Below are positions 1 to 64,000 of a DNA stretch of 64,000 nucleotides, piece by piece; the first letter of the stretch is position 1, and each line of letters opens with the position of its first letter. The stretch lies in assembly GCF_963853765.1 (NCBI RefSeq), contig NC_088861.1, positions 26,350,001 to 26,414,000 on the forward strand. The letters are read 5' to 3'. The notes below the pieces were generated by a model. That model was given only the letters and a program-made list of their open reading frames with translations. It ran no database searches and was not told the origin of the DNA. The position numbers and the translations under genes are program-made. Source of the DNA: Magallana gigas (lineage: Eukaryota).

Positions 1-67
1 AATCCAATGTTTACTCAACGAGAAAGTATACAGACATGATCAGATTCTACAAGCCATCCGGAGATCA

Positions 68-910
68 GTGAAAGGAGAAGCAGCCAACATCCTCATGAGA
101 CTCGGACCAGGAGCAACAATAGATAGCATCATTCAGAAAATGAACTCCATCTACGATACTATTGACAGTTGTCAAAGAATACTTGGACAATTCTATAGTG
201 CTCAACAAGAGGGAAATGAAAGTGTTTCTGACTGGGGATGTAGACTTGAACAAATCATAAATAAAGCTGTGATGCATGGTGAAGTTCGACATTCTCAAGT
301 TGACAATATGTTACGTCATGCATTCTGGGATGGACTTCGATCTGACTTGAAGGATATATCTGGATACATCCATGATAAAATTCTGTCATTTGATGAACTT
401 AGATCAGAACTAAGAGCAATTGAACAGGACCATGAGAGAAGAAAAGTAAACAAAGGAAAGAAAACTGGACCAACCGTTATGAGTGTTACTCACGAAGAAG
501 ATGAAGCTTCCGGTATGGATGACATCAAAGGGATGCTACTCAAATTAACAGCTGATGTGCAACAACTGAAAGATGATCGTCTACAGCAACCTCAGACTCC
601 ATATCATAGAAACTTCTTCCCTAGAAACAATGGAGCACGCTTTCAACATCCAGTTGTACCTCGTCCACAAGTACCCATACAACAACAACAGTTTGGACAA
701 CAACAACAGAGTTCATTCAGAGGTCAACAAGTAAATTACTTCCAAGCAAGACAACAAAGACCTGGACAAAGTTCAATGGGACCTAATGGACTACCTATAT
801 GTTATAGATGTGGACAGGAAGGACACGTTCAGTATGGATGTCGAGTGAGAACAGACCATGTCAGCAGACCGTTAAACTACAGAGGACTAGCATCGAGAGG
901 CAGACGCTAG
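68..910 (+). CDS. gag: Gypsy Gag (C-terminal part, CCHC zinc knuckle)
   Basis: CYRCGQEGHVQYGC = CX2CX4HX4C knuckle, Q-rich linker and a PNMA/Gag-like capsid region (FYSAQQEGNESVSDWGCRLE). The frame may continue upstream of 68. Confidence 0.9.
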   Translation: MKGEAANILMRLGPGATIDSIIQKMNSIYDTIDSCQRILGQFYSAQQEGNESVSDWGCRLEQIINKAVMHGEVRHSQVDNMLRHAFWDGLRSDLKDISGYIHDKILSFDELRSELRAIEQDHERRKVNKGKKTGPTVMSVTHEEDEASGMDDIKGMLLKLTADVQQLKDDRLQQPQTPYHRNFFPRNNGARFQHPVVPRPQVPIQQQQFGQQQQSSFRGQQVNYFQARQQRPGQSSMGPNGLPICYRCGQEGHVQYGCRVRTDHVSRPLNYRGLASRGRR

Positions 911-1851
911 GCCATGGTCAACCAATACAGAGCCTCACTGAATTACAACAACAAATACCAGGACTGATGGGAGAACAGAATATTATACACGTTAACATCA
1001 ATGGTGTAGATACCGCAGCTTTACTTGACACTGGAGCTACAGTGTGTACCATCAACACTGACTTTTACAATTCTTATCTACAAGATGTTCCACTTCATTC
1101 GTTGGACGATATTATTAAAATCAAATGTGCAGACGGAGAGAACATGCCATACTTAGGATATATCAAAGTAACTGTCAGCACTGAAGATATTAGTTCACCA
1201 AATACGAATGACTGTCTTATGTTAGTTGTACCGACAACTGATTACAGTAAGAAAGTTCCAGCTTTAATTGGTACAAACTTTATTAAGAATATCATGAACT
1301 GTGTGAAACAACAAAATGGCGAAAGATTTCTGCAAAATACCCAAATGAAAACACCATGGTACTTAGCATTTAGATGTGTCGCTCTACGAGAGAAAGAACT
1401 TAACCGCAATAGAAACATTCTAGGCATTGTTAAATCAGCAGAGACTTGTAGTATAATCATACCACCAAACAAGGAAGTGACAATATCTGGATTCATAGAT
1501 AGACAGATACCATACCAACCTGTTTGTGCAGTACTTCAGAAAACTAGTGGATCTGTTATACCAGATGACCTTGACATTTCTCCATCCTTAGTGTCATACA
1601 GATACAAAGACAACTATGAAGTAGAAGTCAACATCAGTAACATCACTACAAGAACTGTCAAGATACCGCCTAAAGCGTTGTTGTGTGAGCTACATCCTGT
1701 ACTTATTGAAGATGTTCAACCACAAACTACCTCAATAGATTCGGAAAATCAAGATGAATTTAGTGAAAATTTCATCAACCAATCTGACACAAAATCAACA
1801 GCAATATGGATACAGAATATTGGAACAAAACAAAGACATTTTCTCGACTAG
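871..1851 (+). CDS. Gypsy aspartic protease plus spacer domain, in the -1 frame relative to gag
   Basis: ORF 808..1851 contains ALLDTGATVC (retropepsin D-T-G) and LIGTNFI. It overlaps the gag end at the G TTA AAC heptamer. Confidence 0.88.
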   Translation, partial: VKLQRTSIERQTLGHGQPIQSLTELQQQIPGLMGEQNIIHVNINGVDTAALLDTGATVCTINTDFYNSYLQDVPLHSLDDIIKIKCADGENMPYLGYIKVTVSTEDISSPNTNDCLMLVVPTTDYSKKVPALIGTNFIKNIMNCVKQQNGERFLQNTQMKTPWYLAFRCVALREKELNRNRNILGIVKSAETCSIIIPPNKEVTISGFIDRQIPYQPVCAVLQKTSGSVIPDDLDISPSLVSYRYKDNYEVEVNISNITTRTVKIPPKALLCELHPVLIEDVQPQTTSIDSENQDEFSENFINQSDTKSTAIWIQNIGTKQRHFLD

Positions 1852-4800
1852 TGATACAGACATTGGTCACAGTAACAGAGTACAACACAAGATAAACATG
1901 AATGATGAAGTTCCTTTCAAGCAAAGACACAGGAGAATTCCGCCATCAATGTTCCAAGAAGTTCGAGACCATCTACAGCAATTATTAACAGCAGGAATCA
2001 TAAGAAGATCAGAATCACCATGGACTAGTAACGTCGCACTGTGTAGAAAGAAAAACGGTGATCTGCGCATGTGTGTCGATTATAGACAGTTAAACGCAAG
2101 AACAATTAAAGATGCATATGCACTTCCTAGAATAGAAGAAATATTAGACTCTCTTGGTGGAAACTCATACTTTTCTGTCCTCGATATGAAGAGCGGATAT
2201 CATCAAGTTGAATTGTTTGAAGATCATAAACAGAGAACAGCATTCACAGTAGGACCTTTGGGATTTTTCGAGTATAATCGCATGCCATTTGGTTTAGCTA
2301 ACGCCCCCGCAACGTATCAACGACTCATGGAAAACTGTCTAGGAGATCTAAATCTGAACATTTGTTTCATCTACCTTGATGATCTTATAGTATTTTCAAA
2401 AACTTTTGAAGAACACGTTAAAAGACTGCAAAGCATATTCCAATGTATCAGAGAGAACAATTTAAAACTTTCACCTAAAAAATGTCAATTTTTCATGGAT
2501 AAAGTGAAATACGTAGGTCACGTAGTTTCTAAAAATGGAATCGAACCAGATCCAGACAAGATTGAAAAAGTTGTGAATTGGCCTAGACCAACCAAACCAG
2601 ATGAAGTAAGACAGTTTGTTGGATTCGTTGGTTATTATCGACGTTTCATCAAAGACTTCACAAAGATTGCGAAACCATTAAATCAGTTGATGCCACCCAC
2701 TTCACAGAAGCGCCGAAAGAATTCCAAAGCACCGCCATCTTGGGAATGGGGAGGAGATCAAGAGAAATCATTTCAACAACTCAAAAGACATTTATCATCA
2801 CCACCAATATTAGGATTTCCAAATTACAATGAACCATTTGAACTTCATACAGACGCCTCTTTGTTAGGACTTGGCGCAGTTCTCTATCAGCTACAAGACA
2901 ACACAAAGAGAGTAATAGCTTATGCAAGTCGAGGTTTAAGCAAATCTGAAAAACGCTACCCTGTACATAAACTGGAATTTCTAGCCTTAAAATGGAGCAT
3001 TTGTGAAAAATTCAAAGACTATCTCTACGGACAAACCTTTAAAGTTTATACAGACAATAATCCTCTAACTTATGTTCTATCAACAGCACATCTTGATGCA
3101 ACAAGTCAACGATGGATAGCAAATTTAGCATCATTTAACTTCGATATTATTTATCGACCAGGAAAATCTAACAACGATGCAGATAGCTTAAGCCGTTTAC
3201 CTGGACTGATAAACCAAAACCATGAGAAAACTTGCAACATCTCAAGAGAAGCAATCCAATCCATTTGCAATGCCATTAATGTGTCGCCTTACGCAGAATG
3301 TCTTGCCATAGATTGTGAATCCATAAAAGAAGATTTGATTCAGCCAGAAATTGATGAAGAAATAGACATCACTACCGCCCAATACAATGATCCAATTTTG
3401 AAATTTTGGTTTCCATACATTAGGAGCAAAGTCAAACCATTCAGAAAAGAGATGCCAACATCTCCAGAACATATGACAATGTACAGAAATTTTGAGAAGC
3501 TGAAAATCATCAATGAAATCATATACAGAGAAACTCTTGTCCAGAAAAAGAAGAAGTATCAACTACTATTACCATCATCGTACATACCAACAATTCTGAA
3601 ATCACTACATGATGATATGGGTCACCCTGGGAGAGATAAAACAACATCATTGATACAAGACCGATTCTTCTGGCATAGAATGACAGTTGACATAGAGGAA
3701 TACATTAAAAAATGTCAAAGATGTATATTGAGAAAATCACCTGAAAATCACAAAGCACCTCTTGTAAACATCGAAACTTGTCAACCTTTGGAACTTTTGT
3801 GCTTAGATTTTCTTACCCTAGAAACATCTAAAGGAGGTTACGAAAATGTACTTGTCATCACCGACCATTTTACCAGATATGCACAAGCCATTCCAACAAG
3901 AAATCAAACCGCAAAAACAACAGCTGATGTTTTATTTAATAACTTTATCATCCATTATGGAATACCAAAGAAAATCCACACCGACCAAGGAGCAAATTTT
4001 GAAAGTAACCTTATCAAAGAACTATGTGAAATTACTGGTGTGATGAAATCAAGAACTACACCTTATCACCCAATGGGAAATGGACTCTGTGAAAGATTCA
4101 ATCGTACTTTAATCAAGATGTTAGGAACTCTACACCCAGAACAGAAGAAAGACTGGAAGAAACATATTGGTCCGATAGTCCACTGTTATAACTGTATGAA
4201 ACAATCTTCAACAGGACAGACCCCATTCTATCTTATGTTCGGCAGAGAACCCCGACTACCTATTGACTTAGCTTTTAAAACAAATCCATATGAAGATAAA
4301 CAGACAATGACTCATTACATAGAGAAACTTAAAGAAAGACTTGAAACATCCTACAATTTGGCACAACAGAATGTAAAACAATCTCAGGAAAAACAGAAAG
4401 ATTTTTATGATAGAAAAGTAAGAGGGGCAACATTCAAAGCAGGAGATAGAATTCTCGTCAAGATAGTGTCTTTCACTGGAAAACACAAAATTGCCGACAA
4501 ATGGGAGAGTGAACCGTACCTAGTACTTTCACAACCAAATCCTGATATTCCTGTTTATAGAGTCCAGCGAGAAGACAAATCAGGAAAAGTACGAACTTTG
4601 CATAGGAATTTATTACTTCCTTTGAATTTTATACCACCAGAAAGAATCAACATATTACCAAAGCCAGTACCAAGAAAGAGGAAATTGAAAAACAAATCAG
4701 AAGAGCCAACTCCAACTGAGCCTGTTAAATCAGACACAGACAGTGATGAAGACATGGACTTCCCACATGACGTCATACATGTTCCTCACACTGCTGCTGA

Positions 4801-5224
4801 GAAGATCTTGGGAGAAGATGTTGGTGACATGGATGCAGGTGATATTTTGGAACCTGTCCATGAACCACATATCGCAGAAGAGGACTTCTTACATGATGCA
4901 GATGCAGATGCAGATGCTGAAGAAGATGAAGAACAACAGCCGGCTGATCGAAACGCTATCCAGCATTTGGATACTAATGATGAGGAGGAAGATGCAGAAT
5001 CCCAGGAACTTGAAGATTCACCAGAACCTCAAGTCCGTAGATCATCAAGAGTTAGAAGAAAACCAACATGGATGAAGACAGGACAATTTCTGGTAAATCA
5101 ACACGTAGCAGAAACAAGTTGGAGAGACAAAGCTGAATTCCTTCTGAAAGTAACTAAAGAACCAGCTTTGAAAGACCATCGTGATAAACTATTGGATGGA
5201 CTTTTAAAAGTTATTGTGAAATAG
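1754..5224 (+). CDS. pol: Gypsy Pol: reverse transcriptase, RNase H, integrase
   Basis: RT (LRMCVDYRQLN, YLDDLIVFS), RNase H (LHTDAS, KLEFLALKW, TDNNPL), integrase HHCC (H..GHPG...CQRC), D-D-E (LDFL, HTDQG, LCERFNRT), GPY/F-like WESEPY and an acidic tail. No internal stop over 1156 aa. Confidence 0.95.
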   Translation: MNLVKISSTNLTQNQQQYGYRILEQNKDIFSTSDTDIGHSNRVQHKINMNDEVPFKQRHRRIPPSMFQEVRDHLQQLLTAGIIRRSESPWTSNVALCRKKNGDLRMCVDYRQLNARTIKDAYALPRIEEILDSLGGNSYFSVLDMKSGYHQVELFEDHKQRTAFTVGPLGFFEYNRMPFGLANAPATYQRLMENCLGDLNLNICFIYLDDLIVFSKTFEEHVKRLQSIFQCIRENNLKLSPKKCQFFMDKVKYVGHVVSKNGIEPDPDKIEKVVNWPRPTKPDEVRQFVGFVGYYRRFIKDFTKIAKPLNQLMPPTSQKRRKNSKAPPSWEWGGDQEKSFQQLKRHLSSPPILGFPNYNEPFELHTDASLLGLGAVLYQLQDNTKRVIAYASRGLSKSEKRYPVHKLEFLALKWSICEKFKDYLYGQTFKVYTDNNPLTYVLSTAHLDATSQRWIANLASFNFDIIYRPGKSNNDADSLSRLPGLINQNHEKTCNISREAIQSICNAINVSPYAECLAIDCESIKEDLIQPEIDEEIDITTAQYNDPILKFWFPYIRSKVKPFRKEMPTSPEHMTMYRNFEKLKIINEIIYRETLVQKKKKYQLLLPSSYIPTILKSLHDDMGHPGRDKTTSLIQDRFFWHRMTVDIEEYIKKCQRCILRKSPENHKAPLVNIETCQPLELLCLDFLTLETSKGGYENVLVITDHFTRYAQAIPTRNQTAKTTADVLFNNFIIHYGIPKKIHTDQGANFESNLIKELCEITGVMKSRTTPYHPMGNGLCERFNRTLIKMLGTLHPEQKKDWKKHIGPIVHCYNCMKQSSTGQTPFYLMFGREPRLPIDLAFKTNPYEDKQTMTHYIEKLKERLETSYNLAQQNVKQSQEKQKDFYDRKVRGATFKAGDRILVKIVSFTGKHKIADKWESEPYLVLSQPNPDIPVYRVQREDKSGKVRTLHRNLLLPLNFIPPERINILPKPVPRKRKLKNKSEEPTPTEPVKSDTDSDEDMDFPHDVIHVPHTAAEKILGEDVGDMDAGDILEPVHEPHIAEEDFLHDADADADAEEDEEQQPADRNAIQHLDTNDEEEDAESQELEDSPEPQVRRSSRVRRKPTWMKTGQFLVNQHVAETSWRDKAEFLLKVTKEPALKDHRDKLLDGLLKVIVK

Positions 5225-5285
5225 ACTTTCATATTCTTTTAAACCAGCAAAATGATGGGACATCATTTTCAAGCAGGGGGGAGAG

Positions 5286-6477
5286 TGTAATAGGGTGCAT
5301 TTTATGATAATTACATTCATGCATATTATTCATATTTCATCTTCAACATCATCATCATCATCCTATATTCCATATTTTACATGTACATATTTAGAAACAG
5401 ACTACTATCCCTATAACTCCCTGTCTTTTATGCATCTATCAAGTAATCATTATTTAATTACATATTCTAGTGGCTTCTGATATTTTATAGCCCTAAGTCA
5501 TTTCACCTGTATGGTCACTTACATACATGTGGACAAGATCAGGTGGTTTACTTAGCCAATAGTATGTTTTTATGATTTTTTCCCGCTTTAACTGAGTAGC
5601 CTTTGTGACAGACCAAGGCTAGGATTCTTATGAGTAAGACCTGATTTCTTTAAGAGACGATTTACCTTATTTATTTATTTCATCAACACATTTGAAGCAG
5701 TCAGTTATAGTAAGTGTTTTTATTTTTTGGTATTCTTGAACTTTAATATATAATTTAATAGATGATAATGATATTTTCTATTAATTGGTACATTTGGCTA
5801 ATTCTACTTGTTTGAGGTTATAATACCTTATTTATGAAAGAATGTATTTTATAAATTATTCCAGTAATTCATAGTTCTGATATCTAAGCTATAGTATCGC
5901 ATTTCTAATATATGTGAAAGGTTAGTTATTGTTACCATTATGATATTTAATACTTGTAGTTAGAGACTAGCTACCATTGTCAGAGTAATCTGCAGGATTG
6001 TGCATGAAACCTTGTTCCATAAACAGGTGATCGTTGCAAAGTTATATTTTTATATTTATTTTATGTATCTTGATAAAATGTAATCTACAAAGGAGTTACA
6101 TTGAAAGTATATGTTTTTATTTAATTAAATATTGATATTGATAAAGATGTAGAGCATATTTCTATATTTTTGTAAATTGTGTTCAAGGGCAGTAACTCTT
6201 CTTGACACTGAATTTATGATGCATTTTAATCAGAGTTATCCTTCTTTACAAATAGTTTGATTAGTGAACTCTGAGCATTAATGTATTTCACGAATATGTA
6301 TTTGAATATGATTGTATATTTTTATGCTGAAACTTATGTAAACATTGATCCTTTTATGCTGATATCTATGAATTATATTACAGGGTTTAAATCCTTTAAT
6401 CCTATCCATGTATCCGAATAAAATGAAGAACCCTTAAAGTGGACTTGTTTGTTTCTTTGGGACAACCCACTATCACA
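5286..6477 (+). repeat. 3' LTR (about 1.19 kb) of the Gypsy element
   Basis: Begins TGTAATAG right after the PPT AGGGGGGAGAG. Ends CTATCACA (7/8 inverted match to the start). AATAAA at 6417-6422. The 5' LTR is not in the window to confirm the boundary. Confidence 0.75.
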
Positions 6478-6559
6478 GTAACAAAATTGGAATTTATTAA
6501 TAAGTAAATTGGGACAATTTGGTTTATTTTTGAAATGGGGGTCCGTTTCTTAGACACAA

Positions 6560-6900
6560 ACCAGGGAGATTGAGCTCTCTTTTGGCCTATCTGTCCCTCT
6601 GTCAGTGGATTCAGCAGGGTTCTTCAGTTAGTAGACCAAATGCTGTCTGATCATTATCTTTAATGTAAGAATGGAAATACATCATAATGTTATGATATCC
6701 TATTGAAAGTAAATGACTTCTATTGATTTTGAGGTCACAATATGAAGGGTCAAATTATTGTCCAGTGCCCTTTGCTTGACAAACATCAAACCTGATACAC
6801 TGGCACTCACTTAGCAGTTGATGACCTAATAAATACATGTATTGATTTTGAGAGATTACAAAAAATCAAGGGTCAACTACTGGTACTCTGGAAATAAAAA
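6560..6900. repeat. Helentron/HINE-like repeat fragment in the transposase intron
   Basis: CTGTCC-type microrepeat and two ATTGATTTTGAG...AAGGGTCAA subrepeats, resembling the other HINE-type elements in this window. Confidence 0.4.
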
Positions 6901-6982
6901 GATGCTGTATATGTAACATGTTTGTAAAACATTTCTTATTTGAAATATTTAAACCTAAATAACATTTTGTTTATATTTACAG

Positions 6983-9629
6983 GATATTGACAGATTGGCT
7001 AAACTTGGATTGTGCACGACTTCAAAGTCCATTTCTAAGAAACTTTCATCATGGGAAGCGTTTCTAGATTCAGAAATACTTGATATCAAGAAGAATTGGA
7101 GTGAAGGCGGAGAATTGAAATACCAATTGATAGGTGATAATTGGGACAAGAATATTATCCCCACATACCGCACCTCCCAAAGCAAAACCATTTCATTACA
7201 TCTCTTCAATGTGATAGCGGTTGTAGATAGGGTGATTCCAAGCACTTCATTGGAGGCAGATGAGGTGGCCCAGATGTCTGCAGTCAACTTTATTCCATCT
7301 TTAGATGATCAGGCTTTGCTCTTGCAAGAATTGACATTCCTAATGGCCACATCAGTAATTCAAAACTTGGACCAAATGCATGACATCTTTGAGCATATCT
7401 ATCCAAAGCATTTGAAACATAGATACAGTGACTTTTCTGGCATTAAAACAAAGCAGGTGTGTCTTAAAATCTTTACCATTTTTATTTGCTTACTTGAACA
7501 GAAAGCTTAATCAAATTTAAATCACATGTGACTGTCACTAATATTCTGTTTACAAACTTGTCAGATTTTTATTTGTTTCTACAACTACTGTGTCAACTTT
7601 AATAATTCTATTTTGGCACAAATATTCTTGATTTGGGTTTCAAGTTTATTGCAGACACCATGCCCTATTACATGAACATGAATTTTAAGTAGCGATTGCA
7701 AATTAGCGAAAATATGGTGGGGTCATACAAATTTACATACTATTTACTTTTAGATCTTGAAAAGCTTATAGTTTCCCTCTTGTCCAGTTCTCATTTTATT
7801 TTTATGAAGATATATCATAAGGTTTCTTATATTGCAGTACTCCATAGGATTGTTCGACTGCAACGAGAATAAGACTCAAGATGTTATCCAGTTATTGAAA
7901 GGCTTGACCGAGAAATATGTTCCCATGAAAGATGGAGAAATAGCAGAGGAAGTGTTTTTTGGAGGTTCAACTTTTTAGCAATTTTTTTTTATATATAATA
8001 ATATACAACATCAATTAGTTTATATCTGATTCATGTACATGTGCCACTATGTATACCCAATAAATAATCCACAGATGTAATTGTGTAATTGATTATTTTA
8101 ATGCATATTCTCATTCTTTTAGGAGATAGATTAACTGATGAGCGCATTCAAGGCGCACAGAATGCCATGTCAAATGCTGGGTCTGTAAAAGAAAGTCTCA
8201 AAGGATTCATTTCCAAAATAGAAGACTGGCACAGAATGATGAACTTTTTAGAGGTAACATATAATACATGGACTACAATTCTAATTTTTGGTGTTAATTA
8301 CATCTATGNNNNNNNNNNNNNNNNNNNNNNNNNNNNNNNNNNNNNNNNNNNNNNNNNNNNNNNNNNNNNNNNNNNNNNNNNNNNNNNNNNNNNNNNNNNN
8401 NNNNNNNNNNNNNNNNNNNNNNNNNNNNNNNNNNNNNNNNNNNNNNNNNNNNNNNGCTAACCTATAGTACAGCATCACAAACAGACAGAGGAACATTGTA
8501 TTATTTTCGGAATTTATTGAATGCTAGGAACGTGAAACATGATGTGAAAAACTCATTCCGAGCATATAAAATGCTTTACTATTCAGTATTTGATGCCATA
8601 TGCTGCACCATGTTTTTGAAAGAATTTGGCAAGAGTGAATTTGATTCACAAATTGATTTACCAGAAGGGTTTCAAGATGAAAGTGACGACAAGAAAATAA
8701 CGTGGATGAACGACTTGTGCCAAACGATAGTGAAAAAATGGTTTTTTGACAACAAAGATGACATATTTGAAGAGTTAAGAGCGATTTTGGAAGACCCTAA
8801 TCACCCTGAGAACTATTGGTTAGATACTGATGAAGATGGTCATTTCAAATGTCACTTTTGTGACAAATCGTATGCATCTGTGGGAAGCTTGAAAGCGCAT
8901 GAGACTATCAAACACCAGCATGTTGTGCCCACCAAAAAAAAAAAGTCTTCACCAGCACCATGTAAAGATACAGATGAATTATTTAACTACATTGTATTAG
9001 TGTTTAAACTTACAGCTTTACTAAAGAATCTTGATACAGCAATTGACATGGGAGATGGAGCAAGATCTGTGCGATCAGCTAAATATGAAATGCCGATATT
9101 TAATAAAACAAACAAACTGAAATATGTTATTGGATGTGTACAATTGGTCGACATGAGTGAAAATCCCCATACTCTTACCAGTCAACAGAGGGAGCGCTTT
9201 ATTGCCAACCGAACAATTAACCTGCAGGGAGGAAAAAACAACAATATCGCTTTGGACGAATATATTGAAATGATCAATCGTGACAGTAAGAACATTGTTT
9301 CAGGCCATCAAACCAAAGAGAACATTATTGAACGTTCCAAGCAATTTCCACATTTAATCAACTACGTTAAAAACTTCGATGTGATTTCTGAAATAAAAGG
9401 CCGAAAAGGGTTCCACAAACTTCCAAATTATAAAGTGGATGTTTCAAAGATAGCAAAAGAACTCTTGGAAATTAGTTGTTTAGAATATCAGCCAAAGAGA
9501 CAATTGCATTGTCGAGACCTTTCTGTGGACAAGGACCCGTACTCTAATTCGATCAAAGGATTGCCAATCATGATTCACAGACACAAACCGTCAACTCCAT
9601 TTAGTCGTTTGCGCAATAGAAAGTACTAA
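6983..9629 (+). CDS. Academ-type DDE transposase (DUF6589-like), multi-exon, 5' exon(s) missing
   Basis: GT-AG exons 6983-7456, 7838-7964, 8123-8253 and (gap)8457-9629 join in frame. Motifs IGDNWD, FGGDRLTDER, IEDWHRMMNFL, DRGTLYYFRN, NIALDEYIEMINR. An N-gap (8309-8455) hides one junction. Confidence 0.85.
8309..8455. other. Assembly gap (147 N)
   Basis: Run of N. Confidence 1.
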
Positions 9630-10264
9630 CTGCTTCCTTTTTAGGACAAATGCAACATTCCTTGATAATATATCAATTTTCTAATCTGTGATTTAATGTC
9701 CTTTCATCTGCACTTGCAAACAGTAATTGATTTATATTTCGAGACCAGATTTCAAGTTGGAATAAATTTTTGAACTTCTTCATAAACATGGGCTCAAACT
9801 TTACTTGAATATATAACGGTATTCTTTAAATATTAATTACAGGAATGGAAATGCATTCAATAATATTTCATTCTATATGCTCGGATATTTGTTTATATTT
9901 ATTTTAATGTTTAAATACCATTCAAACGTATACAGTAAAGCATAATCAAAACAAAGCTATTTTCATTCCTATATTGCAAACTTGACATATAGAAGAAAAC
10001 AAGCAAAATTGTCCAACCTTGGCACTTCATTGTAAATGTGTTTGTGAATGGAACAGTTCTTATCAGTCCTATTAAAATCAAACCTTTTATAATGTTGAAT
10101 TAATGAGAAAATAAACAGATATGTTCTTTATTCATTAACAGTAAAAACTTTTCAATCAGACTATTTAAGTTACTGTTCTTTCAAAGGAATTTTAAAGAGG
10201 TCCATATTATAAAAAAAAACCTGATAGATTCCTGTATCTTGTATTATCAGTTTCATTTAAAGTC

Positions 10265-10955
10265 TTTTTTTGGGAGTGGATTTTAATCAGCTCTCCTATG
10301 CAGTTACTCTGGCAAACCGGAAGTGAAACAGTGTTTCCACTTAAGCACAAATCATAACCGCTGGCAAGACTTAGTACTTTAAAATAATTGATAAAATTAG
10401 TTAAATACCTTGAAAATAGTCAGATTTTAAAAGGTACGAACAATTCAGGTAATTTTGTAGCAGTATGATTCAGAATAGAAGACTATATTGAACTCTGGCA
10501 TAGGAATTATTCCTACGCCAGAGTTCATTTTAGTCTCGTTCAACCAGACGCTCGGCTCACTGCTTGTCGGAGATTTGTCCGTAAATCTCTGACAAGCAGA
10601 GAGACTCTCTGCTTGTCGGATATTTATGGAGACAGCCGAGCGTCTGGTTAAACAAGACAAGAGTTTATTATTGCTAGGATCCTTAAATAATCAAGAATTA
10701 TTTCAATTACTGATACATGAGTACATAGCTTGATAAAATTAATTTTATCTACACGTATGAACACACACAACATGATTCCAATGGGGTATTTTTGTTGGAA
10801 AAACCCTGAAATTCATACCGGTATTAGAAAAATATGTGCGTAATTCTAATGGTGCCAAGAAACTACTTGCCATTCGAAATTACATATCATTGATTTTAAA
10901 TCAAATAGTAATCCATAAAATCAACTCCCATCCGTACTTACGTACTTTGATTTTT
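10265..10955 (+). mobile_element. Helentron-associated non-autonomous element (HINE/DINE-like), copy A
   Basis: 5' subTIR GGGAGTGGATTTT with adjacent partial inverted repeat; 3' subTIR AAAATCAACTCCC (10917-10929) plus short hairpin; T-rich flanks. Homologous to 55082-55950 and 57289-57800. Confidence 0.7.
10531..10660. mobile_element. Academ-type MITE (TAGTCTCG termini) nested in HINE copy A
   Basis: TIR TAGTCTCGTTCAACCAGACGCTCGGCT / AGCCGAGCGTCTGGTTAAACAAGACAA with a degenerate 10-bp TSD (GAGTTCATTT / GAGTTTATTA). Confidence 0.65.
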
Positions 10956-11077
10956 TACTGTCACTGTAAACAATGTTCAATTAATTTGGAGTTGTAAGAA
11001 AGAAATGAACATTAAAAATTGTAATTCTTTAATCAATAAATAAGATTTTAAAAACAGCTGCTGTCTTATAAACATTT

Positions 11078-13146
11078 TTAACTATCAGACAAACTAAAAT
11101 CCATGTCTAGTTCATCAACATTCCAATCATAATCAATAGTATCATCACTGTCACTTGAGCAATTCAAACATTCATTATTAAACAATTTTTCAATATCTAA
11201 CACAGAACAATGATTGCATTTGCACAATTCAGCACATAAATCACAGCATGTATGACATGTTTCGTCAGTAAATTTAAGTAAGTCAGTGTCGGATATGAAA
11301 TTTTTCAACAATTCTTTTCGGCGGCAATTCTGACAAGAAATAAAAGTTTTCACTTCTTTGTCTACATTTCGCAAATGGTGGGAATTGTAAATAATTAAAG
11401 CAACCGATGGTAAACCATCCCTTCCAACTCTGCCAACTGCTTGCACGAGATCTACAACTGATCGTGGAGGTCCATACAGAACTACTGAATTGCAATTCAG
11501 AACATCTACTCCCATTCCAAGAGCTAAAGTAGCAATCACTATTAGTACACAACTGTCTTTATTTCGTAATGCTGACACTATTTTCTCTTTTTTGTCCTCA
11601 GGAGTCTCTGAATGAAACATTTCAACTAGATTTGTACAGTTCTCAAGTTCTTTAACAACATGATTGTATAACTTAGAAACGTCTGATATGGAGTTGCAGT
11701 AAACAAGAGTTCTTGGAAATGATTCCCCAAGTAAACCAAGTGCATCTACTAGCCAGTAAATTGCAGTTTCAATTTCACTACTCACTTTCTTCACTACCAA
11801 TTTGATATTTGGCTTATTTGGGGAAATAGAGATCTGGGTAGTGTCATTTTCTCTTAATCCCATGACTTTCATGACACGTTTTTTTATCTTGTTGGTGCAT
11901 GTAGCACTGAGGGCCAGAACTGGTGCCGATGGAAACAGGGATCTCAGTTCTCCTACATGGCGGAACCACTTCCTAAAAACAAGATATTCATCGGAGTCGT
12001 CGTTCCCTCCCCTAAAAAAAAAATAGAACAAATCTTACTTAAAGAAACTATGATCCTTACCAGTCCTGTCTGTGTGACAAAGTCTCCCTCTATTATTGAT
12101 AATGAATAGAAACTGTTAATATAGGAGGGGTAAGGTTTAAGGATAAGGTTTTTCACAATATATTAAATACATGTACTTTTAAGAAGGGTTTTCCACTCTT
12201 CTTTCATCTATTTACATTTTTAATAAATTGAAAACTGTTTCATTCACTGAAAGTAGACTTTCCTAGTAATTTGTGTATTGTTTCATAATTTTGCACAATT
12301 TTAACTTTTACAATAATAAGATTGTTGGCAAATAATGGATGCAAAGAATTTAAAATCACCCTTTTTACAGTATCTGTTAAATAATTAAATCTTACCATGT
12401 TGCAATTGTGTGAAACTCATCTATCACAATCATGCCCACGTTGAAATTTTGTAACAGCTGTCGGAATTTTGAATCTCCAACAAGAGATTCAGGCGAAGCA
12501 AATAAAATGTCGAATTCTCCTCTGTTTATCAACTCATCCATCTCATGACTGCTACCTTTTGTAAAAGAACGGTTTTATCATCTTGTGTGGTCTGATCGTA
12601 TTTTTTGTCTTAACAGTTAATGAGATGCTGGTATTTTTTTTCTTAAAGTGATAGAAAATATGATAAAATTTTTAGACTAAACATATATAGCATATAGACT
12701 TGGTTAGACTTCAATAATGACGTCAATTACCACTATAAATCGCCACTGTGAACGTCAGAGAAATTTCGGAATAAATAGATGAGCATGCTGGTGCATGGTG
12801 TAATGTTTTATGACAAGTTAGGAAATTGAATCTTTAAATTACCTTTGTATGCAACACGTAGTTCTGAAATACTGTGAAGTCGCTCGACCTGGTCTTTCAT
12901 CAGGGCAAGTAAAGGACAACACACGATTATACGCTCAGTCTGTGGGCCTAGACGTCCTAGTTCCCGAACAACTGGGAGGTAAATTTGATACGGTAAAGAT
13001 TTACCGAATCCCGTTGGCAACACGGCAATACAGTCCTTTTTCGCTAGCATAGATTGCAGCATGTGGTATTGTTCAGTTTTCAAACTCTCCACTGAAAATT
13101 TTACACAAACGTTCTTTATCACTTCGTCCATGTTTACCTCCGCCAT
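11078..13146 (-). CDS. RecQ-like SF2 helicase of AcademH (3 exons, about 465 aa)
   Basis: Exons 13146-12843, 12555-12396 and 12011-11078 splice in frame via GT-AG. Motif I LPTGFGKS, Ia PLLALMKDQ, II DEFH, III LSAT, V ATLALGMGVD, VI QAVGRVGRDG, and a C-terminal Zn site (CRRKELL...CCDLC). Confidence 0.92.
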
Positions 13147-13358
13147 TTTCTAATACTTTCCAAGTTGGATTTCAGAGACAAAATTTGATTGGTTAGAAAA
13201 GTTCATAACCTGTAATTAGCATCCGATTAAATATTCATCGATAAAGGTCACTCGCATGTGAACCCTTATGCAGCTTCTTCAGACCTTCCACGCGACCATC
13301 AAAATAAAGGAGCTAGTGGAAGGTTTGATTTTAATCAGACTGCATTCGCCTACGACTA

Positions 13359-13662
13359 CCAGAAAATAGTGGTGTTTGATTATACTAGAGAAAGTAAAGA
13401 GCACATTAACTATGACCTACTGGAGGATCTCAAGAATGGGTCAATATGGTCACCCAAGTACCAGTCAGCGGTCAAATCCTGGAAGTTTAATGTCAAGGTG
13501 ATATGCTTTGCCAACTTCCCCCCTAAGTTCGAAGCCCTCAGTCACGACAGATGGTATGTTCTGGAGCTCAAGGACGGGAAACTCAGGAGGACCAGAATTC
13601 CCCAACCCCAAGCTCCACCCACCCCGTATGTTGTGGAATCATCGGCGTGCATAATAGTCTGA
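13359..13662 (+). pseudogene. rep: CRESS-DNA virus-like Rep, C-terminal SF3 helicase fragment (nanovirus/alphasatellite-like); endogenous viral element
   Basis: KIVVFDYTRE (Walker B), NYDLLEDLKNGSIWSPKYQS (B'), VICFAN (motif C), LSHDRW (Arg finger), with no stops or frameshifts. Walker A and HUH motifs are absent. Confidence 0.85.
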
Positions 13663-13698
13663 ACTAACATGGCCGCCGAAACACGAGGTATTAATACG

Positions 13699-13872
13699 CC
13701 GAGCCCGATAGATATTTACATACCGAGCCCGAACTATTTATAGCATACCGTGCCCGATATATTTACCTGGTGACCGGTTACCGGTGCCCCGCTTTAAAAG
13801 CCGAGCGCATAACCAAAGCTAGGATAATGCGCTCGGCTGTAAGGGAGGTCACCATGGGGCACTTCCGGTCAC
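13699..13872. promoter_or_regulatory. Putative rolling-circle origin: 3 iteron-like repeats plus nested stem-loop
   Basis: CCG(A/T)GCCCGA...TATTTA at 13699, 13723, 13748. 12-bp perfect stem AGCCGAGCGCAT (13799-13810) / ATGCGCTCGGCT (13827-13838). Outer inverted pairs GTGCCCC/GGGGCAC and GTGACCGG/CCGGTCAC. Confidence 0.6.
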
Positions 13873-14449
13873 GTGATTTAATGGCGATAGGGATTAGACG
13901 TGTTTGAATTGGGCTCCGAGATTTTCACCATGTAAGTTATTATTAGTGGTTTTTTTCGGCCTCCCCTGGTTTGACTCTGAGGGTGTTCTTCATATTTGCG
14001 CAGAGTCCAGGTAGGAGAAGGTGTGTTAATTAATTTGTCTGAAGGATTTCAAGATCTGGTATGTTTGGTTTTAGTCTATATAGTCTTATATTACAGTTGT
14101 TGAGTTATTAAGATTTGGATTTAATTATAGCTTATTTATTAAAAATTAACAAATTGCACGGTTAATTCATTTACAACAGCAGTGCACCTATCTGGCCTTA
14201 AATTCCATAATTTTGGTTAGTCAGTATTTCAATATATTAATTTGTAAATAAATGTGTAGATAACTCATTTTTTAATATTCAAAATAGGTTCAGCAAAGAT
14301 CACTTTGAATTGAATTCATATGCAAATATATAATGAAATATACAAGTGTTGTATAGTGTATTAGTATATATATACATGTATCACAGTTTACATTCATATA
14401 ATAAAGCACCATCTTCATATAACAAAGCACCATCTAACCATCTAAGCAG

Positions 14450-15140
14450 ATGCCCGACGAAAATCCTTCTTCATCCAGAATGGGTGGTGGAGATCTAAAT
14501 GGTAAAAAGTCGAAACTTAAATATACTGGTAGTTCAAGTAATACTTCAACGCCCAAAAAGCAAAAACTGGACAGGGGTAAAAAAGAAAACCTGGAACATT
14601 CTGCCAAATCTGAGTTAAAAGAAAGTCCAGGAAATCTACTTCAATGCCCAAAAGGCAAACACTTGTCAAGGGTCCGGACGGAAAAGAAAAAGTGGAACAG
14701 CCACAGAAGTTGCCTACACCTGATATAAACGAGTCATCTTTCCTACCCACAAATTTCAAATTCCCTGTATCAAGTTTAGGGAGTCAGAAAAGGTCTTTAC
14801 AGGGATATCGGTATAAGAAATGGAGATGGCTCTATTATGATGTGTCCTTAGATGCAGCATTTTGATTCTGTTTTACAAAAGCTTATGAGGGTGGTATGCT
14901 GTCCAGTAACAATAAGGAGATGATATTTTTGTCAAAAGGATTCTGTATTGGATAAAAGCCACAATCCGATTCGAAGAACATGCCAACAGCAAATATCTTA
15001 AAAAGAAGAAGCTGAGAGATCGTTTACACTTCCAAATGTAATGAAGGATGTCGGTGAATCTCTCAGTAAACAGCACCCGGAACTGAAAAAAAGGCAATAG
15101 AGATTGTTTCCTGGAGAAAATGCTTGGGAGTTAAAAATTT
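14450..15140 (+). pseudogene. Degraded hAT-type transposase N-terminus (TTF/ZMYM1-like zinc finger)
   Basis: Across stops and frameshifts: QP...FKFP...QKRSLQ..YKKWRWLYYDVSLDAAF*FCFTKA...SKGF / W.KATIRFEEHANS / DVGESLSKQH. Confidence 0.7.
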
Positions 15141-15769
15141 CTAGCAAAACAAAATATTTCAATCAGGGGGAAAGAGGAAGGAAAGAGGAAGGTCCAATGA
15201 TAATACGTGATAAATGAAAAACATACAATGCAGGATTGAGGCCAGGGCATTCGATACCGATGTGAAAACATGCCTTCAAATGGCAATATCGTAAAAAAGA
15301 TACAAAATATGCATATGAACGGTTTATAATTGATATAGGGTGAAAGAAGGACAATTCGTTGAAACATGATAATAAATAACAACGATTGATGAATAATGAT
15401 GAGAGTTGTAAGTGATACGTGAATTAATATTTACAGTTCTTCAACCTAATTTCATGACATAGCCCCACACGGCAGAAAATATTTGTCCCGGGTGAATAAA
15501 GACAGAAAGACAATGGTACTATCACTTACAGCTATACAAGATATGTTATCATTGATATACACATATTTTGAACATGTTAGTAAATGACGAATTCTGTATC
15601 ATGGTTACATGTATTTAATGTACATCATAATTAAATCTTATTGTCAATATATATCAACAATAATTATGCAACCACAGTCACTGTTTATAGTTCCATATGA
15701 ATCTGGCAAGCAAAAAAATAATCAAGTCCCTTTACAGTCACAGTTTTCATTTTGAATACTGTTTTTTTT

Positions 15770-16252
15770 ACTCTCTTCAGGGACTCCACGTGGCCAATAA
15801 GAATAACATATTCGCTCGCAATACAATCTGCGAAAGAGTCAATGCAATTATAGTACTCTGCTCTTAATAAATTTGTCAAAGAATGTGAATGACTGATGGC
15901 AGTTGATGTTGCGGTGTCCATTACGGTAGAAGTGTAAGATAATATCGAAGAACGTAGGGTCACGATAAAGACAACTGGTAGTCCATCTCGGTCATAGGTT
16001 GGTTCACTTTCTGGTATATAGCATTGCTAGTGAAGAAGCTTAAGTTTGATGTTTCCTCAGTGTAACTTTGGACGTTACAAACAGATGTCCTCCAACACAG
16101 CCATGTTTTTGGTCTCCTCGCTCAAATACAATTGAGCATGAAGTGCAGGGAAACATTAATCCCGAGTGGACTGCAGTCATGTTCCGCTCGCAATGACCTT
16201 GCTGGGTTAGTTCTCTCCCTTCAGTGCATAGTCCGTACTTGAAACGTTAAAC
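15770..16252 (-). pseudogene. Decayed exon with C2H2-like zinc-finger motifs
   Basis: Stop-free frame 16246-16040 reads GLCTEGRELTQQGHCERNMTAVHSGLMFPCTSCSIVFERGDQKHGC. AG acceptor at 16253-54. Confidence 0.4.
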
Positions 16253-18089
16253 CTATAAAACATATATGTATTGACATGAATACTCAGAGTCCCACTTCGT
16301 AATTATGTAGTTTAAACATACCGGGAGTAAAAAAAACAAATAAAAATGTACTACACGCTCTTGAATATATTTCCATGCCCCATGTTATAAACTTCGTCCA
16401 TTCATTCCTTTATAGGGTTTTAACAGATTGTAGTGTACAATTTAGATTTTTTTTTTGTTTTCTTTATTTTGTAAACTACGTCGTTGATCCTTTATAGAAT
16501 CATGTATGTTCCTATTCAATGACATTGGATTTTCGGAGATTCCAACTTATTGACAAAATTGATATAATAACACACCACTTGTCAAGTCTCTTTCAGTATG
16601 CCCATTGAAATTTATTGTAGAATTGTACTCCCTTAGCATTTTTTCAGTGGCTAAACTGATTTTACCCCTAAAGAACATATGGATGTATAAATTTAAAATG
16701 CAACTGATTTGTAATCGTGGAAATACATTTGAAAATGGACAGAAGAAACACAATCTTAGCAACACTAGCCTACCCAGTGATGGAGTTGAAAACCGGTATA
16801 TTTATAGTCTCCGTAATAGTTACCGTGAAGAAAGTTTCTAGGTCAAGGGTCAATATAATATTAGCTACATTTATTTGAGATGATCACCATTGCAACAATG
16901 ATATTAATAAGTGATGCTTCAACCCGGTGAGCTTAGTAATTACATGTACATATTTTAAAGTTTTCTTTAAAGAGATACTTACATTGTCTTGGTGTTATTT
17001 GATTCTTCGCTTTGGTTTAGGTATAACGGACAAGTCCAGCTTACTTTCAACATCTGAGATTTGTGTGTTAAATTTATTCTTGAATGTAATTGAGTTTGTT
17101 TTGGTCCATAAAATTGTGCAAACAACTTTGACTCTTGTTCATTAGGTTCAGATCATCTGTTGGAAGGCATAAAATATATTCACATACATGTATTGCTTCT
17201 AAGTAAAAATGAAACTTTGTTAAATGGAAATTTAGTGACGCAATTAATTTTGAATATTATTTTATAAAATAATATTATAAAAATACATGCAAGGTCTTAA
17301 AAAAGGTTTAAAATTATGTTCATTAATATTTTCTTAAAGAAGGAAAATTGGTTAAATATAGCAAAATTTTTATTTAATTGTCATTACTGATTAATTTAGC
17401 AGTGATTAAGAACGGTAGCGTTAGGCCTATAGTCTAATAATCCATGAAATGCACATAGGTAAATTATTTTATGTGTTTTGAAAGTGTCTCACTCACACTT
17501 ATCCGTGTTTCATCACTAGTGCCGGCCATTATTTTTAAACAGCCTTTGTCTTTTAAATCTGGCTTTTTTAGAACTTCGAACATTTTCCACAAGGCATTCA
17601 AAAGAGAGATAACTCAAAAACTTGATGTGAATTGGTATACAGTTTTGTTAACCTTATGTAAATACATTTTTAAAAATAAATATTTTATGCTTTAAAGTTT
17701 TGCGTACATTTGAATCATTAATAAACACATTATTCATCTTCACATTCTACGGATCATCTTCAACATCACTTCTGCTAAATGGTGACTTGTTTTTGTTGGA
17801 AGCTACAAGCCGACTGGATAAATCCTAATTAAAAGCTTACAGATAATCCAGCAATGTATTATTCAAATGCATGGAATGATGCTATACGAGGTAGGGGTAT
17901 CAGAAATTAACTATAGACTTTAGTTCGAAAAAAAAATAAGCTACAAAGAAGTCATTATGATTAATTTAAAAACCAGTTTTTGTTCTCGTGCAATTTATGA
18001 AGTTAAGGCTATTCTAAGTTTGCACACCAGACCCGGTCAAAATTTTGAAATAAAATTAGAACCTAAGGTTTTTTTTTTGTTTTTGGAGA

Positions 18090-19490
18090 AAAGTGTAAAG
18101 AAACGAAACTAAGTTCTTGACCCTGGCAAAGTTAAGTCATATTTGCCAGGTGGCCCTATGTATATACCCAGTGGACCAAAAAGGTCTTAAAATTAAAAAA
18201 AATTGTAATCAGTTTATCGATCTCAGCTATTAAAATTGCAGATAAAATAAGACTTACGGGGAAAATGACAACATGGCGGTTAAAACGAAATAACATGGGA
18301 CATAACAGGATCATAATTATGAAAAACATCGAAATATAAAGCTTAGAGGACTTAAAAACTGTAATTCAAACAAATTAAAACGTTGTGTAATGAATATGAA
18401 GTAAGGGGTAAACTAAAGTTGTTAATATGTCTACTAACTAAATTGTTACATTCCTCCCTCCTTTAAAATCTGAGAGGCTGGGCCTGTTCTCGTTGTTCTT
18501 TATGTATCTCTTACTTGGCTTCTTAAATTTTTCAGGGTCAATAAATTTAGCGTTTTCCGTCAATTTCCCAGTAAGAGGTGGATTGTATTGAGTGAGATGC
18601 ACTCGTTTAAAATGTCTTGTATTTCTGTCTCTTTCACTTTAAATTTTTGGCAAGTGAACATAAAAAAAAATCTTCAGGAACCTGTATAATGTGTGACATA
18701 AATGTTATATTTCTTAAATATGTGTCCTTTATTGAGACAACCAGGAACGGGACAAATTATTGCTTCCTCCAGGAATTCATCCCCCTCTTCTTCCTCGAGA
18801 AACTCCATTTCGTACTCTTCCACTTCGATATTCCCAATGGCTGTTAAATACTAAATCAATTTCAACGACAAAAATTAAATAAAGTGTCTATATAATGAAT
18901 TTTCTGAACCACAAACACTAGATTCTATCAATGAATATTTATCTGTAAATCTAAAGTTAGATAACATTACAGCAGTAGTTTCAAAAGTCGACTCTGTATC
19001 TTTCAGAGGAGTTAAATCTTGGAACCCAATTGTGTTGGGGAAATAATACCTTCGTAAGATCTCAGAACCTTCTAAGTGACATCTATGAATTTATCTGCAA
19101 TCTTAAAGGGGCCCGTCCATCCTAAGCCTAATTTTATTCTAGCAATTAGATGGTACCATCTCCAGAAATAATGACCTTTGGAAATGTTCTTTGTTTTAGA
19201 CCCCTGCTTTTTTCCTGCAGCTTGTTCTAGATTTGTGTGTACAAACTCAAGACTATCAGCCATAAAACTTTTTGACCACCCCAGATGACCTTTCCCGTCC
19301 ATCCGAAGCCTAATTTTATTCTAGCAATTAGATGGTACCATCTCCAGACATAATGACCTTTGGAAATGTTCTTTGTTTTAGACCCCTATCATATTTCTTC
19401 TGTTTTCCTGCAGCTTGTTCTAGATTTGTGTGTACAAACTCATAAGTATCAGCCATAACACTTTTTGATCACCCCATATGACCTTTCCCC
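18090..19490 (-). mobile_element. Relic of a second Gypsy element (integrase 3' end, Zn-finger region, PPT, partial LTR)
   Basis: Minus strand reads FVHTNLEQAAGKQKKYDRGLKQRTF...WRWY...KLGLGWTGPFKI. PPT AAAGGAGGGAGGAA (18464-18451) is followed by TGTAACA at 18450. The left LTR boundary is uncertain. Confidence 0.75.
19100..19490. repeat. About 190-bp tandem duplication inside the integrase relic
   Basis: CCATCC(T/G)AAGCCTAATTTTATTCTAGCAATTAGATGGTACCATCTCCAGA... occurs at about 19117 and about 19298. Confidence 0.9.
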
Positions 19491-19510
19491 GACATAATAG
19501 CAGAGATGAC

Positions 19511-21001
19511 AGGGCAGCTGGCACACATCATTGTCTTTTGTCTAAGAAAATAAATGAAAGCTAATAACAGTGTAAAATCAGAATGACAAAAAATCTCGTT
19601 CCCTTAGAATCCATTTTCGTTACCATTTGTTTATTGCAGTACTTAATATTATCAATGTTTTCTGTTTTTATATGTTTATCATAGTCATACCTGATCCCTG
19701 TACTTCTTTATGAATTTTCTTTATTTACAGTTTTAAACTGGGCATAATATGGCACATCCATGATAACTTCTACATTATGAAATACTATATAGTAAATGTT
19801 CTCATTATATATTAATGAAATTTTAAGACAACTAATACACATGCAGTATAATTATTCTCCCGACATACGGATCACTTTAAATTAGATTGGTCTTACTATA
19901 CATATATCTAATCTATGTCATATATCTGAACATTTCAACAGTCTTAATATACAAAAATCTTGAAGCATTAAATATATCTATTCAATAACAGAATAAATGA
20001 CAAAATTCATTCTGTAATACAAATTGATGATAAAACATAAATTTACCTGTCCGTTCAGTTCTTCCGCGGATCTGAAGGAAGTTATGCCTCTAACATATAT
20101 CGTTTAATCCATGCACAACACTCGGCGGCCTTTCTTCATCTGGCCCCTCACATCGTGACAAATGGCTTATAGTAAATCTTTACCAAATAAATAATATTAA
20201 ACAATATAATATAAGCACTTAGCACAGGCACCTGACGTTATGTATTAAGTAATTAATTCAATAGATCTAGTAATTCACAATGACACCCATCTTATCTCAA
20301 AATGTCGAATCAAGTGAATCTTTTGCTTTAAATTCATCGGTAAAATTATTTTTGCGATCCTCTCCGTCTCCCGAGTTTACAACTAACAACCGATGCAACC
20401 AACACGGTGCATTACATCTGTCATTAATACAAACACTCCTCAATTTGTATCTGCTGCCTTAGATATGCGATAAGTAACTAATTAAAAGCGGTGCTAGCAC
20501 GATAAAGAACCCTTTAACAACGGTGGCAAGTATATTAAATATATTATTAACCGGGCTCTGTTGAAAGCAGAGTCCTGGCTGTAGGCAGGCAAATCACCAA
20601 TGTTACTATAAATAGCACAACTTCAAAAGTAAACAAAAATTCAAACAGCGTCAAAGTAAAAGCTTCCGCTATACCAAATAGTTACACAAAGAGTCACGTT
20701 TTGTCAACAGTGTTGGTTTTTTTGCTGTTTCTTTTTTTTAATTTCGAGAGAATTGTCTTTTTTAGTTTTCTTATTAATAACGTGTTTTAAAAACAATACT
20801 GCATTTTTGACATATACAATGCGTATGAATTTCCATGAACTACTTTGATGCGCGTGAAAGAAATGGGATTGAATATATAACGCTTATTGCGAAATTCAAG
20901 GCAGCAACTGTGGTACTTTTTTCTACCAGAGAAACATATTTTTGTTGATAGCCGCTTACAAAATTTGGTCGTTCTCTGATGCTTTGCTGACATTAAAAGC
21001 A

Positions 21002-21034
<33 letters not shown>

Positions 21035-21313
21035 GTGTGTGTGTGACAGAGAGAGAGAATTTTCTTCAGTTTCCACTACACAATAATATTATGCATTAAG
21101 ACACACCAAAAGAGCCCGGCTTTCAGTACTTTGATTAGTTATTCAGGATCAATCAAGTGTACGGAGATTTACCCCGGGTTGTATTCCATATACACCATGA
21201 GGCCGCAGGGTGTTCAAGTACAAATGTTTCCTGAAATCCCGGGTCCGAAAAACAAAAATTCACTCTTAAGCAATGCTGCTCGATGTTAACTCTCGGTCGA
21301 CCAGATTTTGTTG
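19511..21313 (+). repeat. About 1.8-kb direct repeat, copy 1
   Basis: Co-linear with 25110-26828 from CATCATTGTCTTTTGT to GGTCGACCAGATTTTGTTG. Contains (TG)n(AG)n at 21003-21058. Confidence 0.9.
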
Positions 21314-21520
21314 CAGGCACGTAGCATCAAGGGGGGGGGGGGCTGCCCCCCCCCCCCCCCACTTTTTCTCAGAGCAACAAATTTACATATAAAAATTGAA
21401 TTAACATGGAGTTGCCCCCTCCCCCACTTTTTTGGGAGTATGTAAAAAATTGATATGAAAATAAGGAAATGAGGAGTGAAATTGAAGTTATATACTACGC
21501 CTACCCCCCCCCCCCCAAGT
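21314..21520. mobile_element. G/C-homopolymer-rich MITE fragment (CAGGCACGTAGC start)
   Basis: CAGG start followed by poly-G/poly-C runs, a similar architecture to 44778-45221. Confidence 0.45.
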
Positions 21521-22024
21521 TGCCACATAATTGCATTATCCAAACATGTGTTGAACATTAAATTGCATTGAACATAAAATTGTTTGGCCAAAGATTTATT
21601 ATTGTTCTTGATAAACAATCACTATATTATATTTTAGAACTATTGCATCAGACTCATCATCAAATTATTACCTATAGTTTGAAGAGTAGACCTTGAGATT
21701 TTAAGGATCCCCTTTTCAAATAACATATCTAGTGATGTTGTAAGGAACTCCCTCAAGTTTTCTTTCATTTCCGTCATCTCCGCAGGCACCTGCATGTACA
21801 TGTTGTAAATGACCTGAATTAAAAAATAGTAAAAAGTTTGTCAGAACACTCAAATTTAATTCATTGTTTGAGTACAAACTATAGTAAATCCTTATTATCT
21901 TAAACTAAGATCTTACATTAGCAGGACAGCTGAAAACTTTATACAGATTTTAAAAAGTTTTTACCAGTTGTAAGCAAATAATGGGTATGACAGTTTTTAA
22001 ATAATATTTGTCATGTTCATTTAA

Positions 22025-22369
22025 GGTGGCTCACTACACCGTGAAATATTTTCTCCAATCAGCAGAAAATTACTTGATTAATATGATAGATATCATAATG
22101 GATAAGAAGTATTTTAGTCTAATAGGCAAACAAATGTGCAATTTTGGATGAAAAATTACATTTTCAAAAATTTAATTCAGTTAACATGAACAAAAGCTCC
22201 AGGCGGATTCGAACTCATGATCTGCGGTTCAGAAGCCTAATACTTTAGCCACTTAGCTACGACGATATACAACCCAATCGAACGATTTAAACATATTAAC
22301 AAAACATTTAAATCGCCATCTTGTGACGTAGTGTCTCAAAAAGTATAAGTGTAGGTATAGTGAGGCACC
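22025..22369. mobile_element. Non-autonomous TIR element with TTAA TSD (Kolobok/piggyBac-like)
   Basis: TTAA|GGTGGCTCACTAC ... ATAGTGAGGCACC|TTAA, with an internal tRNA-like module at 22195-22260 (-). Confidence 0.75.
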
Positions 22370-22417
22370 TTAAGCACAAATTGTTGGGAAATTGGGTGAA
22401 AAGGTTATTGCAGAGTG

Positions 22418-23132
22418 CAGGGGCAGACAAATATAATTTTAGAGTACTTGCCCTCGGACAGGTCACAATCATAAAATTACCTGCCCTACCAAAACAATTG
22501 TTCGCCCTACCTTTCAACTTGAACAATAAAAAAAATCACCAAATCACTATTGTCTAGTTCATTTATTTTTTTTCAACAGACTCATAGATTAAGTCACCAA
22601 AATATGACACTTGATCAACCATTAATCATCCTGTGCTTTAATGTAGCCCCTCTGACATTTTGTTTGATCGTTTAAGCATGTTTGGATGGAATGTTGTTGT
22701 TGTTATAGATCTGTGTCCGCCTTTCATTTTTATACTACGGATGCTACTATGGACGTATTTAAAGTTGACTTACCGATTTAACAGTGACGAATTTCTCCAT
22801 TTGCCTATCGCTCCATGTTAATTTAAAGCTTGCATCGCTACTCTGATTAAAGCGTTTAAACGACAAGAGCAACTTGGAGGGGGTATAAATAATTGACTAT
22901 ATTATCGGGACCTCTCTTTATTTTATTAGACTAAGTTAAACATTTGTGAGTTTACTTTCGTTTCACGATATACTGAAAACTCTTGTTACTTTTTAATCGA
23001 ATTGGAAATACAAATATTTTAATGGCTAGCAATAAGTACTTGTCCGAGGACTACTACTACTTAACAGATTAGTTGTCTGACCAATTAAAATACTCGCCCC
23101 GGGCGTCGGGCAATGCTATTTGTCTAGCCCTG
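22418..23132. mobile_element. MITE with CAGGG termini and 5-bp TSD (hAT5-like)
   Basis: CAGGGGCAGACAAAT / ATTTGTCTAGCCCTG with GAGTG on both flanks. Confidence 0.7.
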
Positions 23133-23269
23133 GAGTGTATATGACTAGATGTATTATTAATTAGTCTTCTTTTTCTTAGCAAGTGGCACCTGAAATATGG
23201 ATCTTGATTTTTTCTTTAAAATCTGAAAATGGGGAGGGGCATTGGTGGAAACATTCACAGGAGCTCGGT

Positions 23270-24165
23270 TGTTGGTTAGTGAAATTTCTATTTATTTGTT
23301 CCTAAAGAAAACAATTTGATTAAAATTGGTAATTTTAGGTGTGTTTCTGTATATTACAATAAATCAATTAACTAAAAACTCCAGTTTCAATCACGTAAAA
23401 AATAGTGTATTCAATGTACATATAAAAAAAAGTAAAGGGAAGACACTCAGCATCTTGGATTCAAAGGGATCCTTGATTCAAGCTATGTTTTAAACAATTT
23501 CTCCAGCAATATCGACAAGATTAAGGTTAGAAAATGATCGAATGACTTATCCCCATTGTCTGACTATATCAGTATGCCGTCATCATTATAAACACATCGT
23601 TCCAAAATGTACTAGATATTCGCCAAACTTATCGAAAGCAATGGAAGTTGATGCAAACTCTCCATGTATTCACTGAGGAGATCCGAAAGCTTACGAAATA
23701 CCAAGAGAAATCTTTTTGTGTTTATTTTTGCTCTCCCTAGACTTATCAAAGGTTTCAGTGGTTACATGGAGAATTTACCTCACTCAAAAGTAAACTTCTG
23801 TTGCTTTCGATAAGTTTGGTGAGTATGTAGTACATATCGGAACGATGTGTGTTATTATTTGACATACACATGTAGGCAAACAATAGAGATAAGTCATTGG
23901 ATTATTTTCCAACCTATATCTTGTCAAAAATTGTTGAAGAAATTGAAGAACGTGTTTAAAACATAGCCTACTATAAATCCAAGAAGGCAAGTGTCGTCTC
24001 TTTACTTTTTTAAAATGTACATTGAAAACACTTTTTAAACCACAATCAACTTGATTGAAATGGGGGTTTTCGGTGAATTTATTTATTGCAAAACACTGAA
24101 ATACACCTTTAATTACCAATTTTTTTCATCGGGAACAATTAATTAGGAACTTCACTATCCAGCAA
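23270..24165. mobile_element. Foldback-like element with long diverged inverted arms
   Basis: About 23270-23645 is the reverse complement, with divergence, of about 23800-24165. Example: TTGCTTTCGATAAGTTTGG occurs on opposite strands at about 23802 and about 23642. Confidence 0.75.
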
Positions 24166-25109
24166 CCAAGCCCCTTGTGGTTACACTATCCTGGCTGTGC
24201 CAGTGAATGAATCCAGTTGAGTCCTCCGACTCAATAGAAATAGTCAAATCACTAGTAGAACAACTAAATATTGTACTATGTCCAATTCATATTAGTATAT
24301 ATATATACGCCTAATTATATCTACTTTGGTTGCATAATACATTTATAATCTATACAAAGTATTAAATTTGATGTTTCCATGGGAATGATATACCTGCTAT
24401 CAACTCTTGAACGTCTTCTAACATATCCCTTTCTTTAAGCCATGTAATAACACCATCAGCGCCCACGTCTTCGAAACTTCTCATCCTCTCACGAGTCTCA
24501 GCCATTTTGATAACCCTGATTGGCACAAATCGGATTTGGCGCTAAACGGAAGTGTGTTGCGGAGGAGAAAAGCCAAAGTAATTCGTATTTAGATTAGTCG
24601 CGCAGTTATAACACGAACGTAAATAAAAGTTTCTAACCATCTCAGAAATTCGAAAATATAAGACAATATATCTTCATTCGTAGAATTTTATCCTATTTTT
24701 CTCTTTTTACAATCTGAAGAATGCACAACTACATTCACGTCTCTGGTACAACTTAATAAATCATGTTAAGCCTTATCATAACAAATATCAGTAAAGGAAT
24801 TACTTAGTAAATCATGTTAAGTATATGATAGTTCTTTATCATAACAAGTATCAGTAAAGGAATTACTTAGTAAATCATGTTTTGTTTTTAGTAAATCATG
24901 TCCCTTTTTTCATAATAATAAACAGTAAAAAGGAATCAGTTAGTAAAACATTTCTACACATTAAGTAAATGTAAGTAAAATATTTTTATTTAGTAATTGA
25001 CATGAAGTTCAGTAATTGTTTTAAATTTGTAAGTAAATGTTAAGTAATTACTTATTAATATGATTTTAAGTAAAAAATGATTACTAAGTAAAACTTTTTT
25101 TTAGAGTTA

Positions 25110-26530
25110 GGGCTGCTGGCATGCATCATTGTCTTTTGTTTAAGAAAATAAATGAAAGCTAATAACACTATAAAATCAGAATGACAAAAAATCTCGTCCC
25201 CTTAGAATCCATTTTCGTTATAATTTGTTTATTGCAGTACTTAATATTATCAATGTTTTCTGTTTTTATATGTTTATCATAGTCATACCTGATCCCTGTA
25301 CTTCTTTATGAAATAATTTTCTTTATTTACAATTTTAAAACTGGGCATAATATGGCTCATCCATGAATTTTTAAGACAACTGACACACGTGCAGTATTAT
25401 TCTCCCGACATACGGATCACTTTAAATTAGATTGGTCTTACTATACATGTAGCTAATCTATGTCATATATCTGAACATTTCAACAGTCTTAATATACAAA
25501 AATCTTGAAGCATTAAATATATCTATTCAATAACAGAATAAATGACAAAATTCATTCTGTAATACAAATTAATGATAAAGCATAAATTTACCTATTCGTT
25601 CAGTTCTTCTGCGGATCTGAAGGAAGTTATGCCTCTAACATATATCGTTTAATCCATGCACAACACTCGGCGGCCTTTCATCATCTGACCCCTCACATTG
25701 TGACCAATCGCTTGTAGTAATTCTTTACAAAATAAATAATATTAAACAATATCAACAGTATAAGCACTGAGCACAGGCACCTGACGTTATTAATAAAGTA
25801 ATTAATTCAATAGATCTAGTAATTCACAATGACACCCATCTTATCTCAAAATGTCGAATCAAGTGAATCCATCGGTAAAATTATTTTTGCGACCTCTCCG
25901 TCTCCCGAGTTTACAACCGATGCAACCAACACGGTGCATTACATCTGTCATTAATACAAATCACTCCTCAATTTGTATAAGCTGCCTTAGATATGCGATA
26001 AGTAACTAATTAAAAGCGGTGCTCGCACGATAAAGAACCCTTTAACAACGGTGGCAAAAGAAGTATATTAAATATATTATTAACCGGGCTCTGTTGAAAG
26101 CAGAGTCCTGGCTGTAGGCAGGCAAATCACCAATGTTACTATAAATAGCACAACTTCAAAAGTAAACAAAAAATCAAACAGCGTCAAAGTAAAAGCTTCC
26201 GCTATACCAAATAGTTACACAAAGAGTCACGTTTTATCAAAAGTGTTGTGGTTTTTTTTTGGTTTCTTTTTTTTTTATTTCGAGAGAATTGTCAATCTTT
26301 TTTAGTTTTCTTATTAATAACATGTTTTAAAAACAAGACTATGCATTTTTGACACATACAATATGAATTTCCATGAACTACTTTGATGCACGTTGAAGAA
26401 ATGGGATTGAATATATAACGCTTATTGCAAAATTCAAGGCAGCAACTGTGGAACTTTTTTCTACCAGACAGACATATTTCTGTTTATTGCCGCTTACAAA
26501 ATTTGGTCGTTTTCTGACGCTTTGCTGACA

Positions 26531-26579
<49 letters not shown>

Positions 26580-26828
26580 TCATTCTCCACTACACAATAA
26601 TATTATGCATTAAGACACACCAAAAGAGCCCGGCTTTCAGTACTTTGATTAGTTATTCAGGATCAATCAAGTGTACGGGGATTTACCCCGGGTTGTATTC
26701 CATATTCACCATGAGGCCGCAGGGTGTTCATGTACAAATGTTTTCAGAATTCCCGGGTCAGAAAAACAAAAATTCTCTCTTTAGCAATGCTGCTCGATGT
26801 TAACTCTCGGTCGACCAGATTTTGTTGG
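25110..26828 (+). repeat. About 1.7-kb direct repeat, copy 2
   Basis: Co-linear with 19511-21313. Carries (AG)n at 26537-26571 in place of (TG)n(AG)n. Confidence 0.9.
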
Positions 26829-28629
26829 TTAGAATAGTATTAAGTTATACATACATGTAACCATAATGTGTCTGTTTATTTATTCAGCAAAGAGAATATG
26901 ACCAAATGTGGTGGAATACTGGGGCAATTTCTACCTCAAAGCCGAATAGGATCTGGATTTTAGTCAAATTGCAACTTTACTTTCAACTTCTCCCTGTATA
27001 ACCCTTTCAACTTTTCCCCGTAGGGTCGTCTACTCATACATCACTATATTAGATGTGTGCTATATTTGTTGTACATGTATCTCCTTTCAAAATGAATTAA
27101 ATGTTTATTCCCTACCTGTGTTTTCGTTTCTGATGCACATTTATTCAATATGAGATAACTGCATATTACCAGATAGATCTACATGTACAATGTGTAGAGT
27201 TTTTGCTAACTTATCCAGACAGAAAGGGATCTAATTTTGGGGTATGGCAGCATAAAAGATTATTGACTGAGAAACTTCCTCCAGCAAAAACTTCCTCAGG
27301 TATCCTCTATAACATTTTCAATATCATTTTCCCTTTCCTTCAGATTTTTGTGATTATACACATTCATGGCAGAAAAGAGGTTATTAAGCCCCGTGCTTTC
27401 CCCACAATTCAAGCATGCACTATTCCTTTAAAGTATTCATTTGTTAAAAAGCGTATTGATATATGCATTAAACACCGGAAAAGAATTACCCAATGTTTTT
27501 TACATACTTTTTACTGATTGAAAGGTTAATTATAATTAAAATATATATTAGAGAAAACTTATTCAGATGTAAAATTGAACCACATTACATTCTACATTCT
27601 TTTATTCATTATTAGGTTAACAACTGAGATTTTGGTGAAGACAGATGCAAAAAGCTTAATGCTCTGTGGAAATTGAAAAGCTAAGTTTTTCCCCATTGTA
27701 AATTTCCAAAGGTGAAAATTAAATAGACAAGGTACATATTAAATGGAAACGCCTTCTATCTATCACTGATATGATAATGTAGTATTAATAAAATTGGCAA
27801 AACGTGATGGGAACGACAACTTGAAACGACTGAAATTTACACTCTCATAAATTCACACATGAAATGATATCTGTATAACAACATTTCTATTGATATCAAA
27901 AGTTCCCCGTCCTCTGATAATATTTCCTGTGCAAACTGTTTTCCCAATGTACACTTTGTAATGAAACCACAATTTGAACACACTTTTCTTGACACTCCTG
28001 CTGGTTTAACACCCAGTTAATTGCCCTAATGCAGGGATTTGCTACATGAACTACACTTGTTAAATTGTTTTGCTGAAAACTCTGATCAGATATCTTTGGC
28101 TAAATCACTCGTGATAAACAAGTTGAAGTGATTCATATGTTTATAAATACATGTAATTATTTTTTTAAAGGCCCATTTGATTGAAACTTGTATAACCTTG
28201 TATAGCTTTCTTTATAAAAAATAATTTCAAACTCTTTATGAAACTAAACAATGACCAAAAAATTTGATAGATTCTTGATATTTTACATGATATTTGTTGC
28301 TTTCATTTAAAATGTCGCGCATTGAAACTCAAAACAGCAATTTTTTTTTACTTTACCACCCTGTCTGTTGGCTGTATTAAAGACATGCTACAAAGATTAT
28401 CACATGATCTTTCCTCCAAGCTGTTCTGTAACAAGCGAACGCATGCATACTAATCTGTAAGTTTCATAGACTGTCATGCTTTGACCACGGCAACCGTAGT
28501 ATTTTCTAGCAGTCATCTTCGAAGGTATTCTAAAAGATTGTCTTGTAAGCACAAATTATGCAATCGTACAAGCCCTGAAACGTGATTTTACACCAGTTGC
28601 ACGATTGGGTTCGGTTTGCTTTTTTAACT

Positions 28630-28750
28630 GTACAATTCACTTTGTGAACGGTGCGGTTCATTTTGTGAACGGCACAGTTCGTTTTGTGAAGGGTACGGTT
28701 TACTTTGTGAACGGGAGGGTTCGTTTTGTGAACGGTACGATTCGCTTTCT
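28630..28750. repeat. 21-bp minisatellite (about 5.5 units, core TTTGTGAACGG)
   Basis: Units such as CATTTTGTGAACGGCACAGTT / CGTTTTGTGAAGGGTACGGTT. Confidence 0.9.
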
Positions 28751-29169
28751 CCAGGGTACGCTTTGCTAAAAATAGCCGCACGCTTTGTGGACGACTTGAG
28801 AGATTTATTCATGAGGTAGGCTTGGCCCTAACGCTTTGATTTTTTTCCGATATAATTTTGTTTAGATTTTGCCCGATTGACTTCAACAAGTTGATAATAA
28901 TGATAAGAATTTTTCTTTAATTATAATTATTTGATATATTATTTATGTATTTCAATCTAATTAAAATCAGTTCCCCCGACTTTGATACGTTGCGTGAAAC
29001 ATATACTCAATGAAAACCGGGAAGCGGAAGGTAGTTTTAATTTTGATTTGTCTCTTATTATTCCTATTTAAATGTAAATAAATGTATTTATAACAATAGA
29101 TTAAGAGAACTGTTTGACTTTAATACGATATCTTTTTTTTAATTCAGCGATATTTCTTTAGTTTGCTTT

Positions 29170-29905
29170 ATTATGCTCCTCTTCGAAGAAGGGAGGGCAT
29201 ATTGCTTTGCTGCTGTCTGTCGGTCGGTCCACCAATAGTTTCCGTTCATTTTCTTTGCAAAGGATAAACATATTGAAATGAAATTTGATATACGGATTTA
29301 TCATGATAATGTCTAGGTCAAGTTCGATATTGGGTACGATCGAGCATTTTTCGACAGAGTTATGGCCCTTGGACGTAGAAAGATTCCAGTTATTTGCAGT
29401 TTCTACTCATTTTCTTCACATAGGATATACACATTGAAATGAAATTTGGTATACAGGTTTATGATGATGATATGAGGTTCAAGCTGGATAATTGGTACGA
29501 GCGAACAATTTTCGACAGAGTTATAGCCCTTGGACGTGGAAAAATTCCAGTTATTTGCAGTTTCCTCTCATTTTCTTCGCAGAACATATTGAAATGAAAT
29601 TTAGTATACACGTGTATCGTGATAATATTTAAGTCAGGTTCGATATTGGGTACGATCGAGCAATTTTCGGCTCTTGTACGTTGAAACGTTCCAGTTATAT
29701 GCAGTTTCCGCTCATATTTTCGCAGAGGGTGCACATATTGATATGAAATTTGGTATACAGGTTTTTCTTAATAATATCTAGGTCATTTTCGACAGAGGTA
29801 TGCCCCTAGGAAAAATTCCAAATATTTGCAGTTTAAATTCATTTTCTTTGTGGATGTTTCCAAGGAAGGGAGGGTGGCATTAGTGTTTCACAAACATCTC
29901 TTGTT
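29170..29905 (+). mobile_element. HINE carrying about 4 tandem ~155-160 bp satellite-like units
   Basis: 5' hairpin ATGCTCCTCTTC-GAA-GAAGGGAGGGCAT and GTCG/GTCT microrepeat. CATATTGAAATGAAATTTG recurs at about 29270, 29430, 29585 and 29734. Ends GGAGGG..GCATTAGTGTTTCACAAACATCTCTTGTT. Confidence 0.8.
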
Positions 29906-30145
29906 GTTTTCTAGATTTTCGGCTAATTGTTATTAGCATATTTCCATTTCTTTATTCATAATTCTTACGATCACCTTTATTGCGTTCTGTGGCCGATCAA
30001 TTCCCCTAGTAAATAGAAAATGTCCAGTACACAATGTTTAAAACATTTTATAAAAAATCGAAATAGTGTTATAACACAATGTGTGAACACTAATATGTTA
30101 CAATATTTAAGAATTCGGCGATGAATGTTTAGTCAAAAACCATTA

Positions 30146-30975
30146 CCAAGAGGCCAATATCGCTCATCTGAGGAACAATAGATATGAAAAAATCAGCTTA
30201 ATGGAGTCATAATACAAACAACGTGGGCAGTGTAGATCCTGCATAAATGAAGATCCTTCCCCCCCTGGATATTCTTCTTTTTTATTATCATTTGTCCCTA
30301 TTCCAACTGGATCATTTTATAGTCATTACACATGTTGAGCATTGCAGTTCTCAAAAAGATCCAAACAATTGTTTTTGATTGGGATATAAACCTACATCAA
30401 ACTCTGAACCGCTTGTGAGGCCCAATAACTGTCAAGGGGCCGAAGACTAAACAATTTTAAAGAATCACCTGGCTGATTAGGTTCTGAGAAATTTTTAAAA
30501 GATTTACTTAATCTTATATATTCCTATGTAGAAATTCACCCAAAATTGTTACGCCACCCTACCCCTGGGGGTGGTGATTTTCACAAATTTGAATCTATAA
30601 CACCAGTGGATGCTTCCACACAAGATTAAGCTTTCCTGGCTGATTAGATTCTGAATAGAAGATATTAAATTAAATATGTAAAAAAAAATGATCCCCCCAT
30701 TGTGGCCTCACCCTACCCCCGGAGGTCAAGATTTTCAGAACTTAAAATTTACACTTCCTGAGGATGATTCCACACAAGTGTCAGCTTTCCTGGCCAAACG
30801 GTTCACGAGATGACGATTTTTAAAAAATTCTCAAAAAATTTCAATAACTCCCTTGAAAAAGGCATGGTCCTTAATTTTTCACAACTTTGAATACCCATTG
30901 CCTAAGGGTGCTTTGTGCAAGTTTGGTTGAAATTGACCCAGTATTTCATGAAGATGTCGAAAATATAAAAAGACA

Positions 30976-31006
<31 letters not shown>

Positions 31007-31018
31007 AGTGAGCTTAAA
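30146..31018 (-). mobile_element. HINE (reverse orientation)
   Basis: Perfect 14-bp hairpin AGCTCACTTGAGCT-TTC-AGCTCAAGTGAGCT at 30984-31014; CAAGAGGCC..ATCGCTCATCTGAG end; internal ~170-bp subrepeats. Confidence 0.75.
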
Positions 31019-31475
31019 ATGGCCAATGTCTAAGAAAGGTAATACTGTTACACCTTTTGATCAAAATATTATGATCTGCCTTTATGTATATGTTCCTTTT
31101 GCGTTATTAGTGTAGATCTCCATATTACAAGGCCTCAGTTCTTTTATTTATTACTCTTCTTCGGGTTTACATACTATTAAACATGTTATGTTTTTGAAAC
31201 ACAGTTAAAACACGAATATACCTGTAGTATGGTAGTGGTGTTTATTCAAGAATAGATAACATTTCTACAAAAAACTTCAAATGATAGTCCTATAAAAAAA
31301 GTAATGTACAAAGTAGTTAACATTTTATCGTGTCAATGATACATTTGTAATGCTGCATCGTAATGAAAAGTGGATACTGAAAATGTGCCTCAACAAATGG
31401 ATTGATATGAAAGGTTAGTACAAATAAAAATGATCATTATGAAGTCAATTTATTAATTCGACCTCCGTTTTTTGT

Positions 31476-34400
31476 TCAGTTTTTCACCTTCATGAAGTAG
31501 TTTCTTTGATGAGCGTGATACCAGAGCCTTATGAACTTCTTTTTTTACCTGTTAGAATTTTAGAAATAATATGCACAGTTGTATCTTGAGAGAGATGATA
31601 GAGAGAAATGGTCTCGGGAAACTAATATACCGGGAAAAATATATCTGAAGCCATACAAATATTCGAGATTATTATTCGAAATGTTCAGATTTGGATACAA
31701 AAAGAGATTTTAAAAGCAAAAATTGTGTGCAATGTTTGAATCGTAAACATAAAAACATAGATAAGCAATTCTTCTAAGAACATTAAAATCCTTCCTGATG
31801 AATCTTCAAAAATTCTAAAAATGTGAAACGAACGTTTTGATTATGTTGAACAAAGATCACAAATTATGTTTAAAAAATTATAATTTTACCTCCGCGTTGG
31901 TAAAACAGAACAGGACTGCAACCAGAAATCCCTTAAAAAAATAACATGTGTCAGTCAACAATATAAACACTGTGAGCAGACATATCTCATATGCAATTCA
32001 ATAAATAAATTTACAGTAGGGAGATAAGAGCACAATGTATATTTGTAAGCCTATTCCAGATTAACCGTAATTATAACGTGTAATCAATATTTTAAGTGAT
32101 AAGGGGGTTAAAGGCATTGTTTATTCTCTATATAGTTTAAGTTGGATCTGTATTCAGTGATTATCTCGAACCATAACCTAATTAAGTTTTAAATCACATT
32201 GGTTTGATTATTCAAAAGTTGATCAAATGTACATTGTTTAATATAATAACTTCAGAGTTGACAGACATTTGGCAATGCGGCAAGCAAAATGTCAAGGTAT
32301 GAATTCCAATTGGATTTACTTTTCAAATAGTTGAGCGTATAAACATGTTGTTTACTGCTATAATTGCATAATACTATTATAACCGCAGTTTTTGTTCGGT
32401 GGACTTCAAACGAAATGTAAGAATTTACATCAGTCAGCTACATGTAAGTACATGTACATCATATCTGACAATAGAAATCCGACAGTTTCTGCAAATAGAA
32501 ACTAACATGACAAATAAAGTTACCTGTACAGAGACAATCTTTTACTTTATTTCTGTTAAGCAAACTAAGAGGATCTATTGTGTTGAAAAAAAAAAACCTT
32601 AATACTATCCATTGAAGAAACTTTTAATTATTAGAAAATCTAAGATTTGAATTGCCAGACACAAAACTGCCATATTTTTTTAAAAAAATGCTTACCTGAA
32701 AGGAATTGATAATACTTTCAACATACAGCCACACAATTTCCGTTCTATCGTCCATGCAATCTGGCATTGTAACCGATATCACGTAATACACGCCAAACAA
32801 AGGTATAAGGATCAACGTAGAGCGAATCATCCGCCTAAAAAGGGAAAATTTAAAACAAAAGCACACTACTATCAAACAAAAGGTCATAATTTCATTTGGT
32901 TAAAACAACTGCTAATCTATGTGTGGATTACACTGGAAGTTTCTGTTTAATTATTCAAGTGAAAGAGGCAATTTCGTTTTTGTAGGTCGTTTTCGAAATC
33001 AACAAGTGTTGTCAAGTTTTTGAGCTAATATATGCGCAATACATGTAAATGCATATTTCACTCGGAACCAGCGTCATTTTTGAAAATATGTTTTGATGCA
33101 ACAAATAGATAAGACGATTTTAACAAGACCTTAGAATTTCGGTAGGGCGTAACTGTCTCTCTATATGACCTGACAAATTTTAGAGAGTCGCAGCAATGAA
33201 AGAGACAGGCCTGTTTTACACAACTATCCAAAGTCCAAACTCTTGGTAAAATGATTCTATTGGATTTGGCCTTCAAAACGGCCACATTGTAAAACATAAA
33301 TGTTTATACATGTACACAGGAGCGTAAACTGTTTTATTTTTATTGATTTTTTTTCACCATGGCGATGCATAATCCACGCAATCACCGTATACAAACCCTA
33401 ACGCATGGATGTCGACTAAGATACTTTTTCTATTTACAATTAATATCAAATAAAGTTTGCAATATAATAAAAGTCTATTGTAAAATTAAACATACAATAG
33501 TTTTTACTCCTCCATAAAACTGTCATCTACACGATTTAACCCTTTGACCTAAAAATCGGTGTCTTTGTAGGCCTTTTGGAGTGATGGTATAAATTGTAAA
33601 TGCAAAAGCTAAAGGGATAATTTAGATATCGTCTTGAAACGAAAGTCTTGCAACTCTGCACACTTTCTCTATATAAAAATTTAATTTCCCATGTGGTCCA
33701 TCATTTACCCGGGTATTATTTATATTTACTTTGACTCGGGATGCTTCAAATTTAGTTTTCACTTTCTGGCTTAATTAATCATTTTTTAAAAATATCAACA
33801 CATTTTCGATTATGGTTTTTTTTTCTATTGGCACATTGGTTTCGAGTAAAAGTAACACTGTAGAAAGCTTACGACAAAATCGTCCACAGACAACGGACAA
33901 ATGTCAATCAAAAAAGCTCAAGTGAGCCTTCTGCTCAGGTAAACTAACAAGATGATTTAAAGTCAACATTTGATTCTAGTTAATAATTGATTATCTTACT
34001 ATTCAAATCAAACACTTGAATAAAAAACAAACTCTAAAAATAAGAAGATACAACTACCAGATACTTAGAAGTTAAAGAGAGTCGAAACACATTGCTAGAG
34101 TTGAAACACTTTACCTGTGTCGATGGGGGATGTGTTTTGTTGAATCGTTCACTTTACTGAATATAGTTCGTAAAATGTTAATGAAGAATATGAAATTTAC
34201 CTACAAAAAAAAATCGCACACACAAACTATATACTGCTTTTGCTTGTAAAGTTAGAATATCACTGCATTCATGATTGTAAATATTAAATCACTTTTTACG
34301 TATGCACAACCTTGAAAAATTTTTTTTTATAAATAACCAATTGTATACATAAAATGCAATTATTGAACGCATATTATGGTTGATAGAAGACATGCCTTTT

Positions 34401-37400
34401 AATATAGAATTAAGATACACTTAAGAACTGCCTACCACAACAGATACTACGATTGGTCCACGAATTATCCAATCAAATTTGTGTTCGGGACTGTGCGTAC
34501 TCCAACACCTGACAAAAATGCAACAAAGCATAATTGATATCACTCCATAGAAACTATTATGAAACAATTATTGCTAAAATTTTAAAAATATAATGCAAAT
34601 ATAATGTTGGAATGTTTGTGGCGTTTTTATGAAATGTGTTTCAGGAGTGAAATATGTGGTCATTAAAATATATGTTTATATTTACTAAGTACCCTTTATC
34701 ATTACAGCGATATTAGACCGTGATTTACAAATTATTTGAAACTTGCGACCAAATTTTGATTTAATGATATCCTCTCTTGAAATGTTATAACATCCTTGTA
34801 ATACCGTAAAACATACACGATTTGAGGCTGTTTTGTATAGAATTTTTCACAATTGAGCGTCCTTCAGATCCTTTATTCCTTTATAGACTTAACATATTTG
34901 CCGTAAGGGCAACACAGTCATATCAAATTATACCGTTAGTTAACTAGGCATAAGCATAACATTTTGTGATTATGGACGCTTTATTTAAAATTCCAGTCAA
35001 AGAACTCCTAAGAAAATTTACAGATACTTGCAGTGTGTCCTCTAATGTTTTTCGAACAACTACCCATGGAACAATGCACAAAACCGGAAAACCTGAAATA
35101 AATTCCGAACAATGTTTAAATAACATAGTTACAATACATAATTGTGACTCTAGAGTAGCACACTCCCTATATTTTAAAACTTCACTCGAATCTTAATAAG
35201 TCTATGATCACAACTTACAACCACATGTTTAAAGTACATGTATATCATTCACAAATTAGGCAAGTTTTCTTGTAACAATTTGTTTAAAGCACATTCTAGA
35301 ACATAACACACATTTTCAGTCAATCAGGAGGCGTTAAATATTACATTATATGATGCATTTAATCGTCGATAATTTCTCCTAGCTCACAGCGACGTCAAAT
35401 TGACTAGAGAGTCGTACACAAGGGAGAGATATTTTTGATTGACGCAAAACTTTTGATTATTGGGTGACATTCTAAGAAAGTTTAAAATTGGTAAAATGTG
35501 AAAAATTAAGAAGAATCCCCTTAGTTATTGCTTCAATTTTACTAAATATGATATAAAAATATGTTGTCCAATGCGTTTCCCATTCTTGATAAAAAATATT
35601 ATCTTTTAATAATTAGGTATAAGTCGTTGAATATGTGATCATTTCTTATATTCAACATTAAACTGAACAATATTGAACTGAACAAAATTGAACTATAACT
35701 AGTAAACACTGAGATGGGGACCATCTCAAGGAGCCCTTCTTGAATAATGGACTATGAGATGAAATGTCAAAGAATTTTGCTTTGACCTTGACCTATAACT
35801 TAAAAAATTTTCAGCTGGCACAGAACTTCTTATTCAATCTCATTACCCCTTACATACATGTACACGAATTTTTGTTCAATCTGAGCAAGATTAAGCAAAT
35901 GAAAATTATCTAGTCTAAAACTGATTATAAAGAGATTTGCTACAGACTTCACATTGACATGGTTCAAGATCACTGCGCCCATTCAACCAAAAGGCTCTGT
36001 TAAAGTAAAGTATTTTCCGGAAAAAACTATGTGTAGAGTATAATTTTATGTAAGCTCTTTAAAAAAGAATTTTTTAAAATTTGATATGATCTTTACACTT
36101 GTACAAAAATCATTCAAGATTAATAAATACTCTTTGATAAAAGACATTATGTATGAGCCAGACTGGAGCAAATGAAGAAAAGATATGCTCCGAACAAGGA
36201 TTTTTCATATAATTAGGACCCTCAAATTTGACCTTGAAAATTGGTTCCAGGTCACAACACAACCTTTACTCAAAAGCTCTGTTTATGTGAATTATGAGTC
36301 AAATAAGGCTTAGTGTTCTGAAAAAAAGATTTTTGCATGGTCTGATATGACCGTGACCTACAAACTTCATTCAAGGTTATTGCACACCTTCTAACCTCTA
36401 ACCAAAGATACTCTGTGAGTAAATTATGAGCCAGATTTATCCAGGGAGAGAGAAACTATGCCCTGGATTTAATATATAATACTGTCATGACCTTAACCTT
36501 AGACTTAGAATCATGGTTCAAGGTCACTGCATATTCTTAACCTAAATGCATTTTGTGGGTGAAGTATGAGCCAGATTGGGCCAAGGGGGAAAAGATATGC
36601 TCCGGACAAGTGATCTCAGATGGACGGAAAGAAATATGGACGGACAGACTGATCACTATAGGGCACCCGCAGAGCGGAGTCCTAATTAGGATGGATTTAG
36701 AAACAGGAACATTAAAAATACGTTCCATATGGGAAATAACATGTTTACTTTTGCAAGAGTGTTACAAAAAGTATTATTGGTGCACCTCTAGACAAACATG
36801 TCACTGATCTTCGCGTACGTGAGTACTTTTGTGTCAATATTGTTGCTTTGGCTTAGGATAATGCATCTAATAAATTTATGTTTATGTTGTATATTTTCGT
36901 AATAAACGTAAATGTATTACCAAATGTTACGCAATCTTGCTAAAAAAAAAGCAATCTTGTTACAAAAGTAAGGTATCTCTGTTTTTGGATTAGAATTCTG
37001 TTGATATAATAAAAGCAAATAATTTGTTCTTCAAATTACTGGCTTCGAAGCAAAAACAATTTTATGCATAATTATTGAAAGTATATTAAAGAGTGGTTGA
37101 AAACTTCAATAACTTTTGTTATCGTTTTGGGGTTTTTGTGATCTTTACATTAACCCGTTGTGGGGGACTATTGACCCAGTGGAAGTAGATAACAAATCAA
37201 ATGATTAAATCTCGTTTGCTATCCTAAGCTAAGAAAAATAAGATGACTGTTCTTGATGAAGATTCCAGTATCAAGGGATGTTTGCAAAATATTAAGTACC
37301 ATTGATTCCATTAAGATAAAAAGAACTACAAAAATTGGATATTTATTTCCCTATTATATATAACTTTGTTCTGTGGCAATTAGGGGGTCTTGTTTTTTGA

Positions 37401-40400
37401 GTTCGTTGGATTTTTGTCCTCGGCTTATACAAAATCAACCCCATGGTAATTGCAGAGACACACGTTTGCCACAAAATTTTGCTTAATCTGTTAATGGGTC
37501 TTTTGTTGTATAATTTGTTGAGGGTGAAACATTGGTTTCATTTTTCTGTAACTTACCCCATCCAAACACAATCAAATATCGATGAAATTTCTTGGACTCC
37601 GTCATGGTCTTAAAAATCAATGAATGTAAGTAGGCTCCCTCTACAAAGATCCAGGTGTAGCTTGCGAGAATGGCGTAATTAAACACTGAATGGACTAATT
37701 TGCAAGGCCATGTCTGAAACAAAACATAAACCCTTTTCTAAGTCATCAAAGTAATGGGCTTTGGTGAGATTTTTTTTAGATTATGGTGATAATGCAGTTT
37801 GATATCGATCTTTAAATGCAATTTATTGTACGTTTCAAGTGCTCGTTTAATTGCATTTAAAATCGAAGTCCTTGACAAAATGTACATTGTAAAAAAAAAA
37901 GAACGTTCCTAATCAATGTTTACCAATAAGTTGGATTTAAAAAAAACCCAAAGAGTTTACAATCTCTTTCACGGACAACGCAGTAACTTTATATTTTAGT
38001 TTGTACCTCTCTAATAAATAAAAATATGAAGAACAAAAAATATTTGCATATAATTTAGGTTTGGCATCATATATGATGAATCGTTGTATCAGTTTAAGTA
38101 GAAAAGGGGGATGTTGTTTCAGAATAATCTAATATTACCTGATAATTAAGTTGAATAATATGTTTAAGTTATAGGAACATCAAGGCGTATTTAAATCTAC
38201 TTTTATTATATTGGTTGGTTTGTGGTCCTCAGTTTTTTCATATTTTTCGTTGATAGCATATGCTATTACTTTTCACATATTTTGACATGCTTTAACCTAG
38301 CTACCAATTGAAGAAGATAACTTACACTAAAAAAGCTTATAAACTTGTTCTCTTGATCTTTTTCATATAATGGTACCATGTGAACTTGTACTTTTAATTA
38401 CCTCTTCTGTTTCACAGTGTCAGAAGGGCAGTGTACAGTGTTTGTCGCAGCAAGTAAACAAATTGAACACATACATGACGTAGCTCTGCGTACAGTCAAC
38501 GTCAGAGTTATTTTAATTGAATGATTTACAATAGCTTTAAAACTAAACCATAAAAAAATTTTCAGAATATTCATCACTGCCATCTATTTATTCTCTTTCT
38601 CATCTTGAATAGAATACCAAATGCTTTTAGTTTGTTAAAAAATATAATATACACTTAGAAAATCGATGATCTCCTTAAGAATTTTGAAAGTATACCCTCT
38701 TTGTACAACATGTTTATCAAAACTAGAACGTGAACAACGGAATCAAATGTGACCATATACATGTATTCCGAAATGAATGTCTGCTTTCAGAAGCACATTT
38801 TTACTTGTGAAATACTAGTTAATTCACTAGTTAAAAATAAACCAAAATTCGACGTGTGGCATCATTTTTGCTGCTTTAAGAATACACACTCCTTGTAAAA
38901 CATAGTATACATCCCACATATTGGGGTACACATGGTGTGATATCAGAAAATATTGAAAACAATTTTATAGATTAAATTGAACTACCGTTCCAACAGTTGA
39001 AAGTTTAGCTGTTCCGCCCTCCACATGTGACCGGCCTTCCGGAACTGTGTATAAGTCTTTGACAAAACAGATGATAGCCCGCAGCATAAAGCAGAGGAAC
39101 ATGTTTAAGTGAATGGTATTTCTTGGGCATCGAAGTTTTCTACAATTATATTGAATTTCATGTTTGCAAATTCTTATAGTAATTTAGACTTTTGTTGGTA
39201 TGTCAGAGAGTTCTGACCTCAATTGCGACTGAAATATTTATAAAACCCACTGAAAATAAAAGCGTCCTATGACATACCATATGAAACCCAGAAGAGCAAG
39301 CATTCTGAGAGTATTGCATAAGCGTCCCCTACCGGTTTGTATTATTCTATGAAAGCTTCGAAGCATACATTTATAAACGAGATGTTATGTTTTAATCAGA
39401 GATAAAAGAACAGAGGAAATTCAAACTAAATTGTTGATATAGAAATTAAACAAAAAATGGGTAAAATAATACACTTTATTTTATCTCCTGTAATGTCGCC
39501 AAGTCGTTTAAGTATTTGCTGGTAGAAATTTGTGAAAACAATGCACTGTTATGCAGAATACCATTTTTTTTTTACAGTTTTCTGTACCCCGAATTAACAG
39601 ACCAACCCGATAACGAACCCGATTGAAATAATACAAAAAACCCTGTGGATTAAATTTCCAAAACAATGATTGATTCTATTTTACAAGACTTATTTGTTTG
39701 ATAGAAACAATAAAAGGAATGGTACAAGTAATGCACAATATTATACCTTACTACATATTTTCCTCGTTTATTTAATGCACACCGAACCCGATGACGAATC
39801 CGAACATTAAAAAAATGGAATATAAAAATTAATTTTCTCGAAAATATGTCAACCAGACGCTATAAAAGTGTAAACTTGATCTGTAGTTTTACATTTTGAA
39901 GCTGTTTAGCAAATTTTATATTATTCTTTAGACGCATAAAGAAAAAAAGTGTGGAAAACTGAAGTGGGACAAACAGACGGACAGACAGACAGACGGACTG
40001 ACGGACGCAGAGTAAAGCTATAGCCCCCTCCGGTGAAACCGGTAGGGGACTTATAAATATCCCGTTAGATGAACGCAACTATTCTATGGAATGAAATGGA
40101 TTAATTTACTTTTAGTTTCATGCAGCAGAATTATTACATTATCATTAGTTAGATTTTGCTAGAAGAGGAAAATTAAAAACAACCAGCTTCAGTTGCTATA
40201 GTTCAATCTGATCATACCTGAAAATCAGCATAATGGCAACTGCTATCGACAAACATCCAAAGGACAGACAATACCCAGTTGTTACTATTCCATAGATGAT
40301 TTCAAGATGCGTAAACGTCTATCAAAAATCATGTAAGAAATGTATAACGTTGTAAACATATGTCTAGATTTTTTTTTTATTTACATAAACATGTACATGT

Positions 40401-43400
40401 AATACATGTATCTACTGAAAAGAATACTTGGCAGTCGACACCTGAAATCTTGAATAATTTGTGGGAAAATTTTGTTTTTAATTGCACCATCCAAAACATA
40501 TGAAATTTAAGGCCAAATAAAAAGTGTTATAGTTTCTGTTGTCAGGAAAGATTTGATTCATTGCAGAAATGGAAACATCACATTATAAACATATTTTGTG
40601 AGTAAAAAACATTCCAACAATATTTACCAAGTTTTAGTTAAATATTTTTAAGTGTTATAAGTAATAATTGATGAAAATACATCATGAAAATATTGACAAA
40701 ATGGATCGACAGGGTAACTTGAAACAAGCATATTCGAGGGTTTGTTTTATAGACCTCGACGTGAGATTTAAGTTACTGAATTGACAGAAAATCATTTATA
40801 GTAATAACCTTTAAGAGGTTCCCTTTTGGTCTGTTTAGACACCCAGTGAAATTGGTCCATCCAGTTACATTGATATCCGGATGTTTGTACCATGTACCAT
40901 CCTTGCGACAATGTCGGGTTGCTCGACCTAGTATACATGTACAAAAGCGAAACCAAACAGCAGCATTATCGTATAAAAATGAGTATATCAAAGTGTTTAA
41001 CACAATCGCAATGATTAATGATGCTGACCATCAACCAGAATACTTAATTAAAAAATAAAAGCTGTGTTTCATTCGCCGAAACCAAGCATGTGAACATGAT
41101 ACATAATCAAGGACGCGAAAAGTTCCGACTGAGATCAGTACATATATCAGTACATAATAACGTGATGTGAACGTTTTTAGTATATGCAGCGAATATGTTT
41201 GTACAGATGAATGGGAAAAGGCAAGCATGGTATATCTGATTTTGTTTGTATATTATATTGATGAGGAAAAAAGTTGATAGCTGCTTTTTCACAAAGAGCA
41301 AAAGTATTTCTAATTAACAAAAAAGGGTGTTCGACGTAATTTCGAATGAGTTCATCTTTTCTTCATATGCAAGCATAAAGTTGTAAACAGGCATGCATAA
41401 ATGCTTGTCTACCTTTACCTGACGGTAACTTTTGTTTCTGTTATACCTTTGAATATTACCTGTAACGTTGAAATTACTGATGTAACTAGGACAATACTGC
41501 GCAGCGGTTGTCCCTGCAGCCGTCGGTGGCCAGCACATGACGTCATCAAACGTAGAATCACACATCAAGCCTAATCATAAAATATTATTTCAATTAAAAA
41601 AACTGAAAAATCTTTTCCCCCTTCAAGTGTAAATATAGACCAAAATATGGTTCTGCTGCACGAAACATTTTAATATTAAACTTTCAATAGATAAACAAGA
41701 ATGTTATTTTATATGTCTAGAAAATTTCTTTCCGGGAAACAAACGCTATTACAAAGGTATTCGATCCAAAACTCCCTACTTCTTGTTAATTTTACGGTGT
41801 TGACCGGAAAATAAAAAAAAAAACGTGTTCTCCCCTGTTTTCGTAAAATATTGGTTCGCTAACGTTTAAATACATAAATTTAAAATGCAAGTTAATATGA
41901 GTAGTATTTGAATTGTGATGTCAATATGCAAAAATACGAAGGCAGGACACAGGTCTAGAACAGTTATACAACTGTATAATAGCAAACCTATGATAAAATG
42001 TCTGAATAATTAGTATTTGTTCCTGGAAATAAGATTGGTTTGAGATGTATTATGGACAATCTCAAGCGATTCTTAATTGTACAATAAAATCAACTCTCTG
42101 TTAAAACAGACAAATTGATACAAATAATTTCCGGCGATTCTTAACAGTACAGTATAAGCAAATGTCCGTTAAACTATGGAGGGTAATCGTGTTCAAAAAT
42201 CCAGACATGTAAACTTCTTAATCCGAATATGTAATCGTGTTTATGTGTGAGCCTGAGCATGAATATGTGTAATTCTGATCGTGTAACCTATAAAACTCGG
42301 GCATAAACACATGTAAGATTTGACTCAGTTCCTTCGCATGATGCACATTTTGCAACTTTATTGTTTACATTAGGTAATTAAACCTTCAACTTTGCACACT
42401 TTCAATCCGTAGTTTCTGCGTCTGTAACTTCAGGCTCGGCAATAGCACATCTGACATGATACAAATTGACAAATGTAAAGTCTACAAGTTTGTCGAATTT
42501 TGACATGACCTTATATGGCAACTGCCTTGCTGCGGGAAAAGGCATGCCGTAACGGCCGGACCGGAATGAACGAAAAATAAACATAATATTCAGCTAAACT
42601 GTTGCAATAAGCTATTAATGAACGACACCTTTTCTATCGAAAACACCGGTATTATTTTTAGAAAAAAAAATTGAGGTATGATTGAAACTGGACCAAACAG
42701 GAAGAGGTTCATGTAGAAAAAAAATCGTTGCCGATGTGACGAATGCGCTAATTTCCGTAATATAATTCTTATGGTATTATAAAAGGAAATGCCTAATATC
42801 TTATATCTCTAAAAAATTGACATGTAATTTAAACTGGAATATAAGTAAATGCGTACTCTTTTCTAGAAATGAGACGGATCAAGAAATTTCCTAAGGGGGT
42901 AAATATATTTTGAGCAGCATGGGGTTCGAAGACCGCCGTGAGGTCCCATGTAACTCCATTGCTTCTGAATTCTAAGAGTGAAATTTTAACCGGGTTTCCG
43001 ATTATTGAAATAGTTAAAATTGCAGACGGGCGAGTGGCTGTCAAAAAGGTACCCTTATTGTACCAATAACTCCTCGAACAGTTTTCAAGATAGGAAGTTG
43101 TTCTTTTGCAGATCATTTATACGTATATATCAGAAGTATGCAAATTGCTAGGATTTTGATTTCTGATAATTTATAAAAATATCCGCTGTTGAATTTAGTC
43201 ATTTTTGGGCAAAGACATTGCATATAGAGTACCACATTTTTACTCTTGTTATTTTTCTGAATTAGTTAGAATAAACGACCTGCAATGATTTGGTAAAATT
43301 CGCGGAAAAATTTATGTTACTTTACGTGTATTTATACTTTTGGTTGTTGTGTAAGTGAAAGATAAATAATAACACAATCTTCAATAATAATTTAAAAAAA

Positions 43401-46400
43401 CTAGAGCAAAGCTCGTTGCAAAGCAACGAGTGGGTCTTCCGGTAATGTCGGAAGTAAAGCAGGAAGTTCCTGTAAGAAGCAGAGCTCTTAAATCAACAAC
43501 AAGAGTAACTAAAACAAAAAGATGAAAAAATCGAATTATTCCTGGTACGACTTAACAAAATCCGAATGATTTTAAGTATGAATTAACAAAAACCTTTCTG
43601 ATTTCAAGAACGACTTGACAAAAAAAATCCGAATGTGTTCAAGCACGACTTAACAATTATTTTTGGTACGAATTAATTTTACTTTGAACATTACGCTATT
43701 TTTTAAACCAAGGACGCGGAATCAAAATTTCCGGAAAAATCAATTTTTAAACCCCGATATCTCTGTAATGCTTTGTTTGATTTTCAAACATATTTCAGAT
43801 TTGAATTCACCATGGCAAGTTCTATAAGACTGTAGTATTGTCTTATTTTGTTCAAAAAAATGAAAATTTCCAAAAATTGGAACTGCTTCCGGTTTTGAGC
43901 AAAATTGATGAACAAAATTTTAAACCCCCCAGTACATTATAGAATTGATACATCTATCATCAGTAAAAAATTCAAAGCGATATCTTTAAAGTTAACGGAG
44001 ATCTCTTCCGGACAAAATCACTTTTTTTAAATTAAAAAATGGCCGCCAAATTTGAGCGGAAGTGACGTAAATGCTTAAACTTTAACATCTTTGAGGCACG
44101 GTAGGTTTACAAAAGCTCTGAAAATTTCATTGAAATCGGATGAAAACTTTTTGAGATATAAAGCCGAGAAGGAGTCAGAAAAAAAATAAAAAATAAAATA
44201 ATAATAAAAAGAAACCGAAGAAAAACAAGAGGGTCTTCCGTTGGAAACGGAAGACCCTAACTAGCGCATATTTTTTGTGCGCCGTAAATTGAAGTTTTAC
44301 TATGGGAGGCAGTGTAGCTCAAAGATCGTCCATCTGTATTTTTAAACAGGGAGCTACAGACCTGCAGCTAGCTCACAAGTGGCTGTAAAGCTGTATTATA
44401 CTAGCTCTCCAGAAAATTTTTATCAGCCAACTTCACAAAGTTAGTCTGTATTGAACCGACATTCAGGACGTCATACTCAATCCCGTAATAATTGCTAAAA
44501 ATAATTTTAAAAAAATGTCAATTTTTACCTTTATGATAGGCTTTTTTTCCTATATATTGCCGACAATGCAAAGAAACAATTCTTAAAATAATTTATACAC
44601 ATTTTAATTTCACGATAACTTTGTAACTCAGCTGACGGACCCCGTGTAATTTTTCGCGTGGGGGGGGGGGGGGGGTCTTGTCACAACTTTTTGGTAGCGA
44701 TAAGGATGCATTTGGAGATATTTTCTTAATTCAGCCGAGGCCTATACTTTAACAATTTGTTGCATGTACTCTAATAACAGTGGCGTCGGAAGCAAATTGA
44801 AGGGGGGGGGGGGAGCTAAACTAATCATGAAAAATATTGACAAGAATTCCCATCATCATGAAAATTCTAATCCGTGGGGGAGGGTATACCAATAACTCCA
44901 ATCTTACCTGTCCAATTTTTTCCCCCCAAATCATGAAATTCCTAATCCGTGGTGGTGGTGGTGGGGGGGGGGGGGGGGGGGGCTAGTATACCTACTATGA
45001 CTCTAATTTTCAATAAACTATTAATAATTCATTCTCTTTAAGGTCTTTTAAGGAACAATTTTGTTTGTTGAGAGGAAAAAGTAGGGTTGGGGGGGGGGGT
45101 TTGTTGAATCCTCCCTGTTGCTATGTTCCTAATGGTTAGGTCTAACTTGGCAAAAAAGTGGGGGGGGGGGCTAAGTCCCACCCCTAGCCCCCCCCCCCCC
45201 CTCCCGGTTCAGACGCCTATGAATAAAAATGCGTATATATCTTTATACACGTGTATTCAAACAAAGTCATTAAATGTAATTGTTTTCAGTTCTAAGAGGA
45301 TATCTGAAGCCGATCGAATTCTTTACTCGCATCTTTTATACATTCTCTTGATTAAATGTACACCAATCTCATAATTTAATTTTCCGAAAAATAATACTCT
45401 ATGAAATGTTGTTATCCAGAGATAATATGATTATAGGCTTACCTAATATTTTTTTTTATTTATTCCGTCCCTATTCCGGCGATTACGGCATGCCTTTACC
45501 TGTAGCTAGCCTTTTTCTATCAGTGACGTCACTGTTTCCATATAAGGTCATGTCAAAATTCGACAAACTTGTAGACTTTACATTTGTCAATTTGTATCAT
45601 GTCAGATGTGCTATTGCCGAGCCTGAAGTTACAAATGCAGAAGCTACGGATTGAAAGTGTGCAAAGTTGAAGGTTTAATTAACTAATGTAAACAATAAAG
45701 TTGCAAAATGTGCATCATGTGAAGGAACTGAGTCAAATCTTACACGTGTTTATGCCCGAGTTTTATAGGTTACACGATCAGAATTACACATATTCATGCT
45801 CAGGCTCACACATCAACACGATTGCATATTCGGATTTACAAGTTTACATGTCTGGATTTTTGAACACGATTACCCTCCATATTAAACAGGCAAATGTATT
45901 AAATATAAAGTTTGTCCGTTTCCTGTTGAAAGTTGTTGGCTACTTAGCGCATCAAATTTCGATTAAGGGTTCCATAAATATCTTCATCCATATAAATAAA
46001 CCCATTTTGTGTAGAGAAATTAAATCAATATTCGTACAGTTAATTTGTACAGTGAAAATTGTATATATAGGATTGTATACTAAAGACATTTATTATATAG
46101 AAGGGACACTATTAGTTTTGTACGTGCGTCATTTTCAAAACATTCAGATCCCTTAGACAAACGTTTATAGACTTCATTATCAATTTTCAACAGTGCATGA
46201 TTGTATTTCTGTCTCGAGGGCACTATCAAGTCAGAGGAAAAAAATCTGTATATAATCATGGACCAGCTTAAATTTATATATTCAAAAACTATTCCTTATA
46301 TTGTTATTCCCGCTTTAAAAAAATAATGAAAAAAAAACCATGAATCTTGTCAACCTTGAACAATTAGCCAGTATATGCATGCACCTAACTATGCTTGCTC

Positions 46401-46544
46401 ATTGTCAAAATATAAAGAAAACACAAACCTACCTTTGTGTGACGTGTTGGTCCATTTTGTTAGCTGGTCGTAGGTGCAATTTCGTTTGGCCTCCCTTAAC
46501 AAAATCCATTGTTGTTCATTAGGAATTCTCACAACTTGGATTTT
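31476..46544 (-). CDS. Class B1 (secretin/calcitonin/PTH/PDF-receptor family) GPCR, 12 exons traced, about 408 aa; N-terminal exon not identified
   Basis: Exons 46544-46433, 41570-41460, 40927-40809, 40318-40218, 39139-38986, 37713-37557, 35092-35032, 34508-34436, 34200-34115, 32834-32696, 31931-31890 and 31547-31476 join in frame (1227 nt). Hormone-binding domain C..TFDDVMCWP...CP...RHC..DGTW...WTNFTGC; KLRCPRNTIHLNMF; WIFVEGAYLH; FGWGFP; STLILIPLFG; NSFQGFLVAVLFCFTNAEV. Confidence 0.93.
33530..33950 (-). mobile_element. Degraded HINE in GPCR intron
   Basis: End motif GGACAACGGACAAATG..AAGCTCAAGTGAGCCTTCTGCTCAGG matches the 31-kb element terminus. Confidence 0.5.
35697..36685 (-). mobile_element. 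HINE with GACCTTGACC-type subrepeats in GPCR intron
   Basis: AACTAG end, repeated GACCTTGA/GGTTCAAGGTCAC units, GGACGGACAGAC microsatellite, terminal GGGCACCCGCAGAGCGGAGTCCTAA. Confidence 0.7.
39945..40056 (-). mobile_element. HINE terminal fragment
   Basis: (GACA/GACG)n microsatellite followed by the hairpin CCCCCTCCGGTGAAACCGGTAGGGG. Confidence 0.6.
42176..42580. repeat. Left arm of a ~400-bp inverted repeat pair in GPCR intron
   Basis: Reverse complement of 45459-45880 at visibly high identity. Confidence 0.9.
43401..44260 (-). mobile_element. Helentron-type non-autonomous element
   Basis: On the minus strand: 5' hairpin GGGTCTTCCG-TTTCCAA-CGGAAGACCC, 3' subTIR CGGAAGACCC, hairpin CTCGTTGC-TTT-GCAACGAG, terminal CTAG followed by T-run. 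Confidence 0.8.
44778..45221. mobile_element. Poly-G/poly-C MITE with 5-bp TSD
   Basis: CAGTGGCGTCGGAA ... TTCAGACGCCTATG flanked by AATAA on both sides. Confidence 0.6.
45459..45880. repeat. Right arm of the ~400-bp inverted repeat pair
   Basis: Reverse complement of 42176-42580, with a small insertion near 45515. Confidence 0.9.
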
Positions 46545-48069
46545 CTAAAAGAAATTCAACAGACAATGATTTCTTTTTAGAAACTTTTTCGTTTTCTATT
46601 TTCAATTTCGGTTTTTTGTTTAAGAAATACTTCAATATCCTGTCACTATGTTTTCATTTCTAAGGATGGCGTGGTCATGAAAACATGTTAAATTGCTCTC
46701 GGCTGATTGGTTATAAATGTCAACAGGTGTAACTTATGGGTTTTTTTTCACGACATGCAGAACAGTTTTGTAAAACAATGTTACAGCGATCACTCATAAT
46801 CGCATTTGTATCTAGTCCATTTATTCGTAAGCGTATAATGAATAAGAAGTGCATGTACGTTGTATAATAAAGAAGTGTGGTCTAACAAAACATTCTAGCA
46901 GGATGTTTATACATATTTGTGGCAGTTAATTTTTGTGTTTGCAAATTACAAGAAACTGTTAAATAATCGAGTACCATTTTAGGGAAAGAAGTTATACACC
47001 GAATGCTTTTTTACTTTCATTTTCAGTGGTTTTCAATACAGACGCATCTTACCGGAAACCGAACCTGACATCCCATCGCAAGATTTTGTTAGGAGATTGA
47101 TAACTAAATGGGATTTCATTAAACTGATCCCTCAATTTGTGTTATTTATTTTCACACATTGATAGTATTCTATATTTTGGCTCCTCATTCAATTTAGCGG
47201 CATAGATTCTTGGAACAGAATGACAATAGCACTCTAATTGCCGTTCGAGCAATGAACCTAAATATCAACGCTTTCTTAGCAACGTCCATTATTGATTTGA
47301 ATACTTCATTATTGGCTATATATGTAATCAAACATTGGTTTAAAACATATAAGTTAAACCTAATGTGCTCAGCAAATACAATGCTTAATAAGATGGAAAT
47401 TCACGCAAAAATTTTCTTTAAATGTCACCACATGGAGTTTGACTCGAAGTTCATTGACCATTTTTATACTAAACCATTTTTTAATTTAGTAATATTGTGT
47501 GTTCTATAGCCAAACCAACATGAACAGCTGAATCCTGACAATGGCAGAGATTTTCTGAATGCTTCCGTTGAACACATAGCTTTTATTCCATGGATGTTTT
47601 GTCACAACCTGTCACGGCATGTGGACCAGACATTAAATCAGATAGAAGGACCCAGCAATTTGGATTGATCATGGACAGAAAAGTATCACCTTCGATTTCC
47701 TGTGCTTTATACTCTCTCCGTCCTCTGGTGCCACATTTGGTCTGTGTCTGTCATTTCAGAAATGTAAAACATCAACCTCGTGCAATAAAATCTTTACACA
47801 ATCACCATCATCATCGGATCAAAATATGAATTTATCATGAAAGGGAATGTAAACATATCAATTGTACTTGCATAGCTGCTTCTTCACATGAATTTTAACA
47901 ACTGTTTAGGAAATGAAGATGGATCTGTTCGATAATTCCTTTGTTTTATACAGGATTGAAGATATAGCTAATATCATTTTTTATTCAGTAATTTCTTTAG
48001 TGTAGTACATCAGATGTTGAAAACTTGATAAAGAAACAGTTTATACTTTAAAAAACAAAAAGTAATTAG

Positions 48070-48400
48070 TGCACTATTTTTCTTGCCAAAAAGACATTGG
48101 ATCATGAATGTGCCTTAATGACCTTTGACATTGCACACCTGGCCCTGGGTCAAGTTCATGACACACCCTCGGGTGATAAGGAATATTAGTGTGTGTAAAT
48201 TCAGAACTTTCAATGCACGTTTTCCATACAATGAAAAAAAAAACGGACACAAATTTTGCCCATTTCCTTCCAGTGCCCTTGAGTATGCAAAATGTCCGGG
48301 GGTCAAAATCATGGCACACCATATGGTCATATGGAGTTTTTGTGTGGAGAGAAAAACTTCCAATGTTCCTCCAGAAAAGCCTGAAGGAAATCATTAAGCT
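48070..48400. repeat. HINE internal satellite-like fragment
   Basis: GACCTTTGAC/GGGTCAAG/GGGGTCAAAATCATGG subrepeats. Confidence 0.5.
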
Positions 48401-48680
48401 ATAAAGAAAGCACTATTGTGAAATCTAATTTTTATTTATTGACTCAATTAGCCAATAAAAGTGTTAATAAAAGAACGTAAGTAGTTATTGGTAATAAAAT
48501 ATCAAATGAATAATAATATCGATTAAACGCTGCACAAAAGGAACAGCAGTTTTTTGTAATGATTGGTATTGTACATTGTAAATACAGTCTGCTTGGTAAT
48601 CTGAGTCAAGTCTGTTGAGCTCGTGATCTAAACGATGCTTCTTTAGTTATCTAGTTTTTTAAAAACTAGAAGAATGCTTT

Positions 48681-48894
48681 CCGTATACCCGGTAATTTTC
48701 GCAATGATCAAATTTTCGCTATTTTCGCGATCTCTTTTAAATCACCAAGAATTGAATGCGTAGAATTTATATCCTGTATCCTTTTTATAAGAAACGCTTA
48801 AAATCGCAAAAAATAACTTACGCAAATTTAATATGAAGCAGATTTTCCCCATATTCGCAAATTTTGTAACACGCGAAAAAACCCGGATATACGG
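48681..48894. mobile_element. Tc1/mariner-like MITE
   Basis: TIR CCGTATACCCGG / CCGGATATACGG with TTTTCGCG-type internal motifs. Confidence 0.65.
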
Positions 48895-49204
48895 CATGTT
48901 CTTACGCCGGCAGCTGGGTCGTTCTTTGAATCGCGAAGATATTTGTCTTGTTATTGATATATAAATGACAAGCAATTTTCGCAAGAGATAGATAGATACA
49001 TACTTAGAGGATATGAATATTTTATAATTATGCAGTCATTTGTCAACTGCTATAAAAGTTGACAAGAAAACAGGAACATTGTGCTGGATGTTTATGCCAG
49101 TGCCAAGGTGTCATTTTTGCACCCTTTTAAGATGCAGTTTTAGGAAAATCTATACATACCATTGTCTAGATAGTTTATACCCCCTTTTGTTTTTAGTGTG
49201 TTTT

Positions 49205-49595
49205 ACCTGACAGGTGAGATATATCACCTGACAGGTGAGATATTTACCTTTAAGAATTAATAATCCTTAGGACAATAATAATTCCCATAGGAGAAATGAT
49301 TCTCCTTCAGGACATATTTGCAATCCTATGGAATTTTAAAAATCCTGTAGGATATATATCTTATTTAGGAGAAAGGTATTTCCTTTTAGGAATTTGATTT
49401 AGACAGGTAGGTTTCCAATAGGAAATTAAGATTTCTTTTCGGATTTTAGCAAATCGTATAGGAATTTAAAGACCTCTAGGGAGTTCTTGTATTCCGATAG
49501 AAAATTTCAAATAGGAATATTGTTTTTCCTCTGGGGGAAATTATTTTCCTGAAGGAATTCATTTTTGAAAGGTAAATATCTCACATGACAGGTGA
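49205..49595. mobile_element. TIR element with palindromic TCACCTGACAGGTGA termini; related sequence at about 60360-60590 and 61730-61900
   Basis: TCACCTGACAGGTGAGATATTTACCTT / AAGGTAAATATCTCACATGACAGGTGA. The upstream flank 49080-49200 is also repeated near 60360-60470. Confidence 0.65.
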
Positions 49596-50456
49596 TTACA
49601 TGAGGTATTTATTTATGGCATATTTGAATTTTTCTATACATGCAGCTTATTGAGCTTAGACGGGAACAAATATCCCACCTAGGCACTAGCATAAATATCC
49701 GGCACTGTTCAAATTTTGGCAATTCTTGAGGACCTTTCTGTACATAAAAATTTTGTAATGACAAAGCTACCAAAAATGCAGATGACATCAAAGTTCAAAA
49801 TACTTCTAACACAAATATTTGTTTTTAATATATTAAAACACTTTGCTCGATATTCATCATGAAGAATTACATCTAAACTCATGTTTCTCACCATAAACAA
49901 TTAGTAAAATGACCGATATTGAACGGTTTACCATCACCTACCGGCATATTTTGCTGTTGATAAATAAATTGATATATATTTTGTTTACTTAAAACACCAT
50001 TCGAATTTTCGACTAAGGTGGCCATGACCTCTCGAATAATTTGCTGTTTATGTCGTATTATTAATATTAAGGTTGCATTAATTGCATAATCATGATCAGA
50101 ACGTTGACGCCTACTTTTTCTGTAATGAATATAAGGTGACGTTAGAAAAAGGGTGAAAAAAAACCTGCGTCTGCATTGTATGCGTGGACAACATTAATTA
50201 TTTAGCAGTGACATTTTATGCTTGTAACGTATACCGCCAAAGACACGATCTATTACGGAATGCAACACAAATTACGTAAACATAAAGGATGAATTAAGCT
50301 ATCGTGCATTTTAAACATGACTTGTATAAAATCGGAACATCTACATGCATGCATATTTTGCCGGCATTAAACTTCTTAAAGATTTCTATACTATAAGTAC
50401 GACTTTGGGTCATTAGACATTTTAAACATCCTTAATCAATTTTAATAAAACACCTT

Positions 50457-50576
50457 TTGTCGCCATATTATTAGTGGACTTATAATATGAGTTCCTTAAC
50501 AATGAATCAAGACGCTTTGTCGCCATATTATTAGTGGACCTTAATATGAGTTCCTTAACAATGAATCAAGACGCTC
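50457..50576 (+). repeat. 60-bp direct tandem duplication
   Basis: TTTGTCGCCATATTATTAGTGGAC..TAATATGAGTTCCTTAACAATGAATCAAGACGC occurs twice. Confidence 0.95.
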
Positions 50577-50598
50577 TCTTAACTCGAAATTCATTATA

Positions 50599-50821
50599 CT
50601 GTAAACCAACTTTTATTCGCGTGCGAGAAATTTCTGCGAGATTAGCGGGGGTATAAGCCAAATTAAAATATTTCTCGGCGCGAACCAGTCATCAAAGCAT
50701 CTCGTGTATTCGTTGTAGGATAATCTACATCTTGGTCGCAAAAATTAGTGGCCGCAAACCACTTTGACTTCGGTTGATCGCAAAATAAAGTTGTCGCTAA
50801 TAGAAGTTTTTTTTTTTTCAG
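50599..50821. mobile_element. Tc1/mariner-like MITE with TA TSD
   Basis: TA|CTGTAAACCAAC ... TTTTCAG|TA. Confidence 0.6.
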
Positions 50822-53249
50822 TATACAATATTATGTATATTTGAAAAATTAATCAAATTTAGATTTTAGTTTCAAGATGTTACTTTGTAATTGGAAATTG
50901 CTGTGCTATCAGTCTCTACTTTGAGTGTGCATTTAATGATGATTATTATACCGATAAATGTTCATCCAATACAAGGAAAGCAACAACTATCACTTGAACG
51001 TTTGATGAAAGATTCAGATGCAATGACAAATGTTCCTCATTTGAGCAAAATTGTTTTCCGCAAATCTATCATCGCAACTACATGCACAATGAAGATTTGT
51101 ACTGACAGTTTAAAACTTTTAAAATATGATTCGATAAATACCGTTTGTTTCCACCAATTCTTGCACAAGTGGCAATTTCTAAAAGAAAGCCTATCTCAAT
51201 ATGATTTTCAATAATTTACCATTCGGAATTTCATTTACATGATTTTACAATTGTACATAGATATGATTCAGTTTTTGTGAAGATTTTTTTTATTGTATCG
51301 GGTTTTCCCATTTAGTTTGCTCACAGAACATGATCACTTTTTTGTTTTTGCACTTTATAGACGCACGTGTACGACCGTCAATCAATCATTATGTTGTCAC
51401 AATGTTTAGACGTTTCTCGCCTGTGCGCACTGCATGCTTAGCAAGTCAGATCCTAACGCTGTGACACATGCCTTAAATTATCAGATAAATAGCTGCCCAA
51501 AGAGTTAATATTGTGTTATATTTTTTAATCTGGAAAACAATTTGTACACAACTGTTTTTGATGATTTAATAATTAGAATTGACTGATATTTAATTGGACG
51601 GGGAGTAGAGGAATCAGATCGGTAATATAAATGTCAGAACCAACCACGGGAGGCACTCATAAATGATAAATTGAAAAAAACCCTTAGACTATTTTGGTGG
51701 TTATGGTTAGATAAAAGAATCACCTGGAGACCATAAAGGGAAATAATACCAATGAGTATTACTAAAAACACCCCCCCCCCTTCACCCTTACAAAAAATCA
51801 CACAGAACGAAACATATACAAAAAGAACGAGATTTATAGCTGCAACCAAATTAACTTTACCTCAGCTTTACCTCAGCTTTCTTTAACTTCCATTTGGTTG
51901 ACTTATTTCTTAATTAAAACTAATGACGCTTGTTTACTATTCGTATCCCATGCGTTTTACATGTATTGCGATATCAAATGGGTTTTACATAATAAAATTG
52001 TGCAATGCAGAATCCTCACATATAATTTGTTTTTAAAAAACATTACTACTTCTTTTAAAACTTTTATTCTTATTTGATGCAATACATGTATATATGAATA
52101 TTAGCAGTTGCAATCAACATCGTACAGTTTGTCTACCTAGTTAAAATATTTTGAAATGAAGCTAAAAACAAAACAGTTTTTCGAAATAAACACATTGGTT
52201 TTAAACTGTTAGCTATAGGTAAAAAAAAGTGAAGTTGCCGACTAAAGAGTAATGATTTATTGTTTAAGAAATTGAGCCCATTTTGCAGTAGTGTCTCACT
52301 GTTGCCATAATTATTTACAGACATCATGTCCAAAGATTCAATGCATATTGATGATTTAATAAATGAATATTAAGGCAAACAAAAGGTTACCTTAGCGACT
52401 CGTCAAACTGAATATCAAAAACACATTGCAGTGTAACAACTAAGAATACAAAGTGTTTCTGTAACATTTTGAAAAACTCTAAAATAAGTTCAATTAAAAC
52501 TGTAGTCAAAAAGACGCTATGGAACGCAATCTTAAATACTCGGTTAGGGGGAAGTGGGGGAAGGGGGGGGGGGGTTAACGTGGAAAGGTGTCAATGAAAT
52601 ACAGGTAATTTTTCTTTAAAGAATAAATCGTTTGGTACATGTACGCCTTAGATATTGTGACTCTAACAGTCGAAACATTCAAAGTTATGATGTATTTCCT
52701 CTGCGACTGTGTTTAAAATATATTATACTTTCATTAGAATTAATTATTTAACAACTTCAAATAACACAAGCTTCAAATAAAGGAAATTCAATTTTTTTTT
52801 GCATCCGAACATACGTGAGTTTATAAGAAACTTACTGGATCGACGAAGCATCCTCTTCCATCTGATGAAATTATAAAATTGCTGAATACCACCACCACCG
52901 CTATCCAAATCAAATTCATTTAAGATGTTGGAAAAATTAAACGACCGTATGAGCTGTGCTCTGTTTAAACAAGATTTGACAACATAGCTTTCCTGTAGAA
53001 TTTCATCAATTATAAGCATAGCCGTGCCTACACAGAGCACGTGAAATATTTCCAATACTTTTTCATCGATGCCCGGAATGTATTTAGTCTTGCGCCGAGA
53101 GGTCGGTCACCATCGGTATTGGAATTGTTATTTGTTTTGAATACCATAGCCATTTCTCTATCCTATTGTTACATTGTAATGCAAAAACATGATGAAGATG
53201 TGAATTTTTTTATTACAGAGAAAAGCATATTTCTTGTTACTATAGTTCG

Positions 53250-53313
53250 TCTCTCTCTCTCTCCTCTTTATTTCTCTCTCCCTTTCTCTCTTACTCTCTC
53301 TCTCTCTCTCTCT
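53250..53313. repeat. Interrupted (CT)n microsatellite
   Basis: Directly visible. Confidence 0.9.
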
Positions 53314-55354
53314 CAGGCAATATTGGGGGACTTAACCTGTCCGTAGGTGAAAACAGTTCTTGAAAGTGCCTAATCACCTCTCACACCCAGGTTACACGAC
53401 CTATATTCCTTCATTCAATTTTTAAAAACAATTTTACCACAGCTGGTTGATATCTGTATTAACCATAAATTGCATGCAAATTTTGGTACCATCAGTTAAG
53501 CTTATCTATGTAAACCGTTAACATTCTCAAAATTAAGCTACGCTACTGCAGAAGAAAGTCATTAAATATAAATGATTAAGGAGATTCAAGTCATACGATT
53601 TCTGCAGCTGTGCGTACATTAACCAGTTTGGAAACAAAATTTTTTTTCCACATAACTGAAAGACCGACTTCTTTTAACAATTTTAAGACGAAGAATGCCA
53701 AACATAAAGTTTCGGGTGGGGCAAGTCGCCTTTTCCATCAATTTTTATCATCTACACCATCCAAACTTAAAACTTTCCTCTTGAGTTTTTTTTCTTTTTT
53801 CTTTTTTTTGGGGGTGTTCAAGGCCAAATCTTGATTATGCATCTTTTAATTTAATCTCTATACTGGATTCGCATATATTTATATTGTTGAAAGAAATCAC
53901 TGCATTGTTCATTTGGAATTCAAACATGCCCACGTATTTCAAACTTATTTTGCTTTGTACTTTAGGATAATGTTTTAAGAAATTTTTTCACAAATCTCCA
54001 AATGGGAGTATCATGTCATTATTTTAACCACACCAAATGTTACGAAAAAAGGTTAATCTTATTGCACTCTAAACTGATCCAGACTTGATATGCGTGCTAT
54101 TGTTTTGTCTGTACTTTTATTATTGGGCTAGATAAGACTTGATAGATAACATCCATAAGCCAATAAAAGGTTTCACAGAACAACAAAAATGAGACAACAT
54201 GGTCAAATAGATATTGCTCAGTTCATGAGCTCGCAAGCACGTGAACGCGTAATAAATAAAATGATTGCACTCTTAATCATTTTTTTTATTTATAACAGTT
54301 TTTATTATTCAGTTTATTTATATTGTGCTTATTGACTATTTTTTTTTGATAATGTTGTGAACTATTCAGAATAACCAAACTTGCTTTTAACACACTCACT
54401 CTCTTTACAGAAGTATAATATTATATTTAGGATAAGCTTTTAATTCATTGATCAACCAGATAAACGTTGAAATTGATTTTAGTACATTATCAGCAAGGTT
54501 AAAGAGACCATATTTTTCAAGTTTTCTTTATTAGTTTATGATATGCTTTTCTTTTGACCTATATCATTTGAACCTGTTAGGTAACCTATATTAAAGTTTC
54601 CCATACTGACACTTTTTATTTTCTAAATGAATGACTTTGTTAGAAGGACAGTTGAAATCGATTTGAGGAAAAAGTGTCCAAGATGTTCTCTTAAGTAATT
54701 TCGGATTCTCACCTGCTGTCAAAATAAAATGTAAAGATTAAAAACAAATTCTTAAAAAGATTTATAAAGAAAAAAAATAACATAAATTTATCCGTCCGTA
54801 AGTTCTCGAAACATAGCAATCATGCCAATCTATTTTCGGCATTATCATCCGGGTTATTTTAAGATTTGTGCAATACAATTCCCCCCAAACTTTTTATGAG
54901 TAGCCGGGTATTTCAACTAGACGCAAAGGAGAGGGCGTTTATGACAAGAAATCTTGGACCGTTTTTATTCTACATTCAATTCATATAGTGTTGAGATAAG
55001 GTTTTTATTTCAAATATCAAATTGTTAATTAAAAACTGATGAAGCGGGAACTATAAACGGACTTAGGAATAAAATGCATCATTTTTGGGAGTTGATTTTA
55101 ATCAACTCTCCTATGTAGTTACTCAGACAAACCAAAAGTGAAACAGTGTTTGGACCTCAGCACAAATCATTGCTGCTGACAAGACTTAGTTCTTGAAAAT
55201 AATCGATAAATTCGATGAAATGTATGCTAAAGCATTCAATTTGTTTTTCAAGGAAACTTATTTATAAATACCTTGAAAATAGTCAGATTTTAAATGGTAC
55301 GAACAATTTAAATATTTTTTGTAGTCGTATGTATTCCTACGCCAGAATTCAATA

Positions 55355-55443
55355 TAGTCTCGTTCAACTCGACGCTCGGCTGTCTCCGTAAATCCTTGTC
55401 GGAGATAAACGTTGTCAGCCGAGCGTTTGGTTGAACGAGACTA
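55355..55443. mobile_element. Academ-type MITE with 10-bp TSD
   Basis: GAATTCAATA|TAGTCTCGTTCAAC ... GTTGAACGAGACTA|GAGTTCAATA. Confidence 0.8.
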
Positions 55444-55499
55444 GAGTTCAATATTGCTTGGATCCATACAATTTTCGAGAAATATTTCTATTACTGATA

Positions 55500-55718
55500 C
55501 TGTGGAATCATTAAATTTCGTGGGGGCCAATTTTCGTGGATTGCTTAAATTTTACAGGTTCGTGGGGACGGAATTTCGTGTATTCTTATATATCTACAAA
55601 AGGAAATATGACTTTATTACCCTAATTTATCAGTTCGTGGAGGATGTTATTTCGTGGATGAGAGGTACCCAGGAATTCCACGAAAATTGAGCCACCACGA
55701 AATCTAATGATTCCACAG
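55500..55718. mobile_element. Tc1/mariner-like MITE with TA TSD nested in HINE copy B
   Basis: Perfect TIR TA|CTGTGGAATCATTA ... TAATGATTCCACAG|TA. Confidence 0.85.
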
Positions 55719-57288
55719 TACATAGTTTATTGCATTTATTTTATCTTTAAATAATTATTATTAAACATGATTCATATGGGGGTTTCTCGACATTCTTGTC
55801 AAAAACGTCCTAAAATTCATATTATAAAAATGTGCGTAATTCAAATTAGAAACTACATGTACTTGTCATGCAAAATAACATATCATTGATTTTAAAATAG
55901 ATAAACATCGACAAAATCAATTCCCGTCAGTTCTTCAGTACTTTGATTAAAACATGTTATCAAATTTGAGAAACCCTCTCTCTGCGTTAGTATTGTAATA
56001 TCTTTTGTAAAACGACACCTCAGTTTTTTGTATTATTTAATTATACCTTTAATACATAATAACCCTTAAAATCACATGCACGTAGTACATTAGTGAATGC
56101 ATGCAAGTTTGCTACATTTTGTAATATTTTAAAGGACAAAAATTAGATAAAACGCCTCGTCCACATGCGTTTCTGTGATAATGGATTCAAAGACATAATG
56201 CTGTTTCAATAAGAATTGTTCAACATAAGGAAGAAATACATATACCATAATCAAAGCTATCATTTGATTTTTCTGTGAAATAACGAATGCAGCATGACAT
56301 CAAACATTCAATATTTCTTCTCGTCATACAATACATACTTGGCTGATTACAACCTGCACGAAATATGCTTTAATAATACGGAAATTTAGGCACCATTTTC
56401 CTGTATTTTTATGCTTTTTGCGGATTAGTTTCCGATGCAATATCAGATAAACTTTTGCTCGGTTCCCGGTAATGATCCTCGCCATGTCATTAGAGAATTA
56501 GAAGAAGCCTTGCCACGCGCTAAATAACCTCATTTTGGTTTATGGTATTTGTTTATTTTTATCTCTCCATTAGTTTATTGGATTGGGAAAATAAATCTAA
56601 TCAGGTTGCAAGGTATAGCTTGAAACGTCATTTATATATGTATGATGAACAAAAACTTCAAAAAACGAAAGTTTGATTTTGTCTAGTTGATATTAAGGGC
56701 ATCTTAAATGGACATCAAATTGCACATTGACCATGGCCACTTTAATAAAAAAAAAAGAAATGATTTAAAACAACATATATTATTTTTGAGTTTTAATTCA
56801 TTAGATAAACCCAATGGTGATTGTCTAAATCTATTTGACAAATAAATCTATCGTGAGGGAATATCAAATGAGAGTGATTCCTTGAACAAATAGATGGGAA
56901 CGTTTGGATTATATTGATTTGAAAATGACATGATGGTATGGGTTACCCAATGCATCGCATATATATTTGTTAATGTTTTATTTATGTAATAAATCAAACG
57001 AACACCAAAACAGAAACAAGAGGACAATGGACCACATCGTTCATCTGATCACCGATAGCTTACAAAACTCAGATCACACAAAGTATAATCTCCCTAAACA
57101 TACGATAGCGGCCCCTTTTTGTAGGTTGAACTATAAAAAAATCTTATCATGATTTCAATATTTGTAAAAAAAGATTGAAGAAAGCTTTGATCGCTTTATA
57201 TTTTAAAAATTGACGCATTATCAATAATTTTGTAGGCCTACCAAGAGTGAAATTTGTTTTGGTTTTGCGACTATGTTCTTGCAATGAA

Positions 57289-57800
57289 TAATCAAAGTAT
57301 TGAAGAACTGACGGGAGTTGATTTTATCGATTATTACTAATTTTAGAATCAATGATAAATTATTTTGCATGGCAAGTAGATTCCTATATGTATTTGAATT
57401 ATGCACATTTTTTAAAATATGAATTATTCTTCGACAAGAATTTCGCGAAAACCCCATCTGAATCATGTTGTGTAATATTCAAAGAATTCCATCAAACTAC
57501 GTATCAGTAATCGATATTTCAAAGAAATAGTATGGATCCAAGCAATATTGAACTCTAGTCTCGTTCAACCAGACGCTCGGATGTCTCCGTCAATATAAGA
57601 TAAGCAAGACAGACTCTCTGCTTGTCGGAGATTTACGGATATATTGAACTGTGGCGTAGGAATACATACAATGTACGACTGCAAAAAATATCTATGAAAA
57701 ACAATGTTTTAGAATACATTACATCGAATTTATCGATTATTTTCAAGGGGTTAATGTTATCAGCAGTGTTAGTTTGTGCTTAGTTCTGTTAATAAAATAA
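57289..57800 (-). mobile_element. HINE copy C (reverse, truncated) with partially deleted Academ MITE at 57556-57641
   Basis: Reverse complement of the copy A/B 3' end (GACGGGAGTTGATTTT). TATTGAACTC|TAGTCTCGTTCAACCAGACGCTCGG. Confidence 0.75.
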
Positions 57801-58376
57801 ATTATATGGGCGGATTCGAGTACAATAGGGGATATATATATATGTGCAAAGATTACAGCATTTACCGTAATATTTATCTTCTTTTGTTGCTATCCCTAAA
57901 TCCCCAATGTAAGCCATAGATTGTAACGCTATAGAAGTTCGATCTGTACATCTTTCATTGCCGTGTTTCTTGGTCGCGATGAAATTATCAATTTATACCG
58001 AACCTCTACCAAACCTATAAGAGTGCTTTATGTTATATCAAATAACTTCAAATATACGGTGAACTGCATTATTTAAAAACAGTAAATACACATAAAACAA
58101 ACAAAAATGCACAAAGTTTGATACCACAAAATGACTAATTTTAATTACTTCGGCACGTGATTCAGGTGTGTACCGTGGTGTTATCAAATTGAAGGGTTTA
58201 TAAACCTGTGTGACTGTGCCTTTTTACGGGTGATTAATGTTCATCATTAAACAGATCGGACGAGACTCGTTGACATATTGTATTATCTATTCACCATATT
58301 GTATATATAGTCACATCGAACACAGTTATTAATATGCAAATAACGTGATACATTGTATGTGTATATCAGATGTAAG

Positions 58377-58572
58377 GTGTCGAAGTAGCGTAGTGGACAA
58401 TGCACTCGCTTGTCACCGCTGCGACCCGAGTTCGATCCCTGTGATCGACAGTGGTGGTATGTGATAGGGTATGGTGGTCGCCCGCTTGAACAGGTGGGTT
58501 CTCTCTGGGTACTCTGGCTTCTTCCCACACCAATGACCGAACTTGCTTATCAATCTTGTAAAATAAATAAAG
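58377..58572 (+). mobile_element. tRNA-derived SINE with V/Meta-type core
   Basis: A box TAGCGTAGTGG, B box GAGTTCGATCC, core GGTGGGTTCTCTCTGGGTACTCTGGCTTCTTCCCAC, A-rich tail. Confidence 0.85.
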
Positions 58573-59412
58573 TTCAGTTTTATGTCAGATGTGATACTTT
58601 AATAGAGTTCGAGAAAGGTAATCATCATCAGTTGATAATTAGGAGGGCCAGAAGGGTGTTTGCCTTATTAAAAATCAAATACAAGTTGCTGTCCTTTAAA
58701 AAAAGACTGCAATACGTGGACCATTTGCATGTGTTACCAACGAAAACGTGAAAGCCCTAAAATTATCACAGATTCCATCGACTCTAGCCCCCTGTATTTA
58801 ACTACTAAATTTGTACGTTGTATTATGTATATGTATAGTTGACTTTTAATCTCAGAATTTAAAGGGTTCATACTTCTAAAATAATTATGATCTATATTAA
58901 TCAAGATTGCATGTATAGTGTAAGGCATTCGGCGAATTCTACTATTTGCGCACATTACGCTTCGCACTACTTTGTTAACTATGCAGTGACAGCTTTGTGT
59001 AAATCATTTTCATATTTTGATGCATTTTTCTTGAGATTTAAACTTTAATACATGTACAGTGACATAAATGTATTATATACAGTCACATAATTATTCACTC
59101 ATACTTAAATAATTTAAATCGGGAAGTACTCTAGCCTCGCCTTCTATAAAAGTAAAGTTCAGCTACATGTGTATTCAGAAAACAACAAAACATTGCAAAT
59201 TATGCTATTTTATGCATGTTGTAGTTTCGGCATAACATTACCTTATTTCATAATACTGACAGTTAATATCACATGCCAATCATTTCTTTAAAAGGAATAG
59301 ATTACTTTGTTTCTGTAATGTTTACCGACATTTTTACAATTACAGCGTCTTTGAACTTACATACATTTGCATATGGCATGGAATCCCGATCCCAATTCAG
59401 ATAAACCTGTGC

Positions 59413-59457
59413 TAGCCTGGTTCCCTGAGCTACCCATTACGCAGAGGAACCAGGCTA
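59413..59457. repeat. 45-bp mini inverted-repeat element with Academ-like TAG...CTA ends
   Basis: TAGCCTGGTTCC ... GGAACCAGGCTA; no TSD seen. Confidence 0.55.
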
Positions 59458-60586
59458 GCTCATGCGCAGGCTGAATTTTCCACATAGCATCCGGTTTAAC
59501 CTCGCTTATATATTTTCTGCGTGGACCTCAGGGTCCACGCAATAAGCAAATCTCAGTACAATTTACTTCTTTCACTTATAAACATATTTTGACAAAATAC
59601 ATTGACAAGCTAATAAGAAAAAAATCTCCAAATCTGTACCCGATGTCGTAAACGTAGATGTAAACTCAAATAAAGGGTTCGTTGACGTCTAAAATGGAAT
59701 TCACAAAATAACGTTGACGTAGGGTTACGTCACAAATAGACGTAAATTGCCGTCTGCTCTTGAGGTATATTATATTGATTAATTCTGAGTATGTCAGCAT
59801 TTGTTTGCGTTGGCGAGTGAAAGAAATTTAAGGCGACATCGAGTTTTTCATGACCGATTTCTTTGAATTTCTGCAGCGATAGAGAGTGTTAAAGAGGTAT
59901 ACGTTTCCAAGGCATGCCTTATTGGATCTTGTCCAACAGATGGAGACTTGAATCGAACGACCGACAAGCAGATCCCATCATCTGCATATCTTTTTTAATG
60001 GTTATAAATATGCTGATATTTAGCCCGATGCTATTTAAATCTAATTAGACTACACCCAAAGCAATTTAAACAACCAACAAAAAAAACCAGTCCGAAAAAT
60101 TAATTCATTATCAAGGTATCTATTATATCTTTTTAAAAATCCGTTATCCAACAAGAAGACATGAAAACATTAACAAATACAAAAAACTTTACTCCATAGT
60201 GTTGGCAATTCTTTAGTCCTCGCAAAAGGAGAATTTGAGTCAGAGACTACAGTAATACATGGGCTCTTCCAGCCAACATTCGGTAGAGCGCTTATTGGAA
60301 TAACTGCATGACGCGCTAAAAGACAGCTAACATTGTAGAATAATGTGACGGAAAACTATGCAAGTGTCAAGGTGGCATTTATGCGTCCGTTTAAGATGCA
60401 GTTGCGGGAATATGATGGACCATTGTAAAGAGAGTAATATATGACCACTTTTGTTTTAGTGTGTTTCACCTGACAGGTGAGATAATTACCTTTAAAAATT
60501 AATATCCAATCGGAAAATAATTCTCATATTGATTCTCCTACAGCAAATATTGACAATCCTGTAAGATTTTCCAAAAATCCTATAGG

Positions 60587-60589
<3 letters not shown>

Positions 60590-60664
<75 letters not shown>
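60590..60664. repeat. (TA)n microsatellite
   Basis: Directly visible; a second imperfect array lies at about 61329-61401. Confidence 0.95.
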
Positions 60665-60667
<3 letters not shown>

Positions 60668-61185
60668 GAAGTATATTCTCACAATATAACTCTATATAGA
60701 CGAATAGTCAATAACTGTAATATTAACTCGTCCGAAAAATATTGACCGGTCAATATTTTTTTTGATATTGACCGGCTAGGAATAATATCTATAGAACATT
60801 CCCTCTATTTCAAAAAATCGCCTCTGATTTGTTGATTCGTAAACGATGACGTAAATAACTCTTCGCGACTCCAAAACAAGGTGACGTCATAATAGACAGT
60901 CAGTCAAGGCAAGTAAACAAAGGACGCGCAATGCAGCGGTTTGCTATCATAACGGATATAAGGATTTGCGAATTACTGTTAAGTAAAATCAGGTAGAACA
61001 TCTTTATGTTAATTCTTACGGTCGGCGGAATATCACCAGTGACCGTTTGATGCTGAGGATATTTGTGAAATGAACTTTGCCCAAAATTGAATTCGTTAAT
61101 TCTTTGTAGAGCTGAGAAAATTCCTGCGCTCTGTTTTCAATTACTTTCTTAAATTTTGGTTTGTTTCTTCATATAACAAAACAAA

Positions 61186-61321
61186 TGTTGACTGTGTTTT
61201 CGGGCAACATTGATTATATTAGCCCCCTTGGGACGAAAATATTGCCCTCCGCTTCGCGTCGGGCAATATTTCGTCCCTCGGGGGCTAATATAATCAATGT
61301 TGCCCTCAACCACAGACAATA
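61186..61321. repeat. Long GC-capped hairpin/palindrome
   Basis: GGGCAACATTGATTATATTAGCCCCC...CCGCTTCGCGTCGG...GGGGGCTAATATAATCAATGTTGCCC. Confidence 0.85.
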
Positions 61322-61329
61322 TTTGTCTA

Positions 61330-61401
<72 letters not shown>

Positions 61402-63271
61402 CGTAAACGTAAACAGATCTGCGAATTTTCAACATGTCAGGCCAACGTCTACGGTTTGTTCATCTGAATTCAGATAAACTCGATAGTTTAATTGATAAAA
61501 AAAAATCCCCCAAACACGACAAAAGTGATAAACTCAAGCGTGAGTGTTTTAAAAACATTTTCCTCCGCCTTGTGAATTAAATAAATATGTTGATAACCCG
61601 AGTTTGATTTGTTTAAAAATGTTATATAACATATATTACATGTCTTCTCAGGCGACAATACCAGAATATTTGCCCCCAGGTGACAGGAAAGCCCTGGAGT
61701 GTTATGTCGCCCGATGCCGATATATATATATATATTTACAGGAGAATGGTATTTCCTGTAGAAATTTAATTCAGACAGGTAGTTTTCCTCTTGGAAATTC
61801 AGAATTCCTACATGATTTTATCAAATCCTATCGAAATTAAAATTCCTATAAGAAGTTCGTGTATTCCGATAGAAAATTTATAATTTCTTATAGGAATATT
61901 CCTTTTACATTGTTTATGAATTCTGGAACACAGCATTTATTTAGTTCACTAATTATACTATTATTCCACAATATGACGTTTCCGAAATTCCGATGGCGAA
62001 TATGCCAAAAAAGTGAAAATGTAAAATTCATTGCTTATAAAATATATAAATACAAAATGTACTGTACATTTGTAGAATTGAATCTCTGCAAGAAACTGAA
62101 ATAAATGTGTGTAAAAGTGTCAAAAATGCTCTTATTCAATATTCTTCTATGTTACGTCTTATGAAATGTGACAAACAACGTCTTTTCTCAAAATTTGCTG
62201 ATACATTGTGATATATACATGTACTTACAAGTTTTAAATTTGTAATTCCATAAAGTACTTTGAGAGAACAGTCTCATGTAGCATCGTCCACTGGGAGTGT
62301 TTGGACTTTTTGTGTTGTAAGGACCCTGGTGGACCATAATTGTCAAATAGTATCAGAGTACTTCTATTTTATATATATTTATATATATACTTATACAATG
62401 CAATTGTTTGTTAAAATACAATTTATCCAATATACAGTATGTATATTCATTGTTTGAAAACAAAATATATTCGACTTAATATACAAGATATCTATGTATT
62501 AATCGTCAAATCTAGATTTATGTTTTCCTAACTTATTCCTGTATTGTTTATGAATTATTGTTATCTGTATAAAAACTGAATAATAAATATTATAAAAAAA
62601 AATCATTGCACATTTAACTATAAATATACGTGTATTTTATTTCTTAGGCGATTTCACAAAATTAAATTATAAATGAACTAAACAATATTCCATTGTTAAT
62701 TTAGTTTTATGTCAGACGTTATTGAACTCGCGAGCGCGAAAAAAAAAACTTAAACAATATTCCAACGTTAATTTAATATTATTTCAAATGTTATTCAACT
62801 CGGGAACAAGACCACTATGAAAACGCTTTTAAAAGCCATACGATCATTTTTGTTTAAAAATTCCAAATCGCAAAACGGGTTTTATCATGTCAATTACACT
62901 GAGATTTCTCTTTTGAGTTAAGGATGTATTTGAGTACCTTCATAAAGATGATGAGATGAAGGATGTTTATACAACCAAATAAGCTAACCTATCCTGGTGG
63001 ACCTTCCTTCCAGCCCCTCTGACTTGGACATTTCATTTGTGAACGAGTTGATCACTTCCCTCTGGAAATCATCACAACATTCAAAGAAGATATCCTTTAC
63101 AGATGTGCGTAATGCAACAGTAACATTGGTAGAATTTCTTTGATGCATTTTGATAATTCACATCTCGGATGTGTTAAGGAAGCATTTGGAATCTGAATTA
63201 CATGTTATTTCGTGAAATCACAAATCTTAGTTATTATGTTTATATTCAAATATTAAAGCAAAGAAATAAGG

Positions 63272-63420
63272 AATAAGGAATCATTTTTTGAGTATTATGA
63301 GGTGATTATTTTGGTCGGGGCGTGATCAAATCCAATAAAGCCTGAAGGGCTTTATGATAGATTTGATCACGCCCCGACCGAAATTATCACCTCATAATAT
63401 TCAAAAAATGATTCCTTATT
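63272..63420. repeat. About 150-bp near-perfect palindrome
   Basis: AATAAGGAATCATTTTTTGAGTATTATGAGGTG...GCCTGAAGGGC...CACCTCATAATATTCAAAAAATGATTCCTTATT. Confidence 0.9.
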
Positions 63421-64000
63421 ACTTGTATTTATATAATTTTAGGCCATCGTACGATTAAATATAAATAAACAAACTCCGCTGGCGCCTCGATTTGGCGTCA
63501 TTTGTATTATGAGTTATATCGTACAAAATCGATACGTAGTGTTATCACAGACAAAGACACTGGATAATGTAAATATACGTTGATCAAAAACAAAAGAATA
63601 GTGTATGCAATTTTTTCACAAAATAGATAGAATTACGTAAATTTACACATTGGTGACGTTATGACTAAAAGTTGAATGCCGTGTAAATTTCATCGGAACA
63701 CATAGTAAACAAATTCAAAATATAAGTAATTTAAGAATTCTAATTAAGTATTTTGGTGTGATTTATTTAAAATTGAACAAAAGAATACGGAGAGAGATGT
63801 TAGTTTTATCAATTATTCGCTATAAGTTATGTAAATCTGCTATAGGTTTTATTTCTCGACCAGGCTTTCTTCTGTCGTCGTTTATGATAAAAAAAAATCC
63901 GACTAGGACAACACTACCCCGTTTATATTGAACTTCAAATTTTACATCTATCGATCGATAGTTTAATCAATGCTTAAATTGAAAAGTGCTGCTAGAATCC

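Follow-up and report, generated by a model that had tools for sequence, protein, structure and literature searches.

Endogenous CRESS-DNA viral elements and Rep-only circles of the alphasatellite kind are among the closest described counterparts of the locus reported here. A second counterpart is AcademH, a group of DNA transposons that Kojima reportedly assigned to the Academ superfamily in 2020. With CRESS elements and Rep-only circles, the viral part of our locus shares HUH motifs I–III, an SF3 helicase and a stem-loop before rep, and its nearest Pfam-annotated neighbours are Viral_Rep; it differs in that its Rep is about twice as long, carries zinc-finger-like repeats and falls below the Pfam Rep cut-off, and in that its hairpin loop departs from the canonical nonamer. 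The family name AcademH is used as in PMC10045372 and PMC10799480, the former of which gives target duplications of 9–10 bp.

The CressRep ('XenRess') adomaviruses of lucinid clams, Adoma5233, 5353, 5398 and 6119, are described in PMC11071296 as circular genomes of 8.6–12.2 kb. CressRep is restricted to Bivalvia according to PMC12711042, and oyster CRESS viruses are treated in PMC10892194. Our locus resembles the clam viruses in bivalve association, in the genome size of its relatives and in an HUH plus SF3 Rep; it differs in lacking late genes. By eye, their Reps have unusual motifs in common with ours, namely F.L.F..A.KYK..KR close to motif I, NEF ahead of the HUH motif, and KY.TK.D, and the CressRep of Adoma9351 has a long acidic, cysteine-rich N-terminus (PMC11071296). 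Five short motifs of our Rep family had no informative match in the accessible supplements of that paper, only the four-letter SPKY, in unrelated proteins where seen. Searches of openly available literature turned up no account of this locus and none of an endogenous CressRep adomavirus.

The window is the whole 64,000-nucleotide stretch of Magallana gigas DNA that was analysed. We hold with high confidence that an endogenous viral unit of 2,300 bp has received an AcademH transposon in its rep gene; the unit itself is likely a deletion remnant of a bivalve CressRep virus.

The viral unit and its replication gene

The viral unit extends from L031:4751 to window position 13965 (2,300 bp) and contains rep, iteron-like repeats and a predicted hairpin origin, with no other gene and no capsid gene. 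Its features, and the LTR that received it, are as follows.

L031:4966-6556, outside the window: 5' part of the viral rep, abutting the left end of AcademH
13345–13662, plus strand: 3' part of the viral rep, covering Walker B and the remainder of the helicase, matched by 20 of 20 relatives
13663–13670, minus strand: predicted splice donor and first exon belonging to an opposite-strand gene that has been lost, suggested by the same 8-mer before the candidate capsid gene of the circular relative L062
13686–13762, unstranded: three iteron-like repeats, 24–25 bp apart
13799–13838, plus strand: hairpin with a 12-bp perfect stem and a 16-nt loop, the predicted rolling-circle origin
13846–13965, plus strand: right copy of a 120-bp terminal redundancy (left copy L031:4751-4871; 1 mismatch, 1 gap)
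13966–14390, plus strand: right part of an old LTR (left part L031:4625-4750)

The 5' part of rep is 530 codons long without a stop. It encodes cysteine/histidine repeats, a tract of acidic residues, the HUH motifs and Walker A, and its N-terminus is zinc-finger-like. The original prediction that the sequence 3' of the transposon junction is also Rep was borne out by 93% identity over 100 aa to the database protein P0002. As a query, the 5' part retrieved 21 unnamed Logan/ENA proteins, one of which (P0001) is the same truncated allele, the other 20 being 36–90% identical, the closest of them 82–90%. The motif that spans the insertion point is unbroken in 17 of 20 relatives, P0018 showing one substitution; since relatives match it across the insertion point, the AYDY residues are genuine Rep. 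HUH motifs I–III, then SF3 Walker A, Walker B and motif C, are kept across the relatives (alignment A1), as in a CRESS-type Rep. Neighbours with an assigned family in the Atlas were Viral_Rep/Gemini_AL1 at 0.76–0.78, which is a lead only. Hits to Pfam Rep families were below cut-off, with none for the 3' part; a PDB sequence search gave one weak zinc-finger match, and IMG/VR gave no close relative with P0002 and two weak loci with A2. All 43 database matches of the Rep family are unnamed. A tree of 31 rows groups the window Rep with P0002–P0008 and P0012 in a nine-member clade (support 95/99), with L062 outside. Because the 3' part diverges from its relatives after about position 13640, the last 40–50 residues are missing, and the family's C-terminal tail is absent from the window Rep.

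A predicted 128-nt intron (L031:4837-4964) would split the rep start codon (AT/GT...AG/G) at L031:4835-4965, and in the window at 13930–13965, where the right redundancy copy has the AT at 13930–13931; from these signals we infer that the start codon would be joined by splicing. The gene calls of P0003 and P0008 start in similar pyrimidine tracts, and the candidate capsid gene of L062 has the same split-start arrangement. Within the predicted intron lies a stretch of about 80 nt (L031:4864-4950) with A-box-like and B-box-like motifs and a T-run, a combination that we take to be Pol III-like; the right copy of the direct repeat reaches only the first bases of this stretch. Neither ARAGORN nor Rfam found a tRNA-like element in this stretch, and its folding was no better than that of shuffles (z -1.35).

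Of 12 loop positions compared with the hairpin that precedes rep in L062, whose loop contains TAGTATT, 10 are identical. The stem-loop of the predicted origin is present, with a degenerate nonamer in the window. Since the left end of the unit lies just past the hairpin, only one origin is present. The unit overlaps the LTR by 3 nt at its left junction; there is no target duplication, and target DNA is deleted. The two LTR pieces are 68–281 bp apart (about 100 in four) in seven sister LTRs in which both sides align. Beyond the LTR, window positions 14392–14436 are a short, very high-copy repeat, with contig depths of 17,000–51,000 in four runs.

A search of the 564-Mb assembly found a single DNA copy of the unit among the matches listed (40 of 64 candidates scored). 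Other Rep sequences were encountered. At G000:C8:42002000-42006300 (L044, L045) there is a second, decayed copy of the Rep family, 69–74% identical and split by an insertion of about 1.3 kb; some 2 kb of probable opposite-strand viral genes lie downstream, one with a weak match (E 6e-5) to an opposite-strand ORF of L060. Four near-identical copies of a different, classical CRESS Rep, 12–17 kb apart and with an internal deletion, occur at G000:C6:20289000-20335000, and a split copy lies elsewhere on C6, at 38897000-38903000 (L046–L051 and L056 for the two regions together). Two decayed, about 30% identical Rep copies at G000:C4:56107700 and 56317900 (L052, L054) each run into a long tandem repeat. 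A metagenome contig (L061:494-3385) carries a frameshifted Rep relative directly behind a Helitron-like ORF and is probably another endogenous copy.

Circular relatives and the origin of the unit

Six of the 21 Rep relatives, including P0005 (82% identical, contig of 10,660 bp), are on contigs of 10.0–10.7 kb; none is on a longer one, and this holds also among the 43. The most informative relative is L062, a circle of 10,269 bp whose two ends both fall in the lysine-rich linker of rep; its Rep, 45% identical to that of the window, is whole in P0057, on a contig of 10,240 bp. The rep gene occupies one strand, preceded by an 18-bp hairpin with a TAGTATT loop, and ORFs of 112–1,069 aa occupy the opposite strand. 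This layout of rep, hairpin and opposite-strand sequence is that of the window unit. Three of the small ORFs of L062 recur in L060, and L062:1-10269, L060 and L063 together outline a circular Rep virus of about 10 kb with small cysteine-rich ORFs.

One opposite-strand product of L062 is a candidate jelly-roll protein with 9 homologues. P0052, a homologue to which L062's own P0048 is 42% identical, was modelled from a 9-sequence alignment (pLDDT 51). The resulting low-confidence beta-sandwich is nearest to polyomavirus VP1 and to geminivirus, papillomavirus and nanovirus capsids (Z 7.4–6.6, with 7.4–6.9 for the first three; Foldseek E 3e-4), a likeness at the level of common arrangement only. 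Folding the candidate capsid of L062 from its sequence alone gave an unusable model (pLDDT 33), and the 1,069-aa ORF gave coiled-coil matches that were all sub-threshold. Compared with the CressRep adomaviruses of PMC11071296, L062 differs in having separate jelly-roll-like and coiled-coil-like proteins and no recognised fused Pentoncah. Under the broad definition, a circular genome of 9–20 kb, L062 fits at 10,269 bp, the window unit being 2,300 bp long. The parent virus was probably adomavirus-like in this broad sense. One query found no capsid homologue in the oyster genome. The relative at 45% identity and the contig sizes, on which a 10-kb parent rests, make it likely that the viral unit is a deletion remnant of a circular bivalve CressRep virus of about 10 kb.

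Six other runs were examined as contigs (X5, X6, X8, X9, X12 and X14); X14 was thinly covered at the site, and the five informative runs represent four coded studies. Such contigs show presence only. Several of the public runs in which the viral stretch occurs carry the label 'oyster metagenome'. In X5 and X8, self-closing contigs of 2,329–2,330 nt lead from the 5' part of rep through 494 letters into the beginning of the unit; window 13352–13845 is likewise 494 letters long, and 1,806 plus 494 gives 2,300. A record of equal length in X12 covers 13342–13970, the part that was compared. In X9, one 383-nt record bridges both sides of the site with the duplicated 9 bases in single copy. In X6 the site is filled, and the contig runs 29 bases into the transposon end. 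The site is therefore without the transposon in four runs and with it in one, and the contrast between the empty-site contigs and X6 means that the AcademH insertion is polymorphic. Contig depth over the viral unit, which is not a copy number, was similar to or below that of neighbouring DNA.

These contigs bear on the strongest alternative for the viral part, one compatible with the AcademH insertion. On this reading, what integrated was a circular replicon already without a capsid gene, of a defective or satellite-like kind, and the unit may exist free as a circle as well. In its favour, the 120-bp terminal redundancy points to a donor that was circular or concatemeric, rep and origin are precisely what the unit retains, X5, X8 and X12 agree in its length, with self-closing contigs, and four more distant relatives (P0014, P0021, P0060 and P0061) are on contigs of 2.2–2.3 kb. 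On the other hand, assembly software can circularise an integrated copy across its 120-bp repeat, and X6 has the same permutation despite the transposon; an X9 contig spans the left LTR junction; one shared integration explains the equal lengths; and the 2.2-kb contigs may be fragments. We regard this alternative as possible but doubtful. Its extended form is clearly less probable still: that the unit is a fossil of a naturally circulating Rep-plus-origin minicircle, without capsid, of an undescribed oyster virus of about 10 kb, and that free circles persist in some oysters. To that virus this reading would add, as a joint claim at the same low probability, a Rep with zinc fingers, start codons split by introns, an RNA of Pol III-like type within the rep intron and a polyomavirus-like jelly-roll capsid.

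It is very unlikely that the unit is a Replitron- or Helitron-like transposon with a Rep of the HUH class, which entered the chromosome through its own nicking. Its terminal direct repeats, the absence of a capsid gene, the predicted intron and the position of the relative L061 beside a Helitron-like ORF would suit such an element, but there is a single DNA copy in 564 Mb among the matches listed rather than many, the left end lies about 20 bp past the predicted nick, the ends are not at the hairpin and target DNA is deleted; moreover, the Rep has an SF3 helicase and its relatives are in virus-like circles. Capture of the unit at a chromosome break, as a 1.05-genome piece from a circular or concatemeric donor, appears reasonably probable.

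The AcademH insertion

The transposon features are listed below.

G000:C9:26344557-26344655, inverted: AcademH left end, 99 bp, 100% identical to the right terminal inverted repeat
13244–13342, minus strand: AcademH right terminal inverted repeat, 99 bp, with the element's true end at 13342
13343–13351, plus strand: target-site duplication of 9 bp, located in rep after Walker A and before Walker B; the 9-mer is repeated directly before the left end (L006:1492-1500)
11078–13146, minus strand: AcademH helicase gene, DEAD/Helicase_C (RecQ-like), in several exons (DEAD E 5e-10, Helicase_C E 6e-17)
6959–9629, plus strand: 3' exons of the AcademH transposase (DUF6589), its 5' exons being upstream of the window
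1–6477, plus strand: window part of a young Gypsy retrotransposon nested in AcademH (9.0 kb in total; 3' LTR 5286–6477; 4-bp duplication)

The element measures 18,786 bp with the nested Gypsy and about 9.8 kb without it. An AcademH to the left of the junction had been predicted, and both of its genes were found. The predicted transposase domain is DUF6589 (E 1.7e-15, above cut-off), which we take to be the Academ-type DDE transposase domain; a superfamily 2 (RecQ-like) helicase gene lies within the element, and transposase on the plus strand with helicase on the minus strand is the AcademH layout. The likeness to AcademH thus comprises a DDE-type transposase, a convergent DEAD/Helicase_C helicase, long terminal inverted repeats, a 9-bp duplication and non-autonomous sisters of about 100 bp. 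Nothing essential differs, the comparison being with AcademH in general; inserted into this copy are a Gypsy and a MITE. The Gypsy LTRs are 99.8% identical. MITEs with TAGTCTCGTTCAAC ends occur at window 10531–10660, 55355–55443 and 57556 and form a family different from the AcademH studied here; the first sits in AcademH, between its transposase and helicase genes, and the copy at 55355 has a 9-bp duplication.

The original prediction put the right terminus at 13358. The minus-strand string that it quoted does begin there, is unique in the window and stands 212 bp ahead of the helicase start codon (ATG at 13146), but it is made up of the 9-bp target duplication and rep codons, and the true end is 16 bp away, at 13342; the string is at none of the other ends, neither in sister loci L002–L030 nor at the left end. 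TAGTC-type termini, to which it had been likened, exist (10531, 55355 and 57556) but belong to the other family. Nor was the proposed duplication, CCAGAAAAT, present on the plus strand in the 13 kb upstream. Where the prediction looked for the missing parts, it was right: the left inverted repeat, the second copy of the 9-bp duplication and the 5' part of rep all lie beyond the window, the left end being 5.4 kb upstream of it. The termini read CAG...CTG.

A genome search with window 13000–14000, in which 40 of 64 candidates were scored, gave 70 matches, or 68 sister matches after removal of the locus itself and of one match to the viral repeat. None of these 68 extends to 13358; the furthest stops at 13349 and the majority at 13342. 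Comparison of sister copies had been proposed as a check, an end at 13358 in all of them counting against an element that extends further right; the sister copies end at 13342 with unrelated flanks, which differ in every sister locus, including L002 and L004 with their shared helicase-side sequence. Among 16 end pairs of sister mini-elements, 3 were dropped as mis-paired nested ends in L013; the remaining 13 have an exact 9-bp duplication in seven, an exact 10-bp one in one (eight exact in all), 7–8 of 9 bases matching in four, and one ambiguous case, in keeping with the inverted repeats and target duplications of AcademH. Since the genome searches scored 40 of 64 and 40 of 313 candidates, further full-length copies may be unseen.

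A stop-free frame (13231–13662) does cross the junction, as predicted, but it is a methionine-free chance frame and encodes no fusion protein. A 111-nt stretch of the same composition is stop-free in 9.5% of 20,000 shuffles, and the part derived from the inverted repeat has no Rep similarity (best E 1.2). A composite AcademH extending to the right, with Rep and origin as cargo, for which this frame and the origin-like repeats and hairpin just right of the junction might speak, can be dismissed in view of the perfect ends and duplication at 13342/13343, the sister matches stopping no further than 13349 (40 of 64 candidates scored), the absence of Rep from the 1.5-kb flanks of 27 of 27 sister loci, the half of rep outside the left end, and the empty allele in four runs. 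The other prediction, that AcademH inserted into a viral rep, held at every testable point, with the junction (13342) and duplication (13343–13351) revised. AcademH jumped into a viral replication gene, so there is no transposon–virus hybrid. The insertion is very probably an ordinary, recent and polymorphic one.

Order of insertions and significance

The order of nesting is LTR, viral unit, AcademH and Gypsy. A slightly longer-than-unit piece of a circular genome was likely captured into the old LTR by break repair. AcademH arrived later in a unit already present, likely by ordinary cut-and-paste transposition, splitting rep between Walker A and Walker B and leaving the 9-bp duplication; the Gypsy entered AcademH last.

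The junction is that of an ordinary transposon, and the question of a hybrid element is closed. The locus offers a dated series of four nested insertions, and the polymorphic AcademH can be genotyped. The viral unit is a recent chromosomal copy, with 1–3 differences from contigs of other runs, and represents a Rep family with 43 unnamed database members. It would link CressRep circles of about 10 kb, until now recovered by data mining from clam and environmental sequences alone, to germ-line infection in the oyster. There is nothing unusual in the nesting as such; the locus is of modest interest, as a recent trace of these viruses in the oyster germ line.

Follow-up and report, generated by a model that had tools for sequence, protein, structure and literature searches.

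A probable rolling-circle origin in the Rep promoter region of an endogenised large CressRep replicon

Within a 64-kb stretch of AT-rich, animal-like nuclear DNA (hereafter the window), a fragment of a Rep gene lies beside a compact block of direct repeats and a hairpin. This arrangement raises the question of whether the block is a rolling-circle origin, what kind of replicon it served, and how it came to lie in a chromosome. The features that bear on this question are, from left to right:

13270..13342, minus strand: AcademH-like transposon terminus inside the Rep gene; it reads CAGTCTGA inward and has an internal hairpin (13279-13328), and Rep homology begins at its edge
13343..13351, plus strand: putative 9-bp target-site duplication left by the AcademH-like element, deduced from the C-terminus of the relative P0166
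13343..13638, plus strand: 3' piece of a zinc-finger/HUH/SF3 Rep gene (Walker B, motif C and Arg finger region), 98 stop-free codons
13639..13698, plus strand: junction and putative start of the control region, with a small imperfect hairpin (13642-13679), a YY1-like motif (13668) and a degenerate extra repeat unit (13676-13698)
13699..13765, plus strand: three direct repeats of 24-25-bp period (0 of 500 shuffles), each with a GC core, CCG[A/T]GCCCGA, and an AT-rich half; candidate iterons for Rep binding, or else promoter repeats
13799..13838, no strand: candidate origin hairpin, a 16-nt loop closed by a perfect 12-bp stem (13799-13810/13827-13838; 2 of 2000 shuffles) whose arms hold the CCGAGC repeat core
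13861..13886, plus strand: predicted promoter-like motifs, by motif match: ETS-like ACTTCCGG (13861), E-box-like TCACGTGA (13869) and YY1-like (13879)
13898..13969, plus strand: Rep 5' leader, followed by a putative split start codon (AT at 13930-31, with the splice donor GTAAGT at 13932) and ~35 nt from the 5' end of the Rep intron, by codon match to the relative P0106

An earlier note had described the repeats and the hairpin, and all of the motifs it listed are present where it placed them. Copies of CCG[A/T]GCCCGA start at 13699, 13723 and 13748, a spacing of 24 and 25, and none of 500 dinucleotide shuffles of 13640-13940 reproduced the triple. The 12-bp stem with its 16-nt loop and shared repeat core likewise exceeds chance, as a perfect stem of at least 12 bp arose in 2 of 2000 shuffles. 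Exact copies of the repeat core occur in the 64-kb window only within the block; three lone one-mismatch matches lie elsewhere, against 0.81 expected in all. Perfect stems of at least 10 bp number 15 in the window, so the hairpin by itself is unremarkable in such DNA. The fold of 13690-13880 gave a z of -2.86. The control block has a CpG observed/expected ratio of 1.27, compared to 0.77 for the window, and its GC content of 49% is similar to that of the Rep piece; to the right of the block it is 27%. Two elements of a CRESS-type origin are therefore found here: an extrudable stem-loop, in the form of the perfect 12-bp stem, and iterated sequences beside it, the candidate iterons sharing their core with the stem.

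No conserved nonanucleotide was found in the loop when both strands were scored. The earlier note had proposed a nonamer and a nick position at TAGGATAAT, which matches the CRESS nonamer at six of nine positions, but its final two bases belong to the stem. The best match lying fully in the loop reaches 3/9 on the plus strand and 5/9 on the minus strand, and the final nine loop bases score 0/9 and 1/9, respectively. A match of at least 6/9 on either strand occurs in about 29% of 20,000 random 20-mers from the window. We also scored the nine perfect hairpins with loops of at least 11 nt (the other six of the 15, with shorter loops, were excluded), and three of them reached 6/9, the candidate origin hairpin among them. 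The proposed nonamer is thus at chance level. A perfect 10-bp palindrome, GTATTAATAC, lies at 13688-13697 between the degenerate and the first full repeat; it scores 7/9 as a nonamer and was rejected as lying outside any stem.

The same note had drawn the hairpin as the centre of a nested cruciform. The inverted pairs do exist (13784-90/13856-62, 13770-77/13865-72 and 13768-75/13847-54), but the arms outside the central stem are weak. When the flanks were shuffled round an unchanged central stem, 12 of 1000 shuffles folded equally well when the span was tight round the arms, and 152 of 1000 did so with 20 extra bases on each side. The right-hand outer arms overlap the ETS-like and E-box-like motifs, which number two and one, respectively, in the 64 kb. 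ETS, E-box and YY1 are the factors and sites to which we take the motifs at 13861, 13869, 13879 and 13668 to belong.

To which Rep does the block belong? The Rep piece is 94.9% identical to residues 519-616 of the 661-residue relative P0001 and 87-95% identical to all eight close relatives tested. Its match to only these residues means that the gene is cut on both sides: it is broken at the 5' side by a transposon insertion and ends 45 codons short of the family C-terminus, so that the block does not lie 3' of a natural Rep stop. Searching the window by tblastn with the first 20 relatives revealed no further Rep piece, the missing C-terminal 45 residues included. The Rep piece itself retrieved 20 longer proteins, 18 of which form one family without precomputed Pfam domains, and a PDB sequence search with it gave a single weak, unrelated match.

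Full-length Reps of this family, at 550-680 residues, combine an SF3 helicase with an HUH nickase that has one tyrosine, and as many as five C2HC zinc fingers are present in addition. None of the 37 aligned relatives departs from H341, H343, Y384 and K387, and Walker A, Walker B and motif C are found in the family. The model of P0001 (mean pLDDT 78.7) matched the nickases of PCV2 Rep (Z 11.3, rmsd 2.6 over 95 residues), FBNYV (Z 11.0) and geminiviruses (also ~11), as well as CRESS Reps in BFVD, while the helicase fold resembles SV40 LT, papillomavirus E1 and AAV Rep. The HUH, YxxK and SF3 signatures expected of the Rep cognate to a CRESS-type origin are thus present in the relatives; the nickase part of the local Rep lies outside the window.

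The family is large. Among 50%-cluster representatives, an E cut-off of 1e-30 gave 60 proteins and one of 1e-3 gave 5540, and the close lineages are numerous, being 74-81% identical over their full length with clusters of up to 106 members. The ESM Atlas returned three nameless clusters at 0.91-0.92, followed by CRESS Rep clusters at 0.76-0.78. Many nameless Reps of ~280-660 residues (P0029-P0059) have the same unusual nickase, often with at least one N-terminal zinc finger; Reps of this type make up a large lineage, and the clam adomaviruses form one of its branches. A tblastn search of plasmids with P0001 found no match, and one of phages found a single distant Rep (26%) in Pinkberry virus, which is uninformative. 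Besides this Rep (L001:4208-5101), the 19.6-kb Pinkberry virus record encodes a sulfhydryl oxidase and has another Rep annotation.

The native position of the block is revealed by P0106. With C read as T, this protein agrees with P0166 at 155 of 156 positions (113 identical, 42 explained by the conversion and 1 other), a pattern as in bisulfite-treated DNA; P0072 is likewise converted. P0106 extends 31 residues upstream beyond P0166, and its first 24 codons fit positions 13898-13969 of the window: all 24 consecutive codons are compatible with its N-terminus, 22 of them exactly with C read as T, while the next best run of P0106 codons anywhere in the window is 4. As 13898-13969 is the leader that precedes a relative's Rep N-terminus, the block lies natively 5' of the Rep start. 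The earlier note had put it directly downstream of Rep; this is correct for the window, but Rep is truncated there and the native order is the reverse. Judged by P0106, the block therefore has the intergenic position beside the Rep 5' end that is expected of a CRESS-type origin, and the stem of the candidate hairpin ends 92 nt 5' of the putative start codon.

Circoviruses and nanoviruses have their origin and promoter just upstream of the Rep start, and a stem-loop there is accompanied by repeated motifs both beside and within the stem, as here; the modelled nickase fold of P0001 also matches theirs. On the other hand, the block has no NANTATTAC-type nonamer, its loop is 16 nt long, its repeat units measure 24-25 bp and its Rep is about twice as long.

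The leader contains a further element. At 13926-13937 the window reads CACC-AT/GTAAGT, and P0008, P0009 and P0166 have an acceptor-like F-rich tract and an R where intron-less relatives carry the initiator M. These sequences are consistent with an intron of ~127 nt that apparently splits the Rep ATG. Introns seem to sit at several lineage-specific places in the Rep family. Ends or starts resembling read-through of more introns were seen in P0049, P0054, P0170, P0172 and P0013-P0015.

Taken together, these data give good support to the view that the block is the native Rep promoter region of an endogenised large CressRep replicon. That the block was integrated together with Rep, as the earlier note had held, is supported by the leader match to P0106, the single copy of the block in the window and the intact nickase in the family.

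Could the block be a promoter only? In this case the repeats would bind host factors, as the 21-bp promoter repeats of SV40 do, the stem would have a regulatory role or belong to the leader, and replication would start elsewhere in the parent genome. The ETS-, E-box- and YY1-like motifs directly 5' of the start codon, the loop without a nonamer, repeat units longer than is usual in CRESS iterons, and breakpoints that fall outside the loop are all consistent with this possibility. Against it stands the repeat core carried by both arms of the perfect stem. The block also appears to stand on both sides of Rep, as it would in a circle obliged to keep its origin, and the cognate Rep retains a nickase of a type that, according to passages of PMC8780604, requires a hairpin or single-stranded DNA substrate. 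We consider it unlikely that the block is only a promoter; it is probably the rolling-circle origin of the endogenised replicon as well.

That the block would stand on both sides of Rep is deduced by way of the transposon that interrupts the gene. This AcademH-like element has a DEAD/Helicase_C (RecQ-like) gene on the minus strand at 11078-13149 and a DUF6589 ORF on the plus strand at 8457-9629. DUF6589 is linked to AcademH transposases. An isolated 23-nt inverted partner (21/23) of the terminus at 13320-13342 lies within the element at 10064-10086. P0166 (555 residues) ends a few residues past the insertion position, and its last residues are those of the 9-bp duplication and the inverted terminus; of the duplication lengths from 2 to 12, nine alone (one of 11) predicts this C-terminus. 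P0166 therefore represents the far side of this insertion, to the left of the window edge. Two other boundaries were rejected: an Academ end at CTA 13315, as the inverted partner and P0166 put the terminus at 13342, and a splice acceptor at 13336 before the Rep piece, as this stretch is the transposon terminus. Passages of PMC10799480 link DEAD/Helicase_C domains to AcademH, and passages of PMC10045372 give its target-site duplications as 9 or 10 bp. The left neighbour thus has the transposase, the SF2 helicase and, judging by P0166, the duplication of an AcademH element; it is a later intruder and not the source of the block.

If P0166 and P0106 come from this locus, the leader would flank Rep at either end and make the insert terminally redundant. 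The insert would then consist of the control region, a shortened Rep and the control region again, a slightly over-unit-length piece of a deleted circle with a period of ~2.3 kb. Its right end lies at ~13964-13970, ~35 nt into the intron. An imperfect 18-bp inverted repeat (13962-14018) straddles this end. The earlier note had suggested looking for breakpoints at a nick site; neither of the visible breakpoints of this copy, 13638/13639 and ~13964-13970, lies within the hairpin loop, and Rep-catalysed insertion at the nick is therefore not indicated.

It could be argued that Rep and block come from distinct viral fragments that were joined in error, since the assembly has a gap at ~8309-8455 and the 13638/13639 junction is seen in one assembly alone. 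However, the adjacent transposon junction is independently present in P0166, and the Rep piece and the block are co-oriented and of one lineage. We regard a chimera as very unlikely.

The replicon arrived first, then the AcademH-like element and lastly, probably, a Gypsy-type element inside the latter. The open frames of P0166 and the Rep piece suggest that the insertion is recent. The Gypsy-type LTR retrotransposon occupies 1-6483 (RT, RNase H and integrase matches), with a nearly open pol at 1739-5224, a purine tract ahead of 5286 and, at ~5286 to 6483, what is probably the 3' LTR, and it appears nested in the AcademH-like element.

Several other repeats were noted in the window. A decayed coding-like stretch at 14438-15430 is reminiscent of hAT/TTF-zinc-finger transposases, with no supporting Pfam match. 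A duplication of ~1.8 kb (19511-21313 and 25109-26827, ~5.5-kb spacing) is 93-97% identical. A 21-bp minisatellite lies at 28608-28748 and a 161-bp tandem array of 3.6 copies at 29237-29792; the latter seems to resemble an oyster satellite/HINE repeat, which would point to a bivalve host. Inverted arms of 348 bp, 97% complementary (42175-42522/45534-45881), stand around 3 kb, and the element they enclose is a probable non-autonomous DNA transposon. A repeat family has copies at 10267-10960, 55082-55950 and 57282-57786, with internal inverted arms that start TAGTCTCGTTCAAC; the copy at 10267-10960 sits between both AcademH-like genes.

This last family has a bearing on whether the hairpin is part of an ordinary MITE that by chance lies beside Rep, since two 9-mers of the stem, AGCCGAGCG and CGCTCGGCT, are also inverted arms in it, at 10549/10634 and 55373/55417. 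In these copies, however, the order of the arms is reversed and the flanks gave no blastn alignment, and the Rep leader and intron begin 60 nt to the right of the hairpin. The MITE explanation is disfavoured, and we hold it to be extremely improbable. The block is single-copy within the 64-kb window, the stretch in which dispersed copies unlinked to Rep, a mark of Helitron/HINE elements, were looked for. An Rfam scan of 13100-14500, blastn of 13640-13969 against phages and plasmids, and a protein search with the 70-residue frame spanning the block gave no match, and two scans of genome contigs, covering 37 and 214 candidates, found no related locus. Words from the repeats and the stem, when sought in the first 400 nt of supplement sequences of PMC11071296, occurred only in an unrelated parvovirus end.

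What was the parent replicon? Six CressRep 'XenRess' adomaviruses of clams, circular and 8.6-12.2 kb in size, are described in passages of Buck et al. 2024 (PMC11071296), where a CressRep adomavirus is defined by an SF3 helicase, a circular 9-20-kb genome and candidate Penton and Cah genes. Among the best 150 relatives, P0104 and P0077 are near-identical by eye to the CressReps of Adoma6119 and Adoma5353. The nickase/oligomerisation region of P0001 matches four of four such adomavirus-like proteins at E 1e-14 to 1e-18, compared to E 0.006 or worse for the nickase region against 10 classic CRESS Reps (the first 10 of 29). In a two-domain tree of 80 of the 82 rows (two without a Walker A pattern were left out), one branch with SH-aLRT 100 parts 52 family rows from 28 classic Reps, a split that is partly built in because the family rows were chosen by similarity to P0001. 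In the poorly resolved helicase-only tree of all 82 rows, the P0001 subclade did not group with the adomavirus-like rows; both were quick trees, with no bootstrap. The longest contigs of 29 family proteins measure 10.0-10.7 kb in six cases, none being longer, and less than 8 kb in 23. The SF3 helicase of the definition is present here, and no virion gene (Penton or Cah) was recognised by eye among the window's 28 ORFs of at least 100 residues. More tentatively, we infer that the parent was a virus of ~10 kb akin to the clam adomaviruses of the CressRep ('XenRess') type; it is likely to have been adomavirus-like, if not necessarily an adomavirus itself. The small CRESS virus envisaged by the earlier note is not supported, the Rep being of the 550-680-residue zinc-finger form with a nickase of the CressRep adomavirus lineage.

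Alternatively, the parent could have been a genome-resident transposon mobilised by its HUH and SF3 Rep, with the block as its replication or transposition origin. The many close lineages, the big clusters and the frameshifted-looking and C-to-T-converted copies (P0106 and P0072) suggest that these sequences are frequently present in host DNA, and several relatives have intron-like ends. In contrast, the visible right end lies inside the intron, away from the hairpin or any nick in it, published circular viruses that have virion genes belong to the nickase lineage, and contig sizes cluster at 10.0-10.7 kb. A transposon parent is decidedly improbable on these data, and the adomavirus-like virus is preferred.

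Helitrons have a Y2 Rep fused to a Pif1-type helicase; the single catalytic tyrosine and the SF3 helicase here do not match those of a Helitron/HINE. Replitrons (Craig 2023, PMC10288648), as described in passages of that paper, resemble this system in having a Y1 Rep nickase akin to CRESS Reps, in residing in eukaryotic genomes and in having a hairpin near one end, but they have no helicase and possess short terminal direct repeats, whereas the Rep here has an SF3 helicase. The CressRep 'XenRess' adomaviruses/xenomaviruses of lucinid clams, as far as passages of PMC11071296 and Welch et al. (10.1101/341131) describe them, have an HUH and SF3 Rep with the same unusual nickase signature. Their zinc-finger sequence precedes the nickase as it does here, in a separate Ziftr ORF there and fused in P0104, and they are mollusc-associated like this family, with genomes of 8.6-12.2 kb against longest contigs of 10.0-10.7 kb. 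On the other hand, the identity of this Rep to theirs is only ~32%, it forms a separate subclade and the helicase domains do not group. Unlike those viruses, this family has C2HC fingers fused to Rep, an apparent start-codon intron and an integrated state, and neither virion genes nor circularity were seen for it. Passages of the same two papers contain no description of a CressRep adomavirus origin, and the phrase 'origin of replication' is absent from the portions seen of 10.1101/341131 and PMC13696692. In the literature searched, we found neither an origin nor an integrated copy of these viruses, although the genome maps of Buck et al. may annotate one.

How might the block have worked? Rep would recognise the 24-25-bp repeats together with the copies of their core in the stem; having opened the hairpin, it would cut a single strand within or close to the loop, at a non-canonical sequence. 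Our guess is that the zinc fingers read the long repeats. Host factors at the ETS-like and E-box-like sites may drive the Rep transcript from the same region, and Rep would be made only after splicing of the intron inside its start codon. An over-unit-length piece of a deleted circle would then have been taken up by the chromosome through ordinary end joining, as neither visible end lies in the loop. The earlier note's idea of an integrated cis-acting origin thus stands in that the block and Rep stem from the same replicon, but the nonamer nick site, the nested cruciform, the geometry and the small-CRESS parent that it attached to this idea are not supported.

It could be speculated further that the parents are widespread genome-resident rolling-circle elements of molluscs with a zinc-finger/Y1-HUH/SF3 Rep and splicing-gated expression, either HUH transposons that would join Helitrons and Replitrons as the third kind in eukaryotes or a routinely integrated virus, and that the block is their origin with a new nick sequence. 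At present we think this rather improbable.

CressRep adomaviruses have been discussed as a link between the small single-stranded DNA CRESS viruses and polyoma- and papilloma-like viruses. With a control region of 330 bp assigned to a defined Rep family, it becomes possible to test whether replication in this lineage proceeds by CRESS-like nicking and rolling, and at which sequence the cut is made. The integrated copy, nested under host transposons, ties the lineage to the animal germ line.
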